Origin: Centroscyllium fabricii
Taxonomy: Eukaryota
Assembly (NCBI GenBank): GCA_051313645.2
Contig: JBNRSN020000015.1
Coordinates: forward strand, 105,524,001-105,588,000
Length of the DNA stretch: 64,000 nucleotides
Direction of reading: 5' to 3'
In this document: piece by piece, positions 1-64,000 of the stretch
How positions within the stretch are numbered: position 1 is the first letter of the stretch
Layout: every line of letters begins with the position of its first letter
Position numbers and translations under genes: made by a program
Notes under the pieces: generated by a model
Database searches by the model: none
Seen by the model: the letters and a program-made list of their open reading frames with translations, nothing else
Told to the model about the DNA's origin: nothing

Positions 1-539
1 GGATGGCCACAAAGGAGACTGCTGTCGTATCTGGTCTACGCAGCATCATAGTGCAAGTGACAGTAAAGGTGCCAGGAAATGGGCGGAAGTTGACTGAATC
101 TGTTGCAGGGCCATCACAAAAAAACAGTTCAAGTAACGAGAATCCCAACTGGCTGTCACTGAAACCCAGCAGCCAGAAAACACACTTGCTCTATCTAGAT
201 TGGAATCAGAAGTAGTTGTAAGTTGAGGGTTAAATGCTGCATACAATCTCCTCGTATTAAGGGGAGAAGCACTGTGGTAAGACTATTGATATTACTCACA
301 CATCATAGAAGGTAGGGAGATAAATGAGTTCCTTTTGAGCTGTACTATGTGATGGGAATTTCTTTGTAATTTTTCAGGATAAGGTAGCAGCAAATAGAAA
401 GGTGAGCTTGATGACAGTTAAGAATTGCAGATGACAAAATTGTTTGGGCCAATTTATTTTGTACATGTGGGCACAAGGAGATTCCTTAAAGGGGCAGCTT
501 AGGTTCTTAGTTGAATGCATTGGTTATGAGTGCCTGGTG

Positions 540-1330
540 CATCTGTCTTCCTGGTGTTTCAGGTGCTACATCCTCATTGTGGCTATCTGCCTCCTGCCCT
601 GTAATTGTTTCCAGATAGGCCTCCTCATTTTCCATGGTTAGGCCTCTTTGTATAACAAATGGATGGAGGCTACAGATGGCGATAATACTGGAGAGCAGAT
701 ATCTAAAGTGCTGCTTCAAGGTGTTACTGGTACATTCAATAATGATCCGTGTTTGCATAAGCCTAGTTGTATCAGTGGTCAGGTTCTATCCTTGACTGCT
801 GTGAGGATGTCATTAACCAGATCTCCCAGGAGCCATCAATGCATTCTCCCTTCAACTTCAAATAACCCTGGCACCATTGATTGGTGCAAAATGAAAACAT
901 TGAGCTGGTGGTCACAAATCAATTGCATATTAGTGGAGCAGACAGCTTTCAGCTCATGCTGACCATAGCATTATAGACAGAGATTTGGATGGTCACGTGG
1001 ATGCCACCAATCACTCGCTATACTTTGGGAAAGCCAGCAATTTGATGGAATTGGACAGCTCTATCATCCTGCTGCTGCTGATCAGTGGGCAAGGAAATGA
1101 AGGTATTGTCCTTTACGAATAAAGCAGCAGTCATCTCTTTGCTGCATCTATGGACAGCAAATTGGCTGTACTGATGATATCTGATTGATATGGGCAATAG
1201 GCCCACTACGCATGTTTGATGTGCAAAGACTAATTAGGTGTGCACCCTCTTAATGGACAATTATGCCAGCAGCATCTATCACATCAAGGCTAACATGCAC
1301 CACCTTAAATTTTAGAATGAGCATTAGCGA
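540..1330 (-). pseudogene. Decayed PIF/Harbinger (HARBI1-like DDE) transposase
   Basis: Minus-strand fragments in the expected order: SQFAVHRCSKEMTAAL..FISLP, FHQIAGFPKV*RVIGGIHV (cf. AGFPxVIGAIDGTH), WLLGD, TRIIIECTSNTLKQHFRYL, IIAICSLH; stops and frameshifts. Confidence 0.75.
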
Positions 1331-1520
1331 TAAGTGAGGGCGATACCTCACTTCCTACTTTGCAGGCCATTTTCTCATGTCTGTACAGAGGTGTAGATGT
1401 TTTTGCAAACAGCAATCTCCAGGCTTATATATGACTACTGTACCTCTCCAAGATGCTAGACAAACAAACACCAGCTTGTGCTGCTCTCCAATCATGATTC
1501 CTTCCTGTGTTGAATTTAAC

Positions 1521-2350
1521 ATGCTCGAATTTCCAAGCCCCGAGGAAATGGGTTTGGAGGCGGGAGTGGTGAGAAAGTTGCAGAATCGGGGGGCAGGAAC
1601 CCATCCCGCCCCCAACCTGCCTCCGTGCCAATGTCCCAAGAGGCGGGTATCAGACCTGTGCTGGGAGCCGCCTCCCCAAGGCGGGAAGGGGATTCGTGCC
1701 AATTAACTGCCTATTAACAGGTAGTTAACAGGCAGTATTTTGCCTAATCCCTATTTTTAGCCCTGAAGGGTGGGCTTCCCGATGGCTCCGAACCACGCCA
1801 AGTTAGCGAGGTGGACCGTCGGTCTGAAGGGGTTGGAGGGGTCGAGATGTCCGTTGTGCAGGTGAGTGTTGGGTGCAGGTGTGCAGAGGTAAGTGTGTGA
1901 GGTAAGTGTAAAGTGTTTTAATAAGTTTTACTTCCCTTTACTTTCTCCTGTAGGCTTCCTCCCTTCAGTTCTCGGGAGTCCCTCAGTTCACCGGCAGAGA
2001 AAGCAGAATGGCCGCTGAACTGTCAAAAGCTGCAGTATTCTGCTTTCTGGTCTGGAGAGATCTCTAACTGAGTCTGAGTAGAAGGACTAAAGTTAGAAGA
2101 CTGATTGTCAGTGTTTGACAGCTTCACAGAGCTGTCAAAGGCTGATTTTTCATCTGTCAAAAGCTCTTGACAGATGAAATGTCAATCACTGACTTCATCA
2201 GTAACCAGATGTCCCTTAATTGGCCTGCTGATTGACAAGGTCAATCAAGGAAAAATAGCGTGGGTTGGCCACAAGTCGATGGAGGCAGGACTACAACCCA
2301 AAACGTGTGAGTCCCGCCTCCAAAAGCTCCCCATTGACAAAATCGAGCCC
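1521..2350 (+). mobile_element. Harbinger-type MITE, family A (copy 1)
   Basis: Collinear with 18195-19029; imperfect TIRs (GCTCGAATTT / AAAATCGAGCCC). Confidence 0.75.
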
Positions 2351-2509
2351 TTGTCTCAATTTTGCAAAATCCATTTGTTTGAGTCACACACAAGCTAGAC
2401 AGTATCTGGTACTGTCAGCCACATTTCCTTATACTCTTCTGATATTATACCCAATACATTGCCAGTGGGGAGATGTATGATTTCTAGATATAATCAACCT
2501 GTTTTGAAA

Positions 2510-2657
2510 GAAAAAAGAACTACTTGCATTTATATAACACCTTTCGCAACGACCAGACGTCCCAAAGCGCTTTACAGCCAATGAAATACTTTTTGAAGTG
2601 TAGTCACTGTTGTTGTGTAGGAAACATGGCAGCCAATATGCACACAGCAAGCTCCCT
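2510..2657 (-). mobile_element. SacSINE1/DeuSINE 3' (L2-like) tail, piece 1; continues at 7461-7485 and 16181-16490
   Basis: CTTGCATTTATATAACACCTTT..CCCAAAGCGCTTTACAGCCAATG..GCACACAGCAAGCTCCC; the element resumes at CTCCCACAAA (7461). Confidence 0.75.
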
Positions 2658-3360
2658 ATTTAAGAAAGGACATACTTGCTCTCGAGGCAGTGCAGAGAAG
2701 GTTCACTAGGTTAATTCCGGGGATGAGGGGGCTAACATATGACAAGAGGCTGAGTAGATTGGGCCTCTACTCATTGGAGTTCAGAAGAATGAGAGGCGAT
2801 CTTATTGAAACATATAAGATTGTGAGAGGGCTTGATCGGGTGGATGCGGTGAGGATGTTCCCAATGGTGGGTGAAACTTGGACTAGGGGGCATAATCTTA
2901 AAATAAGGGGCTGCCATTTCAAAACTGAGATGATGAGGAACTTCTTTACTCAGAGGGTGGTGGGGCTGTGGAATTTGCTGCCCCGGAGAGCTGTGGAAGC
3001 TACTACGTTGAATAAATTTAAAACTGAGATAGACAGTTTCCTGGAATTAAAGGGAATTAGGGGCTATGGTGAGCGGGCAGGTAAGTGGACGTGAGGCTAG
3101 GTTCAGATTGGCCATGTGATCTCCTGGACCAGTTTTCGATCGCCTAGATGGGTCGGAGAGGAATTTTCCTGATTTTGTTTCTCCCAAATTGGCTACTGGT
3201 TTTTTTTAAATCTGTTTTTTTCGCCTCTCCCAGGTGATCACATGGGTCTGGGTGGGGTGGAGAGTAAAAATAAAATTGAGGTTAGGATCAGATCAGCCAT
3301 GATCTTGTTGAATGGTAGAGCAGGCTCGAGGGGCCGATTGGCCTACTCCTGCTCCTATTT
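2657..3360 (+). mobile_element. 5'-truncated CR1 LINE (ORF2 C-terminus 2690-3094 and 3'UTR; tail displaced to 7435-7460)
   Basis: QRRFTRLIPGM..RRMRGDLIETYKI..FFTQRVV; CR1 3' GGCCTACTCCTGCTCCTATTT; CTCCC at both flanks. Confidence 0.9.
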
Positions 3361-3445
3361 CATAGAATCATAGAAATTTTACAGTGCGGATAAGGGCCAT
3401 TCGGCCCATCCAGTCCGCACCGGCCCAGAAAAACTCCTCACTGTT

Positions 3446-6334
3446 CTAACCCCAGTTGCCCGCACCTGGCCCATAACCCTGTATGTTATGGTCCTTCATG
3501 TGCTGGTCCAAGTATTTTTTAAATGTTGTGATGGTTCCTGCCTCCACCACCCTCACAGGCAGGGAGTTCCAGTCTTCCACCACCCTCTGGGTAAAGAAAT
3601 TTCTCCTTACCTCCCCCCTAAACCTCCCCCCCCTGATCTTGAATCTATGTCCCCTAGTGCTTGACTCTCCCACCAGGGGAAACAATGCCCCTTTGTCTAC
3701 CCTATCGTGTCCCCTCATGATCTTGTACACCTCAATCATGTCACCCCTCCACCTTCTTTTTTCCAAGGCAAACAACCCCAGCCTGTCCAGCCTTTCCTCG
3801 TAGCATAGGTCCGCCAGACCAGGTATCATCCTGGTAAACCTTCTCTGCACCCTCTCCAGGGCAGCCACATCCTTCCTGTAGTGCGGTGACCAGAACTGCA
3901 CACAGTACTCCAGCTGAGGTCTCACCAGTGTGTTATACAGGTTTAACATTACCTCCCTACTTTTGTATACTATGCCCTGGTTAATAAAGGCGAGAATTCC
4001 GTATGCCTTCTTAACCACCTTGTTAACGTGTCCAGCAACCTTCAGGGAGCTGTGCACCTGTACCCCCAGGTCCCTCTGCTCCTCGGTCCTATTTAACGTT
4101 TTGTTGTTCATGGTATATTCCCTTACCCCATTTGGTCTACCGAATTGAATGACCTCGCATTTCTCTGGGTTGAACTCCATTTGCCATTTTTCTGCCCAAT
4201 TAACCATTATATCTATATCCTCCTGAAGCCCCTTACTATCCTCATCGTTGTTTACCACCCTTCCGATTTTCGTATCATCAGCGAATTTGCTGATCGTACC
4301 CCCTACTCCCATATCCAAATCGTTGATGTATACTAGAAACAGTAAGGGTCCCAAAACCGATCCTTGGGGGACGCCACTGGTTACTGGTTTCCAGTCACAG
4401 AAGCAGCCCTCTACCATTACCCTTTGTCTCCTATCCCCCAGCCAATTTTCGATCCACTGTGCCAAGTTACCCTGTATCCCGTGCGCTCTAACCTTTGTTA
4501 TTAGTCTCCTATGTGGGACTTTATCAAAAGCTTTGCTAAAGTCCATATACACTACGTCCACAGTACTCCCTTCATCCACCCTCTTTGTTACTTCCTCAAA
4601 GAATTCCAACAGATTGGTCAGGCACGACTTACCTTTGACGAAGCCATGCTGACTGTCTCTTATTAGACCTTGGTTGTCCAAATGCGAACTGATTTTTTCC
4701 CTCAGAATTTTTTCCATTACTTTCCCCACTACAGATGTAAGACTGATTGGCCTGTAGTTGCCTGGTTTGTCCCTACTACCCTTTTTAAACAAGGGTACTA
4801 CATTAGCCGTTCTCCAGTCCTCAGGCACATCCCCTGACGTGAGAGAGGTCCTGAAGATTTGGGACAGGGGGCCCGCAAGCTCCTCCCTGGCCTCGAACAG
4901 CAGCCTGGGGAACATTGCGTCCGGCCCTGGTGATTTGTCCACCTTTAAGCCTCCCAAGATTTCTAGAACTTCTTCCCTTGTAATGGTAATATCCTCAATT
5001 ACCCCCCCTACATTCTGTCCGATTTCGATGTCGGTATCGTCCCTCTCTCTTGTGAATACTGAAGAGAAGAATTCATTTAGTACCTCCCCCACCTCCTCAG
5101 GCTCGACGCACAGCTTTCCGCTATCGTCTTTAATGGGCCCCACCCTTTCCCTCGTGATCCTTTTGTTTTTTATATAACTATAAAATGCCTTAGGGTTATC
5201 CTTGATTTTACCGGCCATTGTAATCTCATGACCTCTCTTGGCTTTTCTTATCTCCTTCTTTAAATCCCCCCTATATTTCTTATACTCCCCTAGTGCCTCC
5301 TCAGTTTTTAGCCGTTTATATTCATTAAAAGCCCCCCTTTTTTTCTTCATTAATTTACATATATCTCGAGACATCCAAGGTTCCCTTTGTTTGTCTCCCC
5401 CACCCTTAATTTTTGCAGGAACATGTTCCTCCTGTATCTTCCCGACTTCCCCTCTGAAGACCTCCCACTGCTCTGATGCAGATCTTCCTCTGAGGAGATG
5501 GCCCCAATCTACTGCGGTTACATCGTTCCTAATTTTATTGAAATCCGCCTTCCCCCAGTTTAGTATTTTTACCCCTGGTCCATTTTTATCTTTCTCCATT
5601 ACAATTTTGAAACTAACTGAATTGTGGTCGCTATCCCCGAAGTGCTCCCCCACTGTTACCTCCTCTATCTGCCCGTCCTCGTTCCCAAGTATTAGGTCTA
5701 GTACCGCCCCCCCCCTTGTAGGTGACCCCACATATTGTTTCAAAAAATTATCTTGGCTGCATTGTAAGAATGCTGAACCATCCGTGCCCCTCACACTTTG
5801 ATTCTCCCAGTTGATATTGGGGAAATTAAAGTCCCCTAGTATTGTTACTTTATTATTTTCACTGATCTTCGTGATTTGTTCACATATCTTATCCTCTACC
5901 TCCCCTTTACTGTTTGGTGGTCTATAATATACTCCCAGTAAGGTGCCCCCCCCTTTTTTATTTTTTACCTCCACCCATAGTGCCTCGTTTGAGGATTCGT
6001 CCATTAGGTCAACCCGCCTAATGGCTGTGATTGAATCTTTAATCAGTATCGCTACCCCCCCTCCCCTTTTACCCTCGTCCCTGTCCCGCCTGAAAATTCT
6101 ATACCCCGGAATGTTTAGCTGCCATTCTTGCCCCTCTTTCAGCCACGTCTCCGTGATAGCTACTATATCATATTCCCATGAGTCAACCAATACCTTTAAC
6201 TCATCCACTTTGTTAGTTAGACTCCTTGCGTTAAAGTATATGCCTTTCATTCTCTGTCCTAAAACTACCTTGTTTTGCTGTCTAGTCTGCTTTCCTTTAT
6301 TAGGTTGTGTTCCCCTATCCATTATACCTTCCAT
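3446..6334 (-). CDS. CR1 ORF2: APE endonuclease + reverse transcriptase (962 aa)
   Basis: NARSL, ITETW, YRPP, GDFN, SDH (EN); [23 protein letters not shown] (RT). Confidence 0.97.
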   Translation of the reverse strand: MEGIMDRGTQPNKGKQTRQQNKVVLGQRMKGIYFNARSLTNKVDELKVLVDSWEYDIVAITETWLKEGQEWQLNIPGYRIFRRDRDEGKRGGGVAILIKDSITAIRRVDLMDESSNEALWVEVKNKKGGGTLLGVYYRPPNSKGEVEDKICEQITKISENNKVTILGDFNFPNINWENQSVRGTDGSAFLQCSQDNFLKQYVGSPTRGGAVLDLILGNEDGQIEEVTVGEHFGDSDHNSVSFKIVMEKDKNGPGVKILNWGKADFNKIRNDVTAVDWGHLLRGRSASEQWEVFRGEVGKIQEEHVPAKIKGGGDKQREPWMSRDICKLMKKKRGAFNEYKRLKTEEALGEYKKYRGDLKKEIRKAKRGHEITMAGKIKDNPKAFYSYIKNKRITRERVGPIKDDSGKLCVEPEEVGEVLNEFFSSVFTRERDDTDIEIGQNVGGVIEDITITREEVLEILGGLKVDKSPGPDAMFPRLLFEAREELAGPLSQIFRTSLTSGDVPEDWRTANVVPLFKKGSRDKPGNYRPISLTSVVGKVMEKILREKISSHLDNQGLIRDSQHGFVKGKSCLTNLLEFFEEVTKRVDEGSTVDVVYMDFSKAFDKVPHRRLITKVRAHGIQGNLAQWIENWLGDRRQRVMVEGCFCDWKPVTSGVPQGSVLGPLLFLVYINDLDMGVGGTISKFADDTKIGRVVNNDEDSKGLQEDIDIMVNWAEKWQMEFNPEKCEVIQFGRPNGVREYTMNNKTLNRTEEQRDLGVQVHSSLKVAGHVNKVVKKAYGILAFINQGIVYKSREVMLNLYNTLVRPQLEYCVQFWSPHYRKDVAALERVQRRFTRMIPGLADLCYEERLDRLGLFALEKRRWRGDMIEVYKIMRGHDRVDKGALFPLVGESSTRGHRFKIRGGRFRGEVRRNFFTQRVVEDWNSLPVRVVEAGTITTFKKYLDQHMKDHNIQGYGPGAGNWG

Positions 6335-6357
6335 CTGGGTCCCCTCCCCCTGCCAAA

Positions 6358-7314
6358 TTAGTTTAAACCCACCCCAACCCGGCTAGCAAACCTTCCCGCA
6401 AGGATATTGGTCCCCCTCTGGTTCAGGTGCAATCCGTCCTGCGTGTATAGGTTCCACCTTCCACAGAAGTAAGACCAATTATCCAAAAAGCTGAAACCCT
6501 CCCTCCTACACCAATCTCTTAGCCACGAATTAAGCTGCTCTATCTTACGGTTCCTGTACTCATTAGCTCGTGGCACTGGGAGTAATCCAGAGATTACAAC
6601 CTTTGGGGTCCTGCTTTTTAGCTTCTTACCTAGCTCCTTAAATTTACTTTGCAGGACCTCGTCCCCCTGTTTTCCTATGTCGTTGGTGCCAATGTGGACC
6701 ACAACTTCTACCTGGTCCCCTGCCCCCCTCAAGATGCCCTGCAGCCGCTCCGTGACATCCCGGACCCTGGCACCGGGGAGGCAAATAACCATCCTGGTGT
6801 CACGTCCGCGGCCGCAGAACCGCCTCTCTGTGCCCCTTACAATTGAATCCCCTATTACTACAGCTGGCACACTAGTTTCCCTCCCTTTCTGGGCAGCCCC
6901 AGCACCCCCAGTGCCTGGAGGTAGGCTGCTGCCGCCCTCCCCTGGTGGGTCGTCCCCCTCCACAGTATCCAAAGCGGTATACTTGTTGCTCAGGGGGACG
7001 GCCACAGGGGTTCCCTGCACTTCCTTCCTCGCTCTGGCCCTCTTCTTGGTGGTCAACCATACTTCTTCTAACTGGTCTGTTTTAGTCTTTGGTGTGACCA
7101 CTCTCTCATACGTGCTATCCACGACCCGCTCGTCGTTGCCCACGCTCCACAATGACTCCATCTGCCGCTCTAGCACCGTTATGCGGTCGGCTAAGAGCTG
7201 CAGATAGACGCATCTCCTGCATACGTGTTCATCAGGGGCCCCGGTTGGGTCCCTGAATTCCCACATGCTACATGTGGAGCATATGACTGCGACGGCCTGC
7301 ACTATGTCTCCCAT
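6358..7314 (-). CDS. CR1 ORF1: zinc finger/leucine zipper + SGNH esterase (318 aa)
   Basis: CSTCSM..CRRC; GDSIVRG, PGA, HIGTND, DGLHL blocks typical of the CR1 ORF1 esterase. Confidence 0.95.
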   Translation of the reverse strand: MGDIVQAVAVICSTCSMWEFRDPTGAPDEHVCRRCVYLQLLADRITVLERQMESLWSVGNDERVVDSTYERVVTPKTKTDQLEEVWLTTKKRARARKEVQGTPVAVPLSNKYTALDTVEGDDPPGEGGSSLPPGTGGAGAAQKGRETSVPAVVIGDSIVRGTERRFCGRGRDTRMVICLPGARVRDVTERLQGILRGAGDQVEVVVHIGTNDIGKQGDEVLQSKFKELGKKLKSRTPKVVISGLLPVPRANEYRNRKIEQLNSWLRDWCRREGFSFLDNWSYFCGRWNLYTQDGLHLNQRGTNILAGRFASRVGVGLN

Positions 7315-7489
7315 TTTTCTCTTAAATCCCTAGTAGACTTAGACTACTCTGTCTCTACTGTATCTCTGCTAAATTATAATAGGTATATATATATAGTTAT
7401 ATAGATATAGTTAAAGATATACTTACCGGTTACGTCTTATGTTCTTATGTTTCTTATGTTCTCCCACAAATAGTAATGTGATAATTAAA

Positions 7490-9020
7490 TAAGATTACAT
7501 AGGATACTGCACAGAAACAGGCCATTCCGCCCTTCCAGTCCATGCCGGTGTTTATGCTCCACTCGAGCCTCTTCCCGTCTTTCCTCATCTAAATCTAGCA
7601 GCATAACCCTTTATTCCATTCTCCCTTGTCCAGCCTCCCCTTAAATGCATCCATACTATTCGCTTCAACCACTCCCTGCGGTATCGAGTTCCACATTCTC
7701 ACCACTCTTTGGGTAAAGAAGTTTCTTCTGAATTCCCTATTTGATTTCTTGGTGACTATCTTATATTGATGGCCTCTAGTTTTGCTCTTCCCCACAAGTG
7801 GAAACATTCTCTCTGTATCCACTCTATCAAAACCTTTCATCATTTTAAAAAGACCTCTATTAGGTCACCCCTCAGCCGCCTTTTTTCAGGAGAAAAGAGA
7901 CCCAGCCTGTTCATCCTTTCCTGATATGTAGACCCTCACATTTCTGGTATCGTCCTTGTAAATCTTCTCTGCACCCTCTCCAGTGCCTCTATAATCTTTT
8001 TATAATAAGGTGACCAGAACCGTACGCAATACTCTAAGTGTGGTCTAATCAAGGTTCGGAACAGGTTTAGCATAACTTCCCTACTTTGCAATTCTGTCCC
8101 TCTAGAAATAAACCCTAGTGCTTGGTTTGCTTTTTATGGCCTTGCTAACCTGTGTCAGAACTTTTAGTATTCCTAGATCCTTTTGTTCCACTACCCCACC
8201 TAGACTCGCACCCTCCAAGTGATAAGTGACCTCTCTATTCTTCCTACCAACATGTAATATCTCACATATATCTGTGTTGAACTTCATTTGCCAATTATAT
8301 GCCTATTCTGCAAGTTTATTAATGTCCTCCTGTAACTTGTTGCAGTCCTCCTCGGTATTGACTATTCCCCTCCAATTTTGTGTCATCCGCAAGTTTAGAA
8401 ATTGTGTTTTTGATTCCTAAGTCTAAATCGTTAATGTAACTTGTGAACAGCATTGTTCCCAGCACTGATCCTTGTGAAACACCACGACCCACCTTCTGCC
8501 ACTGTGAATAGCTGCCTTTTATCCCTACTCTCTGCTTTCTGTCCTAATGCCAGCCAGCAATCCATTCTGTTACCTGTCCCCTGACTCCACATTCTCTGAC
8601 CGTGTTCATCAGTCTATTATGGAGTACCTTATCAAAGGCCTTTTGAAAATCCATAAATTACATCTACTGCATTACCATTGTCTACTCTCTCTGTTACCTC
8701 TTCAAAAAATGCAATAAGGTTGGTCAAGCAAGACTTTCCCTTTTGAAATCCATGTTGACTATTCATTATTATATTTTTTGTTTCTAGATGTTCTTCTATT
8801 TTCTCCATTAAGTTTCCTACCACCAATACTAAGCTGACTGGTCTATAATTTCCTGGACATGTTCTATCCCCCTTCTTAAATATCGGTATTACTCTGGCAC
8901 TATATCTTTTCTAACGAATTTTTAAAATGTATATTAATGCCTCTGCTATCTCTTCCCCAGATTCTTTTAAAATGCATGGATGCAATCTATCCGGACCAGG
9001 GATATTGTGCTCTTTCAAAT
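7490..9020 (-). mobile_element. Decayed CR1 ORF2/3' end (continues at 15613-15645 and 15972-16180)
   Basis: RT fragments [30 protein letters not shown]; ILNNYFASVFTRE near 16010-16060. Confidence 0.9.
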
Positions 9021-9997
9021 TGAGCGAGGAGCGAGGCCCAGAGCCCAGCGGCAGCGCCCGGGGAGCGGGACTTGGAGCGAGGCCCAGAGCCCAGCGGCAG
9101 CGCCCGGGGAGCGGGACTTGGAGCGAGGCCCAGAGCCCAGCGGCAGCGCCCGGGGAGCGGGACTTGGAGCGAGGCCCAGAGCCCAGCGGCAGCGCCCGGG
9201 GAGCGGGACTTGGAGCGAGGCCCAGAGCCCAGCGGCAGCGCCCGGGGAGCGGGACTTGGAGCGAGGAGCGAGGCTTCAAAAGGAGCAGCGGCGGCGGCAA
9301 AGGCCAGACCCGGGGAGCGGGACTTGGAGCGAGGAGCGAGGCCCAGAGCCCAGCGGCAGCGCCCGGGGAGCGGGACTTGGAGCGAGGCCCAGAGCCCAGC
9401 GGCAGCGCCCGGGGAGCGGGACTTGGAGCGAGGCCCAGAGCCCAGCGGCAGCGCCCGGGGAGCGGGACTTGGAGCGAGGCCCAGAGCCCAGCGGCAGTGC
9501 CCGGGGAGCGGGACTTGGAGCGAGGCCCAGAGCCCAGCGGCAGCGCCCGGGGAGCGGGACTTGGAGCGGGACTTGGAGCGAGGAGCGAGGCTTCAAAAGG
9601 AGCAGCGGCGGCGGCAAAGGCCAGACCCGGGGAGCGGGACTTGGAGCGAGGAGCGAGGCCCAGAGCCCAGCGGCAGCGCCCGGGGAGCGGGACTTGGAGC
9701 GAGGCCCAGAGCCCAGCGGCAGCGCCCGGGGAGCGGGACTTGGAGCGGGACTTGGAGCGAGGAGCGAGGCTTCAAAAGGAGCAGCGGCGGCGGCAAAGGC
9801 CAGACCCGGGGAGCGGGACTTGGAGCGAGGAGCGAGGCCCAGTGCCCAGCGGCAGTGCCCGGGGAGCGGGACTTGGAGTGAGGCCCAGAGCCCAGCGGCA
9901 GCGCCCGGGGAGCGGGACTTGGAGCGAGGCCCAGAGCCCAGCGGCAGCGCCCGGGGAGCGGGACTTGGAGCGAGGCCCAGAGCCCAGCGGCAGCGCG
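9021..9997 (+). repeat. GC-rich 46-bp tandem array with higher-order interruptions (CR1 5' end)
   Basis: Unit GAGCGAGGCCCAGAGCCCAGCGGCAGCGCCCGGGGAGCGGGACTTG; variant block GGCTTCAAAAGGAGCAGCGGCGGCGGCAAAGGCCAGAC occurs three times. Confidence 0.97.
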
Positions 9998-10082
9998 GGC
10001 TTTTTTCAAAGCCAGGGGGCAGGGCAAATCAATTGGAACCCGTATATAGGTGGAGCAGTTGCTAAACCAGAGACACTACACT

Positions 10083-11239
10083 TGTAACGGATTGGTGGAC
10101 AGATTGGGGGCGGGGCCCAAATGCAGAGACACTGAAACGTCCTTTAAAAGCAAAACTCCTTTAATATTTATATATAACAAAAACCACATAAATAGCATTC
10201 ACATACACAAATCTAGTAAACATCTTAAACAAGTCTTAGCTGAAGACTGGCACAGAACTTCCCAAAGTTGTGAGAAATGAGTAGAGGAATGCTACGCAGC
10301 AAAGCGCATCATTTACCCGAGGAATTCATGTCCAAACTTCTGTATAACAGGCATCAATGTCCATCTTAAACAAGTCTTCCTCAGTGAGCAGGACATCACA
10401 ATACAACTGCATCATCCGAGAACAGAACAAGTTTTCCTCTGCGAGCAGGACATCACAATACAACTCCTCATCAGAGAATTGAGGAACATCTTCTGTATAA
10501 CAGGCATCAATGTCCAAACCTGAGTTCGGGTGAAAATGAACCAAATGTCCAAGTAGTAGATTCTGAACTCTCCTCCGAGTCCGCCCTGCTGGTCGGGACT
10601 CACTCCGGCTGAGTCTTCAGAGGAAGAGAATACCTGATCCACAAGCAGGGGAACGCCCTTACTAAACATATGAATTGTCCATACCTGAACTGCAGAATAG
10701 CAGAGTGCAATGTCAAGGCTGAGTGATATGAGCTCCAACCCCATTGCCTCTGAAGCAGCCCAGCCTGAGCTGCAGGTGGCTGAACACAAGGTCCAGACTG
10801 ATGACAACTTGTAATTCACTGAAGTCTACTCAACAGCCAGTCTCACTCTAGCTGCCACAGCTAGTCTCACTCTAGCCGAGTCTTTCAAAGAGAATCCGTC
10901 CTCAATCGGGCAAGGGAAAGCCCAAACCCTTAGCCTCTCCAGCAGCACAGTAGCAGTAACCACTTCTTCCAGTGGCTTGTAGAATGTGTAAATGAAATCC
11001 AGCTAATTCAATGATGCCGCACCTGCCACATGCAAGACCTCCAGCTTATGAGCAAAACCAACAAATAGATCATTTGGGTTTAACCAACCAGCTGCAGGCA
11101 CTGACATAAAGCACACACAGGAATGAGAGCACCTAATTGAGGTAATAATAGAACTAACAGGGAAACCAGTCCTCAAAACAGGTGTGGAGCACACAACCAA
11201 ACTGTTTTAATATCTTAAAGGGACAGGCACCCTGTGACA
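10083..11239. mobile_element. Solo LTR (1157 bp)
   Basis: TGTAAC...GTGACA termini; 5-bp TSD ACACT (10078-82, 11240-44); no coding capacity. Confidence 0.85.
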
Positions 11240-11635
11240 ACACTAGTGTCTCCCACCCTTCCACCTCCTCTAACCTTTAGGGGTTGAGAGAATTTTTTTT
11301 AAAAAGGTAGGTGATTTATTGATTATTTTCAGAGACTGAACGTGAGTGGAAGGGGCTCCTGGACAGAGGTAGCAGTCGGTGGCAGCAGCAGGACCAGGGC
11401 AGGAGTTTTTCGCGGGTCTTTCTTTTCAGGAGCAGGCAGCGGGACGGTACTAGGAGGAGACAACAGGAGGCGGCGGCTATAAAGGCAAGCAGGGTAAGTG
11501 ATTTATTTATTTTTATTTATTTATTTTTCTGAGGTCTCTGTGGTATAACGGGGACTTCTGATAGACTAGCACCCTAGTATATATCTTGTTTTTTGGGGTG
11601 TTAATTTTTTGTAAAAGTAATTAGGGGGGTAAGTC

Positions 11636-12584
11636 ATGTCAGTGCAGCACGGTGCCGTGCTTTGCTCCTCCTGCCATGTGGGAAGCCAGGGACACCACTG
11701 GAGCCCCTGGTGGCCATGTGTGCGGGAAATGCGTCCACCTTCAGTTACTGACTAACCGCATTGCGGCACTGGAACTGAGGGTGGATGGGTTAGGGAGCAT
11801 TCGCAAAGCTGAGGGGAGCGTGAATTACTCATACAATGAGCTGGTCACACCGCAGGCTAAGGGTGTGCAGGCAGAAGAGGAATGGGTGACCAGCAGAAAG
11901 AACAGTAGGGCCAGGCAGGTAGAGCAGGAAACCCCTGCGGCCATCCCCCTCACGAACAAGTATACCGCTTTGGATACTGTTGGGGGGGACGACCTACCAG
12001 GGGAAAGCAGCAGTGGCCAACCTTCGGGCACTGAGGTTGCTTCTGCTGTTCAGCTGGGGGGGAAAAGGCATGAGAGAGCAATAGTGGTAGGGGACTCTAT
12101 CGTAAGGGGAGCAGATAGGCATTTCTGTGGCCGTAGACGTGACTCCAGGATGGTCTGTTGCCTCCCTGGTGCCAGGGTCAAGGATGTCACGGAACGGCTG
12201 CAGGACATCCTGCAATGGGAGGGAAACCAGCCAGAGGTCGTTGTACACATAGGAATCAACGACACACGTAAAAAGAGGGAGGAGGTCCTGCAACAAGAAT
12301 TCAGGGAGCTAGGCAGAAAGTTAAAGTGCAGGACCTCAAAGGTTGTAATCTCTGGATTACTCCCTGTGCCACGATTTAGTGAGTATAGGAATAGAAGGAT
12401 AGAGCAGCTTAATACGTGGCTCAAGAGTTGGTGCAGGAGGGAGGGCTTTAGTTTCCTGGATAACTGGCCCTGTTTCTGGGAAAGGTGGGACTTGTATGGG
12501 GGCGACGGTCTCCACCTTAACCGGAAGGGGACCAATATCCTGGTGGGGAGGTTTGCTAGCATGGTTGGGGAGGGGTTAAACTAA
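11636..12584 (+). pseudogene. CR1 ORF1 (SGNH esterase), probable frameshift near the start
   Basis: CGKC, GDSIVRG, HIGIND, DGLHL; clearly homologous to 6358-7314. Confidence 0.9.
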
Positions 12585-15518
12585 CTTGGCAGGGGGATGG
12601 GATAGGTAGTGGAAAAGAGGGAGGTCATAGGAAGCCAGAAACAAATGGTAGGAAGGTGAGAAACAATAAGCAAGGGAGAGAAACACAAAGGGCCAAACAA
12701 ATTCATAATAGTGTGATCAAAACAAGCCTAAAGGCAAGAAGCATTAGGAACAAGGTGGATGAACTAGCTGTGGAAATAGAGGTAAGCAAATATGAGCTGA
12801 TTGGAATTACGGAAACATGGCTGCAGTGGGGGCAAGGCTGGGAACTCAACATCCCGGGGTATACAACATTCAGAAAGGATCGGCACAAAAGAAAGGGAGG
12901 TGGGGTGGCATTGCTGGTGAAAGAGGGGATAAATGCAATTGAAAGGAAGGATATTAGCTCAGATGATACGGAATCTATATGGGTAGAACTAAGAAATAGT
13001 AAAGGGCGGAAAACATTAGTGGGAGTTATATACAGGCCTCCAAATAGTAATATGGAGGTGGGGGACGGCATAAAAAGGGAAATTAGAGAAGCTTGCGATA
13101 AGGGCACAGCTGTCGTCATGGGCGACTTTAATCTACATATTGATTGGACTAGCCAAGTTAGTAAAAATAGTGAGGAGGAGGAATTCCTAGAATGTCTACG
13201 GGATGGGTATCTGGACCAATATGTCGAGGAACCAACTCGGGATCAGGCCATCTTAGACTGGGTATTGTGCAATGAGAAGGGACTAATTAACAATCTCGTT
13301 GTACGAGGCCCCTTGGGTCGGAGCGATCATAATATGATCGAATTCTCAGTTGAGATGGAAAGTGAAAAGATCAACTCAGAGACTAAGGTCCTGAATTTAA
13401 ATAAAGGGAATTATGAAGGTATGAGAAGGGAATTAAGCAAGATAGATTGGGCAGTGTTCCTGGGGGGATTGAATGTGGATAGACAATGGCAAGCATTCAA
13501 GTATAGGATGGAAGAAATACAGAACTCGTTCATACCGGTTTGGCATAAGAATAAACCTAGAAAGGTGACTCAACCGTGGATAACAAGGGAAATAAGGGAC
13601 AACATTAAATCCAAAAAATGGGCATATCAATTGGCCAAAAAATTACTAGGCCGGAAGATTGGGAGCAGTTCAGGATACAGCAAAGGAAGACAAAGGGATT
13701 AATCAGGAGGGGGAAGATAGATTATGAAGGGAAGCTTGCGGCAAACATAAAAACTGACTGCAAAATCTTTTATAGGTACATCAAGAGGAAAAGATTGGTA
13801 AAATCACAAGTCGGTCCCTTGCAGTCCGATTCAGGGGAATATATAATGGGGAATAAAGAAATGGCAGACCAACTAAACTCATATTTTGGTACTGTCTTCA
13901 CAAAGGAGGACACAAGCAATCTCCCAGGGATAGCAGCGAACATAGGGTCCAAGGCAAGGGAGGAGCTGACAGATATCATTATTTCTAGGGAGATGGTTTT
14001 GGGGAAGTTGAAGGGATTGAAGGCCGACAAATCCCCAGGGCCTGATAATCTACATCCTAGGGTACTTAAAGAGGTAGCCCCGGAAATAGAGTGTGCATTG
14101 AGGATCATTTTCCAGAACTCAATAGACTCTGGATCAGTACCCACAGATTGGAGGGTGGCTAATGTTACCCCACTCTTTAAAAAGGGGGGCAGAGAGAAAG
14201 CAGGGAATTATAGACCAGTAAGCCTTACATCAGTAGTGGGCAAAATGCTCGAGTCCATCATCAAGGATGTAATCTCGGAGCATTTGACAAGTAGGGATGA
14301 GATCGGACAGAGTCAACACGGGTTTACAAAAGGTAAATCATGTTTAACTAATCTATTGGAATTCTTTGAAGAAGTAACTCGGAAAATAGATGGCGGAGAG
14401 CCAGTAGATGTGGTGTACCTTGACTTCCAGAAAGCTTTCGATAAGGTCCCACATAAAAGATTAGCATGTAAAATTAAGGCTCATGGGATTGGGGGCAAAG
14501 TTTTGATGTGGATAGAGAACTGGTTGGCAGACAGAAAACAGAGAGTTGGAATTAACGGCTCCTTTTCTGAGTGGCAGTCGGTGACTAGTGGAGTACCGCA
14601 GGGGTCTGTCCTGGGACCTCAGCTGTTTACAATATATATTAATGATCTGGATCAGGGAATTGAATGTAATATCTCCAAATTCGCGGACGACCCAAACTAG
14701 GAGGGGGGGCAGGCTCTGAAGAGGGTGTCAGGAAGCTACAGGGCGATTTGGATAAGTTGGGGGACTGGGCAGATAGATGGCAGATGCACTATAATGTGGA
14801 TAAATGTGAGGTTATCCACTTTGGGGGCAAAAACAGGAGGGCAGATTACTACTTAAATGGCAGTAGATTGGGAGATGGGGAGGTGCAGAGAGACCTAGGT
14901 GTTCTTGTACACCAGTCGCTGAAGGCGAGCACGCAGGTGCAGCAGGCGGTTGGGAAGGCAAATGGTATGTTGGCCTTCATATCAAGAGGGTTCGAGTATC
15001 GGAATAAGGATACCTTACTGCAGCTGTACAAGGCACTGGTGAGACCACACCTCGAGTATTGTGTACAGTTCTGGTCGCCTCGCCTGAGGAAGGATGTTCT
15101 TGCCATGGAAGGAGTGCAGCGGCGTTTCACCAGGCTGATTCCTGGAATGGCAGGAATGACCTACGAGGAGAGATTGTGTAGTCTGGGCTTGTACTCGTTG
15201 GAGTTTAGAAGATTGAGAGGCGATCTCATTGAGACGTATAAAATTCTGAAAGGTCTGGACAGGCTAGATTCAGAGAGAATGTTTCCAATGACGGGGGAGT
15301 CCAGAACCAGGGGCCACAGTCTAAGGATAAGGGGTAAACCATTTAGGACAGACATGAGGAAGAATTTCTTCACTCAGAGAGTGGTGGGCCTGTGGAATTC
15401 CCTGCCACAGAGGGCGGTGGAGGCCAGTTCATTAAACATATTCAAGAGGGAATTGGATATATTTCTTCAAGCTAAAGGGATTAAAGGTTATGGAGAAAAG
15501 GCGGGGACGGGGTACTAG
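12581..15518 (+). pseudogene. CR1 ORF2 (EN-RT) with two frameshifts
   Basis: EN and RT motifs spread over three ORF pieces; breaks near 13640 and 14695. Confidence 0.93.
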
Positions 15519-15645
15519 CTTGCTAAAGATCAGCCATGATCTCATTGAATGGCGGAGCAGGCTCGAAGGGCTGAATGGCCTACTCCTGCTCCTATCTTCT
15601 ATGATTCTATGATATCCCCTTTTTAAATTTTAAATGCACTTATCT

Positions 15646-15970
15646 GGGCGGCGTGGTGGCATAGTCGTTAGCCCTGTTGCCTCACAGCGCCAGTGGCCTG
15701 GGTTCAAATCCGGCCTCGGGTACTATCTGTGTGGGGTTTGCACATTCTCCTCGTGTCTGCGTGGGTTTCCTCTGGGTGCTCCGGTTTCCTCCCACAGTCC
15801 AAAGATGTGCGGGTTAGGTTGATTGGCCATGATAAATTGACCCTTAGTGTAAGGGGGATTAAATATGTGGGGTTACGGGGATAGAGTGGGATATGCGTCG
15901 GTGCAGGCTCGATGGGCCAAAATGGCCTCTATCTGCACTGTAGTGATTATATGATTTTCTCATTCTATGA
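15646..15970 (+). mobile_element. HE1-like tRNA-derived V-SINE
   Basis: A box TGGCATAGTCG, B box GGTTCAAATCC, V-domain GGGTTTCCTC..GGTTTCCTCCCACAGTCCAAAGA, CR1-type tail. Confidence 0.92.
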
Positions 15971-16180
15971 TCTCATTTCTAATCTCATCATCCAATGTCA
16001 TGTCCACCTGTTCTATTTCCCTGGTAAATACTGAAGCAAAATAATTATTTAATATTTTTGCCATCTCTCTATCGTTACCTGTGGTAGTATCCTATCTATC
16101 CCTTAATGGCCCTATTCCCATCCCAACCTTCCTTTTTTTATTGATGTGCCTATAAAATATTTTACTATTTTGTTTTATGT

Positions 16181-16490
16181 GTAATGACCATATAATCTGT
16201 TATAACGATGTTGATTGAGGGATAAATATTGACTAGGACACCATGAATAACTCCCCTGCTCTTCTTTGAAATAGTGCCATGGGATTTTTTACATCCACCT
16301 AAGAGAGCAGATGGGGCCTCAGTTTAATGTCTCATCCGAAAGACGGCACCTCTAACAGTGCAGCACTCCCTCAGTGCTGCACTGTAGTGTCACCCTAGAT
16401 TTTTGTGCTCAAGTTCCTGGAGTGGGGCTTGAACCCACAACCTTTTGACTCAGAGGCGAGTGTGCTACCAACTGTCACAACTGACAGACA
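16181..16490 (-). mobile_element. SacSINE1/DeuSINE head and Deu domain
   Basis: Minus strand: GGGTTCAAGCCCCACTCCAG..GTGCAGCACTGAGGGAGTGCTGCACTG..GGTGCCGTCTTTCGGATGAGAC..CCCATGGCACTATTTC. Confidence 0.88.
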
Positions 16491-16554
16491 TACTAGTGTA
16501 AGGATAGTGATTTGATTTAAAATGGTCAGTAGAAAGCAACAGCACTTATAAAAT

Positions 16555-16882
16555 TCTGACAGGCGGGAGAGTCCAGAATCAGGGGTCATAGTCTAAGGAT
16601 AAGGGTTAAGCCATTTAGGACAGAGATGAGGAAGAATTTATTCACCCAGAGAGTGGTGAACCTGTGAAATTCTCTACCACAGAATGTAGTTGAGGCCAAG
16701 TCATTGAATATATTCAAGAAGGAGTTAGATATATTTCTTAGAGCTAAAGGTATCAAGGGATATGGGGAGAAGGCAGGGGCAGGGTACTGAATTTGGATGA
16801 TCAGCCATGATCTCATCAAATGGCGGAGCAGGCTCAAGGGGCCGAATGGCCTACTCCTGCTCCTATCTTCTATGTTTCTATG
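16555..16882 (+). mobile_element. CR1 3' fragment
   Basis: Matches 15290-15612. Confidence 0.9.
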
Positions 16883-16889
16883 TACCGTT

Positions 16890-17440
16890 TTGATTGATTT
16901 GCTGATTACGTTTTTGGATATAGGGTCATTGAATATAAAAACAGGTGGTGATGATGTATCTAAGCAAGACATTGCTTAGGCCACAGAAGAGGTATTGTTT
17001 GCAGTTTTGAAACCCCATTATAGAAAGGATATCAGAACCATGGAAAAAGTGCAGTGAGGATCACAAGGATGATACCAGGGTTATATTCAGTGGACAAAGA
17101 AGGATAAGAGAGGATCTATTTAAAATTTTGAAAATTATGAAAGAGGATGAGACAGTAAATCATGAAAGATTATTGAATCTGTGTATCTGTAATGAGGAAC
17201 CAGAAATTCATGATTAATAATGGAATCATAAATGGGGTGGTTAAAATGATTTTTTTTCTAACTGTTTAGAGTATGGAATGCCTTCCCACAAATGGCAATT
17301 GAAGCTATGTCAATAAATCAGTGAAAGAATAAAAATATTAAAGGATCCTGGAGTATAGCAGCGAAACTGCATTGAAGTAGTTAGCTCTTGTGGGGCAGTT
17401 GGGACCAGCACAAGGCAAAGGACTTTCCTCTGTACCCAGA
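16890..17440 (+). mobile_element. Old, highly decayed CR1 3' fragment
   Basis: Residual GAATATAAAA..CAGTTTTG..CCCCATTATAGAAAGGATAT..GATGATACCAGG..TGGAATG similarity to the CR1 ORF2 end. Confidence 0.55.
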
Positions 17441-17479
17441 TTTCTTTGGTTCAGTAGCAGTCAATTAGTAGGATTCAGT

Positions 17480-19880
17480 AGGGGCTAAAGGCTGACAATT
17501 CCCCATGACCTGATGGCCTGCATTCTCGGGTCTTAAAAGAAGTGGCTACAGAGATAGTGGATGCATTGGTTGTAATCTTCCAAATTTCTTTGACTCTGGA
17601 AAAGTCCCTGAGGGTCGGAAAACCGCAAATGTAACGCCCTTATTCAAAAAAGGAGGGAGACAGAAAGCAGGAAGCTATTGGCCAGTTAGCCTAACCTCTG
17701 TCATTGGCAAAATGCTCAAATCCATTATTAAGGAAGTAGTAGCAGGGCATTTAGAAAATTATAATACAATCAAACAGTCAACATGGTTTTATGAAAGGAA
17801 AATTGTGTTTAACAAATTCACTAGAGCTCTTTGAGGAGGTAACGAGCAGGGTGGATAAAGGGGAAAAGTAGATGTAATGTATTTGGATTTCCAAAGGCAT
17901 TCGACAAGGTACCACATAAAAGGTTATTGCACAAGATAAGAGCTCATGGTGTTGGGGGTAATATATTAGATTGGATAGAGGATTAGCTAACTAACAGAAA
18001 ACAGAGAATCGGGATAAATGGGTCATTTTCAGGATGGCAATCTGTAACTAGTGGGGTGCCACAGGGATCAGTGCTGGGCCTCAACTATTCTCAATCTATA
18101 TTAATGACTTGGATGAAGGAAGTGAGTGTATTGTAGGCAAATTTGCGGTCGATACAAAGATAGGTGGGAAAGCACGTTGTGAGGAGGATATAAAGGGCAG
18201 GATTTTCATTGGGCTGTGGAGGCGAGATTATAGGTGTGTGGGGGGTTAAAATCTCAAAATCGGGAGGCACGAACCCAACCCGCCCCCAACCTGCCTCCAT
18301 GCCAGTTTCAAAGGAGGCAGATAACCGACCTGTGCTGGGACCCGCCTCCCCGAGGCGGGAAGGGGATTAGTGCCAATTAACTGCCTTTAACAGGTAGTTA
18401 AAAGGGTGTTTTTAGCCTAATCTCTATTTTTATTGCTGAAGTGTGAGATTCCCGACGGCTCCAAACCACGCCAATTTAGCAAGGCGGACCGTCAGGCTGA
18501 AGGGTTTGGAGGGTTCGAGATGTCCGGTGTTCAGGTGAGTGATGGGTGCATGAGTGCAGAGGTAAGTGTGTTTGGACTGTGTAAAGTATTTAAAGAAGTG
18601 TTTACTATACCTTTACAGCCTTCCTTCCTTCAGGTCTCAGGCGTCCCTCATCTCACTGGCACAGAAAGCAGAATGGCCGTGAGGTTTCAATAGTTGCAGC
18701 ATTCAGCTTTCTGTTCTGGGGAGATCTCTAAATCAGCCTGAGAGGAAGGAGTTAACTTGGAGTACAGATTGTCAGTGTTTGATAGCTTCAAAGAACTGTC
18801 GAATGTTGATATTTCATCTGTCAAAAGCCTTTGACAGATGAAATGTCAATCAGTGATGTCAGCTGTTGCTGGGTGGCCCTTAATTGGCCTGCTGAGGCCG
18901 TTGGGTGGGCTCAACAAGGTCAATCAAGTGGAAATCGTGCGGGTTGGCCACAACTCGATGGAGGCGGGACTACAACCCTGAAAGTTGTAGTCCCTCCTCC
19001 TACACGCCTCCAGTATCAAAATGCAGCCCAAAGAGTCTGCAAGGGGATATAAATAGTTTAAGTGAGTGGGCAAGAATTTGGCAGATGAAGTATAATGTGG
19101 GAAAATGTGAAGTTATCCACTTTGGTAGGAAGAATAGAAAATAAAAATATCATTTAAATAGAGAAAGACTACAGAATGCGGCGGTACAGAGGGATTTGTG
19201 TGACCTCATACATGAAACACACAATGATAGCATGCAGGTGCAGCAAGTAATTAGGAAGGCAAAGGAATGTTGGCCTTTATTGCAAGGGGAATGGAGTATA
19301 AAAGTAGAGAAGTCTTGCTACAACTGTACAGGGTGTTGGTGAGACCACACCTGGAGTACTGCATACAGGTTTGGTCTCATTATTTAAGGAGGAATATATT
19401 TGCATTTGAGGCAGTTCAGAGAAGGTTCACTAGGTTGATTCCTGGGATGGAAGGGTTGTCTTATGAGGAAAGGTTGAGCAGGTTAGGCCTCTACTCATTG
19501 AAGTTTAGAAGAATGAGAGGTGATCTTATTGTACCATATAAGATTCTGAGGGGGGTGGACAGGGTAGATGCTAAGAAGATGTTTCCCCTCCTCAGGGAAT
19601 CTAGAACTAGGGGCATAGTTTCAGAGTAAGCGGTCACCCATTTAAGACGGAGATGAGGAGGAATTTTATCAGAGGGTCATGAATCTTTGGAATTCTTTAC
19701 CCCAGAGTGTTGTGGAAGCTGAGCCATTGAAGATATTCAGATTTTTGAGCAACAGGGGGGGTCAAGGGTTATGGGGAGCGGGCAGGAAAGTTCAGTTGAG
19801 GCCAAGATCAGATCAGCTAAATGGCAGAGCAGGCTCGAGGCCTACTCCTGCTCCTATTTCTCATGTTCTTATGTTCTTAC
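17480..19880 (+). mobile_element. Decayed 5'-truncated CR1 (RT region), split by a MITE
   Basis: RT-region homology; LVRPHLEYC; tail TTCTTATGTTCTTA. Confidence 0.9.
18195..19029 (+). mobile_element. Harbinger-type MITE, family A (copy 2)
   Basis: TIRs GGGCAGGATTTTCA / GGGCTGCATTTTGA; 3-bp TSD AAA; removing it restores CR1 GAGGATATAAAGAGTCTGCAA. Confidence 0.9.
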
Positions 19881-20224
19881 CAGGGGCAAAACTAAGGTTG
19901 AAGGACTGGGTGGTGTTGAAGTCCAGATTTGGCCCAGTTGGCACAATAAAGCCACAACGATGTCCTCCACTGCTGTGTTCCCATTCGTCTCACACTGAAA
20001 ATGGCAATACTATCGTGATCAGGTTAAAAGTTCAGTGAGTAAATTATTTACAGTCGTTTTTGGCACAGTCCTGATGTACAAAATGGGCCACCCTCAAAGT
20101 GATTGGTGGAGATCATGGCACCCACTACCAGAGCAGACCCTGTGCTGTGTGCCAATTTCAGACACTGAAGCTGCAAAAGTGGGTACATGGAAAGGCAGTC
20201 CGGCTTCCAGGTTCTAGATTCCAG

Positions 20225-22300
20225 TTTTTAAAAATTCATTCATGGGATGTGGGCATCGCTGGCAAGACCAACATTTATTGCCCATCCCGAATTGCCCTTG
20301 AGAAGGTGGTGGTGAGCCGCCTTCTTGAACTGCTGCAGTCCGTGTGATGAAGGTACTCCCACACGGTGCTGTCAGGGAGGAAATCCCAGGATTATGACCC
20401 AGTGACGAAGCAGGATCGGCAATATATTTCTAAGTCACAAAGGTGTGTGACTTGGAGTGGCTCTTGGAGGTGGTGGTGTTCCCATGTGCCTGATGCCTTT
20501 CTCCATCTAGGTGGTAGAGGTCGCGGGTTTGGGACGTGCTGCCGAAGGAGCCTTGGTGAGTTGCTGCAATGCAGCTTGTAGATGTTATACACTGAAGCCA
20601 CGGTAAGCCGATGGTGGAGGGAGTGAATGTTTAAGGTGGTGGATGGAGTGCCAATCAAGTCAGCTGCTTTGTCCTGGATGGTGTTGAGCTTCTTGAGTGT
20701 TGTTGGAGCTGCACTCATCCAGGCAAGTGGAGAGCATTTCATCACACTCCTTACTTATGCCTAGTAGATGGTGGAAAGGCTTTGGGGAATCAGGAGGTGA
20801 GACACTCGCAACAGAATATCTAGCCTCTGAACTGTTCTTGTTGCCACAGTATTTATGTGGCTGGTCCAGTTAATTTTCTGGTCAATGGTGATCCCCAGGA
20901 TGTTGATGATGGGCGATTCAGCGATGGTAATGCCGTTGAATGTCAAGGGGCGGTGATTAGACTCTCACTTGTTGCAGATAGTCATTGCCTGGCACCTGTG
21001 TAGCGCAAATGTTACCTGCCACTTATCAGCCCAAGCCTGAACGTCATCCAGGTCTTGTTGCATGCGGGCATGAACTGCTTCATTATCTGAGGCGTTGCGA
21101 ATGGCATTGAACACTGTGCAGTCATCAGCGAACATCCCATTTCTGACCTTATGTTGGAGGGATGGTCATTAATAAACCAGCTGAAGATGGTTGGACCTAG
21201 GACACTTCCCTGAGGAGGACACTGCCTTGAGGAACACCTGCAGTGATGTCCTGGGGCTGTGATAATTGATCCCCAACCACAACTACCTTCTTTTGTGCTA
21301 GTATGACATTAGTCAGTGCAGAATTTTCCCCTGATTTCCATTGACTTCAGTTTTACTCGGGCTCCTTGATGCCACACTCGGTCAAATGTTGCCTTGATGT
21401 CAAGGGCAGTCACTCTCACCTCACCTCTGGAATTTAGCTCCTTTCTCCATGTTTGAACCAAGGCTGTAATGAGGTCCTGGACCAAGTGGTCCTGGCAGAA
21501 CCCAAACTGGGCATCAGTGAGCAAGTTATTGGTGAGTAAGTGCCACTTGATAGCACTGTTGACGACACCTTCCATCACTTTTCTGATGATTGAGAGTAGG
21601 CTGATGGAGCAGTAATTGACAGGATTGGATTTGTCCTGCTTTTTGTGGACAGGACATACATGGGTAGTTTTCCACATTGTCAGATAGATGCCAGTGTTTT
21701 AACTGTACTGGAACAGCTTGGCTAGAGGTGCGGCTAGTTCTGGAGCACAAGTCATCTGCACGATAGTCAGGATGTTGTCGGGGCCCATAGCCTGTTCTGT
21801 ATCCAGTGTGCTCAGCTATTTCTTGATATCATATGGAGTGAATCGAATTTGCAGAAGACTGGCTTCCGTGATGGTGGGGACTTCAGGTGGAGGCCGATAT
21901 GGATTATCCACTCGGCACTTCTGGCTGAAGATGGTTGCAAATGCTTCAGACTTCTCTTTTGCATTCACGTGCTGGGCTCCACCATCATTGGGGATGGGGA
22001 TATTCATGGAGCCTCCTCCTCCCGTTAGTTGTTTAATGGTCCACCACCATTCACAACTGGATGTGGCAGGACTGCAGAGCTTTGATCTGATCCGTTGATT
22101 GTGAGTTTGCTTGGCCCAGTCTATAGCATGCTGCTTCCGCTGTTTAGCATGCATATAGTCCTGTGTTGCAGCTTCCCCAGGTTGGCACCTCATTTTTAGG
22201 TACGCCTGGTGGTGCTCCTGGCACTCCCTTCTACACTCCTTATTGAACAAGGGTTGGTCCCCTGGCTTGATGCTAATGGTAGATTGAGGGATATGCCAGA
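20225..22300 (-). mobile_element. Decayed non-LTR retrotransposon (RT region and 3' end), distinct from the CR1s; clade uncertain
   Basis: PVHKKQDKSNPVNY..ISLLS, ALDIKATFDRVWHQG, FADD-encoding segment near 21120-21131, SLHHR. Confidence 0.85.
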
Positions 22301-22424
22301 CTATGGGAAGCTAGGGAAGACCTATCTGTCAATCAGTCGAAATCAGCTGGAAGGTGAGGTTTTGAAAAATTTTCTCTCACTGATCTTTGTACCCTAGGGA
22401 AACAGTTAGTGCTGATATAATAAA

Positions 22425-22735
22425 AATAATAATAATAATTCAACTTTTATTGTCATTATACAATGTACAAGTACATGAACAATGAAATGTGATCTTGCAA
22501 GCTCCCAAGAGTCCAGCAAAGCCGCTGCATCTGTGCGCGCCGCCATTCCATCTTTCCATCATTCCGACAATCTTCAGCCAACCGCCCCTCCCCAGGGCTC
22601 CTTTTGTGACCTGCATCTGGTATTCCATGGTGGTCACCCATCCAAGTACTAACCAGGCTTGGCTCTGCTTAGCTTCCAAGCCTTGCCAGTGACCCTGTCC
22701 CTAGTCCCAGGAACAGGGTCATATAGACTGGAGTC
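22425..22735 (-). mobile_element. 5S rRNA-derived SINE (SINE3-like) with Rex1-like tail
   Basis: GGAAGCTAAGCAGAGCCAAGCCTGGTTAGTACTTGGATGGGTGACCACCATGGAATACC resembles the 5S internal control region; tail TGACAATAAAAGTTGAA(TTA)n. Confidence 0.75.
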
Positions 22736-22885
22736 CAGGGATTGCTTCTACTGTAGCTGCTTCAATGATATTGAGGAAGTCACTATTGTCCCCGCCAGGT
22801 TTCACCGGCAGTGTTTTCAGCTGGTGGGTTTTGCTTGGGAAAAGGCTGAAAATTGCAAGGGGTCCTTAAAATGGCATACTTGTCT

Positions 22886-23243
22886 TCGAGCCTGCTCCGC
22901 CATTCAATGAGATCATGGCTGATCATCCAAACCCAGTACCCTGTGCCTGCCCTCTCCCCATATCCCTCGATCCCTATCGAGCCTGCACCGACACATATCC
23001 CACCCTATCCCCGTAACCCCACATATTCAATCCCCCTAACACTAAGGGTCAATTTATCATGGCCAATCAACCTAACCCGCACATCTTTGGACTGTGGGAG
23101 GAAACCGGAGCACCCGGAGGAAACCCACGCAGACACGGGGAGAATGTGCAAACTCCACACAGATAGTGCCTGAGGCTGGTTTTGAACCCGGGCCCCTGGC
23201 GCTGTGAGGCAACAGTGCTAACCACTATGCCACCGTGCCGCCC
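22886..23243 (-). mobile_element. HE1-like V-SINE (22976-23243) abutting a CR1 3'UTR piece
   Basis: Reverse complement of the 15646 and 59701 SINEs. Confidence 0.9.
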
Positions 23244-23825
23244 ATTTGTTTCCATTTGATTCGATTCTTTCACAAGTTTAGGCGATATTGGGAACACCCA
23301 CTAACTATGCTACTGTAACATTATTAGCTATCATTTGGGTGGAATGTAGAAATGTGTTTTCCTTCTCTTCTCGAGGGAAATATATGATTGGTGTAGTTAA
23401 GGCATTTTGAAAGCAGCTCTTTGTTTTGTCAATGTGCCTTTGAAAATCCACATCTAAAGCAAAGTATAATAACATTTCATCAGTTGGCTGACAGTTGTGT
23501 AGGAGTGCCAGACTATAGAAAAGGAATTTCAGAACACAAGTCGCTTAACTGTTAGTGTACTGCACTTTCTCAGCATTTTGCAATACTGGCTTTATAGATC
23601 TGCATTGCTGAGAGTTACGTATGCTGAAAAAGCAGCTCTATTCCTTTGTTTGGCTTGTCCAGCACCTAACTTTCAAATTAAGTTATGATGGATTTTCCGA
23701 CAATCAGCTGAAACAGCCAAATTAGTTAACTATTGGTTAGACGGACACTTTTTCTTCCCTATTTTCTATCTAATTTTTGTGATATATTCTTTAGTAAAAA
23801 TATTAGTGCCCCCTCCCACCCCACC

Positions 23826-24515
23826 CTAATGGCGCAGCAAGGTTTCCCAGAGAACACCTGAGCTATACAGACCAGGACGATCCCCAGGGTTTGATCCCTG
23901 GCCTGTGGTGAGTTTGCTCATCTGAGCCACGGTGGTGGTGGTAGGTGTTTCCCTCAGTAGACCCTGGATTAGGGAGGGTGGGTTCTGCTACTGATCACTA
24001 TCCAGCAATCCTTGATTGAGGTTCATGCTGATGGATATCAGGTAAGAACAGGATTGGGTGCTGTACAGATGGTGACATTGGTGCCATTTCGTGGTGATGC
24101 ACCAAATACTAGTAATAAGACTTAGCCCAATACCTGCACCAACTGACATAACCAAAAATAAGCTTTGTGCTGCCATGATGGCTCGGTCGGGAAAACTACT
24201 GCCCAATGTGGTACGAAGAAATACACATCGGCAAGGCCCCCAGTTCACTCTGTGATGAGGTAACAGTAGGATTTCTATCACTGATGTCATCGCCCCATGG
24301 CTAAGGATGGAGGAAACCAGCCAGAGTTCCTGCTTCTGATTGCTATCCAGTGACCTGTGCTGGAAAGTGTACATTTGGATACCCGTTGAGGACACAACGA
24401 GACTCACTTGCAATATTTCTCACTATTTCAATGCCAGCACTCATTGTCAAGGCTCACTATTGAACAGTGGCCTTTCAGGATAGGGAGCGGAGGGGTGCTG
24501 GCACTTGTGAAACGT
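23826..24515 (+). mobile_element. Two tandem, decayed LF-SINE-like copies (about 23826-24190 and 24255-24515)
   Basis: ATACAGACCAGGA..GGTTTGATCCCTGG..CTGTGGTGAGTTTGCTCATCTGAGCC; CAGCCAGAGTTCCTGCTTCTGATTGCTATCCAGTGACC..CTGGAAAGTG..CACTCATTGTCAAGGCTCAC match the LF-SINE consensus as recalled. Confidence 0.75.
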
Positions 24516-24583
24516 TAGACCAGTTCAGGGGAGAAGAAAATGCAGACAATAATGATGTGTCCAATAAATCAGTCAGAATCAAT

Positions 24584-25392
24584 GGGGGTGATTTCGCCGG
24601 AAGGGCGGGAACCTGGCGGGGATTGGTCTGGGCCGCATCTGGTCCCGCCCGCCCAAACAGCTGGGAAGGCCACGCAATTAAAATTTAATTCGGTTGTTAA
24701 ATCCACGCCAGCGGCAGCGGGAGGTAATTACCTCAATCGAGTCAGGCTGCAACGGGGCTGCAAGGAGTTTGATTGACAGTTCCAGCACTGGTTGTTGACA
24801 GTTCCCACAGAAACACTCCACTGTGACATCACAGTCGAGTGGAACCAATGGGAAAGGTCAAGTGCTGGTGACTGACAGGTGGGCGGGCGGGCTCAGAATC
24901 CTTGACAGCTCGGCACGGCTGTGAGCAAATGTTCAGAGCTGAGTGTTCTCAGGTTTTGCTCACAGCTGCTGCAGACAGAATGGAGTAACTTACTCTTCTA
25001 AGGTGCTGGAGGCATGCCAAGCATTTGGCAGCATGTCCTTCACATCTTGAAGGAGAAAGTTATAACCAGCGCTGTGCTCCCGCTGGGTTTCACCCAGCGG
25101 GGTTTAAGGTGACGGGGTTAGGGCGGGAAACAGGGCAAAATGGCTGAGGGCCCTTAAAATTGCATTAAAGATGGCAATCAAGGGCCTTTAACAAGGTGAC
25201 AACCCATTCCCGCCGGCCAGCGGCAGGAAGGTTTCTGGGCGGGGAATCTGGGCGGGGGAAAATGAAAAAGCGGCAGGGAGACGGCAGGGGTGGGGGGGGG
25301 TGGGCGGGGGGGGGTGCGGACACGCTGCTTCCGCTATTTTGCCGGCCGGGCCGCCCAAAACCCCGCCTCACGGCCAGATGAAATTCACTCCC
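24584..25392 (+). mobile_element. Harbinger-type MITE, family B (copy 1)
   Basis: TIRs GGGGGTGATTTC / GGGAGTGAATTTC; TSD AAT; three more copies in the window. Confidence 0.88.
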
Positions 25393-25640
25393 AATGTTTC
25401 CAATGACTGATCTTTATCAACATCTAGGGGTAGAGTTTCTGCTTGGGAGCAATCGGCAATCAGGGCACAAAATGCGTCCAGAATTGGCCCGTATTGAGAA
25501 TTGTTTGTTTTCTTGAGTTTTCACTCAAACTTATTTGCATATTGGCAAACACAAAATCTGCCATGATCCAATGCAATCAGGCAGTATTTTAAAGGTTACA
25601 TTTCAAAAAAAAATTGCTTTAAAATATATTCCTTGATATA

Positions 25641-25875
25641 CAGGAATCGCACCCCACTGCGGTTTTGCCTTACACGGATTTCACGTACACACGGTTTCCA
25701 CTCTGCGACAACCACGGTTTTAAATTTAGGAATAAGGTAAATAACATGATTTATATGCTTTTTATATGCTTTTCATATATATTTTTATTGTGTTTAATTG
25801 AATTTGCCAACCACGGTTTTACTAAACATGGGGGTTTTCAGGGACATATTCCCCACGGTTGGGGATGGATCCCTG
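25641..25875. mobile_element. Tc1/mariner (Tigger-like) MITE
   Basis: CAGGAATC..CCCCA / TGGGG..GATCCCTG imperfect TIRs; TA TSD. Confidence 0.75.
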
Positions 25876-26650
25876 TATTTAAGCCTGCGATCTAACCTCT
25901 GGAGACGTGGTGGAAGCAGGACTTCTGATTTCTGGGTTTCAGCCCCGCCCCCAACGACGTCTGACAAACCCACGCTATTTTCCCTTGATTGACCTTGCCG
26001 GCCAATTTAGTTAAAGCCGGTGACAGCTGATGTCAGCATATAAAGCTTCATCTGTGGAAAAACTTTTGACAGATGAATTGTCAGCATTTGACATAAAAAC
26101 ATAGAAGATAGGAGCAGGAGTAGGCTATTCGGCCCCTCGAGCCTGCTCTACCATTCAATGAGATCATGGCTGATCATTTAAATTCAGTACCCGTCCCTAC
26201 CTTCTCCCCATATCCCTTGATACATTTAGCCTTAAGAAATATATCTAACTCCTTCTTTAATATATTTAATAAGTTGGCCTCAACTGCCTATTGTTGTAGA
26301 GAATTCCACAGGGTCACCACGCTCTGGGTGAAGAAATTACTCATCTCAGACCTAAATGGCTTACCCCTTATCCTTAGATGGTGACCCCTGGTTCTAGACT
26401 CCCCCGCCATCGGGAACATCCTTCCTGCATCTCGCCTGTCTAGTCTTGTTAGAATTTTATAAGGTTCAATGAGATCCCCTCTCATTCTTCTAAGCTCCAG
26501 CGAATATAATCTTAATCTACTCAATCTCTCTTCATACGTCATTCCTGCCATCCCAAATCTGCTGAATTTTCACTGCACTCCCTCCATGGCAAGAACATCT
26601 TTCCTCAGATAAGGTGACCAAAACTGTGCACAATACTCAAGGTGTGGTCT

Positions 26651-29600
26651 TGTAGGGAACGGCAGTCCCCTACTCTTCGAAATCGAGAATAACGTCGAGG
26701 GATGCGGAGCAAACGTAAACAGGTCTTTATTGGTTTCGATCCAGAAACAACTGAGTTACAAAAGGCGCGAAAACGCAAAGCATGATGGTGCTTTTGACGG
26801 ACAGCCCACAGGACCAATCAGGGACCGGAACTGTTGATCCAACTAACCAATGGGGAAACAGGGGCGGGACAAACTCTGGAATGTGGATTCTAACTCTTTG
26901 GGGAGATCAGGATGTCTCCCTCTAGTGGCTCTGCTACATACGCCCCTTTAGAATCCGCATGGACATGATAAGTCAACCTCCGAGGAGGCATGACGAGATA
27001 GCCGCTATGAGTGCAATAGGCCGCCGGTGCAGGGGGCGCTAGCGACAAGCCGTGAACAGGACTGGAGGGCGGCTTTTCCGCAGGAGTGAGGGGCAAGACT
27101 GGAGAGCAATCCAGATGCAGAGCAAGAGGTGGAGCCGTACACGAGGGTCTAATTAATGCGGGACCCGCTGGTGGCACGTTTGGGACAAAGAAATGCTCCT
27201 GGCGCGCGACCCGGGGAAACTGTTCAGGCGAGACAGGGTCCAAATGGACAGGTTTAAGCCGGTCAATGGAAACGCTGTCCTGTCGGCCCCCAACCGCGAG
27301 GAGAAAATACTTGTCCACAGCCTCTAGCACCCTGAAAGGGCCAGTACAAGGCACCTGTAAAGGGGTTCTGTAGGCATCACGAAGCACAAAAACAAATTGT
27401 GCCCGTCGGAACTCAGCGAGTACGTGGGACGACCGGGCCCCGAACCGAGAGGTGGGCACAGGAAGGAAACGATGCGTAGCGTCGTTGTGCCGAGCGAGCT
27501 GCTCGCCGGCTGACCAATTCTCGGTGACGGAGGGGAGGAACTCTCCCGGAATGCGCAAGGGTTGTCCAAACACGAGTTCGGCGGAAGACACGCCGAGGTC
27601 ATCCTTGGGGGCGGGGCGTAATCCCAGAAGGACCCAAGGGAGTCTGTCCAACCAGTTGGCGTCGACCAGGCTAGCATGAAGTGAGGCCTTGAGGGCGCGG
27701 TGGAACCGCTCGCAAATACCGTTTGCCTGCGGATGATAAGCAATCATGCGGTGCAACTGCGTCCCCAGGCCAGTGGCGATTGCGCTCCACAGCTGGGAGG
27801 TAAACTGTGGGCCCCTGTCAGAGGTGAGGTCCGACGGAACCCCAACCCGGGCCACCCATGAAGAAATAAAGGCGCGTGCCACATCAGCCGAAGTGGTGGA
27901 AGCAAGGGGTACGACCTCCGGCCACCTGGTAGTGCAGTCCACGATGGTAAGGAGATGGGTAAAACCCTGTGATGGGGGCAAGGGGCCAACCAAATCAACA
28001 TGAACATGATTGAACCGCCGCTCGGGCACCGGAGAATTTTGCAGGGGAGCCTTAGTGTGCTGATGGACCTTAGCGCGTTGGCAGTCCTGGCAGGTGTTAG
28101 TCCAGTTCCGCACATCTTTATGTAGGCCTGGCCAGACAAATTTGGTGGACATGAGCTTCTGAGAAGCTTGCATGCCCAGGTGTGAGAGCCCATGGACCAA
28201 ACCAAAAACGTGCTTGCGCCAGGAGGTGGGCACTAAGGGCCTAGGGGTGGGAACGGAAACGTCACACAAGAGGGGCGTGCCGGCTGCCTGAAAATGAACA
28301 TCCGCTAGGGTCAGGCTGGTGGATGCAGAACGAAGAGCCTGCAGCTCGGAGTCTGCCCGCTGGGCGCGTGCCATCTCTGCGTAATCAACACCAACGTGGA
28401 CCGTGTGGATGGAAGGACAGTAGAGGCAGTCGGCAACGACATTATCCTTACCAGACACGTGACGAATGTCCGTAGTAAATTCTGAAATTAAATTCAGGTG
28501 GCGCTGTTGGCAACCTGACCAGGGTTCTGTGACCTTGGACATGTCAAAAATGAGGGGCTTATGGTCCACGTAAGCAGTGAACGGATGGCCCTCCAAGAGA
28601 AAACGATAGTGCCGCAATGCAAGAAAAAGAGCTAGCAGTTCCCGGTCGAACGTGCTATACGAAAGCTCACTGTTCCACAGTTGGCGGCTAAAAAATGTGA
28701 GGGGTTGCCAGGCACCGTCAACCCATTGTTGCTGAACGGCGCCAATTGCATGATCCGAGGCATCCATCGTGAGCGACAGTGGAGCGCCTGGGATGGGGTG
28801 GGTCAAAAGGGTGGCTTCGACCAGGGCTGACTTAGCGAGGCTAGATCTTGCCCCTGGTGGTCTCGTATGGGGGCACATGATGGAGGTGGCCCTGGGAATG
28901 AACTGGTGATAAAAATGTACCATTCCCAGAAATTCCTGGTGTGCCTTAACCGTGCTGGGCTGGGGAAAATCTGTGACCGCTTTGACTTTAGAGGGTAAAG
29001 GGATGGCTCCCTTCTGCAAGGCCGAATTGGCATTTAACTGGGTTTACATTTAGGCCATGTTGGGCCAATCTCTGAAAAAGAGAATGCAAATGCACAATAT
29101 GTTGAGATTCATCCACGCTGGCAACCAAAATGTCATCGAGATATAGAAATAAAAAGTCCAAGTCCCGAAGGACAGAGTCCATCAACCGTTGGAAAACCTG
29201 TGCCGCATTCTTTAAGCCGAAGGGCATACGTAGGAATTTGAAAAGTCCAAAAGGGGTAATCATTGCCGTCTTTTGGACGTCGTCCAGATGGACCGGGACC
29301 TGGTGGTATCCTCGGATGAGGTCGACTTTTGAAAAAACTGTTTTACCCGCCAAATGTGCCGAAAAGTCTTGAATGTGTGGCACCGGGTATCTGTCCGGCG
29401 TGGTGGCGTCATTGAGGCACCTGTAGTCGCCGCACGGTCTTGGGGACGATGTGGAGCGGGGACAACCACAGGCTGTTCGAAGGATGAATGATCCCCAACT
29501 TCTCCATGGCCGAGAATTCCTGCTTGTTGACCGCCACCTTTGTGGGGTCGAGGCACCTGGCTCGAGCGAACACTGGTGGGCCAGTCGTGGCAATGTAATG

Positions 29601-31092
29601 TCGGACGCCATGTTTGGCCGCCACCTCGGAAAAGGTCAGCTGTGTAATGGTCAGGAACCCGGCCAGTAGGCGCGCATATTTATTGCGAAGACGAGGAGAG
29701 CAGGAGCCCACGAGGGGTTGGCTGTCGCTCCACTGGCAGGGCAGGGAGGTAAAGGTAGACGCGTCCATGAGGCGTCTGCCCCGGACGTCCACGGGCAGGC
29801 CATGGGCACACAGGAAATCCGCGCCCAGCAATGGATGTTCCACATTGGCTGTAACGAAATCCCAGGTGAACCGTTGGCCACCCAGGCGAATCTCCGCCTG
29901 CCGTTTTCCTAAAGTGGCTATGGCTGCGCCATTCACCGCCACGAGGGGTGGGCCACTGCGGCCTGCTTGTCGATCGAGCTGCCTAGCTGGTAGAATGCTA
30001 CATTGAGCCCCGGTGTCTCGGAGGAACTTTTGTCCAGAAAGTGAGTCCATGACGTACAGCAGCTTTCCCGCTGTGCCAATGGCGTTAGCTGTGGCTGGGC
30101 CCTGGTGGCGGTGCGGGGTCGGAGTGTGGGGTTTGGGCACAACCTATTTGCCGTCGAATAAACCAGGTGGTCGGCAGCGATGAGCCTCCGGGCTGAAACG
30201 TGCATGGTAATAACAGAGTCCCGGCTGGGGTTGAGGCATTGCCCACTGCATAGGGGCTGCAAGCCTCGCGGATGCACAGTTAGTGGGTGCACAAAGGCAA
30301 ACACGGTCCACGATGGAGGCCAACTCGGCGTAGGTCCCGCCTCTAACGTTTGCTAAAGCCGATTGCACAGGCTGTGGGAGCAGACTGATGAATAGCGCCC
30401 AAAACAAAGGACAGTCTTTGTGGTCCCTGAGGAGGGCTAGCATGCAATTCATCAGGCGCGTAGGCGTGGAGTCGCCTACGTCTGATAGTTCGAGCAGTTG
30501 CCAGGCCCTTACATCTTCCGGTAAGTCGTGAGCCTGGAGCAGTTAGATCTTAACGGCAGCGTACCTGTTAGTTTGAGGCGGGTCCCACAGCAGGTCCACG
30601 ATGTCGGCGGCAACATAGCTAGGCAGAGCCAAAACAACGAGGCGCTTGAGCAGGAACTGGGCCTCTGTTTCCAAAAATCAAAAGGCTGCATGGTGCTCCC
30701 AAAAGGCGGGGAGGCTGATAGTCGACGGTCTTTCGCTTTGCCCGGCCTCGGGGCTCGCCTTCTGGTCAGCACCTTTTGGGTCTGATCATGTCGGCGTCAC
30801 CAATTGCAGGGAACGGCAGTCACCTACTCTTCAAAATCGATAATAACGTCGAGGGATGCGGTGCAAACGTAAACAGGTCTTTATTGGTTTCGATCCAGAA
30901 ACGACTGAGTTACAAAAGGTGCAAAAACGCAAAGCATGATGGGGCTTTTGATGGACAGCCCACAGGACCAATCAGGGACCGGAACTGTTGATCCAACTAA
31001 CCAATGGGGAAACTGCGGCGTGACCAACTCTGGAATGTGGATTCTATCTCTTTGGGGAGATCGGGATGTCTCCCCCTAGTGGCTCTGCTACA
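26651..31092 (-). mobile_element. Full-length Gypsy LTR retrotransposon, CsRn1 clade, decayed gag-pol
   Basis: 288-bp LTRs 26651-26938 and 30805-31092 (about 94% identical by eye); TSD GTCT; tRNA-Trp-like PBS TGGTGACGCCGACATGAT; PPT; CYYHARF..C gag motif, DTGA, YLDD, RNase H, integrase. Confidence 0.95.
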
Positions 31093-32944
31093 GTCTCATC
31101 AAGGCCCTGTACAACTGCAGCAAGACATCCTTGCTCCTGTACTCAAATCCTCTCGCTATGAAGGCCAACATACCATTTGACTTCTTAACCGCTTGCTGCA
31201 CCTGCATGCTTACCTTCAGTGACTGGTGCACAAGGACACCCAGGTCTCGTTGCACTTCCACTTTTCCCAATCTATTGCCATTCAGATAATAATCTGTCTT
31301 CCTGTTTTTGCCACCAAAGTGGATAACCTCGCATTTATCCACATTATACTGCATCTGCCACGCTTCTGCCCAATCACCCAACCTGTCCAAATCATACTGA
31401 AGTTTCTCTGCATCGTCCTCACAGCACACACGCCCACCCAGCTTTGTGTCATCTACAAACTTGGAGATATTACATCTGGTTCCCTCGTCTAGATCATTAA
31501 TATATATTGTGAATAGCTGGGGTCCTAGCACCGATCCCTGCAGTACCCCACTAGTTATTGCCTGCCACTCGGAAAATGAGCCGTTTATTCCAACTCTTTG
31601 CTTCCTGTCTGCCAACCAGTTCTCTATCCATGTCAGTACCTTACCCCCAATCCCATGTGCTTTGACTTTACATGATAAGCTCTTATGCGGGACCTTATCA
31701 AAAGCCTTCTGAAAGTCCAAATACACCACATCCAGTAGTTCTCCCTTATCTATTCTACCACTTACTTGCTTAAAAATTTCCAGTAGATTAGTCAAGCATG
31801 ATTTACCTTTTGTAAATCCATGTTGACTTTGTCCGATCCTGTCACTGTTTTCGAAGTGCTCTGCTATTACATCTTTTAAAATGGACTCTAGCATTTTCCC
31901 CACTACCGATGTCAGGCTTACCGGTCTATAGTTCCCCGTTTTCTCTCTACCACCTTCTTTAAATAGTGGGGTAACATTTGCTACCCTCCAATCCATGGGA
32001 ACTATTCCAGAGTATATAGAATTTTGGAAGATGACCAACAATGCATCTACTATTTCTAGGACCACTTCCTTTAGTACCATAGGATGTAGATTATCAGGCC
32101 CTGGGGATGTATCGGCCTTCACTCCCCTCAATTTCCCCTAACACCATTTCCCGACAAATACTGATTTCATTCAGTTCCTCTCTCTCATTAAACCCTATGT
32201 TACCTGAAATCTCTGGAAGGTTATTTGTGTCCACTTTTGTGAAGCCATTTCTTTGTTCCCCATTATACATTCCCCTGATTCTGACTGCAAGGGACCTATG
32301 CATGATTTCTTCAATGTTTTATTCTTCATATATCAATGGAAGCTTTTACAGTCAGTTTTTATGTTCCCTGTAAGTTTACTCTCATCTTTTATTTCCCCCT
32401 CTGAATTAATCCCTTTGTCCTCCTTTACTGAATCCAAAACTGCTCCCAATCGTTAGTTTTGCTGCTTTTTCTGGCCAATTTATATGTCCACTCCTTGGAA
32501 CTTATGCTATCCCTAATTTCCCTTGGTAGCCATGGTTGAATCAGCTTTTTTGTTTTATTTTTATGCCAAACAGGGATGAACAAATTCTGTCGCTCATCCA
32601 TTTGATCTTTAAATGTTTACCATTGCCTATCCACCGTCAACCCTTTAAGTAAGATTCCCCAATCCATCCTAGCCAACTTGCGCCTCATACCATCATATTT
32701 TCCTTTATTTAAATTCAGGACCCTCGTCTCTGAGTCAACTACTTCACTCACCACCTTAATGAAGAATTCCATCATATTATGATCGCTCCTTCCCAAGGGG
32801 CCTCACACAACACGATTACTAATTAATCCTTTTTCATTACATAATAGCCAGTCTAAGATGGCCTGATCTCCAGTTGGTTCCTCAACATATTGGTCCAGGA
32901 GGCCATGCAGCATACACTGCAGGAATTCTTCCTCCACAGCATTG

Positions 32945-34183
32945 TCGGTTGATGTCATATATATAGACTTCAGCAAGGCGTTCGACAAGGTCCCGCACGG
33001 TCGACTCATGAAGAAAGTAAGGAGTTGCGGGGTAAACAATGAAGTAGTGAGATGGATTGAGAACTGGCTGGCTCAGAGAAAGCAGAGGGTAGTGGTAGAG
33101 GGCCAATACTCGGGTTGGAGACCGGTCACCAGTGGGGTGCCACAGGGGTCGGTGTTGGGGCCACTACTATTTGTAATCTTTGTCAATGACTTGGAGGAGG
33201 GGACTAAGGGGTGGGTCAGCAAATTTGCAGATGACACAAAGATTGGGGGAGTAGTGGACGAGGAGGAAGGAAGTAGAAGGCTTCAGAGGGATATAGATAG
33301 GATGCAGAGCTGGGCTGAAGAATGGCAAATGGAGTTCAACACGGGGAAATGAGAGGTGATACACTTCGGTAGGGCAAATAGGAATAGGGAATATAGGGTC
33401 AACGGCAGGTTCCTGAGCGAAGCAGAGGAGCAAAGGGATCTGGGAGTATATGTACACAGATCATTGAAGGCTGCCACCCAGGTGGATAAGGCAGTAAAAA
33501 AGGCCTATGGTGTATTGGCCTTCATCAACAGGGGAATAGAGTTTAAGAACCTGGAGGTCATGCTACAGCTGTACAGGTCACTGGTGAGACCACACTTGGA
33601 GTACTGTGTGCAGTTCTGGGCACCGTACTACAGGAGGGATGTGGAGGCGTTGGAGAGGGTACAGAGGAGATTCACCAGGATGCTGCCGGGAATGGGGGGA
33701 AAGTCGTACGAGGAGAGGTTGAGGGAGCTGGGACTCTTCTCCCTGGAGCGGAGAAGGAAGAGGGGGGACTTAATAGAGATGTTTAAGATGATGAAGGGGA
33801 TCGATAGAGTAAACGTGCAGAGACTGTTTCCCCGGGTGGGAAGAACGACAACAAGAGGGCACGAGCTCAAGATTCAAGGAGGAAGATTCAGAAGGGATGG
33901 CAGGGGCAAGTTCTTTACACAGAGAGTGGTCGGGGAGTGGAATAGGCTACCATCTGAAATAGTGGATGTGGACAGTCTGGGAGCTTTTAAAAGGATGATA
34001 GATAGGTACATGGAGGGGAAGGAAGAGTACGGGGGACAGGAAAATTCGGAGATGGACTAAGCGCGGCACTACATTGAGGGCCCAAGGGCCTGTACAGTGC
34101 TGTATGTTCTATGTTCTATGTTCTTTGTTACTGATGTGGTTAACTCAATCTATATGTAGATTAAAGTCTTTATTGCACGCATC
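32945..34183 (+). mobile_element. Young 5'-truncated CR1 (RT C-terminal half, one internal stop)
   Basis: ORFs 32942-33352 and 33356-34060; (TTCTATG)n tail; TTGT at both junctions. Confidence 0.93.
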
Positions 34184-35760
34184 ACTAATTTCCCATTTAA
34201 TGCCACCCCCAACCTCAGGATTACTGTTTGGGGGTCTGTATACAACTCCCACTAACATTTTCTGCCCTTTGGTATTTCTCAGCTCTACCCTGCTCTACCC
34301 ATACAGATTCCACATCATCAGAGCTACTATCCTTCCTTACTATTGTGTTAATCTCCTCTTTAACCAGCAATGCTACCCCACCTCATTTTCCTTTTTGCCT
34401 GTCCTTCCTGATATTGAATAACCCTGGATGTTGAATTCCCAGCCTTGGTCACCCTGGAGCCATGTCTCCGTAATTACAATTACATCATATCCTTTAACAT
34501 CTATTTGCACAGCTAATTCATCGACCTTATTATGAATGATCCTCGCATTAAGACACAAAGACTTCAGGCTTGTTTTTTTAACACTATAGTCCTTTTAGAA
34601 TTGTTATTTACTGTAGCCCTGTTTGAATTACACCCTTGATTTCTCTGCCTTCCACTTTTGCTTTTCTCTTTCCTGTCTTTTGTTTCTATCTTTGCTTCCC
34701 TTTCCTCTGTCTCCCTGCACAGGTTCCCAACCCCCTGCCATTTTCATTAAAACCCTCCCCAACAGCACTAGCAAACACTCCCCCTAGGTGATTGGTCCTG
34801 GTCCCTCCCAGGTGCAAACCATCCAGTTTTTGCTTGTCCCACCTTCCCTAGAACTGGTTCCAATGTCCCAGGAATTTGAATCCCTCCCCCTCGCACCATT
34901 CCTCTAGCCACATATTCATCTGAAATATCCTTCTATTTCTACTCTGACTAGCATGTGGCACTGGTAGCAATCCTGAGATTACTACCTTTGAGGACCTATT
35001 TTTTAATTTACCTCCTAACTCCCTATATTCAGCTTTTTGGACCTCATCCCATGTTTTTACCTATATCGCTGGTAACTATATGCACCATGACAACTGGTTG
35101 TTCACCCTCCCCTTCCAGAATGCCCTTCAGCCCCCCGAGACATCCTTGAGCCTTGCACCTGGGAGCCAACATACCATCATGCAGTCTTGTTTACGGCCGC
35201 AGAAACACCTATCTATTCCCCTTACAATAGAATCCCCTATCACTATAGCTCTCCCAGTCTTTTTCCTCCTGTTCTGTGCAGCAGAACCACCCATAGTGCC
35301 AGGAAGCCTTCCCCCGATAAGCCATCCCCCTCAATAATATCCAAATTGGTATATCAGTTTGAGAGGGGGATGGACACGGGGACCCCTGCAATACCTGCCT
35401 GCAACTACTCCTCTGCCTGGTGGTCACCCATTCCCTTCCTGCCTGTGCAGCCTTTACCTGTGATGTGACCTACTCCCTAAACATGTTATCCACGATGTCC
35501 TCAGCATCGCAAATGCTCCAGTTTGTATCGATTTGCAGCTTCAGCGCCGCAATACAGTCTGTCAGTAGCTGCAGCTGGATACACTTCCTGCACATATGCT
35601 CATCAGGGACACAGGAAGTGTCCCTGTGTTCCCACATAGCACAGGAGAGCATGCCACGGGGCCAAGCTGTCCTGCCATGACTTACCCTTTAATTAATTTA
35701 AATTAATTTAAATCAAATCAATATCACCACTTACACGACAATTAAATTAAACTCAAGGAC

Positions 35761-36006
35761 TGATGTGACAAAAGAGACCTACACATCAATAACTCTAAGC
35801 AAAGCTTTAATCAACTATTTACAGAGTTAGAGTTTCACATGCTTACAGGGGAAGCATCATCCCAGACTGGATAGCAGCAGAACTTATACCACTAGACAGG
35901 AAGTGACGTATATACAGGAAGTGACATGTAAAAAGGAAATGATGTCACAGGAAATACATATGCAGAGTTCATTAGACTTTCTGCCGGAAGTTTCAATATC
36001 ACCACA
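35761..36006 (-). mobile_element. Solo LTR (246 bp) with Mag-like termini
   Basis: TG..CA; 5-bp TSD AGGAC; minus strand TGTGGT...CACATCA like the LTRs at 45426 and 59663; repeated CAGGAAGTGAC. Confidence 0.85.
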
Positions 36007-36094
36007 AGGACCCTTGGTTACTAGCACTCCCCGATACACAACAGAGACCTTAGAAACTATAACCACAAAAATTAAGTCCTTCTAAATTTTATAA

Positions 36095-39000
36095 TGTGGC
36101 GGCACGCCCACTGGGACACCGAATCCGCCACGGGAACTCCGCGGAGCAGAGCCCCGCTCATCCGGGTGACGCGACGACGTCACCACGTCTGCCTGCGTGA
36201 TGACGTCACCAACGGCAGGCAGTTTAAATAAGCTTGTTGCGAGTGGTTCACTCTCGTTTCTGTTTAACTCTTATGCATTAAACAAGTGTTTTCTCTAGCT
36301 CTCTGGCTCACGCGTGGTTTCTAGGCCTTGCTGGCGCTACAGTGGTGACCCCGACGAGATCAATGTGGACGTGGTCAAAGCGTCTGGCCGGCACTTTAAA
36401 TGTTTCCAGCGGTGCCCTGATGTGCTTGTGCACTTTGGAGCGCTGGCAGGCAATGCAGGCGTTGGCCCAGGCGCGGACGTCTTTGCGCAGGCCGCGCCAT
36501 ACGAACCGGGCCGAGATAAGTTTAATGGACGCGCGGGTGCCGGGGTGGGACAGGTCATGGAGGGTCTTGAAAATGTGTCACCTCCAAGCGTGGGGGACAA
36601 CGGGCCTGGGCTGCGGCAGGGACACGTCGCAGCAGACGACGGTGGCAGCGGGGCCGTGCGCGATATTGGCCAAGTGGAGGCCGGGGAGATTTGCTGCTGA
36701 GTTGAGCAGGTCAGGGTCGGCCAGCTGGTCAGCGGCCAGCTGGGCGTAATCGACCGCCATTTGGGCGGCGTTAATGGTGGGGCGTGAGAGGCAGTCAGCG
36801 ACCACGTTGTCGCGGCCGGAGATATGCTGAATGTCGGTCGTAAATTCCGACACGGCCGCGAGTTGGCGCTGCTGCCTGGCCGACCAGGGTTCGGCGACCT
36901 TAGCCATCACGAAGGTGAGTGGCTTATGGTCGACGAAGGCTGTGAAGTGGCGGCCCTCCAGGAGGAAGCGAAAATGTCGCACTGCCAGATGGAGAGCGAG
37001 GAGCTCCCTATCGAAGGCGCTGTACTTGACCTCTGGGGGCCGGAGTTGCCGGCTGAAAAAGGCCAGGGGCTGCCACGAGTTGCCGGTCCACTGCTCAAAT
37101 ACGGCCCCGACCGCGTGGTCGGAGGCGTCGGTGGTGAGGGCTACTCTGGCATTGGGCCTAGGGTGGGCTAGGAGGGTGGCGTTAGCCAGGGCGGTTTTAG
37201 TTGCGGTGAAGGCGGTGGCGGCGTCGGCCGTCCACTCAACCGCAGCCTTGTTCGACTGCCCGCGAGTGGCCTGGTATAAGGGGGCCATGAGAGCGGCTGC
37301 TCCCGGGATAAAGCGGTTATAAAAATTGACCATCCCCAGAAATTCCTGCAGCCCCTTAATGGAGTGCGGGCGGGGAAATTCCTGGACCGCCTGCACCTTG
37401 GAGGGCAGGGGTATGGCCCCGGTTTGGGAAATGCGGTGGCCGAGAAAGTCAATGGTTTGGAGGCCGAATTTACACTTGGTAGGGCTTAATATTAGGCCGT
37501 GTTCGACCAGGCACTGGAACAGGGTCCTGAGGTGCAGGAGGTGTTCCTGGGGGGAGGTGCTGGCCACGAGGATGTCGTCTAAGTAGACGAAGATGAACTT
37601 CAGGTCCCGTAGGACCGAGTCCATGAGGCGCTGGAAGGCCTGGGCCGCGTTTTTAAGGCCGAAGGGCACCCTGAGAAACTCGAAGAGTCCAAAGGGAGTG
37701 ATAACGGCCGTTTTAGGAATGTCCGCCGGGTGCACCGGAACCTGGTGGTAGCCACGCACCAGGTCGATTTTGGAGAAGATCGTGCAGCCCGCTAATCTGG
37801 CAGAAAAATCCTGGATGTGGGGTACGGGGTACCTATCCGGGGTGGTGGCGTTGTTTAGGCGGCGGTAGTCGCCACAGGGGCGCCAACCCCCGTCCGGCTT
37901 GGGGGCTATGTGGAGAGGAGAGGCCCAGGGGCTGTTGGAGCGGCGGATTATACCGAGTTGCTCCATGGTGCGGAACTCGGTGCGCGCAATCTCCTGTTTG
38001 GCCGGGTCAAGCCTACGGGCGTGGGCATGGACGGTAGGGCCTGTGGTAGTTATAAAATGTTCCACCCCGTGTTTGGCCTGGCGGGCGGTGAACGTGGGGT
38101 TGGTTAGGGCGGGGAACTCTGCTAGGAGTGTGCCGTAGGCATCGGAGTTCCGAGAGCGGCATTGGGCGGCCGCGTGGGCCAGGAGTGCGGGCCCTGTGAA
38201 GCATGGGATGGTCGACATGTTATTCATGTTGACCAAGCGGCGCCGGGTCATATCGACCAGCAGGCCGTAGGCGCAGAGGAAATCTGCTCCGAGGAGGGGT
38301 GAAGTGACCTGCGCTGTGACAAAGTCCCAGGTGTACCTGTGGCTTGCAAGCGTAATCGTGAGTTTGCGGGTGCCGTACGTTTTGATATTGGAGCCATTGG
38401 CCGCTGCGAGTGGCGGGCCCCGGGTGCCTTGTTTGGTTTCTGCAGGGGAGGCTGGCACGATGCTGTGCTGTGCGCCTGTGTCGCAGAGGAATTGGAGGCC
38501 TGTGCCGCTGTCTGTAACAAAGAGCAGTGCTCCTGTGTGTCCTACAGACATAGTGGGGGCTGAGGTGGGCCGTGGCTTAAATGCGCATGGCTCGACGCAG
38601 CGGTGCGCTTTGCTATCGAACCGCGTGTGGTAGTAGCACCAGCTGGTGCTAGAGGGACGCGGTTGCCTCGGTGGGCGCGGGGCCCTAGTTTCAGGCATGA
38701 AGTTGGCCCTGGGGGGCGATTGGTTGCGCTCTATGGATGCGGAGTTAGGGTCGCACGTGGTTGAGCGGGTGCGCTGTGCCTCCATGAGCCTGTCGGCCTC
38801 CTCAGCGAGCTCGTCGTTGCTCCGCTGGCCGAGGGCCGGCCAAGGCCGGCCTGATGGAGCGGGGTAGTTTGAGGAGGAAAACGGTGCGGAACAGGGAGGC
38901 GGGATTGGCGGTGAGCGCTTGCATCTGACGTAAAAGGTCTGATGGGTCTGCGTCCCCGAGTTCGGGGAGGTCAAGGAGCTGGCAGTCGCGCTCGAATTGA

Positions 39001-39502
39001 GAGGGGGTAAAAAAAATTATGAGCGCGGTCTTAAGCGATTCGTACCTGCCTGTAGTGGGCACACGTTATAGCGGGCGAGACGACAGTCCCCGCACAACCA
39101 CCGCAACGCGGACGCCCTCCCGCAACAACACCCGCCCACACTCCACCGCAGAACCAGAAGCAACATGCAACACGGGCCGGCCGCATCATCCGGCCACCCC
39201 AACGGCTCACATAGACACTTTTATATTACTCCCGGATGGATTCTGGGGGGAGCTGTGTGGCGGCACGCCCACTGGGACACCGAATCCGCCACGGGAACTC
39301 CGCGGAGCAGAGCCCCGCTCATCCGGGTGACGCGACGACGTCACCACGTCTGCCTGCGTGATGACGTCACCAATGGCGGGCAGTTTAAATAAGCTTGTTG
39401 CGAGTGGTTCACTCTCTTTCCTGTTTAACTCTTATGCATTAAACAAGTGTTTTCTCTAGCTCTCTGGCTCACGCGTGGTTTCTAGGCCTTGCTGGCGCTA
39501 CA
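36095..39502 (+). mobile_element. CsRn1-clade Gypsy element with an inverted, deleted internal region
   Basis: 247-bp LTRs 36095-36341 and 39256-39502 (4 differences); TSD ATAA; PBS TGGTGACCCCGACG at 36343 and PPT near 39245 on the plus strand; gag-pol on the minus strand. Confidence 0.93.
36350..39062 (-). pseudogene. Partial gag-protease-RT-RNase H-integrase zinc finger, antisense to the LTRs
   Basis: [18 protein letters not shown] (CHCC), DTGA, YLDD, TDAS; frameshift near 38815; stop at 36578; ends at HVHIDLVG. Confidence 0.92.
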
Positions 39503-39759
39503 ATAAACTATTAATCTTAACTGTCAAACTATAGAGTAGTATAAATACTCACCTGGCCGCACTCACCCAATCAGCTGCATCCACCTGCCCACATCACCTT
39601 TTGAATCGTGACGCAGCCCAGGAATGCTGTCGCCGGTCTGTGAGATTGGTAAGCCTTGTACCGCCGCTCTCTCCGCTCCCGGCAATGGCCTCAATCAGCG
39701 CCCTTTTCATGTGCCGACGTCACTTTTGACTTCTGACATCACTCTTTGAAAATTCTGCA

Positions 39760-40100
39760 GTGCTGAGTTGGTACCACCGCCGTCGCCTCGCCGCTCCTCG
39801 CAGGTCCGCACTGCCTCCGCTGCTGCTGCTGTTGCGGGGCCTACCTGCGTCTCGGGTTCACTTTATACCTCCACCGCTGCCTCGCTGCTCCTCCCGGGTC
39901 CGCATTGCCTCCGCTGCTGCTGTGGGGCCTACCTGCACCTCGGATTCATCTTATACCGCCGCCACCGCCTCGCCACTCCACCCAGGTCAGCACTGTCGCT
40001 GCCGCTGCTGCTGCTCTGGGGCCTACCTGTGCTTTGGGTTCACTTTATACTGCCGCCACCGCCTCACTGCTCCTCCCAGGTCCACTCTGCCGCCGCTTTG
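39760..40100 (-). repeat. Degenerate GC-rich tandem repeat (about 90-bp units) at the CR1 5' end
   Basis: Recurrent CCGCCGCCACCGCCTC..CAGGTCC..GCTGCTG..GGGGCCTACCTG..GGGTTCACTTTATAC. Confidence 0.8.
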
Positions 40101-40950
40101 AGAAGCTGTTAACAGGCAGTTAATTGGCTCTAATCCCCTTCCCGCCTCCAGGGTCCCTGCATGAGTCGGGGATCCGCCTCCCGGGAAAAATGTTTGGAGG
40201 CGAGTTGGGAGTGGGGTTGGCACCTGCTTCCAATGTTTCCCATTTTCCCATCAATTCTGCCTCCAAACCTGCCTCCTCAGGGCTGGTAAAATCCAGCCCT
40301 GAGAGTGGTAACTTGGTGCAGTTTGATTAATACAGCTGAAAATGGCTTTATCACAAAACATACGCATTTTAATCAGTGTCAATCCACCACCTGTGATTAG
40401 CCTGATTTTAAATGACTAAAAATTACTTTTAAAACATATACAGAACCATTTGCTAATTATATATGGGTACAGTAGTCAGTTTCTAACTAAATTAAAAAAA
40501 AATAACTTTAAAAAGCTTTTAAATCGTGCCTATTAGTGTCCTTGTGCCCAAAAGAACCAGCTGAATTTTTCAGCACCTCCGCTAAGGCCTGTAAATGAGC
40601 ATAATTGCAAAAACTCCCAAGGTTAACTCATTCATCCTGAGGGCTTGGCCAGTTTTGTGGGCGGGGCTGGATTCTAGTGCGATTTTTAAAATACTAGCAC
40701 AAAAACCGAGGAAACTCTATTTGCGTTGAATGTAATTTGTGCTTAAAATTGACCGATTCTGAGCAAATTGCGCTGAAAAAACCAGCACAACCAAAGGGGA
40801 AACTCTACCCCAGGATATTTAGCAAAATTATGCAAGATGATGGGAACAAAATACAGGTACCATGCACAAAATACTGGCACATGAGCTCGAATATTAATTG
40901 TAAAAATTAGAAGTGTATAATCATGAAATTGTGAACTGTAGATATATATA

Positions 40951-41655
40951 GAGCCAGAATTTGCTGTCGCGAGAAATCTAATGGTGTATGGTGATGGTTA
41001 GTCCTGCCCTAGCACGTTGCCCACAAAGCTGCTGAAAGTGTGAGCTGATAATGTCGCAGTAAGGGAAACAGGGTATCTGGGATCTGAGTGAACAGGACAA
41101 CCAACCGGGCTTCTCTTTAACCAATGAGATTTAACGATTGGGAAATAAACCCTGGAAGGACTGAGAAGTGAATAAAAGGAGGTGAATTCAATGTCAAATC
41201 GGGTAAATAAAGGGAGGGAAAGAAAGATAGGATTAAGAGAGAGAGAGAGAGACAAAAGAGACAAAAAGAAAAAGTAAATTTGACGTTTTTAAAATCTCCC
41301 CGAAAAATTCAAAACCTGAAGGAATGCGACTCTACACTTGCAATTTTTGGTTCCAGGGGGATTGATTGGCAGTAGTTAACACTCATTACTTTGTTAAAAG
41401 AGTACTTAGGCTTATAATGACAGGACTTAACTTTCTGTGGAGGGATTAATGGGCAAATACAACAGGTTTTTAAAAAGAATGGGGAGGCCAAGGACGAGAT
41501 GCCATTTTTGCAAAGCAACGCAACTCAGAAAGCAACTTTTAGATATTCACATTTAACCGTGCATCTGCTCCTAGCATGGAGTTGCTGCTCCAGTTATGCA
41601 TAAATAATGGTGATGCCATTTGCCTTGCCATTATTTTGACAGAAAATTCTGGCCA
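40951..41655. mobile_element. Harbinger-type MITE (decayed)
   Basis: GCCAGAATTTGCTGTC / GACAGAAAATTCTGGC inverted termini. Confidence 0.7.
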
Positions 41656-42678
41656 TTATCTCGTTATGTAGGTTGCAAGAGGAACAAAAAGAACAAGTTG
41701 AGGGTGATGCTAGTGGTATAATGTCACCACTTACCCATCTTGAAAGGAGTTAAAGAATATTCCCCCCCCAAAAAAGCACCCCCCATGTCTAACCTAAGAT
41801 AATAAATATATGACACAACACTGAAGAATTGGGAGGGGGGGCGGTGATATTTTAAAAGCGCACCATCTGCATGAAAAAATATTTGCAAAACTCTTTTTGT
41901 GTTTGTTTATAAACTTACAATGCATTGATGTTATGTGAAGTTGCCATTCTCCTCAAACAAAAGTTTTGGTCAGTATTCAACTACAGCTGGGCAGTGGGAA
42001 AGACTGTTAATGTTACTTGGACCTTTGGGATGTCTGGGGCCAAAAGCTTTTTTCAAAATACAAGATAGAAGGACCAGGAGAAATGTATACTGCTCTAACA
42101 TATCTATTTGATCATGTTGCACTTGATACCTATTTATGAATTCCAATCGATTTACAGTTGAGAAAATAACTATCAAAGAAGTCGACTGATTGAATCACAA
42201 GAACTAACTATTCAAAGTTGGTCAGATCAACAATGTTGCATCTCAAATATGTTATTGCTTTCCTTAGAGTTTTATGATATGGCATTAATGTTGTAATAGC
42301 TGAAATCTGTTTCCAGCTCAGGAACAGTAAAGAGGAACAGTTGTTCTGGGGTCTGAGAAATTCGTAATTCTCTCACCTTACAAGTTGAGTGCAACATGGT
42401 CAATTAAAAAAAAACATGCCTTTGCTAGGAAACTACTATTTCAATTTTTACTGCAATATTCAATTAAATTTGTAGTATACAGGCCATTATCATTAGTGTT
42501 CCTAATTTATATAACAGTCCCGACTCACTTATCAGGTCAAACAACAAGTTTTGCCACTGGATAGTTTGGTGTGAATCTCAGCTTGGGGATAAACGCCGAT
42601 TCAGTTGTTGTTTATGCAGTTCATGTGGAAAAAAATGTGTGGATGAGTTTGAATGATTTTAGATATCTAAAATTCAAA

Positions 42679-43558
42679 GGGCAGGATTTTCCTGAAGGTG
42701 TGTGGAATGGGTGGGATCCCCACTGATCACCCTGTCTTCCCACTTTTTGAAGGGTGTGGAATCCCCATGCTATTTTGGCTTAATTGGCCAATTAATTCCC
42801 AGAGTGTGGGTAGATCATAGCAATTGAGAGATTTTGCCTAGAAACTGGGCGGGCTTTGACCTGTGTGAGCAGCAGAGCCTATGATTGGTAGCTGTGCTGA
42901 GAGGCTTGGTGTTTCTCACTCTGTGGTTTCAGGGCATTATGATGTCATAATGCTATGTCAACAGATGAAACCACAACTCTAAGAGTGACAGCTTTAAATA
43001 GGCTGTTTCTGTTTGTTTCTGGTTTCAGTGGAATGTAAACAGAAACTGACCCACTGGGTGATTGACACTTTGCTTTGTAGACACAGCTCACAGTGTGTTG
43101 TCTGTGAGTGAGTGGGATGCAGAAGTCAGGTAAGTGAGTTTAAGTTCTTTGGGCACTGAAGTTTGGCACCCTTGGGTTTCAGTTACACCTCCAGCATGGT
43201 GGAGGCTAGCAAGCTGCTGTGTGGCTGCTGTTTCCCATGCCTTGAAGGTGGCAGCCACCCAGCCGATTGGGTGCCCACCAGCTTTCAACGGCAGTGTTCC
43301 AACCAGGCGGGTTCTGGGTGGGAAGATGGTCAAAGTAGCTCGTTAAGCTCATTACCAATGCCAATTAAGGGCTCCTAATGAGCTTAACGAGCATCCCCAC
43401 CGATGCCGGGCGTGACTAAGGCAGGCCGACCGGACCCGCCGGGTGAAACTGACAAGCGGGCAGGAAGGCAGCGGGAGGGGTCGCGGACCACCATTTCTGC
43501 TATATTTGTTGCAGTCCCACCCAGAAACCCGCCTCACGGCCCGTGGAAAGTCCTGCTC
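42679..43558. mobile_element. Harbinger-type MITE
   Basis: TIRs GGGCAGGATTTTCC / GAGCAGGACTTTCC; TSD AAA. Confidence 0.85.
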
Positions 43559-43639
43559 AAAGTTTCCATAAAGATGATATAGTCTGATGTGCACCGCCTC
43601 CCACCCCCCGCCCCACTCCACCTCCATTTGCCAGCAGCC

Positions 43640-43860
43640 CAGGCCCACACTCTGAATTTCCCTCACTGAAATCTCTTTGCCTTTACATGTCCCTCTCATT
43701 GTTTAAGACCCTCCTTAAAACCAACCTCTTTGACCAACCCTTTTGACCACCCCCTCCTGAAAACCCCTTTTTTGGCTCAATGTCCCATTTTATCATCACC
43801 CCGCCACTCCAGGATGTCTTTCTACATTAAGTGCATGCTGTTGTAGTAGTAGTTGTCATT
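43640..43860 (+). mobile_element. L2 LINE 3' remnant
   Basis: TTTAAGACCCTCCTTAAAACCAACCTCTTTGACCAA; decayed short-repeat tail. Confidence 0.6.
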
Positions 43861-43998
43861 GTAATAGTTATCTAGCATGAAGCACCCCATTGGAGACCAA
43901 AATGTTACATTTTATTAAAAACATTTTATCAAGCCCTGCTGTTTTGTAGCAGCAAGCAGGCATATAGAAAATACAAAGGACAACAATGGAGATATCCT

Positions 43999-44747
43999 GG
44001 GGGGGATTTTCATGTCCTCGTGAGGCGGGGTTTTTGGCGGCTCGGCCGGCAAAATAGCGCAACCAGTGGGTCGTGACACCCCCACCCCCCGCCATATCCC
44101 CGCCACTTTATCATTTTTCCCCGCCCTGATTCCCCGCCCCGAAACCTTCCCACCGCCAGCCAGCGGGGATGGGTTGTCAGCTCGTTAAGGGCCCTTAATT
44201 GGCATGTTTAATGCCATTTTAAGGGCCCTCAGCCATTTTGAGCTGTTTCCCGCCCTAACCCCAGGTTATTACTTTCTCCTTCAAGGTGTGAAGGACATGC
44301 TGCCAAATGCTTGGCATGCCTCTAGCACCTTAGAGGAGTAAGTTATTCTGTGCTGTCTGCACCAGCTGTGAGCAAAAACTGAGAAATCTCAGCTTTGCAC
44401 ATTTGCTCACAGCCAGTGCGAGCTATCAAGGATTCTGAGCCTGCCTGCCCACCTGCCAGTCACCAGCACTTGACCTTTCCCATTGGTTCCACTCAACTGT
44501 GATGTCACAGTGGAGTGTTTCCATGGGAACTGTCAACAACCAGTGCTGGAACTGTCAATCAAACTCCTCGCAGCCCCGCTGGAGCCCGACTCGATTGAGT
44601 TAATTACCACCCGCAGCCGCCGGCGTGGATTTAACAACTCAATTAAATTAAAATTGCATGGCCTTCCCAGCTGTTTGGGTGGGCGGGACAGGAAGCGGCC
44701 CAGACCAATCCCCACCAGGTTCCCGCGCTTCCGGCAAAGTCACCCCC
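43999..44747 (-). mobile_element. Family B MITE (copy 2)
   Basis: Reverse complement of 24584-25392; TSD not preserved. Confidence 0.88.
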
Positions 44748-44974
44748 GTAGTTTCGATACTTTGCCAATACAAAATAAGCTCATGTGGCTGCAAAATCAA
44801 ATTAAGCTTCCTTAATATTCCACACACTGACACTTTCTCCACATAACTGGCAAAACTGCAGATATTTGGTTCATCTAGGTTTGGAATGTGCAACGCTTAA
44901 TTGAAATGGTCCAACAAAGATTTTGGAAAGCACATTTTGCAGATCTGGACATAAAGGCCATGTTCAGTAAACAC

Positions 44975-45322
44975 ACAGAAGCACAGCAGCAGGAGTAGGC
45001 CATTCAGTCCTTTGAGCCTGCTCTGCCATTTTTGATGAGATCATGGCTGATCATCCAAACCCAGCACCACCCTCCTACCCATATCACCCGACACCCAAAA
45101 CTCTAACTCACACACATACACATGGGCAATTTTTTTAGTATCTCCAATTCACCTAACCTGCATGTCTGGGTGATGGGAGGAAACCGGAGTACCCGGAGGA
45201 AACCCATATGAACACGGGGAGAACATGCAATCTCCACGCAGAGAGGTCCCGGGCCAAGCAGGATTCGAACCCAGGAGCTCCTTATTGCGAGGCAGCAGTG
45301 CTAACCACTGCGCCACCGTGTC
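44975..45322 (-). mobile_element. Divergent V-SINE with CR1-derived 3'UTR
   Basis: CACGGTGGCGCAGTGGTTAGCACTGCTGCCTC..GGGTTCGAATCC; V-domain; CR1 tail. Confidence 0.8.
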
Positions 45323-45425
45323 GTAGCTTTGCTAAAGTACTTGGTGTCCAGACCCAACTTATTTGTTATGTATCTGTTCTTGGGATATGTGCAACACTGG
45401 CAAGCCAACATTTATTGCCCACCCT

Positions 45426-48400
45426 TGACGTATCGTCAATACCTTCGATTAAAAGAGTCGACGAGTAGTTACCGAAACTAAAGGCTTTTAATTGCTAAGA
45501 ACGGAGCTACCCTCCGGAACGAACTTCTGTACAGGAATGAGGAGCCTCGGTCAGATCTCACCTATAATGGGGCCTCACCTGGGGGAGGAGTTGGAGGTGT
45601 GGCTGACCTGGCTCCCAACGGTGTCACAGTATACAGGGCTGTGCCTAACATCTGCACAGCCCATTATTAGCCATAATAATACAGTGGTAATGTTAACACG
45701 AAAGGGTTACCACATTCACCCCTTCTTGAAAATTTTAAGTCTGGGGGTGGGGGGGGTGAATGGGTCGAACAGTTCATGATAAGTCTGTCTGGCGGTCGTG
45801 TCTGCCTGGAGGACCGCCGGCGTTCCGGTGTTGATGGTGGTGCCTCCTGGTTAGAATCGCCCGCATCTGCCAGTGCTGTGGCTTCAGGTGGCGATGGACT
45901 CGGCTGGTCCCCGCCGTCCGGGTCATAGTTCAGTGCAGGCCACTGCAGGGGACATCGTGTGTCTGGTGGTTGGTCGGCCTGCTGGCCGGCCGGGGGCTCT
46001 GCGGTGGTGCTTCCTGCGGGAGCCAGGTCCCTGATGGACACGGTGTCCTCACGCCCGTCCGGGAACTGCACGAATGCATAGTGGGGGTTCGCGTGTAGGA
46101 GCTGTACCTTGTCCACCAGGGGGTCTGTCTTGTGGCTCCGGACATGCCATCTAAGCAAAACCGGCTCCGGAGTCGTCAGCCATGGAGGAAGAGCTGTCCC
46201 CGAAGTCGACCTCCTGTTGAAAGAGAAAATCAGATCGTGCGGGGTGGCGTTAGTAGCAGTACATAATAGAGAGCGTATAGAGTGCAGCGCGTCTGGGAGG
46301 ACCGCCTGCCATTGGGACACTGGAAGGCCTCTGGACTTGAGAGCCAGGGTGACCGCCTTCCAAATGATCCCATTCTCCCTTTCTACCTGGCCGTTCCCCC
46401 GGGGGTTATAACTGGTCGTTCTGCTCGTGGCAACCCCTCTCTGGAGCAGAAACTGGCGCAGGTCATCGCTCATGAACGATGACCCCCGGTCGCTATGGAT
46501 GTAGCTGGGGAGACCGAAGATGGCGAACAGCGTGGTGAAGTGTTTGATCACCGTTGCGCTCGTCATGTCTGGGCAGGGGAATGCGAAGGGGAAGCGGGAG
46601 AACTCATCCACTACCGTGAGGAAGTATGAGTTGTGGTCGGTGGATGGGAGGGGGCCTTTGAAGTCCACGCTGAGACGTTCAAAGGGGCGGGTGGCCTTAA
46701 TGAGGTGCGCCGTGTCTGGCCGGAAAAAGTGGGGTTTGCACTCGGCGCAGACAGGGCACTCTCGGGTCATAGCCTTGATCTCCGTGATGGAGTAGGGGAG
46801 GCTACGGGACTTGACGAAGTGGGTGAGTCTGGTGACACCCGGGTGGCAAAGGCGGTCGTGGAGTTCCTTCAGCCGGTCTAGCTGGGCACTGGCGCACGTT
46901 CCCCTGGACAGTGCGTCCGGGGGTTCATTGAGTTTACCTGGTCGGTAAAGAATGTCATACTCGTAAGTCGAGAGTTCGATCCGCCACCGCAGGATCTTAT
47001 CATTCTTGATTTTACCCCGTTGTTTATTGTTAAACATAAACGCCACCGACCGTTGGTCGGTGAGCAGGGTAAAACGCTTACCGGCCAGGTAATGACGCCA
47101 GTAGCGCACGGCCTCCACGATGGCCTGGGCCTCCTTTTCCACTGCTGAGTGGCGAGTTTCGGGTCCCTGTAGGGTGCGGGAGAAAAACGCTATGGGCCTG
47201 CCTGCCTGATTCAGGGTGGCAGCAAGGGCAATGTCCGAAGCGTCGCTCTCCACCTGGAAAGGGATGGATTCATCAACAGCGAGCATGGCCGCCTTGATAA
47301 TATCTTCCTTTATCCTTGCGAATGCCGTTTGGGCTTCTACAGAAAGGGGGAAGACGGCAGCCTTGAGGAGTGGTCTAGCCTTATCTGCGAACTGTGGGAC
47401 CCATTGTGCTTAATAGGAGAAAAATCCTAGGCATCTCCTCAAAGCTTTGGGGTTGTGAGGTAGGGGCAGTTCTTGCAGGGGTCGCATACGCTGTGGGTCG
47501 GGGCCGAGGACCCCGTTCTCCACCACGTATCCGAGGATGGCGAGCCGGTCTGTATTAAAGACGCATTTGTCTTTGTTATACGTAAGGTCCAGCTTGTCCG
47601 CCGTGGCGAGGAATTTGGCCAGATTGGCATCGTGGTCCTGCTGGTCGTGGCCGCAGATGGTCACGTTGTCCAGGTAAGGGAAAGTGGCCTGCAAGTCGTT
47701 TTGGTCAACCATACGGTCCGTCTCTCGTTGGAACACTGACACTCCATTGGTCACGCCAAAGGGGACCCGGAGGAAGTGGTAGAGCCGACCGTTCGCCTCG
47801 AAGGCGGTGTAGGGGCGGTCGGCTTTCCGAATCGGGAGCTGATGATACGCCGATTTAAGGTCGATCGTGGAGAACACATTGCACTGGGCGATCTGATTGA
47901 CCATTTCCGAGATGCGGGGAAGGGGGTAGGCGTCGAGCCCGGTGTTGCGGTTGATAGTCTGGCTGTAATCGATAACCAGCCGCTGTTTTTCACCAGACTT
48001 CACCACTACAACTTGGGCGGGCCAGGGGCTGGTGCTGGCTTCAATTATCCCCTCCATCAGCATCCGCCCGACCTCCGACCTGATAAACGTGCGATCCCCC
48101 TCACTGTACCGCCGACTCTTAGTAGCAATGTTTGCACTTCCGATCGAGATTGGCGAACAGCGAGGGGGGATCGATTTTCAGGGTGGAGAGGCCGCAGGCC
48201 GGGCTCCGCTTTGGGAAGAGATTGTCCCGGCTACTGACGGTGAGGAGGGGCAAGGTCCCACCGAACTCCATTGTCACGCTCCTGAAGTGGCACTGGAAGT
48301 CCAAACCTAGTAAGGCTGGGGCACACAACTGCTGGAGGGTATACAATTTAAAATTACGGTACACGCGCCCCTTGACGGTGAGCGTGACGGAGCAGTAGCC

Positions 48401-50144
48401 GGTGACGTCCGCGGTGTGGGACTGTGAAGCTAGGGAGACTTGGTAGTTGGTTGGCAGGACCTGCAGTCCGCAGCGCCGCACTGATTTGGGGTGAACGAAA
48501 CTCTCAGTGCTGCCTGTGTCGAAAAGGCAGTCGACAGTGCAGTCATTAATATTAATCGGCATCATGGAGTTAGACAGGGTATGAGGCCTGTCCTGGCTAA
48601 CTCTGATTCTGGTTGCCGCAGCCCCTGCTGATCGGGGCTGTGCACAAGATGGCGGCGCCCCTGGCTCGCACATGGTGGGGCCCTGGATACAAGATGGCGT
48701 CACCCCTGGCTCGCACATGGAGGTGCCCTGGATACAAAATGGCGTCGCCGAGGGGACGCACATGGTGGGGCCCTGTGAACGCGCTGGCGGCGCCCGTGAT
48801 TCGCACGCAGCAGACCGCGGTGATCGGGTTGGCGGTGCCCGTGATTCGCACGCAGCAGGCCGCGGTGGTCGGGTTGGCGGTGCCCGTGATTCGCACGCAG
48901 CCGGCCGCGTTGGGGGGTCGCGCTTGGCCGGCATTTGCCGCATCGGGGTGGGGGATGGGGGCGCTTGTTGTCTACCCCCGTACCGTCGCTGGATCGCGCT
49001 GCTATTGCAGCTTACCTGGTGTCTGTCGGTGCTTTCACAGGCTGCACTGTTGTACCTTGAGTTGGGCGCTGCTGGAGCTGATCTGCAGGCTTTAGCGTAG
49101 TGTCCCTTCTTAGCACATTTCTCGCAGGTCGCTGTCCTGGCTGGGTATTTCGCTCTTGGGTGCAGTCCCTGGCTACAGAAGTAGCAGCGTTTATCTTTAG
49201 TGGCCGTCGCAGCCATCGTGGGGGCCTCGGCCCATTGCTCCCAGGCCTGGGCCTGTTGTGGTACGGCCCATATGTTGTAGGCTTGCGGGTTAGTGCCGCT
49301 GTACGCCTGTAACTTGCTTCGGGCCCCCTCTACTGATTTGGCTATCTTAGTCGCCTCCTCGAGGGATAAATCGTCTTTCTCTAGTAGCCGCTGGTGGGCT
49401 TCCACACACCTCAGACCTATAACGTAAGCGTCCCGAACGAGGAGTTCTGCCTCCTCTTCAGCTGTTCTGACTTGGCAGCCACAGACTCGCACCAAGGCCA
49501 GGAGCGCTTGCTCGAACTCCTCATTGGACTCACCCGGTAGCTGAGATCTGGTCGCAAGCACATGTCGGGCGTAGACCGAATGGACCGGGCGCTCGTAGCA
49601 TTTTTTCAATATTCGTACGACCGCTGTGTAGGTTGAGGCGTTCCTGATGAGGGTGAATACCCTGCTGGAGATCCTCGACCGGAGGACCTGCAGCTTGTTC
49701 CTGTCCGATGTAGCCTTGGCGGCGTCCATGTAGGCCTCCAGGAGGCCGAACCAGTGTTCGTACGTGGTAGCAGCGGCAGTGTCCTGGGGACTGATGTCCA
49801 GCTTCTCAGGTTTAACTGCGCTGCTCTCCATTTAAAAATAATTAGCAATTAAAATTGACGTATCGTCAATACCTTCGATTAAAAGAGTCGACGAGTAGTT
49901 ACCGAAACTAAAGGCTTTTAATTGCTAAGAACGGAGCTACCCTCCGGAACGAACTTCTGTACAGGAATGAGGAGCCTCGGTCAGATCTCACCTATAACGG
50001 GGCCTCACCTGGGGGAGGAGTTGGAGGTGTGGCTGACCTGGCTCCCAACGGTGTCACAGTATACAGGGCTGTGCCTAACATCTGCACAGCCCATTATTAG
50101 CCATAATTATACAGTGGTAATGTTAACACAAAAGGGTTACCACA
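45426..50144 (-). mobile_element. Full-length Gypsy LTR retrotransposon, Mag-like, without a tRNA PBS
   Basis: 289-bp LTRs 45426-45714 and 49856-50144 (3 differences); TSD ACCCT/ACCCC; PPT AAGAAGGGGGTGAA; double Cys/His knuckle gag, DTGS, RT, RNase H, integrase. Confidence 0.95.
45770..49831 (-). pseudogene. gag-pol with one frameshift (about 48125) and one stop (47410)
   Basis: ORFs 48119-49831, 47410-48063, 45667-47286; RT motif YLDN; integrase H..H..CxxC, DFKGP, SDRG, ERENG. Confidence 0.93.
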
Positions 50145-50442
50145 ACCCCTAGTTGGCCTTAAGAGTCAACTGCATCATTTGGGTTTGGCAAGAGGATGTA
50201 GGGGTTGCAGAGGAATATTGATGAATCAGTTGAGTTTTTCTGACAATTCAACAGCTCTCATGGTCATTATTTTTCCTCTGGTGCTATCCCACAAATGACT
50301 AGATTTATTGTGTTCAATTTCACAACTTGACACGGTGGGATTTGAACTTAACACCTGTGTGTTTCTAAACTAGTACCATAACCATTGCCAGTGGAGCCCT
50401 GATCGGACATGATTCCCACTGACAGATGTGAACAACTCCCTT

Positions 50443-50880
50443 TGATTCAATTCAATTCAATTCAAGTTTTATTGTCATTGCAGTGTACTAGTACAATAGA
50501 ACGAGACGAAGACTCGACGCTCCCGAGAGTAGTGCAAATAAATTACATGCAAATTGCATACAGTAAAGTACATTATCAGGCGTGCAGGTACCGGAGTTTA
50601 TTTTTAGAGTTCAGGAGGCTGACAGCCCTGGGGAAGAAGCTGTTCTTAAATCTAGTCGTGCGGGTGCGAATTGATCTGTAGCATCTCCCGGAGGGCAGGG
50701 GGGCGAACAGACTGTGGCTGGGGTGTGTGGGGTCTTTAATAATGTTCAGAGACCTCCATAGGCAGCGTTTGAGGTAGATGCTTTCCATTGACGATAGCTG
50801 GGTACCGGTGATTCGTTGGGCAGTTTTGACTACCCGCTGCAGGGTTTTCCGGTCCGAGATGGTGCAATTTCCATACCAGG
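50443..50880 (-). mobile_element. Rex1/Babar LINE 3' fragment
   Basis: IIKDPTHPSHSLFAPLPSGR.YRSIRTRTTRFKNSFFP.AV.LLN; (TTGAA)n tail. Confidence 0.88.
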
Positions 50881-51099
50881 AATTTGGGGGCTCATATGAT
50901 CAAATGAATGAATTGTTAACTGGAAGTCCACCACAAAATAATTCATTTGAGTGTACAAACTGATTGTAGCCAACATACTCTTTAATAGAGAGTGCGTGAA
51001 CACAGATTTTTCCTCCTACATCTGATGTGAAAAATGTGCCGGATTGTATCAATGTTCAGGCTTCTTGGTTGAAAAGGGCCATTTCAAAAAAAAATCTGG

Positions 51100-51430
51100 T
51101 ACAGCACAGCCTCAGTACTGCAGTGGAATGTCAGCTGAGATTAGGTGCTACAGTCTCTGGAGTGGGGCTTGAACCCAATTGCAAGACACTACCTCTGACA
51201 ATATAAAGAAGGACTTGCATTTATATAGCGCCTTTCATGACCACTGGACACTTTACAGCCAGTGAAGTACTTTTTGAAGTGGAGTCACTGTCGTAATGTG
51301 GGATTTGAATTTAAGACTTGTGGGTTTCTAAACTCAACTCACTGCTGTACTGAAGTGCTGGCTCAGATTGTGCGCTCAAAGACCCACAACTGTCTGATCC
51401 AGAGGTGAGAATGCAACTATGAGCCACACA
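51100..51430 (-). mobile_element. SacSINE1-like fragments
   Basis: CCTCAGTACTGCAGTGG..CTGGAGTGGGGCTTGAACCC; GACTTGCATTTATATAGCGCCTTTCA tail. Confidence 0.65.
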
Positions 51431-52839
51431 GGCACTTACAAGCATGCTCAGAAAGCACTTATATAAAGGCTGCCCACGTGTGTGATGTTGTCTTCATCAT
51501 TAAAACGATTATTCCCCAGTTATTCATTTCAAAGAAGAATTTTACAGAGTTAAAAAAATAAGTACATGCATATTTTAAGCATATGGAGAATGAAACTGAA
51601 GTGCTCCTGATTCTTAATATATTCAAGTACTCCAAATGTGTTCTTACCTCATGTCTCCATTGTTTTTTTTTGGGTGTATCTCGTCTTTCAATATGATTTT
51701 ATCCCTTTGGCTTTTTCCAAAATATTTAAGTACTTCAAATCTTCAAATGTGTTTGTGTTAAACCAACCGGCGATGATTTAAATTCCTAAATACCATCAGA
51801 CATTCCCTTCATATTGCATACCCTTGTCGTGTAAATATAATGTATCATGGAATAAATTAGCACATTTCTGGCCAGACATACAATATTTTAAAAGTAATAT
51901 ATGATTGGAAAAGTATGATAGCTTGAACTTGAGCTTCTTTCATTAATTAATACCCCACTGTGTAGACTGCTGATTATTTATATTTCCAAATATGGCAGAA
52001 GAGTTTCATATCAGCATGGTACTGTCTACTTATAAAAATGTAAGCACGTCACAGGTATGTCAAGATGCCATACCAATGGTGATGCATATAATACCTAAAG
52101 CTAATGACTGAAGTTTTAATAAGGCAATGTCTGAGGCAACATGAGCAGTGAGACTAAATAGAATTCCTTAGCTCATTCACTACATATTCTATTAAAATGC
52201 CACTTGTTACAGTTTAATCCTCTGTAATACCATACCCTAAATATGGGAGATTACACACCGGAGGTTATTTCATTTAAAAGAATGTTACCTCAGTGAACTC
52301 CACTTGTTAACATGCCAGTAGTTTGACCAAATAGCTACCTACATTTTATTTCTGTAGAATTCAGAATTCATGTTAAAAATATTCATTCTCACCGGATACA
52401 TGGTTGACACAATCAAAGTAGCAAACAAACTAGTCTTAGATTGTTTAGCTTGATGCTTCCCCACTCTGGCATTTTACAGTCTAATCGAATACAACATGTT
52501 TGACTTCCATGTTTTCCTTTTTAAACAAAATCAATTTTGCTGCAGTCGAGAGAAACAGATAGAAATAAGAGATTGTAATCAATGAGAAAATCCAATGTAT
52601 TGGTCACACCTGCAGCTTTTCTGTCAGTAATCGGGGGCGATGGCGAAATCACAAACAACCTGGAGCATAAGTTGCATACGAAGGCTGCTGTGTCAGAAAC
52701 CTCTCCCTTAATTTGGCTCACTAGTTAGTAGCATTTGTTTTTCTAGGTCAGAAGGTTGCGGGTTCAAGCACCACTTCAGAAGCTGAGTGCATGATCGAAG
52801 CTAATATCTCAGTGCAGTACTGAGCGAATGGTATACATT

Positions 52840-53587
52840 GGCCCAGAAATTCGGGTCGAAGGCTTCCCGCGGGTTCAATCCTCCGACCTGCACTTAGCTA
52901 ACGCGCCAGCCATTGGGCTGTGGGCCCGCGTGGGATGCCGATCCTGGGCCTGCTCCAACTGCCGGCGTGCAGTGCTTGCATAACCCAGGAGCGAAGTTAG
53001 TTCGAAGCCTCCCCTGGGATCACGTGGGCCATGGAGAGCCAATGGTAGCAGGGAATCTGTATTCATAGATTTGACAGGAAGACCTGTCAAATCTATGAAT
53101 ACAATTCAGCCCCAAAACATTACTAAAGCTTCAAATAAAAAAAAATTAAATCACATTTTTAAAATAACTATAAATTACATAAAATAACTATTTTAAACAA
53201 TAATTTAAAATGTTGAAAAAATTAATTACAATTTCTAATGGGGCTAAAAATAAATTTATCTTTCTTTAAAGTATTTAAAAATAATAAACCTGTGGAAAAA
53301 ATATTTAACTTTAACTTAATTCGCCACTTACCTTGTTAAAAGCAGGCCTTGCAACTGCTTTTTACAAGCGTAGCTCCTGGCGACTTACCCTCCCAGAGAA
53401 CGGAAGTTCCAGGTGTAAGCGCTGCCTCTCCGGCGCACGTGTTTGACCTGTGAACCCCTTCCTTTAAGGGAACGGAAGTTCCGGTTTCCCGTGCATGCGC
53501 AGTGCATGCACAAAACCGGCACTTTCGTTGGGCCTATGCGTGACTACCCAACGCGTACTCACCCGTGGGGACCCGAAGTTCTGGCCC
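52840..53587. mobile_element. Harbinger-type MITE next to a DeuSINE head (52715-52839)
   Basis: TIRs GGCCCAGAAATTCGGGTC / GGGCCAGAACTTCGGGTC; flanks ATT/ATG. Confidence 0.85.
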
Positions 53588-53704
53588 ATGAGACGAGTGA
53601 CCAAACCTGTACACATTTGCTTGTAATCAATCTAACAATTTAACTTAGTTTACATAATCCTTAGGATGCATCTCTGGTAAATAAAGTTCTGCTAAAAACA
53701 TTAA

Positions 53705-54512
53705 GGGGGGGATTTTCCTCGGTCCGTGAGGGCGTCGATCCGGCGAGGCGAGGCCTAAAATCGCGGAACAGGGGGATCACGATCTCCCCCAACGGATTGC
53801 CGCCGGCTTGTAAGTTTTGGGCGACGTGTCCCACCGCCCCGAAACATTCCCTCCCGCCGCCGGCGGGGATGCTCGTTAAAGTAATTGAGGGCCCTTAATT
53901 GGTCTGCATAATCCCATTTTAAGGGCCCACACCTATTTTCCACCCCTTCCCACCCAAACCCCACCATCCTGAAACCCCGCTGGTGAAACACAGCAGGATC
54001 AGAGTGGTCTTGGTCACTTTCTCCTTCAAGGTATTGAAGGACCTACAGCAGAATGCTTTCCAGGCCTTCAATACCCTGGAGGTGTAAGTGACTCCCTTGG
54101 GTGAAGACCAGCTGTGGGAAAAAAACTTAAAAATCTTACCTTGCCAGCTCCATTAACGCTCCATTGACAGATGGTCCCTAGCTGTCAAAGATTTGCAGCC
54201 CACCCGTCCACCTGTCTGTCAATGCACTTGGCCTTTCCAATTGGTTGCACTCCACTGTGATGTCACAGTGGAGTGTTTCCATTGGAACTGTCAACAACCA
54301 GTCCCTGGAACTGTCTGTCAAGCTCCCCACAGCCCGCTGGAGCTCCCTGATTGCCAACTTGATTGAGGCAATTATCAGGGGCTCCCCGCACATGGGGATT
54401 TAATTGATCAATTTGTGCAAAATTGCATCGGGTTTCCAGGCACTTGGGCGGGACAGAAACCCAACCCGACCAATCCCCATCAGCTTCCCACACCTCCTGG
54501 GAATTCCCCCCC
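53705..54512 (-). mobile_element. Family B-related MITE (copy 3)
   Basis: G7ATTTTCC / GGAATTC7 termini; canonical PIF/Harbinger TSD TAA. Confidence 0.88.
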
Positions 54513-54639
54513 TAAGCATCAACTTCATGATTTGAATAGTAGAGGTGTTAACCAAACATGGCAAATATAGACTGCATTTGAAAGTGTTTTGCTTTGTTTG
54601 GCCTCATACAGAAGACATCACTTATATCTTCCATATAAT

Positions 54640-54890
54640 GCCATGAGAAAAGGGAGAGGCCGAGAGCAGAGTGGAAGAAAAGGGCGAGGCCGAGAGCAGA
54701 GCTGGTGAAAAGGGCGAGGCCGAGAGCAGAGCGGGTGAAAAGGGCGAGACCGAGACTGGAAAACCAGAAAAGGGCGAGACCGAGACTGGAACACTAGAAA
54801 GGTGCGAGGCCGAGAAAGCAGCAGGAGAAAAAGCTGAGGCTGAGAGCAAAGCACTAGAAAATGGCAAGGCCGAGAGCGGAGTGCGAGAAA
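54640..54890 (+). repeat. 30-bp purine-rich tandem repeat upstream of a CR1 ORF1
   Basis: About 8 units of GAAAAGGGCGAGGCCGAGAGCAGAGCNGGT. Confidence 0.9.
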
Positions 54891-55083
54891 TGGGTGGTTG
54901 ACATGGGAGAAAAATTGCAAAGTGACGTCACAGCACAAGTAGAGGCGGTGGGGGCAAGTTACAGGTAAATGTTTAATTTAAGCTACCTATAACTTAAACT
55001 AGATCAAGCAATTAGTTAAAAAATAAAAGCTAAGTTGAAACTTTCATTAATTAATTGATTAAACAAAGCAAAGTTAGATTGGA

Positions 55084-56170
55084 ATGGCGGTGCAGGTGGT
55101 GTACTGCAACTACAGTATATGGGAGCTTGTGGAGAGCATCTCAATCCTGGAGAACCACATCTGCAGTAAATGCCTGCATCTCAAGGAGCTTTAGCTCAGA
55201 GTTGTTGAGCTGGACTCTGAGGTGCAGACATTGCGGGGCATCAGGAATGGGGAGAGTTACCTGGACACTTTGATCCAGGAGGAAGTCACAGCCCTTAGGT
55301 TAGGTAGTGGTACAGGTCTGGTTTCTGGTCAGGGACAGGAGGGTGTTACTGCGACTCAGGCAAGTAAGAAGACCTCAGGTGCAGTGTTGTAGGAGCCTCG
55401 GTCTTTGCCCTTATCCAACAAGTACAAGGTTCTTGCTGCCTATGTGGATGAAGGCACCATTTGCAGGGTGGATGAGCAAACTGACCACTGGACCATGATA
55501 CAGGAGGCCATTCAAGTGGGGGGGAGTGACAGGTAATGTAGTTGTGGTAAGGGACAGTATAGTTAGGGGGAGAGATACTCTTCTCTGCAGCCACGACCGG
55601 GAGTTCCGAAGGTTGTGTTACCTGCCCAGTGCCAGGGTTAAGGACATCTCCCTGTGGCCGGAGAAAAACTTGAAGTGGGAGTGGGAGGATCCAGTTGTCG
55701 TGGCCCCCGTAGGAACCAACAACATAGGTAGAACTAGGAATGAGGTTCTGCTGAAAGAGTTTGAGGAGCTAGGGTCCAAATTAAAATGAAGAACCTCACA
55801 GGTAATAATCTGTGGATTGTTACTTGAGCCATGCGCAAATTGTCATAGGGACAAGCAGATTACAAGGTTAAATGCATGGCTGAAAGAGTGGTGTGGGTGG
55901 AAGAGGTTTTGATTCATGGGGCACTGGCACCAGTTCTGGGGAAAGTGGGAGCTTTTCCATTGGGACGGGCTCCTCCTAAACTGGGCTTAGACCAGCATCC
56001 TGGCAAATCAAATAACTAGGGCAGTAGATAGGGCTTTAAAGTAATGGAGGGGCAGGGCGGGTGGGTGGATTCAGGAAAGGATAAATTCAAAATCAGTAAG
56101 AGAAAAGTCAGGCTGTAGAGCAGAGTAGCAATTTGGGTCAGGAAAGGACAGAGAGCTGTTAGAAACTAGG
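55084..56170 (+). pseudogene. Decayed CR1 ORF1 (esterase) and ORF1/ORF2 junction
   Basis: VVVVRDSIVRG, LPSARVKD, VGTNN, DGLLLN. Confidence 0.85.
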
Positions 56171-56174
56171 GAGG

Positions 56175-56935
56175 GGGGGGGATTTTTCCAGAAGTGCGGG
56201 AACCTGGCGGGGATTGGTTGGGGCGGGTTCCTGCCCCGCCCGCCCAAAGACCTGGGAAACCCACGCAATTTTAATTTAATTGAGTAATTAAATCCCCGCG
56301 TGCGGCAGCCAATGGTAATTGACTCAATCGAGTCGGAGCTGTAGCCGGCTGCGAGGAGCTTGATTGACAGTTCCAGCACTGGTTGTTGACAATTCCCATG
56401 GAAACACTCCACTGTGACATCACAGTCAAGTGGAACCAATGGGAAAGGTCAAGTGCTGATGACTGACAGGTGGGCGGGCGGGCTCCGAATCCTTCACAGC
56501 TTGGCACCGGCTGTCAGGAAATGTGCAAGGCTGAGATTTCTCAGTTTTTGCCCATAGCTAGTGTATCCACCACGGAGTAACTTACTCCTCTAAGGTGCTG
56601 AAGGCATGCCAAGCATTTTGCAGCATGTCCTTCAACACCTTGAAGGAGAAAGTAATGAACAGCGGGGTTTTAGACTGGCGGGGTTAGGGTGGGAATGGGA
56701 TGAAAATTCGGAAGGGCCCTTAAAATGGCATTACACGTGCCAATTAAGGGCCCTTAATGAGGTGACAAACCATCCCCGCCGGCCACCGGCGGGAAGGTTT
56801 TGGGGCGGGGAGACAGGGCGGGGGAAAATGTCAAAGCGGCGGGGATCCAGCGGGGGGGTCGTGACCCGCCGGTTCCACGATTTTGACAGCCGACCCGCCG
56901 AAAACCCCGCCTCACGGGGACATGAAAATCCCCCC
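56175..56935 (+). mobile_element. Family B MITE (copy 4)
   Basis: Collinear with 24584-25392; GGGGGGATTTT / AAAATCCCCCC termini. Confidence 0.88.
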
Positions 56936-57294
56936 TTGGGGTGCCTAAAAATATAGATGGCTACATGAATAATACTTTTTTTAAATGAAAAGTTTTGTTT
57001 TCCTGGAAAGCTTACATTAGAATTTAAGACCGTCTTTTTAATCAGTTAGATTAGGTGAAACATAAACATTTCACACGGGGGCCCATAGGATGGTCCTGCC
57101 AGGCTAGTTATCCGTTGCTTGTAAGTTAGGGTTTTGACTTTGTTAATTTATCTTTAATTTGGCCAGTAAAGGCTTAACCTGTGTTTCCTCCATTATTACT
57201 AACAACCATATTATAATCTCCACAGATAACATTTGGAATATTGTTTCGCAGAACTGCTTGTGAAGATAATTAAAAGTTAATTAGGAAAAGACTA

Positions 57295-57657
57295 CAGGTT
57301 GAGCACCCTCAGGACCAGGCCATTGCCGGACCACTGAAGATTCCGGACCACTGACGGGCCGGGGGAGCACGCGGTAGAACACTCCCCGGGGTCTGAAGCG
57401 CGCGGTAGAACACACCCCGGGGCCCGGAGCGCACGGGTAGAACACTCCCCGGTAGGGAGCCTGGCGATAGAACACTTACAAAACCTAAAAAAACAGAAAC
57501 ACAAACACCCGACGCCTTCAGCGCTCGCTCACCCTTCGCGTGAAATGGTGGTGCCGCCGAGCGGCAGCTCCTCAAATTGAAGAGCGCCGGTTTCGATTCG
57601 TGCCGAACCACTGAAGCTGCCGGACCATCGGGTGCTGGATTACCAGTGCTCAACCTG
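57295..57657. mobile_element. Tc1/mariner (Tigger-like) MITE with internal tandem repeat
   Basis: Perfect TIR CAGGTTGAGCAC; TA TSD; four GGTAGAACAC(T/A)CCCCGG-type units. Confidence 0.9.
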
Positions 57658-58180
57658 TAGGAAGCTAAGTTTTTCATCTTAGAATGGGCCATTTGTTAGA
57701 TGAAGGTGAGATAACCCAAGCTGCTATGTATTTTTGAAAGGGAAAAAAAAGTATAAAGCAACAGCTACTGAACACTGGAAGCAGCACAAAACCATAATTC
57801 ATGGGAATATATAAGTGATCAGTGAAAAGTTCACAGCAGAAAAAGAGAGTAAATCAGGGACCTTACTTGTGAAGGTCAGAATGGTGAGATAGCGACTGGT
57901 TAATGTGCGACAGCTCTGGCTGGGGCCTTGTACTTGCTGGGTTAAGTAGGGAGAGAGTAAAAAGAGATAAGATGGATTCCAATGGAGGAACCTTAAAAAT
58001 GTAAAAACAAGAAATATAACTTGGATGAAGTAATGAGACCATCTTTTGGGGAGAGCTTTTGTCCAAACACCAAGACCAAGAACTTAAGCTGTCATTGGTT
58101 GATGAAGTTTTGGATGAACCTCTATAGGTTAAATGGTCTTGTCAAAAACTTGGCCTCAGGCCCACCCCAAAAAAGACAAT

Positions 58181-59038
58181 GGGCCAGAAATTCCAGTGTG
58201 CTGGTTTGTGCGGGTGCAAGGACCCTGCGGACACCTATAGCACCGCAACATCATCTCACTTTTTTTACGTCCAGACCTTCCTCTTGGCTCCGCCCTGTTC
58301 CTGCTCTGCGTGGCAATCCAGCCACGCTAGGAGCGCAGTATATGCGCTGCCGTCAATGCGTAGCAGTGATGCCCCGCCCACAGATCCCTAATTTTAAAAA
58401 AAACCGCCCCCTGCTTCACAGTCGGACTTCTTAGAGAGCAGGGACGTGAGGCCGTTATTAGGACCACGCCCACTGCTGCACCCACAGACTCGGCAGTGAG
58501 CACCGCGGCCAGAGCAGCTTTTCAATGTCGGTAAGTCTTAGCGATTTTTTCTCTTCGTTTTTAAATTAAGGAAAGAGTTAAAAATTTCTGAACTTTAAAT
58601 TTAAAAATAAGCGATTTGGAATAGGTATAACAATTGAAATTCGGATTTGTAAATTAAAAAAAAAAACTTTAACAGCAAAATTTAATGATAGCGATCTGGC
58701 CACATTACTCCAAAAAACTTAAAAAACTTAAAATTAAACGTGAAAATGTCCATTACCTGTGTTTAGGAACGCACTGCTCTCACCAACGCACAGGTTACGA
58801 CTCCTATTTTTTCGTGCAGCCCCAGGCCCAGTTGCCCACAGATTCACGCACAGAATCACACCCAAAAACATCGGGATGTTTGGGTACAATTCTTTTGTGC
58901 GTTCCATGCTGAGGCCTCTTCTCCCTCAGCATCGGAAAGCTCCGATCCATGGGCATGCCCCGTGTGATCATCGCACGGGGCATATTGGCCCCCCTCCATG
59001 CGGGTGCAGCTAGTCCCAGGCACCCGAATTTCTGGCCC
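58181..59038. mobile_element. Harbinger-type MITE
   Basis: Perfect 13-bp TIR GGGCCAGAAATTC; TSD AAT. Confidence 0.92.
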
Positions 59039-59662
59039 AATAAAAAGTGACACCCCAAGGGCTTGCACACAGACAGTGGAGAGGAGAGCCGAACAGAAGT
59101 TAAAAAGAAAAGTTGGGCTGGTCGAACGGTCTTCTGAGAGCGATCCCATGCTCACCAATGAAGACCCTAGAGAGAGAGAGAGAGAGGCCAGAAGCCAGAG
59201 AACTGTTCACGCATGCCAGCCGTCTGTCTGATCGGGTCCAGTACAAGCTGCTTGTCACGGTCGTATGTTTTGCTGTATCACCAGTGTGTTATATTCCGTC
59301 CTAAACTCTAAATAAACACAATATACCCACCATTTTGGTTTGCACTCGATCCTGTTTACCAGAGCTACATGAATCTCTGCAGAGCTTAACAAAGGTAATA
59401 GGGCATTAGGTGACATCAGGGAAATAGAAAAAAGTTAAAGCTAAAGGCACAGCAGCAGAATTTGCGGCCGGTATGACAGCATATACCCGGAGTGTGTCTT
59501 CATACAGCCTTTGAAATTGATCGCAAGTTCGGCAAGCAAGGGGGCACAGATTTAAAGTAATTGATCGGAGGTTTAGAGGCGATTTGAGGAGAAATGTTTT
59601 CACCCAGAGGGTGGTGGGGGGTCTGGAACTCACTGCCTGAAAGGGTGATAGGGGCAGAGTCC

Positions 59663-61112
59663 TGTGGTAAACCATTATTTCCTAATGCCATACCACTGTT
59701 GGGGCGGCACGGTGGCATAGTGGTTAGCACTGTTGCCTCACAGCGCCAGGGGCCTAGGTTCAAATCCAGCCTCGGGTGACTGTCTGTGTGGAGTTTGCAC
59801 ATTCTTCCCGTGCCTGCATGGGTTTCCTCCAGGTGCTCCGGTTTCCTCCCACAGTCCAAAGATGTGCGGGTTAGGTTGATTGGCCAGGATAAATTGACCC
59901 TTAGTGTTAGGGGGACTAAACATGTGGGGTTTCGGGGATAGGATGGGGTATGTGTCGGTGCAGGCTCGATGGGCCGAAATGGCCTCTATCTGCACTGTAG
60001 GGAATCTATGATTCTATGATTCCATGTTGTACTGCTGTACTGCTGTCTGTAAATACCTTACTGCTGCCTGTAAATACCTGTATACTGATACATACAGGAG
60101 CTTGCCCTGGCTGACCCCGCCTCTGACTCCACCTCCGGACTCATGTATATAGGTACTTGCTCACCCACCTCTGGTCAGTACACCACTGAGCTCAGCCGAG
60201 ACACGCTCCATTCTTTAGTGAATAAAAGCCGTATAGTTAAGGTTAAGTCTTTGGCCCTATTGATGGTACATCAATTTTATTCACAAAATTTTCGACAATG
60301 GAGCACTTACTAAAACCGGAACGCCTAGACCTCGACCCCCAGGCACCGAATGCATCGAATGACTTTGAGCACTGGCTCAGCTGCTTCGAAGCTTACCTGG
60401 AGCCGGTGACGCTGACAAATGAAAAATGCAGGTCTCCAGGGTAAGCGGCCGGGTGTACTCACTCATCAGGGACACCAAGATGTACAAAGATGCAATCCAG
60501 AAGCAGAAGGGCCAGTACCTACACCCGATCAACTTGGTGTAGGCCAGGTACCTACTGGCCGGTTGAGTCAAACGTGGAGTTCCTTTGGGCGCTCCAGACC
60601 CTCGTTCGGGCCTGCGACTGCACCGCAGTGACCGCCGAAGAGCACGCAGATTACCTGGTCCGAGATGCGTATGTGGCGGGGCTCAGGTCCAGCCAGGCCC
60701 GTCAGCGACTACTGGAGCAGGACAATCTCTCCCTTGACTCCGCCATCTCGCTGTCCAACGCTGTCTCGCAGTCGACGGGGCCCTCCGGAGCTTGGACTCG
60801 TACTCGGCAGGTAACCCCCATGCGGGCCATCTAATCCCTGTGCATCACAAACGCTTCTCCCAGCGCAGGCCCCAATGACGGCAGCGGCGGCTGCGACCCC
60901 GGTGAAGACTCCAGCAGGCCCCAGATGGTACTTCTGCGGCCAGGCGAAACACCAGCGACAGCTGTGCCCCGCGAGGAGTGCAACGTGCGCTAAGTGCGGA
61001 AAGAAGGGCCACTTCGCAAAAGGCTGTAAATCCGGCCCGGCCTCCAGACCCAACAGGCCTGCGAATCCAACGAAGCCATTCCGTGGCCACAGGTACGGTG
61101 CTGCAGTGTGAT
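59663..61112 (+). mobile_element. Truncated Mag-like Gypsy: 5' LTR 59663-60273 (containing a SINE) and decayed gag from ATG 60298
   Basis: TGTGGTAA start, AATAAA, CATCA end; MEHLLKPERLDLDP, VRDAYVAGL, CAKCGKKGHFAKGC homologous to the gag starting at 49831. Confidence 0.88.
59701..60020 (+). mobile_element. HE1-like V-SINE
   Basis: A/B boxes, V-domain, CR1-type tail. Confidence 0.93.
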
Positions 61113-62741
61113 CCATCACATTTAAAAAGTACTTGGATATACACTTGGAGTCCCGTAACCCATGAGGCTACGGACCAAGAGCTGGAAAGTGAGATTAGGG
61201 TGGAAAGCTCTTTGTCGGGTGGCCGGACAAGATGGGCCAAATGGCCTCTTTCTGTGCCATAAATTTCTATGATTCTATGATTTCCACATGCGCTTGCTGC
61301 TGAGATGTGTCTTAAGTCACATACAGACACAAATTGTAAAAGTGTGAGTGTACTGCAGAGGTTTATACAGAAATTTATAGAAGAAACATAAATGCTCTCC
61401 AAATTAGAAGCATGTATATTTGGAAATCTAAGGACTGGGTAGGGCAATTGTTTTCAAAGCTTGGCTGTGTAAAATTTGTGATGGTGTATCCTTGTATACA
61501 GCCATGGTTAAATGCGGTATTGTACATATTACAGTAGATGAGTAACAATCATTACAATGACTGAAAGATGGCGTGCAATTGGTTCCATCAGTCCGGCCTG
61601 TAATTTCGACACTCAGCTGTCCAAAGCTGCCAGTCGGACTGGAGTGCACTCTGCATACGCAGAATGACCAATGAACCAAATCTGCCATCCGTAGGTGAAT
61701 TTTCGCTGGCCGTTCTTCTGCTCGTCCACTGTAACCACAGAAGACCACCCACGGGAACCCAGGTGTAAACGGCGCCCACGCCGCTTTTTCCGGAGGTTTC
61801 CACTGCTCTTCCGATATTGGTACGATGGATGAGCGGGAGAACCTCCTTGGAGATTCATCTCACCCCCAGATGTTTCAGACATATCCTAATTTCCCATTGC
61901 ATTTGTATTGAAGCTGGATCTATTCTCAGCCGTGAGCAAACACAAATTAAAGATTGAGCAAGTAGTCAAAATGGCATCGTTAGCAACCAATACATACAAT
62001 TACCAGAGAAATCACGACATGGAAGCAGGTTGCTTGGCCCAACTAGTCTGTGCTAGCGTTTACCCTTCACGTAAGCAATAGTCTTGATCCCGTGCACCCG
62101 CTCAGTTCCCATATTCCCCTTTTTTCACTGATAAAAGCTATTTCATGGTTAACTTTGCTGCTGATTCCAAGCTTGGGATACCTGTTACAGCTGGTTACAG
62201 CAGGAGCCAGGAACAAGTAAAATAACAATTCAAAAATGTAAACAGGATATTAGTTCAAGTGCAAACAATCCGTTGACTCATGATCTATCTCCTCATTCAC
62301 TGTGTATTCTCCTCTACAGTGAGTCACCTCATTGCAACTGGTGTGATGACAAGAACGGCAATAGTTACAGGAAGCTTTGAAATGTATATGCAGCATCATT
62401 CAGAAAGAACTTTTATTTCCCAAATATTTCCATCTGTTACTTTGTTTGCAATTTTAGTAAAATCTTGGATATCACATCTGATTTTTGGAAAGACCGATTG
62501 TAGTTATGTGCATGCTGTCCCATAAGCAAAGCAGTAATTACATTACAATAGCACCATACTACTGTGCTAACAAAATAAATAAGCAACGCACCTGTAGGAA
62601 GAGGAGGTTACTGGGTGCATCATGATATCTTTATATATGGCACTGTTGGAGTCGATAGAATACAACACGCTGGGAGGCTTCAGTTTTAACAAAGAAAAAC
62701 GTGTCTTGCTTTAAGGAGACTCCACAAGGTCTGAACAGGTT

Positions 62742-63432
62742 ACATAGAAACATAGAACATAGGAGCAGGAGTAGGCCATTCGGCCCCTTGAGCCTGCTCC
62801 ACTATTCAATGAGATCATGACTGATCATCCAAACTCAGTACCCCGTACCTGCCTTCTCTCCATATCCCTTGATACCTTTACCTCTAAGAATTATATCTAA
62901 CTCCTTCTTAAATATATTTAATGACTTGGCCTCAACTACATTCTGGGGTAGAGAATTCCACAGGTTCACCACTCTCTGGGTGAAGAAATTCTTCCTCATC
63001 TCTTTCCTGAATGGCCTACCCCTTATCCTTAGACTGTGCCCCCTGGTTCTGGACTCTCCGACCATCGAGAACATTCGTCCTGCATCTAGTTTGTCCAGAC
63101 CTCTCAGAATTTTATAAGTTTTGATGAGATCCCCTCTCATTCTTCTAAACTCCAGCGAGTGTAAGCCCAGTCGACCCAATCTCTCCTCATACGTCATTCC
63201 TGCCATCCCAGGTATCAGCCTTGTGAATCTTCGCTGAACTCCTTCCATGGCAAGAACATCCTTCCTCAGATAAGGCAACAAAACTGCACACAATACTCGC
63301 GGTGTGGTCTCACCAAGGCCCTGTACAACTGCAGCAGGACATCCTTGTTCCTGTACTCAAACCATTTCGCTATGAAGGCCAACATACCATTTGCTATCTT
63401 CACTGCCTGTTGCACCTGCAAGCTTACCTTCA
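62742..63432 (-). mobile_element. CR1 3' fragment
   Basis: ORF 62835-63293 is nearly identical to the C-terminus of 14748-15518. Confidence 0.92.
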
Positions 63433-64000
63433 ACAGAGGAAAGTAAGGAGATGCAGGGTAAGCAACAAAGTGGTGGGATGGATTGAGAACTGGCTGGCTC
63501 AAAGGAAGCAGAGGGTAGTGGTAGAAGGCCAATACTCGGGCTGGAGACCGGTCACCAGTGGGGTACCACAGGGGTCGGTGTTGGGGCCACTACTGTTTGT
63601 AATCTTCATCAATGACTTGGAGGAGGGGACTGAGGGGTGGGTCAGCAAGTTTGCGGACGACACAAAGATAGGGGGAGAAGTGGATGAGGAGGAAGGAGGT
63701 AGGAAGATTCAGAGGGATATAGACAGGATGCAGAGCTGGGCTGAAGAATGGCAAATGGAGTTCAACACGGGGAAATGCGAGGTGATGCACTTCGGCAGGG
63801 CAAATAGGAAGAGGGAATATAGGGTCAATGGCAGAATCCTGAGTGAAGCAGAGGAGCAAAGGGATCTGGGAGTATATGTACACAGATCACTGAAGGCTGC
63901 CACCCAGGTGGACAAAGCAGTGAAAAAGGCCTATGGTGTATTGGCCTTCATCAACAGGGGAATAGAGTTTAAGAACCGGGAGGTCATGCTGCAGCTGTAC
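63433..64000 (+). mobile_element. Young CR1 RT region, same family as 32945-34183, running off the window
   Basis: High nucleotide similarity to 33010-33575; [14 protein letters not shown]. Confidence 0.92.

Follow-up and report, generated by a model that had tools for sequence, protein, structure and literature searches.

A candidate −1 frameshift site at the junction of ORF1 and ORF2 in esterase-bearing CR1 LINEs of Centroscyllium fabricii

CR1 is a dominant and abundant LINE of many vertebrates. The whole stretch of Centroscyllium fabricii DNA analysed here, 64 kb in length and called the window below, carries an intact CR1 element (copy 1) with the following features:

3361–7434, minus strand: CR1 copy 1 (family 1), 5'-truncated about 120 nt ahead of ORF1, with ATTCTATG repeats at its 3' end
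6358–7314, minus strand: ORF1 of copy 1, 318 aa, ATG at 7314; Cys motif, coiled coil, SGNH esterase and Leu-Asn (LN) end
6361–6367, minus strand: candidate slippery heptamer U_UUA_AAC, phased to the ORF1 frame; the junction reads GGT TTA AAC TAA
6358–6360, minus strand: ORF1 stop UAA, adjoining the heptamer
6341–6354, minus strand: G element (GG-CA-G5-A-G4), a candidate stimulator, with G5 at 6350–6346
6233–6361, minus strand: linker in the −1 frame from the putative slip site to the endonuclease, 43 codons
3446–6361, minus strand: ORF2 of copy 1 (EN-RT), 971 codons counted from the putative slip site

Copy 1 has the traits of the CR1 group, namely an APE endonuclease (EN) and a reverse transcriptase (RT) in ORF2 and an SGNH esterase in ORF1. 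ORF1 matches Pfam Lipase_GDSL_2 (PF13472, E 1.5e-16) and, in a profile comparison, the ZfL2-1 ORF1 esterase 4C1B (E 5e-42), and ORF2 contains Exo_endo_phos (PF03372, E 3.6e-13) and RVT_1 (PF00078, E 3.8e-35). The ATTCTATG repeats end at 3361 and form an ATTCTRTG-type tail, a CR1-group trait. An EN tree covered loci of the same genome and bird-type loci. The 5' ends differ among copies L001–L030, as with CR1 5' truncation. A 271-nt query spanning the junction of copy 1 has 100% identity to all 40 genome matches scored (834 candidates).

The preliminary description of this DNA had noticed U_UUA_AAC just ahead of the ORF1 stop, with ORF2 in the −1 frame and LIWQGEG upstream of its first AUG, and this layout is what we find: the heptamer occupies 6367–6361 and the stop 6360–6358, the −1 frame is open over 6382–3446, and LIWQGEG precedes in-frame AUGs at 6334, 6322 and 6250, which are, as had been cautioned, suited to reinitiation. 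A product joining ORF1 to ORF2 is predicted to be 1,289 aa long. The G-rich tract said to start about 6 nt downstream is likewise present, its first GG beginning 6 nt past the heptamer (6354) and G5 lying 10 nt past it. The window contains further CR1 copies and junctions:

11625–15518, plus strand: CR1 copy 2 (family 2, without AUG ahead of EN); ORF1 frame 11625–12584, broken ORF2 from 12560
12575–12596, plus strand: junction of copy 2, G_TTA_AAC with a private G, then TAA; G5 at 12592–12596
34730–34751, minus strand: decayed junction of copy 3, TTTAATG at 34751; heptamer and stop altered, G5 kept
56035–56044, plus strand: decayed junction of copy 4, TTTAAAG TAA

The last two bear out the junction traces claimed for decayed copies. 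For the divergent copy 2, the description of G_TTA_AAC TAA at 12575–12584, of LTWQGDG in the −1 frame and of a first in-frame AUG inside EN (at 13052) stands; however, the G is private to this copy, T_TTA_AAC standing in every one of the 29 family siblings that were fetched, and its ORF2 lacks 15 nt at the start of EN and is broken farther on. G_UUA_AAC as a second slippery site mostly reflects decay rather than a family state. In two other families, G variants of the heptamer accompany an expanded upstream G run. On both strands of the window TTTAAAC occurs only 7 times.

Eighty junctions were located in the genome with an esterase profile from which the LN columns had been left out, so that the motif itself was not used. 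The site could be located in 78 of them, as T_TTA_AAC in 59, G_TTA_AAC in 14, T_TTA_AAT in 2 and a decayed form in 3. An untargeted 1.06 Mb sample gave T_TTA_AAC in 16 of 20 junctions, and a further 30 of 31 junctions carry it as well. We compared copies representing separate lineages, which were chosen for open frames; the lineages are related, so counts across them are not independent. With this limit, the last Leu of ORF1 is TTA in 19 of 19 lineage copies (bird-type included) vs. 12% of 375 other ORF1 Leu codons, while at another invariant ORF1 Leu (GLHL) four codons occur, none of them TTA. The final Asn codon is AAC in 18 of the 19, and the codon ahead of TTA encodes 8 amino acids and ends in T in 16 copies and in G in 3. 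At invariant residues nearby, synonymous sites have reached saturation, whereas at the heptamer they are fixed, and the codon right after the heptamer is UAA or UAG in 18/18. This codon pattern is one at the level of RNA; on its evidence the junction motif is conserved at the codon level across lineages, and more so than by chance. Heptamer and −1 phase are kept in young families, in sharks, in bird-type elements and in a distant lineage, as had been anticipated, and the arrangement of U_UUA_AAC with ORF2 in −1 is, judging from these copies, clade-wide.

EN lies most commonly in the −1 frame in all 15 clusters in which it was found, and in 58 of 76 copies. Depending on the lineage, 39–85 codons separate the heptamer from the Asn of the first endonuclease motif, and the linker between slip site and EN evolves with a dN/dS of about 1, yet is open. 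Seven of ten shark families have an in-frame AUG in the linker (codons 11–44), and four of eight bird-type loci have one two bases past the stop (UAG); these make reinitiation possible in the families concerned. Three shark families (f79, f49 and f10) have no AUG ahead of the EN Asn, and two of the three have intact ORF2s: 986 codons with the first Met at 164 in copies L277, L285 and L287, and 958 codons with the first Met at 58, past Asn 43, in two other copies. Upstream of the first AUG of f79, EN has a dN/dS of 0.12–0.20. No ORF2 AUG is conserved among the families compared, which favours the frameshifting reading. A shuffle test of frame openness (product 3e-11) is not relied on here, since it is inflated by the choice of open copies.

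ORF1 proteins of relatives extend the pattern. An LN end occurs in 47 of 68 ORF1 homologues from rays, sharks and frogs, in a monitor lizard model and a snake protein, and in 65 of 116 distant ORF1 50%-cluster representatives, with tails of 6–20 residues (the other 51 end otherwise). Residues lacking a T-ending codon (E/Q/K/M/W) stand before LN in 1 of these 65 vs. 15% nearby (P 2.5e-4), and their depletion persists on 47 distinct tails (P 0.004). In a sister clade, delineated by a quick tree and known as proteins only, 13 of 18 GN enders finish in Q-G-N and 2 proteins in S-K-N, ends that at the protein level fit G_GGA_AAC and A_AAA_AAC, respectively; a review names four heptamers as the shiftiest, and these two and U_UUA_AAC make up three of them (PMC5009743). 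Searches of viral contigs and plasmids gave no DNA for the Q-G-N or the Y-L-N clade, and a GTDB search matched only bacterial esterases or a short fragment. One protein, P0070, has esterase, EN and RT in one frame; it continues as YLKLVGQGG at the point where its siblings terminate with YLN, and no Met precedes EN. It counts in favour of an ORF1-ORF2 fusion, though, as a single copy, it might stem from a sequencing error or a genomic insertion.

The junction combines a heptamer in the ORF1 frame adjoining the stop, an open −1 frame leading into EN, a fixed G5 and no conserved AUG, and what marks programmed −1 frameshifting is found in it: an X_XXY_YYZ word in the upstream frame, an open −1 ORF, and nucleotide conservation beyond the need of the protein. 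We consider it probable that in esterase-ORF1 CR1 LINEs programmed −1 frameshifting at U_UUA_AAC yields the EN-RT joined to ORF1 in a single fusion. Most ribosomes would stop at UAA/UAG and release ORF1p, and a minority would shift back on UUA/AAC and continue with ...G-L-N-L-I-W-Q-G, crossing the basic, fast-evolving linker into EN-RT to give the 1,289 aa of copy 1. Such slippage would set a low ORF2:ORF1 ratio and tie EN-RT to the ORF1p multimer.

The main competitor, which we judge improbable, is termination at UAA/UAG and restart nearby in −1, at an AUG if one is there and if not at a non-AUG codon, as proposed for L1; the conserved bases would then act as a reinitiation signal, and ORF2p would be a separate protein. 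Such a restart likewise depends on a frame that is open close to the stop, and it has LINE precedents in the UAAUG of SART1 (PMC3708506) and in the unusual AUG-independent initiation described for L1 ORF2 (PMC5009743, PMC5381506); the latter weakens the argument from AUG-less families. In four of eight bird-type loci the AUG two bases past UAG would suit it, and there it could operate alongside frameshifting. Against it, the lineages keep no codon in common that could serve as a start: in the −1 frame CUA is followed by ATA, AGT, GTA, AAA, ATT, ACT, GAC, GGT, GCT or GAT, and next by TGG, CGC, GGC, GCG, ATG, TCG or GTG. Of 18 lineages, 3 carry an AUG in frame close to the stop; in 10 the only AUG there is out of frame, and in 5 there is none. 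The TURBS-like motif UGGGA lies within 100 nt upstream in only 8/18 lineages and is absent from copy 1, and the pairing of a conserved AUG at the stop with an upstream tethering motif was not found in the 18 lineages. Reinitiation moreover predicts neither an ORF1-phased X_XXY_YYZ word, nor T at the variable codon, nor the swap to Q-G-N.

Codon usage at the heptamer already disfavours the reading of LN as a trait of the ORF1 protein itself (a motif for binding or folding at the C-terminus, with codons shared by descent and ORF2 starting from linker AUGs), which we hold to be very unlikely: LN is indeed kept at the C-terminus over tails of 6–20 residues and an AUG occurs in the linker of most shark families, but the synonymous sites at LN are fixed where those of neighbouring invariant residues are saturated, the amino acid before LN varies and its third base does not, and the three families without a usable AUG keep EN under purifying selection. 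An equally slim chance is given to ORF2 expression from a spliced or subgenomic RNA, with CTAA(C/T)...CAG|G as branch point and acceptor. GTAAGT-type donors do exist in the 5' UTR of most families and CAG|G just past the stop in most shark families; the putative branch point, however, is about 7 nt from the AG and no pyrimidine tract is present, which falls outside the usual limits for both, the AG is absent in 3/18 lineages, and a spliced RNA would still require the AUG that three families lack and would leave the heptamer unexplained. DNA contigs from three runs yielded no evidence about splicing. Least likely of all is slippage of RNA polymerase or the element's RT, adding one base at T3A3 in part of the transcripts or copies and so creating in-frame fusion templates. 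The one-base fusion of P0070 would suit it, and the upstream G run often has indels; but T3A3 is short, an extra A in the heptamer occurs in 0/78 own-genome junctions, and young copies do not differ from one another at the junction.

If −1 frameshifting is the mechanism, its stimulator is the least certain part of the explanation. G5 is intact at a constant offset in 66 of 78 copies, and three G5 positions are invariant in 18/18 lineages despite differing amino acids. No hairpin or pseudoknot was found 5–9 nt downstream in the 18 lineage copies (folding z −1.7 to +1.6, no shared helix), with a folding method that leaves pseudoknots out and a downstream region almost without C for pairing. Given frameshifting, we tentatively favour a roadblock formed by a putative protein on the single-stranded G-tract, whose spacing of 10 nt nearly matches that of the C-rich motif of PRRSV (11 nt). 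A two-tier G-quadruplex is a weaker candidate; a quadruplex is part of the predicted structure in 10/18 lineage copies and is absent in family f16 and most bird-type copies. A pause at the stop codon alone is less likely again, and a long-range duplex the least likely of the four. For the duplex, a C-rich stretch some 620 nt upstream (conserved P-L-x-N-K/R-Y/F codons) could pair with the G-tract over 8–10 bp in 8 of 15 lineage copies, a weak lead at most, for mismatches are uncompensated and bird-type copies reach just 6–7 bp.

A wider version of the frameshifting proposal is possible, though we put it forward with less than even confidence: that a LINE branch ranging from sharks to frogs, squamates and birds, and on to invertebrate-type lineages, would be translated in retroviral fashion and make ORF2 solely as a −1 esterase-EN-RT fusion, the heptamer being swapped among U_UUA_AAC, G_GGA_AAC and A_AAA_AAC in sister clades and slippage being triggered by a natural stimulator of a new kind, a short G-tract acting through a bound protein (of the host, or ORF1p as feedback) or a G-quadruplex. 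How LINE ORF2 is translated is called an open question in two reviews (PMC3894237, PMC5381506), and the CR1 junction offers a directly testable answer of 25 nt. If the proposal is true, the CR1 "ORF2p" would be an esterase-EN-RT fusion of about 1,290 aa, ORF2 annotations beginning with the first AUG would lose catalytic EN residues, the esterase/lipid function would travel with RT, and the G-tract would be an unusual natural frameshift stimulator; a 2016 review lists no natural G-quadruplex stimulator and only viral cases of activation by protein (PMC5009743).

Among known elements, the nearest in content are the esterase CR1/L2 LINEs, represented by ZfL2-1 (PDB 4C1B), with an SGNH esterase in ORF1 and APE and RT in ORF2; the paper on it makes no mention of frameshifting (PMC3905857), and a full-text literature search found no paper on CR1 frameshifting, key original CR1 descriptions being outside its reach. 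L1, SART1 and 2A-bearing LINEs likewise have to obtain a small amount of ORF2p from one bicistronic RNA, but do so by AUG-independent initiation, UAAUG stop-start or ribosome skipping, and none is described as a −1 fusion in the portion of PMC3894237 consulted. Retroviral gag-pol and nidovirus ORF1a/1b (RSV, IBV with U_UUA_AAC, EAV with G_UUA) share with CR1 an X_XXY_YYZ word ending a structural ORF, a polymerase in −1 and a low ratio, the last being predicted for CR1, and U_UUA_AAC is among the shiftiest sites (PMC5009743). They differ in that CR1 is a non-LTR element with a predicted fusion without protease, and that a purine-rich unstructured tract replaces the hairpin or pseudoknot 5–9 nt downstream. 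PRRSV, in which nsp1beta and poly(C)-binding protein trans-activate frameshifting in nsp2 (PMC5009743), resembles CR1 in having, at a constant spacing, a single-stranded motif akin to a homopolymer (CCCANCUCC at 11 nt, G5 of CR1 at 10 nt), whereas the CR1 motif is G and not C, the protein binding it is putative, and the CR1 site is U_UUA_AAC at the ORF end. Finally, TRE5-A and TRE3-A of Dictyostelium are APE-type non-LTR elements with two ORFs for which a review states a −1 frameshift to be needed for ORF2 (PMC5911963). Their host and LINE group are different and their ORF1 is unrelated, but the mechanism proposed for CR1 thereby has a precedent in LINEs.

The preliminary description had placed U_UUA_AAC directly before the ORF1 stop of an intact CR1 (copy 1, family 1) with the -1 frame open behind it, and the reading frames agree, with 971 open codons in that frame counted from the heptamer. 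The features concerned are:

7434-3361, minus strand: CR1-type LINE copy 1, 5'-truncated, ORF1 and EN-RT frames both intact
ATG at 7314, minus strand: copy 1 ORF1, 318 aa, SGNH esterase, ending GGT TTA AAC TAA
6367-6361, minus strand: copy 1 heptamer U_UUA_AAC, in the ORF1 frame, stop directly after

The other three junctions of the window likewise match their earlier description on re-reading. The G_UUA_AAC of copy 2 (plus strand, family 2, or f79) is present but is not the state of its family, since all 29 sibling copies carry U. Family 1 is very young, its junction being 100% identical over 271 nt in 40 of 40 scored genome matches (834 candidates), and family 2 nearly so (matches 99–100% identical; 2,297 candidates). 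The nearest named ORF1 proteins come from sharks and rays, which makes a cartilaginous fish the probable host; one shark-type CR1 ORF1, P0007, is catalogued as an SGNH hydrolase of Pseudomonas aeruginosa, probably through host contamination. The window also holds a GC-rich tandem repeat inside a decayed CR1 (8911-10087), with several frames open on both strands, and several Gypsy-like LTR retroelement frames, some broken (26890-30542, 36282-39016, 45667-49831, 60445-61167), whose protease, RT and integrase motifs were recognised by eye.

The -1 frameshift signature in these esterase-ORF1 CR1 LINEs is real and deeply conserved, and the earlier proposal is supported by heptamer, stop, phase, G run and the lack of a conserved AUG. 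An esterase profile was built without its last columns, so that junctions were located independently of the motif, and was applied to two sets, an untargeted 1.06 Mb of DNA and 60 loci obtained with distant esterase queries. The site could be located in 78 of 80 junctions, one of the others being cut by another insertion and one deleted; it reads T_TTA_AAC in 59, G_TTA_AAC in 14 and T_TTA_AAT in 2, and is decayed in 3. TAA comes next in 71 of these profile-anchored junctions. The slippery site is seen in 30 of 31 junctions of a further, later set. With 10 loci added for clustering (two siblings from families 1/2 and eight loci on metagenome contigs), flanking sequence defines 21 clusters. The first EN motif was recognised in 76 copies, and in 58 of them it falls in the -1 frame. 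Counted by cluster, -1 leads as the EN frame in all 15 clusters with EN, narrowly so in two decayed ones (4/8, 7/14); this phase is kept although the distance between heptamer and EN Asn varies from 39 to 85 codons. Two more families, sampled through downstream sequence alone, have T_TTA_AAC in the majority (10/18 and 12/19 junctions) and have lost the junction at 2 and 1 loci respectively; their G variants accompany an expanded upstream G run. In f60 and f49 (loci L322-L361) the G run just 5' of the heptamer is hypervariable, reaching about 18 G and often moving ORF1 into or out of frame, by either microsatellite instability or long-read error.

Codon usage was compared in one real copy per cluster (19 clusters; two decayed singletons excluded, two rows close kin). 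The final ORF1 Leu is TTA in 19 of 19, against 12% among 375 other ORF1 Leu codons, and the final Asn is AAC in 18, counts that are not independent draws since the lineages are related. Synonymous sites have nonetheless turned over, as variation at neighbouring invariant residues indicates: another invariant ORF1 Leu uses four codons and never TTA. The codon preceding the final Leu encodes eight amino acids, with third base T in 16 copies and G in 3. This is the X_XXY_YYZ pattern, and such usage points to a constraint on RNA, not protein; a protein constraint on the LN end fits poorly.

The first AUG of copy 2 had been described as lying deep within EN, and this holds for its family: in 24 of 29 copies the first AUG stands at codon 164, 3' of the N-A-R-S, E-T-W and Y-R-P-P motifs (whose catalytic roles we take to be those in L1 EN), and in none of the 29 does it precede the EN Asn. 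EN 5' of this AUG has dN/dS of 0.12–0.20, the linker near 1. Fully intact copies include three of five extended in f79 (ORF2 of 986 codons) and two in f10 (958 codons). A search for a conserved ORF2 AUG found none: f79, f49 and f10 lack any 5' of the EN Asn, and in the remaining seven shark families AUGs do occur within the linker, between codons 11 and 44. Near the stop, an AUG is in frame in 3 of 18 lineage copies, only out of frame in 10 and absent in 5.

The signature extends beyond sharks. Eight bird-type loci from metagenome contigs, so labelled because they resemble stork gene models P0073-P0075, all read T_TTA_AAC_TAG; the G run is visible in the seven extending far enough, and in four of the eight the stop is followed, two bases on, by an AUG in frame. 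The distant locus L081 has G_TTA_AAC_TAG with ORF2 in -1. LN ends 47 of 68 ORF1 protein homologues, including three named frog proteins, as well as one lizard model and one snake protein. A wider survey took the best 150 cluster representatives, with a slight bias because the query profile included the LN columns; the tail was shown in 126, and the 116 ending within 21 residues comprise LN 65, GN 10, KN 2, FN 1 and other 38 (internal LN frequency 0.3%). Only one of the 65 has a pre-LN residue without a T-ending codon. GN enders form their own well-supported clade in a quick tree, a clade that also holds members with other endings; the residue preceding GN is Q in 13 of 18 and never one without a G-ending codon (P about 0.02). 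From these protein tails, Q-G-N would fit a swap of the slippery word to G_GGA_AAC, and the F-F-x or G-F-L-G endings of a subgroup of that clade (P0265, P0204, P0173, P0269, P0270, P0271) would fit U-rich slippery sites. Protein P0070 joins esterase, EN and RT in a single frame, with YLKLVGQGG where its siblings end YLN; it shows the -1 phase for its lineage, and that no Met precedes EN there, but could stem from an error or from an insertion private to this copy.

Taken together, the sequences make it quite probable that esterase-ORF1 CR1 LINEs use -1 frameshifting at the ORF1 end: a minority of ribosomes would slip at the heptamer and yield a 1,289-aa ORF1-ORF2 fusion. The one rival to be taken seriously is the AUG-independent reinitiation that has been proposed for L1. 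It accounts for the open -1 frame but leaves unexplained why the heptamer is in phase, why the third base is fixed and why the slippery word has apparently been swapped; it may still be at work in bird-type families. Polymerase slippage fits poorly, as does production of ORF2 via splicing. Of the 12 copies that include a 5' region, 10 carry GTAAGT/GTGAGT donor-like sites in the 5' UTR (in the window at 7426-7421, minus strand, and about 11632-11637, plus strand, just before the family-2 ORF1), and four of these copies have theirs 7 nt 5' of the ORF1 AUG; such sites could reflect leader splicing or U1 binding. The more distant esterase elements L097, L101 and L102 lack the frameshift signal. 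In L097 (1320-1340, plus strand), a non-LTR element, ORF1 and EN share one phase with a single UGA between them, and UGA before CUA is known as a context for readthrough; readthrough is possibly a second route to an ORF1-EN fusion, and reinitiation would be conceivable too, at a Met 36 codons after the UGA.

As to a stimulator, the 80 nt 3' of the heptamer fold no better than shuffles in 18 copies (z -1.7 to +1.6). In the same copies the G run begins 10 nt 3' of the heptamer in 15 and 7–9 nt in the others, with three invariant positions and usually two bases plus GGG next. Among 78 copies from this genome, 66 keep the run intact, and the codons it covers specify differing amino acids. A quadruplex is predicted in 10 of 18 copies, in most of these two-tier and starting 6 nt downstream, and in neither f16 nor most bird-type copies. 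A C-rich stretch further 5' could pair with the G run, with no compensation seen; at about 7010-6975 (minus strand) the conserved ORF1 motif P-L-x-N-K/R-Y/F, with C-ending codons in most shark families, could form such pairs with the junction G-tract. Proteins that bind G-tracts include hnRNP H/F, a lead only for a putative stimulator protein.

A full-text search, reaching few subscription papers and not the original CR1 descriptions, found no report of CR1 frameshifting; an earlier published remark on the ORF1/ORF2 overlap is quite possible. TRE5-A and TRE3-A are stated to require a -1 frameshift (PMC5911963), and frameshifting is noted for HeT-A gag (PMC5009743). The mechanism is known, the element group new and the candidate stimulator non-canonical. 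The fixed spacing of the G run is nearest to that of protein-activated viral frameshift sites, whose spacers are 11–14 nt, as in PRRSV with its motif 11 nt away (PMC5009743), and by this analogy action through a bound protein ranks first among the candidate stimulators.

Follow-up and report, generated by a model that had tools for sequence, protein, structure and literature searches.

Leader complementarity to the LTR points to self-priming, probably with a long 5′ RNA fragment, in a Gypsy lineage without a chromodomain found from corals to sharks

Results

A Gypsy element lacking a tRNA primer site in the Centroscyllium fabricii window

The window, a 64,000-nucleotide stretch of Centroscyllium fabricii DNA (contig JBNRSN020000015.1, positions 105,524,001 to 105,588,000), contains on its minus strand, at 45426–50144, a Gypsy element of a family that we call A, with a YLDN reverse transcriptase (RT) and no chromodomain. 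Its 5′ LTR (49856–50144, minus strand) extends from TG to CA, ending ...CGTCA at 49856, and its 3′ LTR occupies 45426–45714 on the same strand; both are 289 nt long, with 3 differences between them, and the element is flanked by a near-perfect 5-bp target duplication (GGGGT/AGGGT). The frame for gag and protease (48119–49831, minus strand) begins 24 nt past the LTR with the gag ATG at 49831, the RT, RNase H and integrase frames cover 45667–48177 (minus strand) and a polypurine tract is found at 45719–45727 (minus strand). The order of protease, RT, RNase H and integrase, the TG..CA LTRs, the polypurine tract and the target duplication are all those of Ty3/Gypsy elements. In this copy the open reading frame is interrupted between protease and RT (48119), and there is a stop at 47410. 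An in-frame 45-nt tandem repeat at 48650–48912 has zinc knuckles on one side and the protease on the other.

The gag-start pattern has 118,636 matches in the 7.2-Gb host genome, against 1 for the control, and identity within family A is 96–100% across all 150 scored matches; the family is young and abundant. Elsewhere the window holds tandem arrays with units of 46 nt (8941–10042) and 30 nt (54616–54915), as well as a pair of LINEs in opposite orientations (3446–7329 and 11625–15518) whose ORF1 is GDSL esterase-like. A Gypsy element at 36095–39502 has a TGG primer binding site (PBS) and a polypurine tract on the plus strand, while its 812-aa protease-RT-RNase H frame (36578–39016) lies on the minus strand and an integrase reading RFDHVHIDLVG leads directly into the reverse complement of the PBS. 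Judged by its sequence, this element carries an internal inversion at a microhomology in the PBS.

The leader is complementary to the poly(A)-signal segment of its own LTR

The initial annotation had observed that no TGG-initiated PBS follows the 5′ LTR of family A and that a 24-nt leader precedes the gag ATG, and both observations are borne out by the sequence. The leader is more than AT-rich, as it had been described, being the reverse complement of the poly(A)-signal segment of the LTR. After one spacer A (49855), from position +2 past the 5′ LTR, it reads TTTTAATTGCTAA (49842–49855 with the spacer, minus strand), the exact reverse complement of the 13–14 nt that end at the poly(A) signal (49928–49916); this LTR segment, TTAGCAATTAAAA (49916–49928, minus strand), includes the poly(A) hexamer and would form the paired 3′ part of the primer. 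We refer to the leader segment as the self-PBS. The operational rule for self-priming in the excerpted text of PMC6317226 is that at least 10 bp of the 5′ LTR are complementary to a stretch starting 0–5 nt past the LTR, and the window copy has 13 bp from +2. Both of the window's other Gypsy elements do carry a TGG PBS, and ARAGORN found no tRNA in the window.

The self-PBS was examined in the host genome and in metagenome contigs of unstated host, where test loci were picked on gag alone and scored for the longest complement of the leader to their own upstream sequence. Among the 30 host loci, 28 had a self-complement of at least 12 bp, as did 11 of the 12 representatives, whereas the host controls gave 9/132 in cross-family comparisons and 2/240 for shuffled sequences at 10 bp. 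After 6 of 46 metagenome loci with too short an upstream sequence had been set aside, the same length was reached in 25 of the remaining 40 (12 of 21 representatives), against 12/420 cross-family comparisons. With a threshold of at least 10 bp the counts are 28/30 host and 28/40 metagenome loci; the other 12 metagenome loci fall under 10 bp, and part of these low-scoring loci have no self-complement at all.

The pairing register is fixed, with TAAA|RCC set against CA|A|TTTA and TTTA located one base past CA. Among 31 family representatives, namely the rows scoring at least 11 (11/12 host, 20/25 metagenome), all four Watson–Crick pair types occur at positions 6–9 and no G·U pair at positions 1–12, and leader positions 4–14 vary among families in step with the LTR of each family. 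No TGG was found in any of the 35 representatives having the CA|ATTT anchor. A 3′ LTR could be located in 31 of 40 long loci, with the same CA terminus in 30 of those. Past the end of the presumptive primer, the window copy has a conserved RCC and a short RCCT..AGGY stem (49901–49915, minus strand).

Two further families of the lineage are represented in the window. The family B copy (60214–60300, plus strand) has a putative primer segment at 60214–60227, a hairpin at 60259–60275, a self-PBS at 60275–60288 with one mismatch in this copy and an ATG at 60298. The solo LTR of a third family (35761–36006, minus strand) ends as annotated and is flanked by the duplication AGGAC; its full-length relatives carry the self-PBS that was predicted for them. 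For this family the prediction was fixed before the search, which yielded 6 of 30 loci with a common internal sequence, 5 of them starting with the predicted complement and 1 being one base off.

Folding of the window copy's RNA predicts the helix between leader and R with a probability of 0.62–1.0. The poly(A) hexamer is predicted to be paired with a probability of 0.91–1.0 in the 5′ LTR versus 0.22–0.34 in the 3′ LTR, where the leader partner is absent. The complete 159-nt RNA folds no better than its shuffles (z = −1.33), and when the fold is set beside the three-duplex 'pretzel' that surrounds the PBS in the Tf1/sushi group, the central helix is well supported and the flanking stems differ by family. 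Most host families conserve a CTCC just upstream of the helix (49930–49937); its pairing with a GGAG where gag starts (49826–49833) could extend the helix over the AUG.

Promoter motifs and aberrant copies locate a candidate RNA 5′ end

A TATA-like box (49990–49997, minus strand) lies 28 nt upstream of the predicted transcription start, the A at 49968 within an initiator-like motif (49964–49971, minus strand), at which the ends of antisense-R extensions described below pile up. The spacing from the TATA-like box to the YCATT initiator is 28–31 nt in all four subfamily groups, and the initiator stands about 40 nt upstream of the helix. No TATA was seen 25–30 nt before the helix itself; the conserved one sits about 70 nt before it. 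In these four groups of the host genome, one of which has a very different R, the distance from predicted start to paired 3′ end is 51–53 nt. In the window copy a putative 53-nt RNA primer, bounded by the predicted start and the last base of AUUAAAA, would thus cover 49916–49968 (minus strand).

Certain copies have a leader that continues as antisense R. Four search patterns gave 155, 85, 175 and 219 matches, 634 together, and the controls gave 0. We examined 190 of these, dropped 34 that had no match to their own R and analysed the remaining 156, in which the extension ended at the predicted start (52 loci), inside R (35) or in U3 (19), ran to the 5′ end of the LTR (24) or belonged to a locus without promoter motifs (26). 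Because aberrant copies are rare and many have one common junction, at gag position 441, loci were collapsed by sequence similarity into 68 distinct end events: 22 at −2 to +1 of the start predicted from TATA and initiator, 30 inside R and 16 in U3. The density of ends per nucleotide is 5.5 at −2 to +1, 1.0 in R and 0.17 in the next 30 nt of U3 (P = 5e-8 versus a uniform distribution within R). Mismatches between the extension and the copy's own LTR amount to 64/3,543 for extensions ending at the start, 9/630 for those in R and 35/2,090 for the U3 of fold-backs, figures that do not separate origin in cis from origin in trans.

The sites at which antisense-R extensions rejoin the element are spread from the leader to the integrase. 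Loci L209, L215, L232, L244, L256, L262, L265, L282 and others have antisense R joined to gag at element position 441; they probably form a non-autonomous subfamily that carries a 53-bp self-PBS and has been amplified. Of the 24 loci that reach the 5′ end of the LTR, 13 carry perfect 5-bp duplications and are built from an LTR and a U3-R in inverted orientation, the structure that fold-back of a strong-stop DNA terminating in a PBS copy should yield. Palindromic insertions of one LTR plus inverted U3-R were noted at L220, L224, L251, L295, L297, L301, L302, L345, L356, L362 and L384, and here the integrase appears to have taken two U3 ends. A search for polyadenylated retrocopies returned one match (n = 1), from a sister subfamily, which ends 15–17 nt past the primer end AATAAAA.

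The terminal hairpin is a feature of host families

The hairpin ATTGACG-ATA-CGTCAAT, which the initial annotation had placed across the LTR boundary as the likely priming structure, is present at the end of U5 (49870–49854, minus strand), its stem reaching 2 nt past the LTR end. The counterpart at 60259–60275 likewise has the reported sequence ATTGATG-GTA-CATCAAT and a 24-nt leader, but the compensatory change from C:G to T:A is not fixed in family B, where the position is C, giving a C·A mismatch, in 17 of 30 copies and T at a CpG in 13 of 30, counted with a query that carried T. Plain CpG decay as the source of this T fits poorly as a full account, given 13 TG versus 0 CA. True compensation was found in another host family, ATTGATA-CGG-TATCAAT, with two compensated pairs.

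Conservation of the stem, on which the earlier proposal depended, holds for the host and fails beyond it: of the 12 gag-picked representatives of host families, 10 have a stem of at least 6 bp (6–7 bp), a length reached at 16/640 random LTR positions, while the count for metagenome representatives, all of which equally lack TGG, is 3 of 23 (2 more have no anchor). In the window RNA the hairpin is absent from the minimum-energy fold and has a pair probability of 0.16–0.33, losing to another U5 stem with which it competes. It is a genuine feature of host (elasmobranch-like) families and not the lineage's substitute for a PBS; its role in those families is likely accessory, as a U5 stem next to the 3′ end of the primer. 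The broader idea of tRNA-independent, structure-based priming is supported, with the 13–14-bp helix between leader and R as the structure in place of the terminal hairpin.

The lineage lies apart from the SH3_Tf2-1 chromoviruses of the same genome

The best protein matches of the lineage are from catsharks and rays, and named relatives come from sharks, rays, Oculina, Actinostola, Porites, Pocillopora, Mytilus, Trichuris and Cyamophila, with open reading frames of 1,180–1,290 aa. A gag search with the representatives gave 1,930 matches at E 0.001 with a broad spread; scans of viral contigs found no relative of the lineage. Most members have YLDN as the RT catalytic motif; some from invertebrates have YLDD. 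Neither a chromodomain nor SH3_Tf2-1 was detected in any of 6 full polyproteins at E 0.1, while a host comparator was positive for the chromodomain. RT identity between the lineage and the host SH3_Tf2-1 chromoviruses is 28%, with a range of 23–32%, compared with 40–48% between those chromoviruses and the window's tRNA-primed elements.

In the RT tree, a branch with 100/100 support sets the 36 lineage rows apart from all others, and the 6 SH3_Tf2-1 rows join the 2 tRNA-primed rows. Since the tree is unrooted, comprises three groups and comes with a long-branch warning, a separate origin of self-priming is likely rather than proven. The tree excludes four SH3_Tf2-1 loci whose RT match came from nested lineage copies, and two more loci gave no RT. 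Four host SH3_Tf2-1 elements, L411 (with chromodomain), L412, L418 and L419, have LTR–leader complements of 9–11 bp located 126–219 nt upstream, which would make two self-complementary lineages in one genome.

We take the Cigr-1 clade of Gypsy to be the probable phylogenetic home of the lineage. Cigr-1 has a single open reading frame of about 1,210 codons, short LTRs and a Mag-like gag. The clade is present in a tunicate and in molluscs according to the available portion of PMC6238403, and the literature searched gave no priming mode for Cigr-1. The precedent named in the initial annotation, Selgy as a group from invertebrates, does not apply: Selgy is described in the excerpt of PMC6317226 as a Selaginella-specific plant clade of non-chromoviruses, whereas the relatives found here are from sharks, rays, corals, a mussel, a psyllid and a nematode.

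Discussion

A self-priming cycle with a long primer

We are confident that the lineage primes itself, whichever the length of the primer, and consider it probable that the minus strand is primed by a 52–53-nt 5′ fragment of the element's own RNA. Transcription would initiate at the TATA/initiator site, some 53 nt before the point of cleavage, as both the promoter motifs and the stops of the extensions suggest. With the predicted start 52–53 nt from the paired 3′ end, the primer is likely a 5′ fragment of about 53 nt and not one of 11 nt as in Tf1. Moreover, an RNA whose 5′ end lies at the initiator supplies a boundary there that DNA as template lacks, so that a 52–53-nt primer would be the simplest reading of the extension ends.

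The R segment ending UAAA(A) would pair with the leader, an interaction predicted for the RNA on the background of the observed complementarity and covariation. A cut at AAA|RCC would then release a 3′ OH, probably through RNase H acting in cis by analogy with Tf1, in which an RNase H cut frees the primer (PMC7175516, in part). RT would copy the spacer A and U5 and subsequently jump via the 15–17 nt of R before the poly(A) site; with cleavage in cis, the end of the retrocopy (n = 1 for the site) would leave this length of R available for it. Plus-strand strong-stop synthesis would copy the primer as well, as is suggested by Tf1, whose cDNA keeps a PBS copy made from the primer (PMC11042837, in part), and the PBS would thereby be rewritten from R in each cycle. 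Such rewriting would explain the lock-step covariation almost without G·U pairs. Run-through to the 5′ end of the primer would produce the observed aberrant copies, although the antisense extension could also come from a jump onto the RNA 5′ end and not from an attached primer. The helix would also mask the poly(A) signal of the 5′ LTR.

We regard as rather unlikely a variant in which host 3′-end processing at the poly(A) signal of the 5′ LTR, or transcription stopping prematurely there, makes the primer in place of the element's RNase H; the product, a short capped transcript of R, would prime a full-length genome in trans. Were it true, the choice of poly(A) site and the priming of reverse transcription would be one switch; in the literature searched, no LTR element or retrovirus is described as priming in this way.

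Alternative readings of the leader

A primer of Tf1 type, with the productive start at the 5′ end of the helix, a length of 13–14 nt and the 53-nt extensions coming from a minor upstream start, would agree with the fact that perfect pairing ends at 13–14 bp in most host copies. It would further match the Tf1 primer, which is the first 11 bases (PMC7175516, in part), and the regulation of a fission-yeast element by alternative start sites reported in the accessible part of PMC5341516. We nevertheless judge it unlikely, as the conserved TATA stands 28–31 nt before the upstream initiator with none at the corresponding distance from the helix, and the extensions stop at the upstream start in four groups. 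Quite unlikely, too, is that the helix serves solely as a switch masking the 5′ poly(A) signal, with priming left to a small RNA, a protein or de novo initiation. The paired segment of host families does contain AATAAA or ATTAAA, which folding predicts to be paired in the 5′ LTR and unpaired in the 3′ LTR, and one retrocopy shows that the signal is used. Masking alone is weakened by the metagenome families, 11 of 20 of which pair a non-canonical hexamer, 6 of these 11 having a separate AWTAAA downstream and outside the helix; nor does masking need a fixed one-base register to the LTR end or explain antisense R joined to that end.

The terminal ATTGA..TCAAT hairpin, proposed in the initial annotation, could draw on its 6–7-bp stem in most host family representatives, on the compensatory changes in one host family and on the fungal GalEa Copia elements, in which a hairpin replaces the PBS (PMC5445492, in part). 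That it is the priming structure seems very improbable in view of the scarcity of the stem among metagenome representatives that equally lack TGG, the mismatch in 17 of 30 family B copies and a pair probability of at most 0.33; in addition, its 5′ arm, if used as a primer, would sit on U5 itself. Priming on the leader by a host tRNA fragment, the LTR match arising secondarily when DNA synthesis switches template at an inverted repeat, has a parallel in the half-tRNA primers known from Copia lineages (PMC6317226, in part), and the fold-back products show that template switching occurs in this lineage. We hold it to be extremely unlikely: leader positions 4–14 track each LTR, so every family would need a tRNA of its own, and nothing about the initiator would make a DNA fold-back stop there.

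Implications and comparison with known systems

Self-priming is known in the Tf1/sushi chromoviruses and has been predicted in one plant Copia lineage. If the long-primer reading is correct, it would have had a separate origin in a non-chromovirus Gypsy lineage that spans corals to sharks and accounts for about 119,000 gag-start matches in the host genome, and a long primer reaching from the RNA 5′ end to the poly(A) signal would at the same time solve how the poly(A) site of the 5′ LTR is ignored. The aberrant copies would constitute a fossil record that maps the primer 5′ end without RNA data, an approach applicable to other elements lacking a PBS. The lineage also bears on a question that the excerpted text of PMC3601003 leaves open, namely whether elements lost tRNA priming several times or acquired it late. 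The arrangement was not described in the literature searched, a scope that leaves outside most subscription papers and Repbase, where a prior note is possible; the portions available of PMC8220671, PMC3601003, PMC4600332 and PMC13524379 make no mention of the lineage. Self-priming with a long primer is, in our estimation, likely a new variant relative to both Tf1/sushi and plant Copia self-priming.

Tf1, Tf2, Tj1, Tosmo, sushi-ichi and the Tcn1 clade are Tf1/sushi chromoviruses, a group delimited in the accessible sections of PMC10085805. Like these elements (PMC7175516, PMC10085805, both in part), the lineage has no tRNA site, a sequence right after the 5′ LTR that is complementary to a segment of that LTR, and flanking U5 stems, which in the lineage vary by family. 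Unlike them, it has no chromodomain, and its RT is as distant from the host chromoviruses as given above. By its sequence, the lineage would work like Tf1 yet stands outside the Tf1/sushi group in that partial definition. In the lineage the paired segment is found some 40 nt into R, with the poly(A) signal at its end and the PBS 33–76 nt away, whereas in Tf1 it is the first 11 nt; the primer is predicted to be 52–53 nt long as opposed to the first ~11 nt of the Tf1 transcript.

The TAR Copia lineage of plants (Houba, Osr-1) resembles the lineage in that self-priming is predicted from LTR–leader complementarity, and differs in belonging to the Copia superfamily and to plants, with neither a primer length nor a link to the poly(A) signal described in the excerpt of PMC6317226. 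The Conserved Hairpin Site of GalEa and the inverted repeats of bivalve TRIMs share with the lineage the absence of a tRNA PBS and a palindrome or hairpin at the junction of LTR and leader (PMC5445492, PMC6934838, both in part). In GalEa, however, two leader segments pair with each other, as two conserved 9-nt repeats, and its authors found no complementary LTR sequence according to the available text of PMC5445492; the bivalve TRIM hairpins have no LTR partner in that of PMC6934838. In the lineage described here, by contrast, the leader is variable and its pairing partner lies in R.
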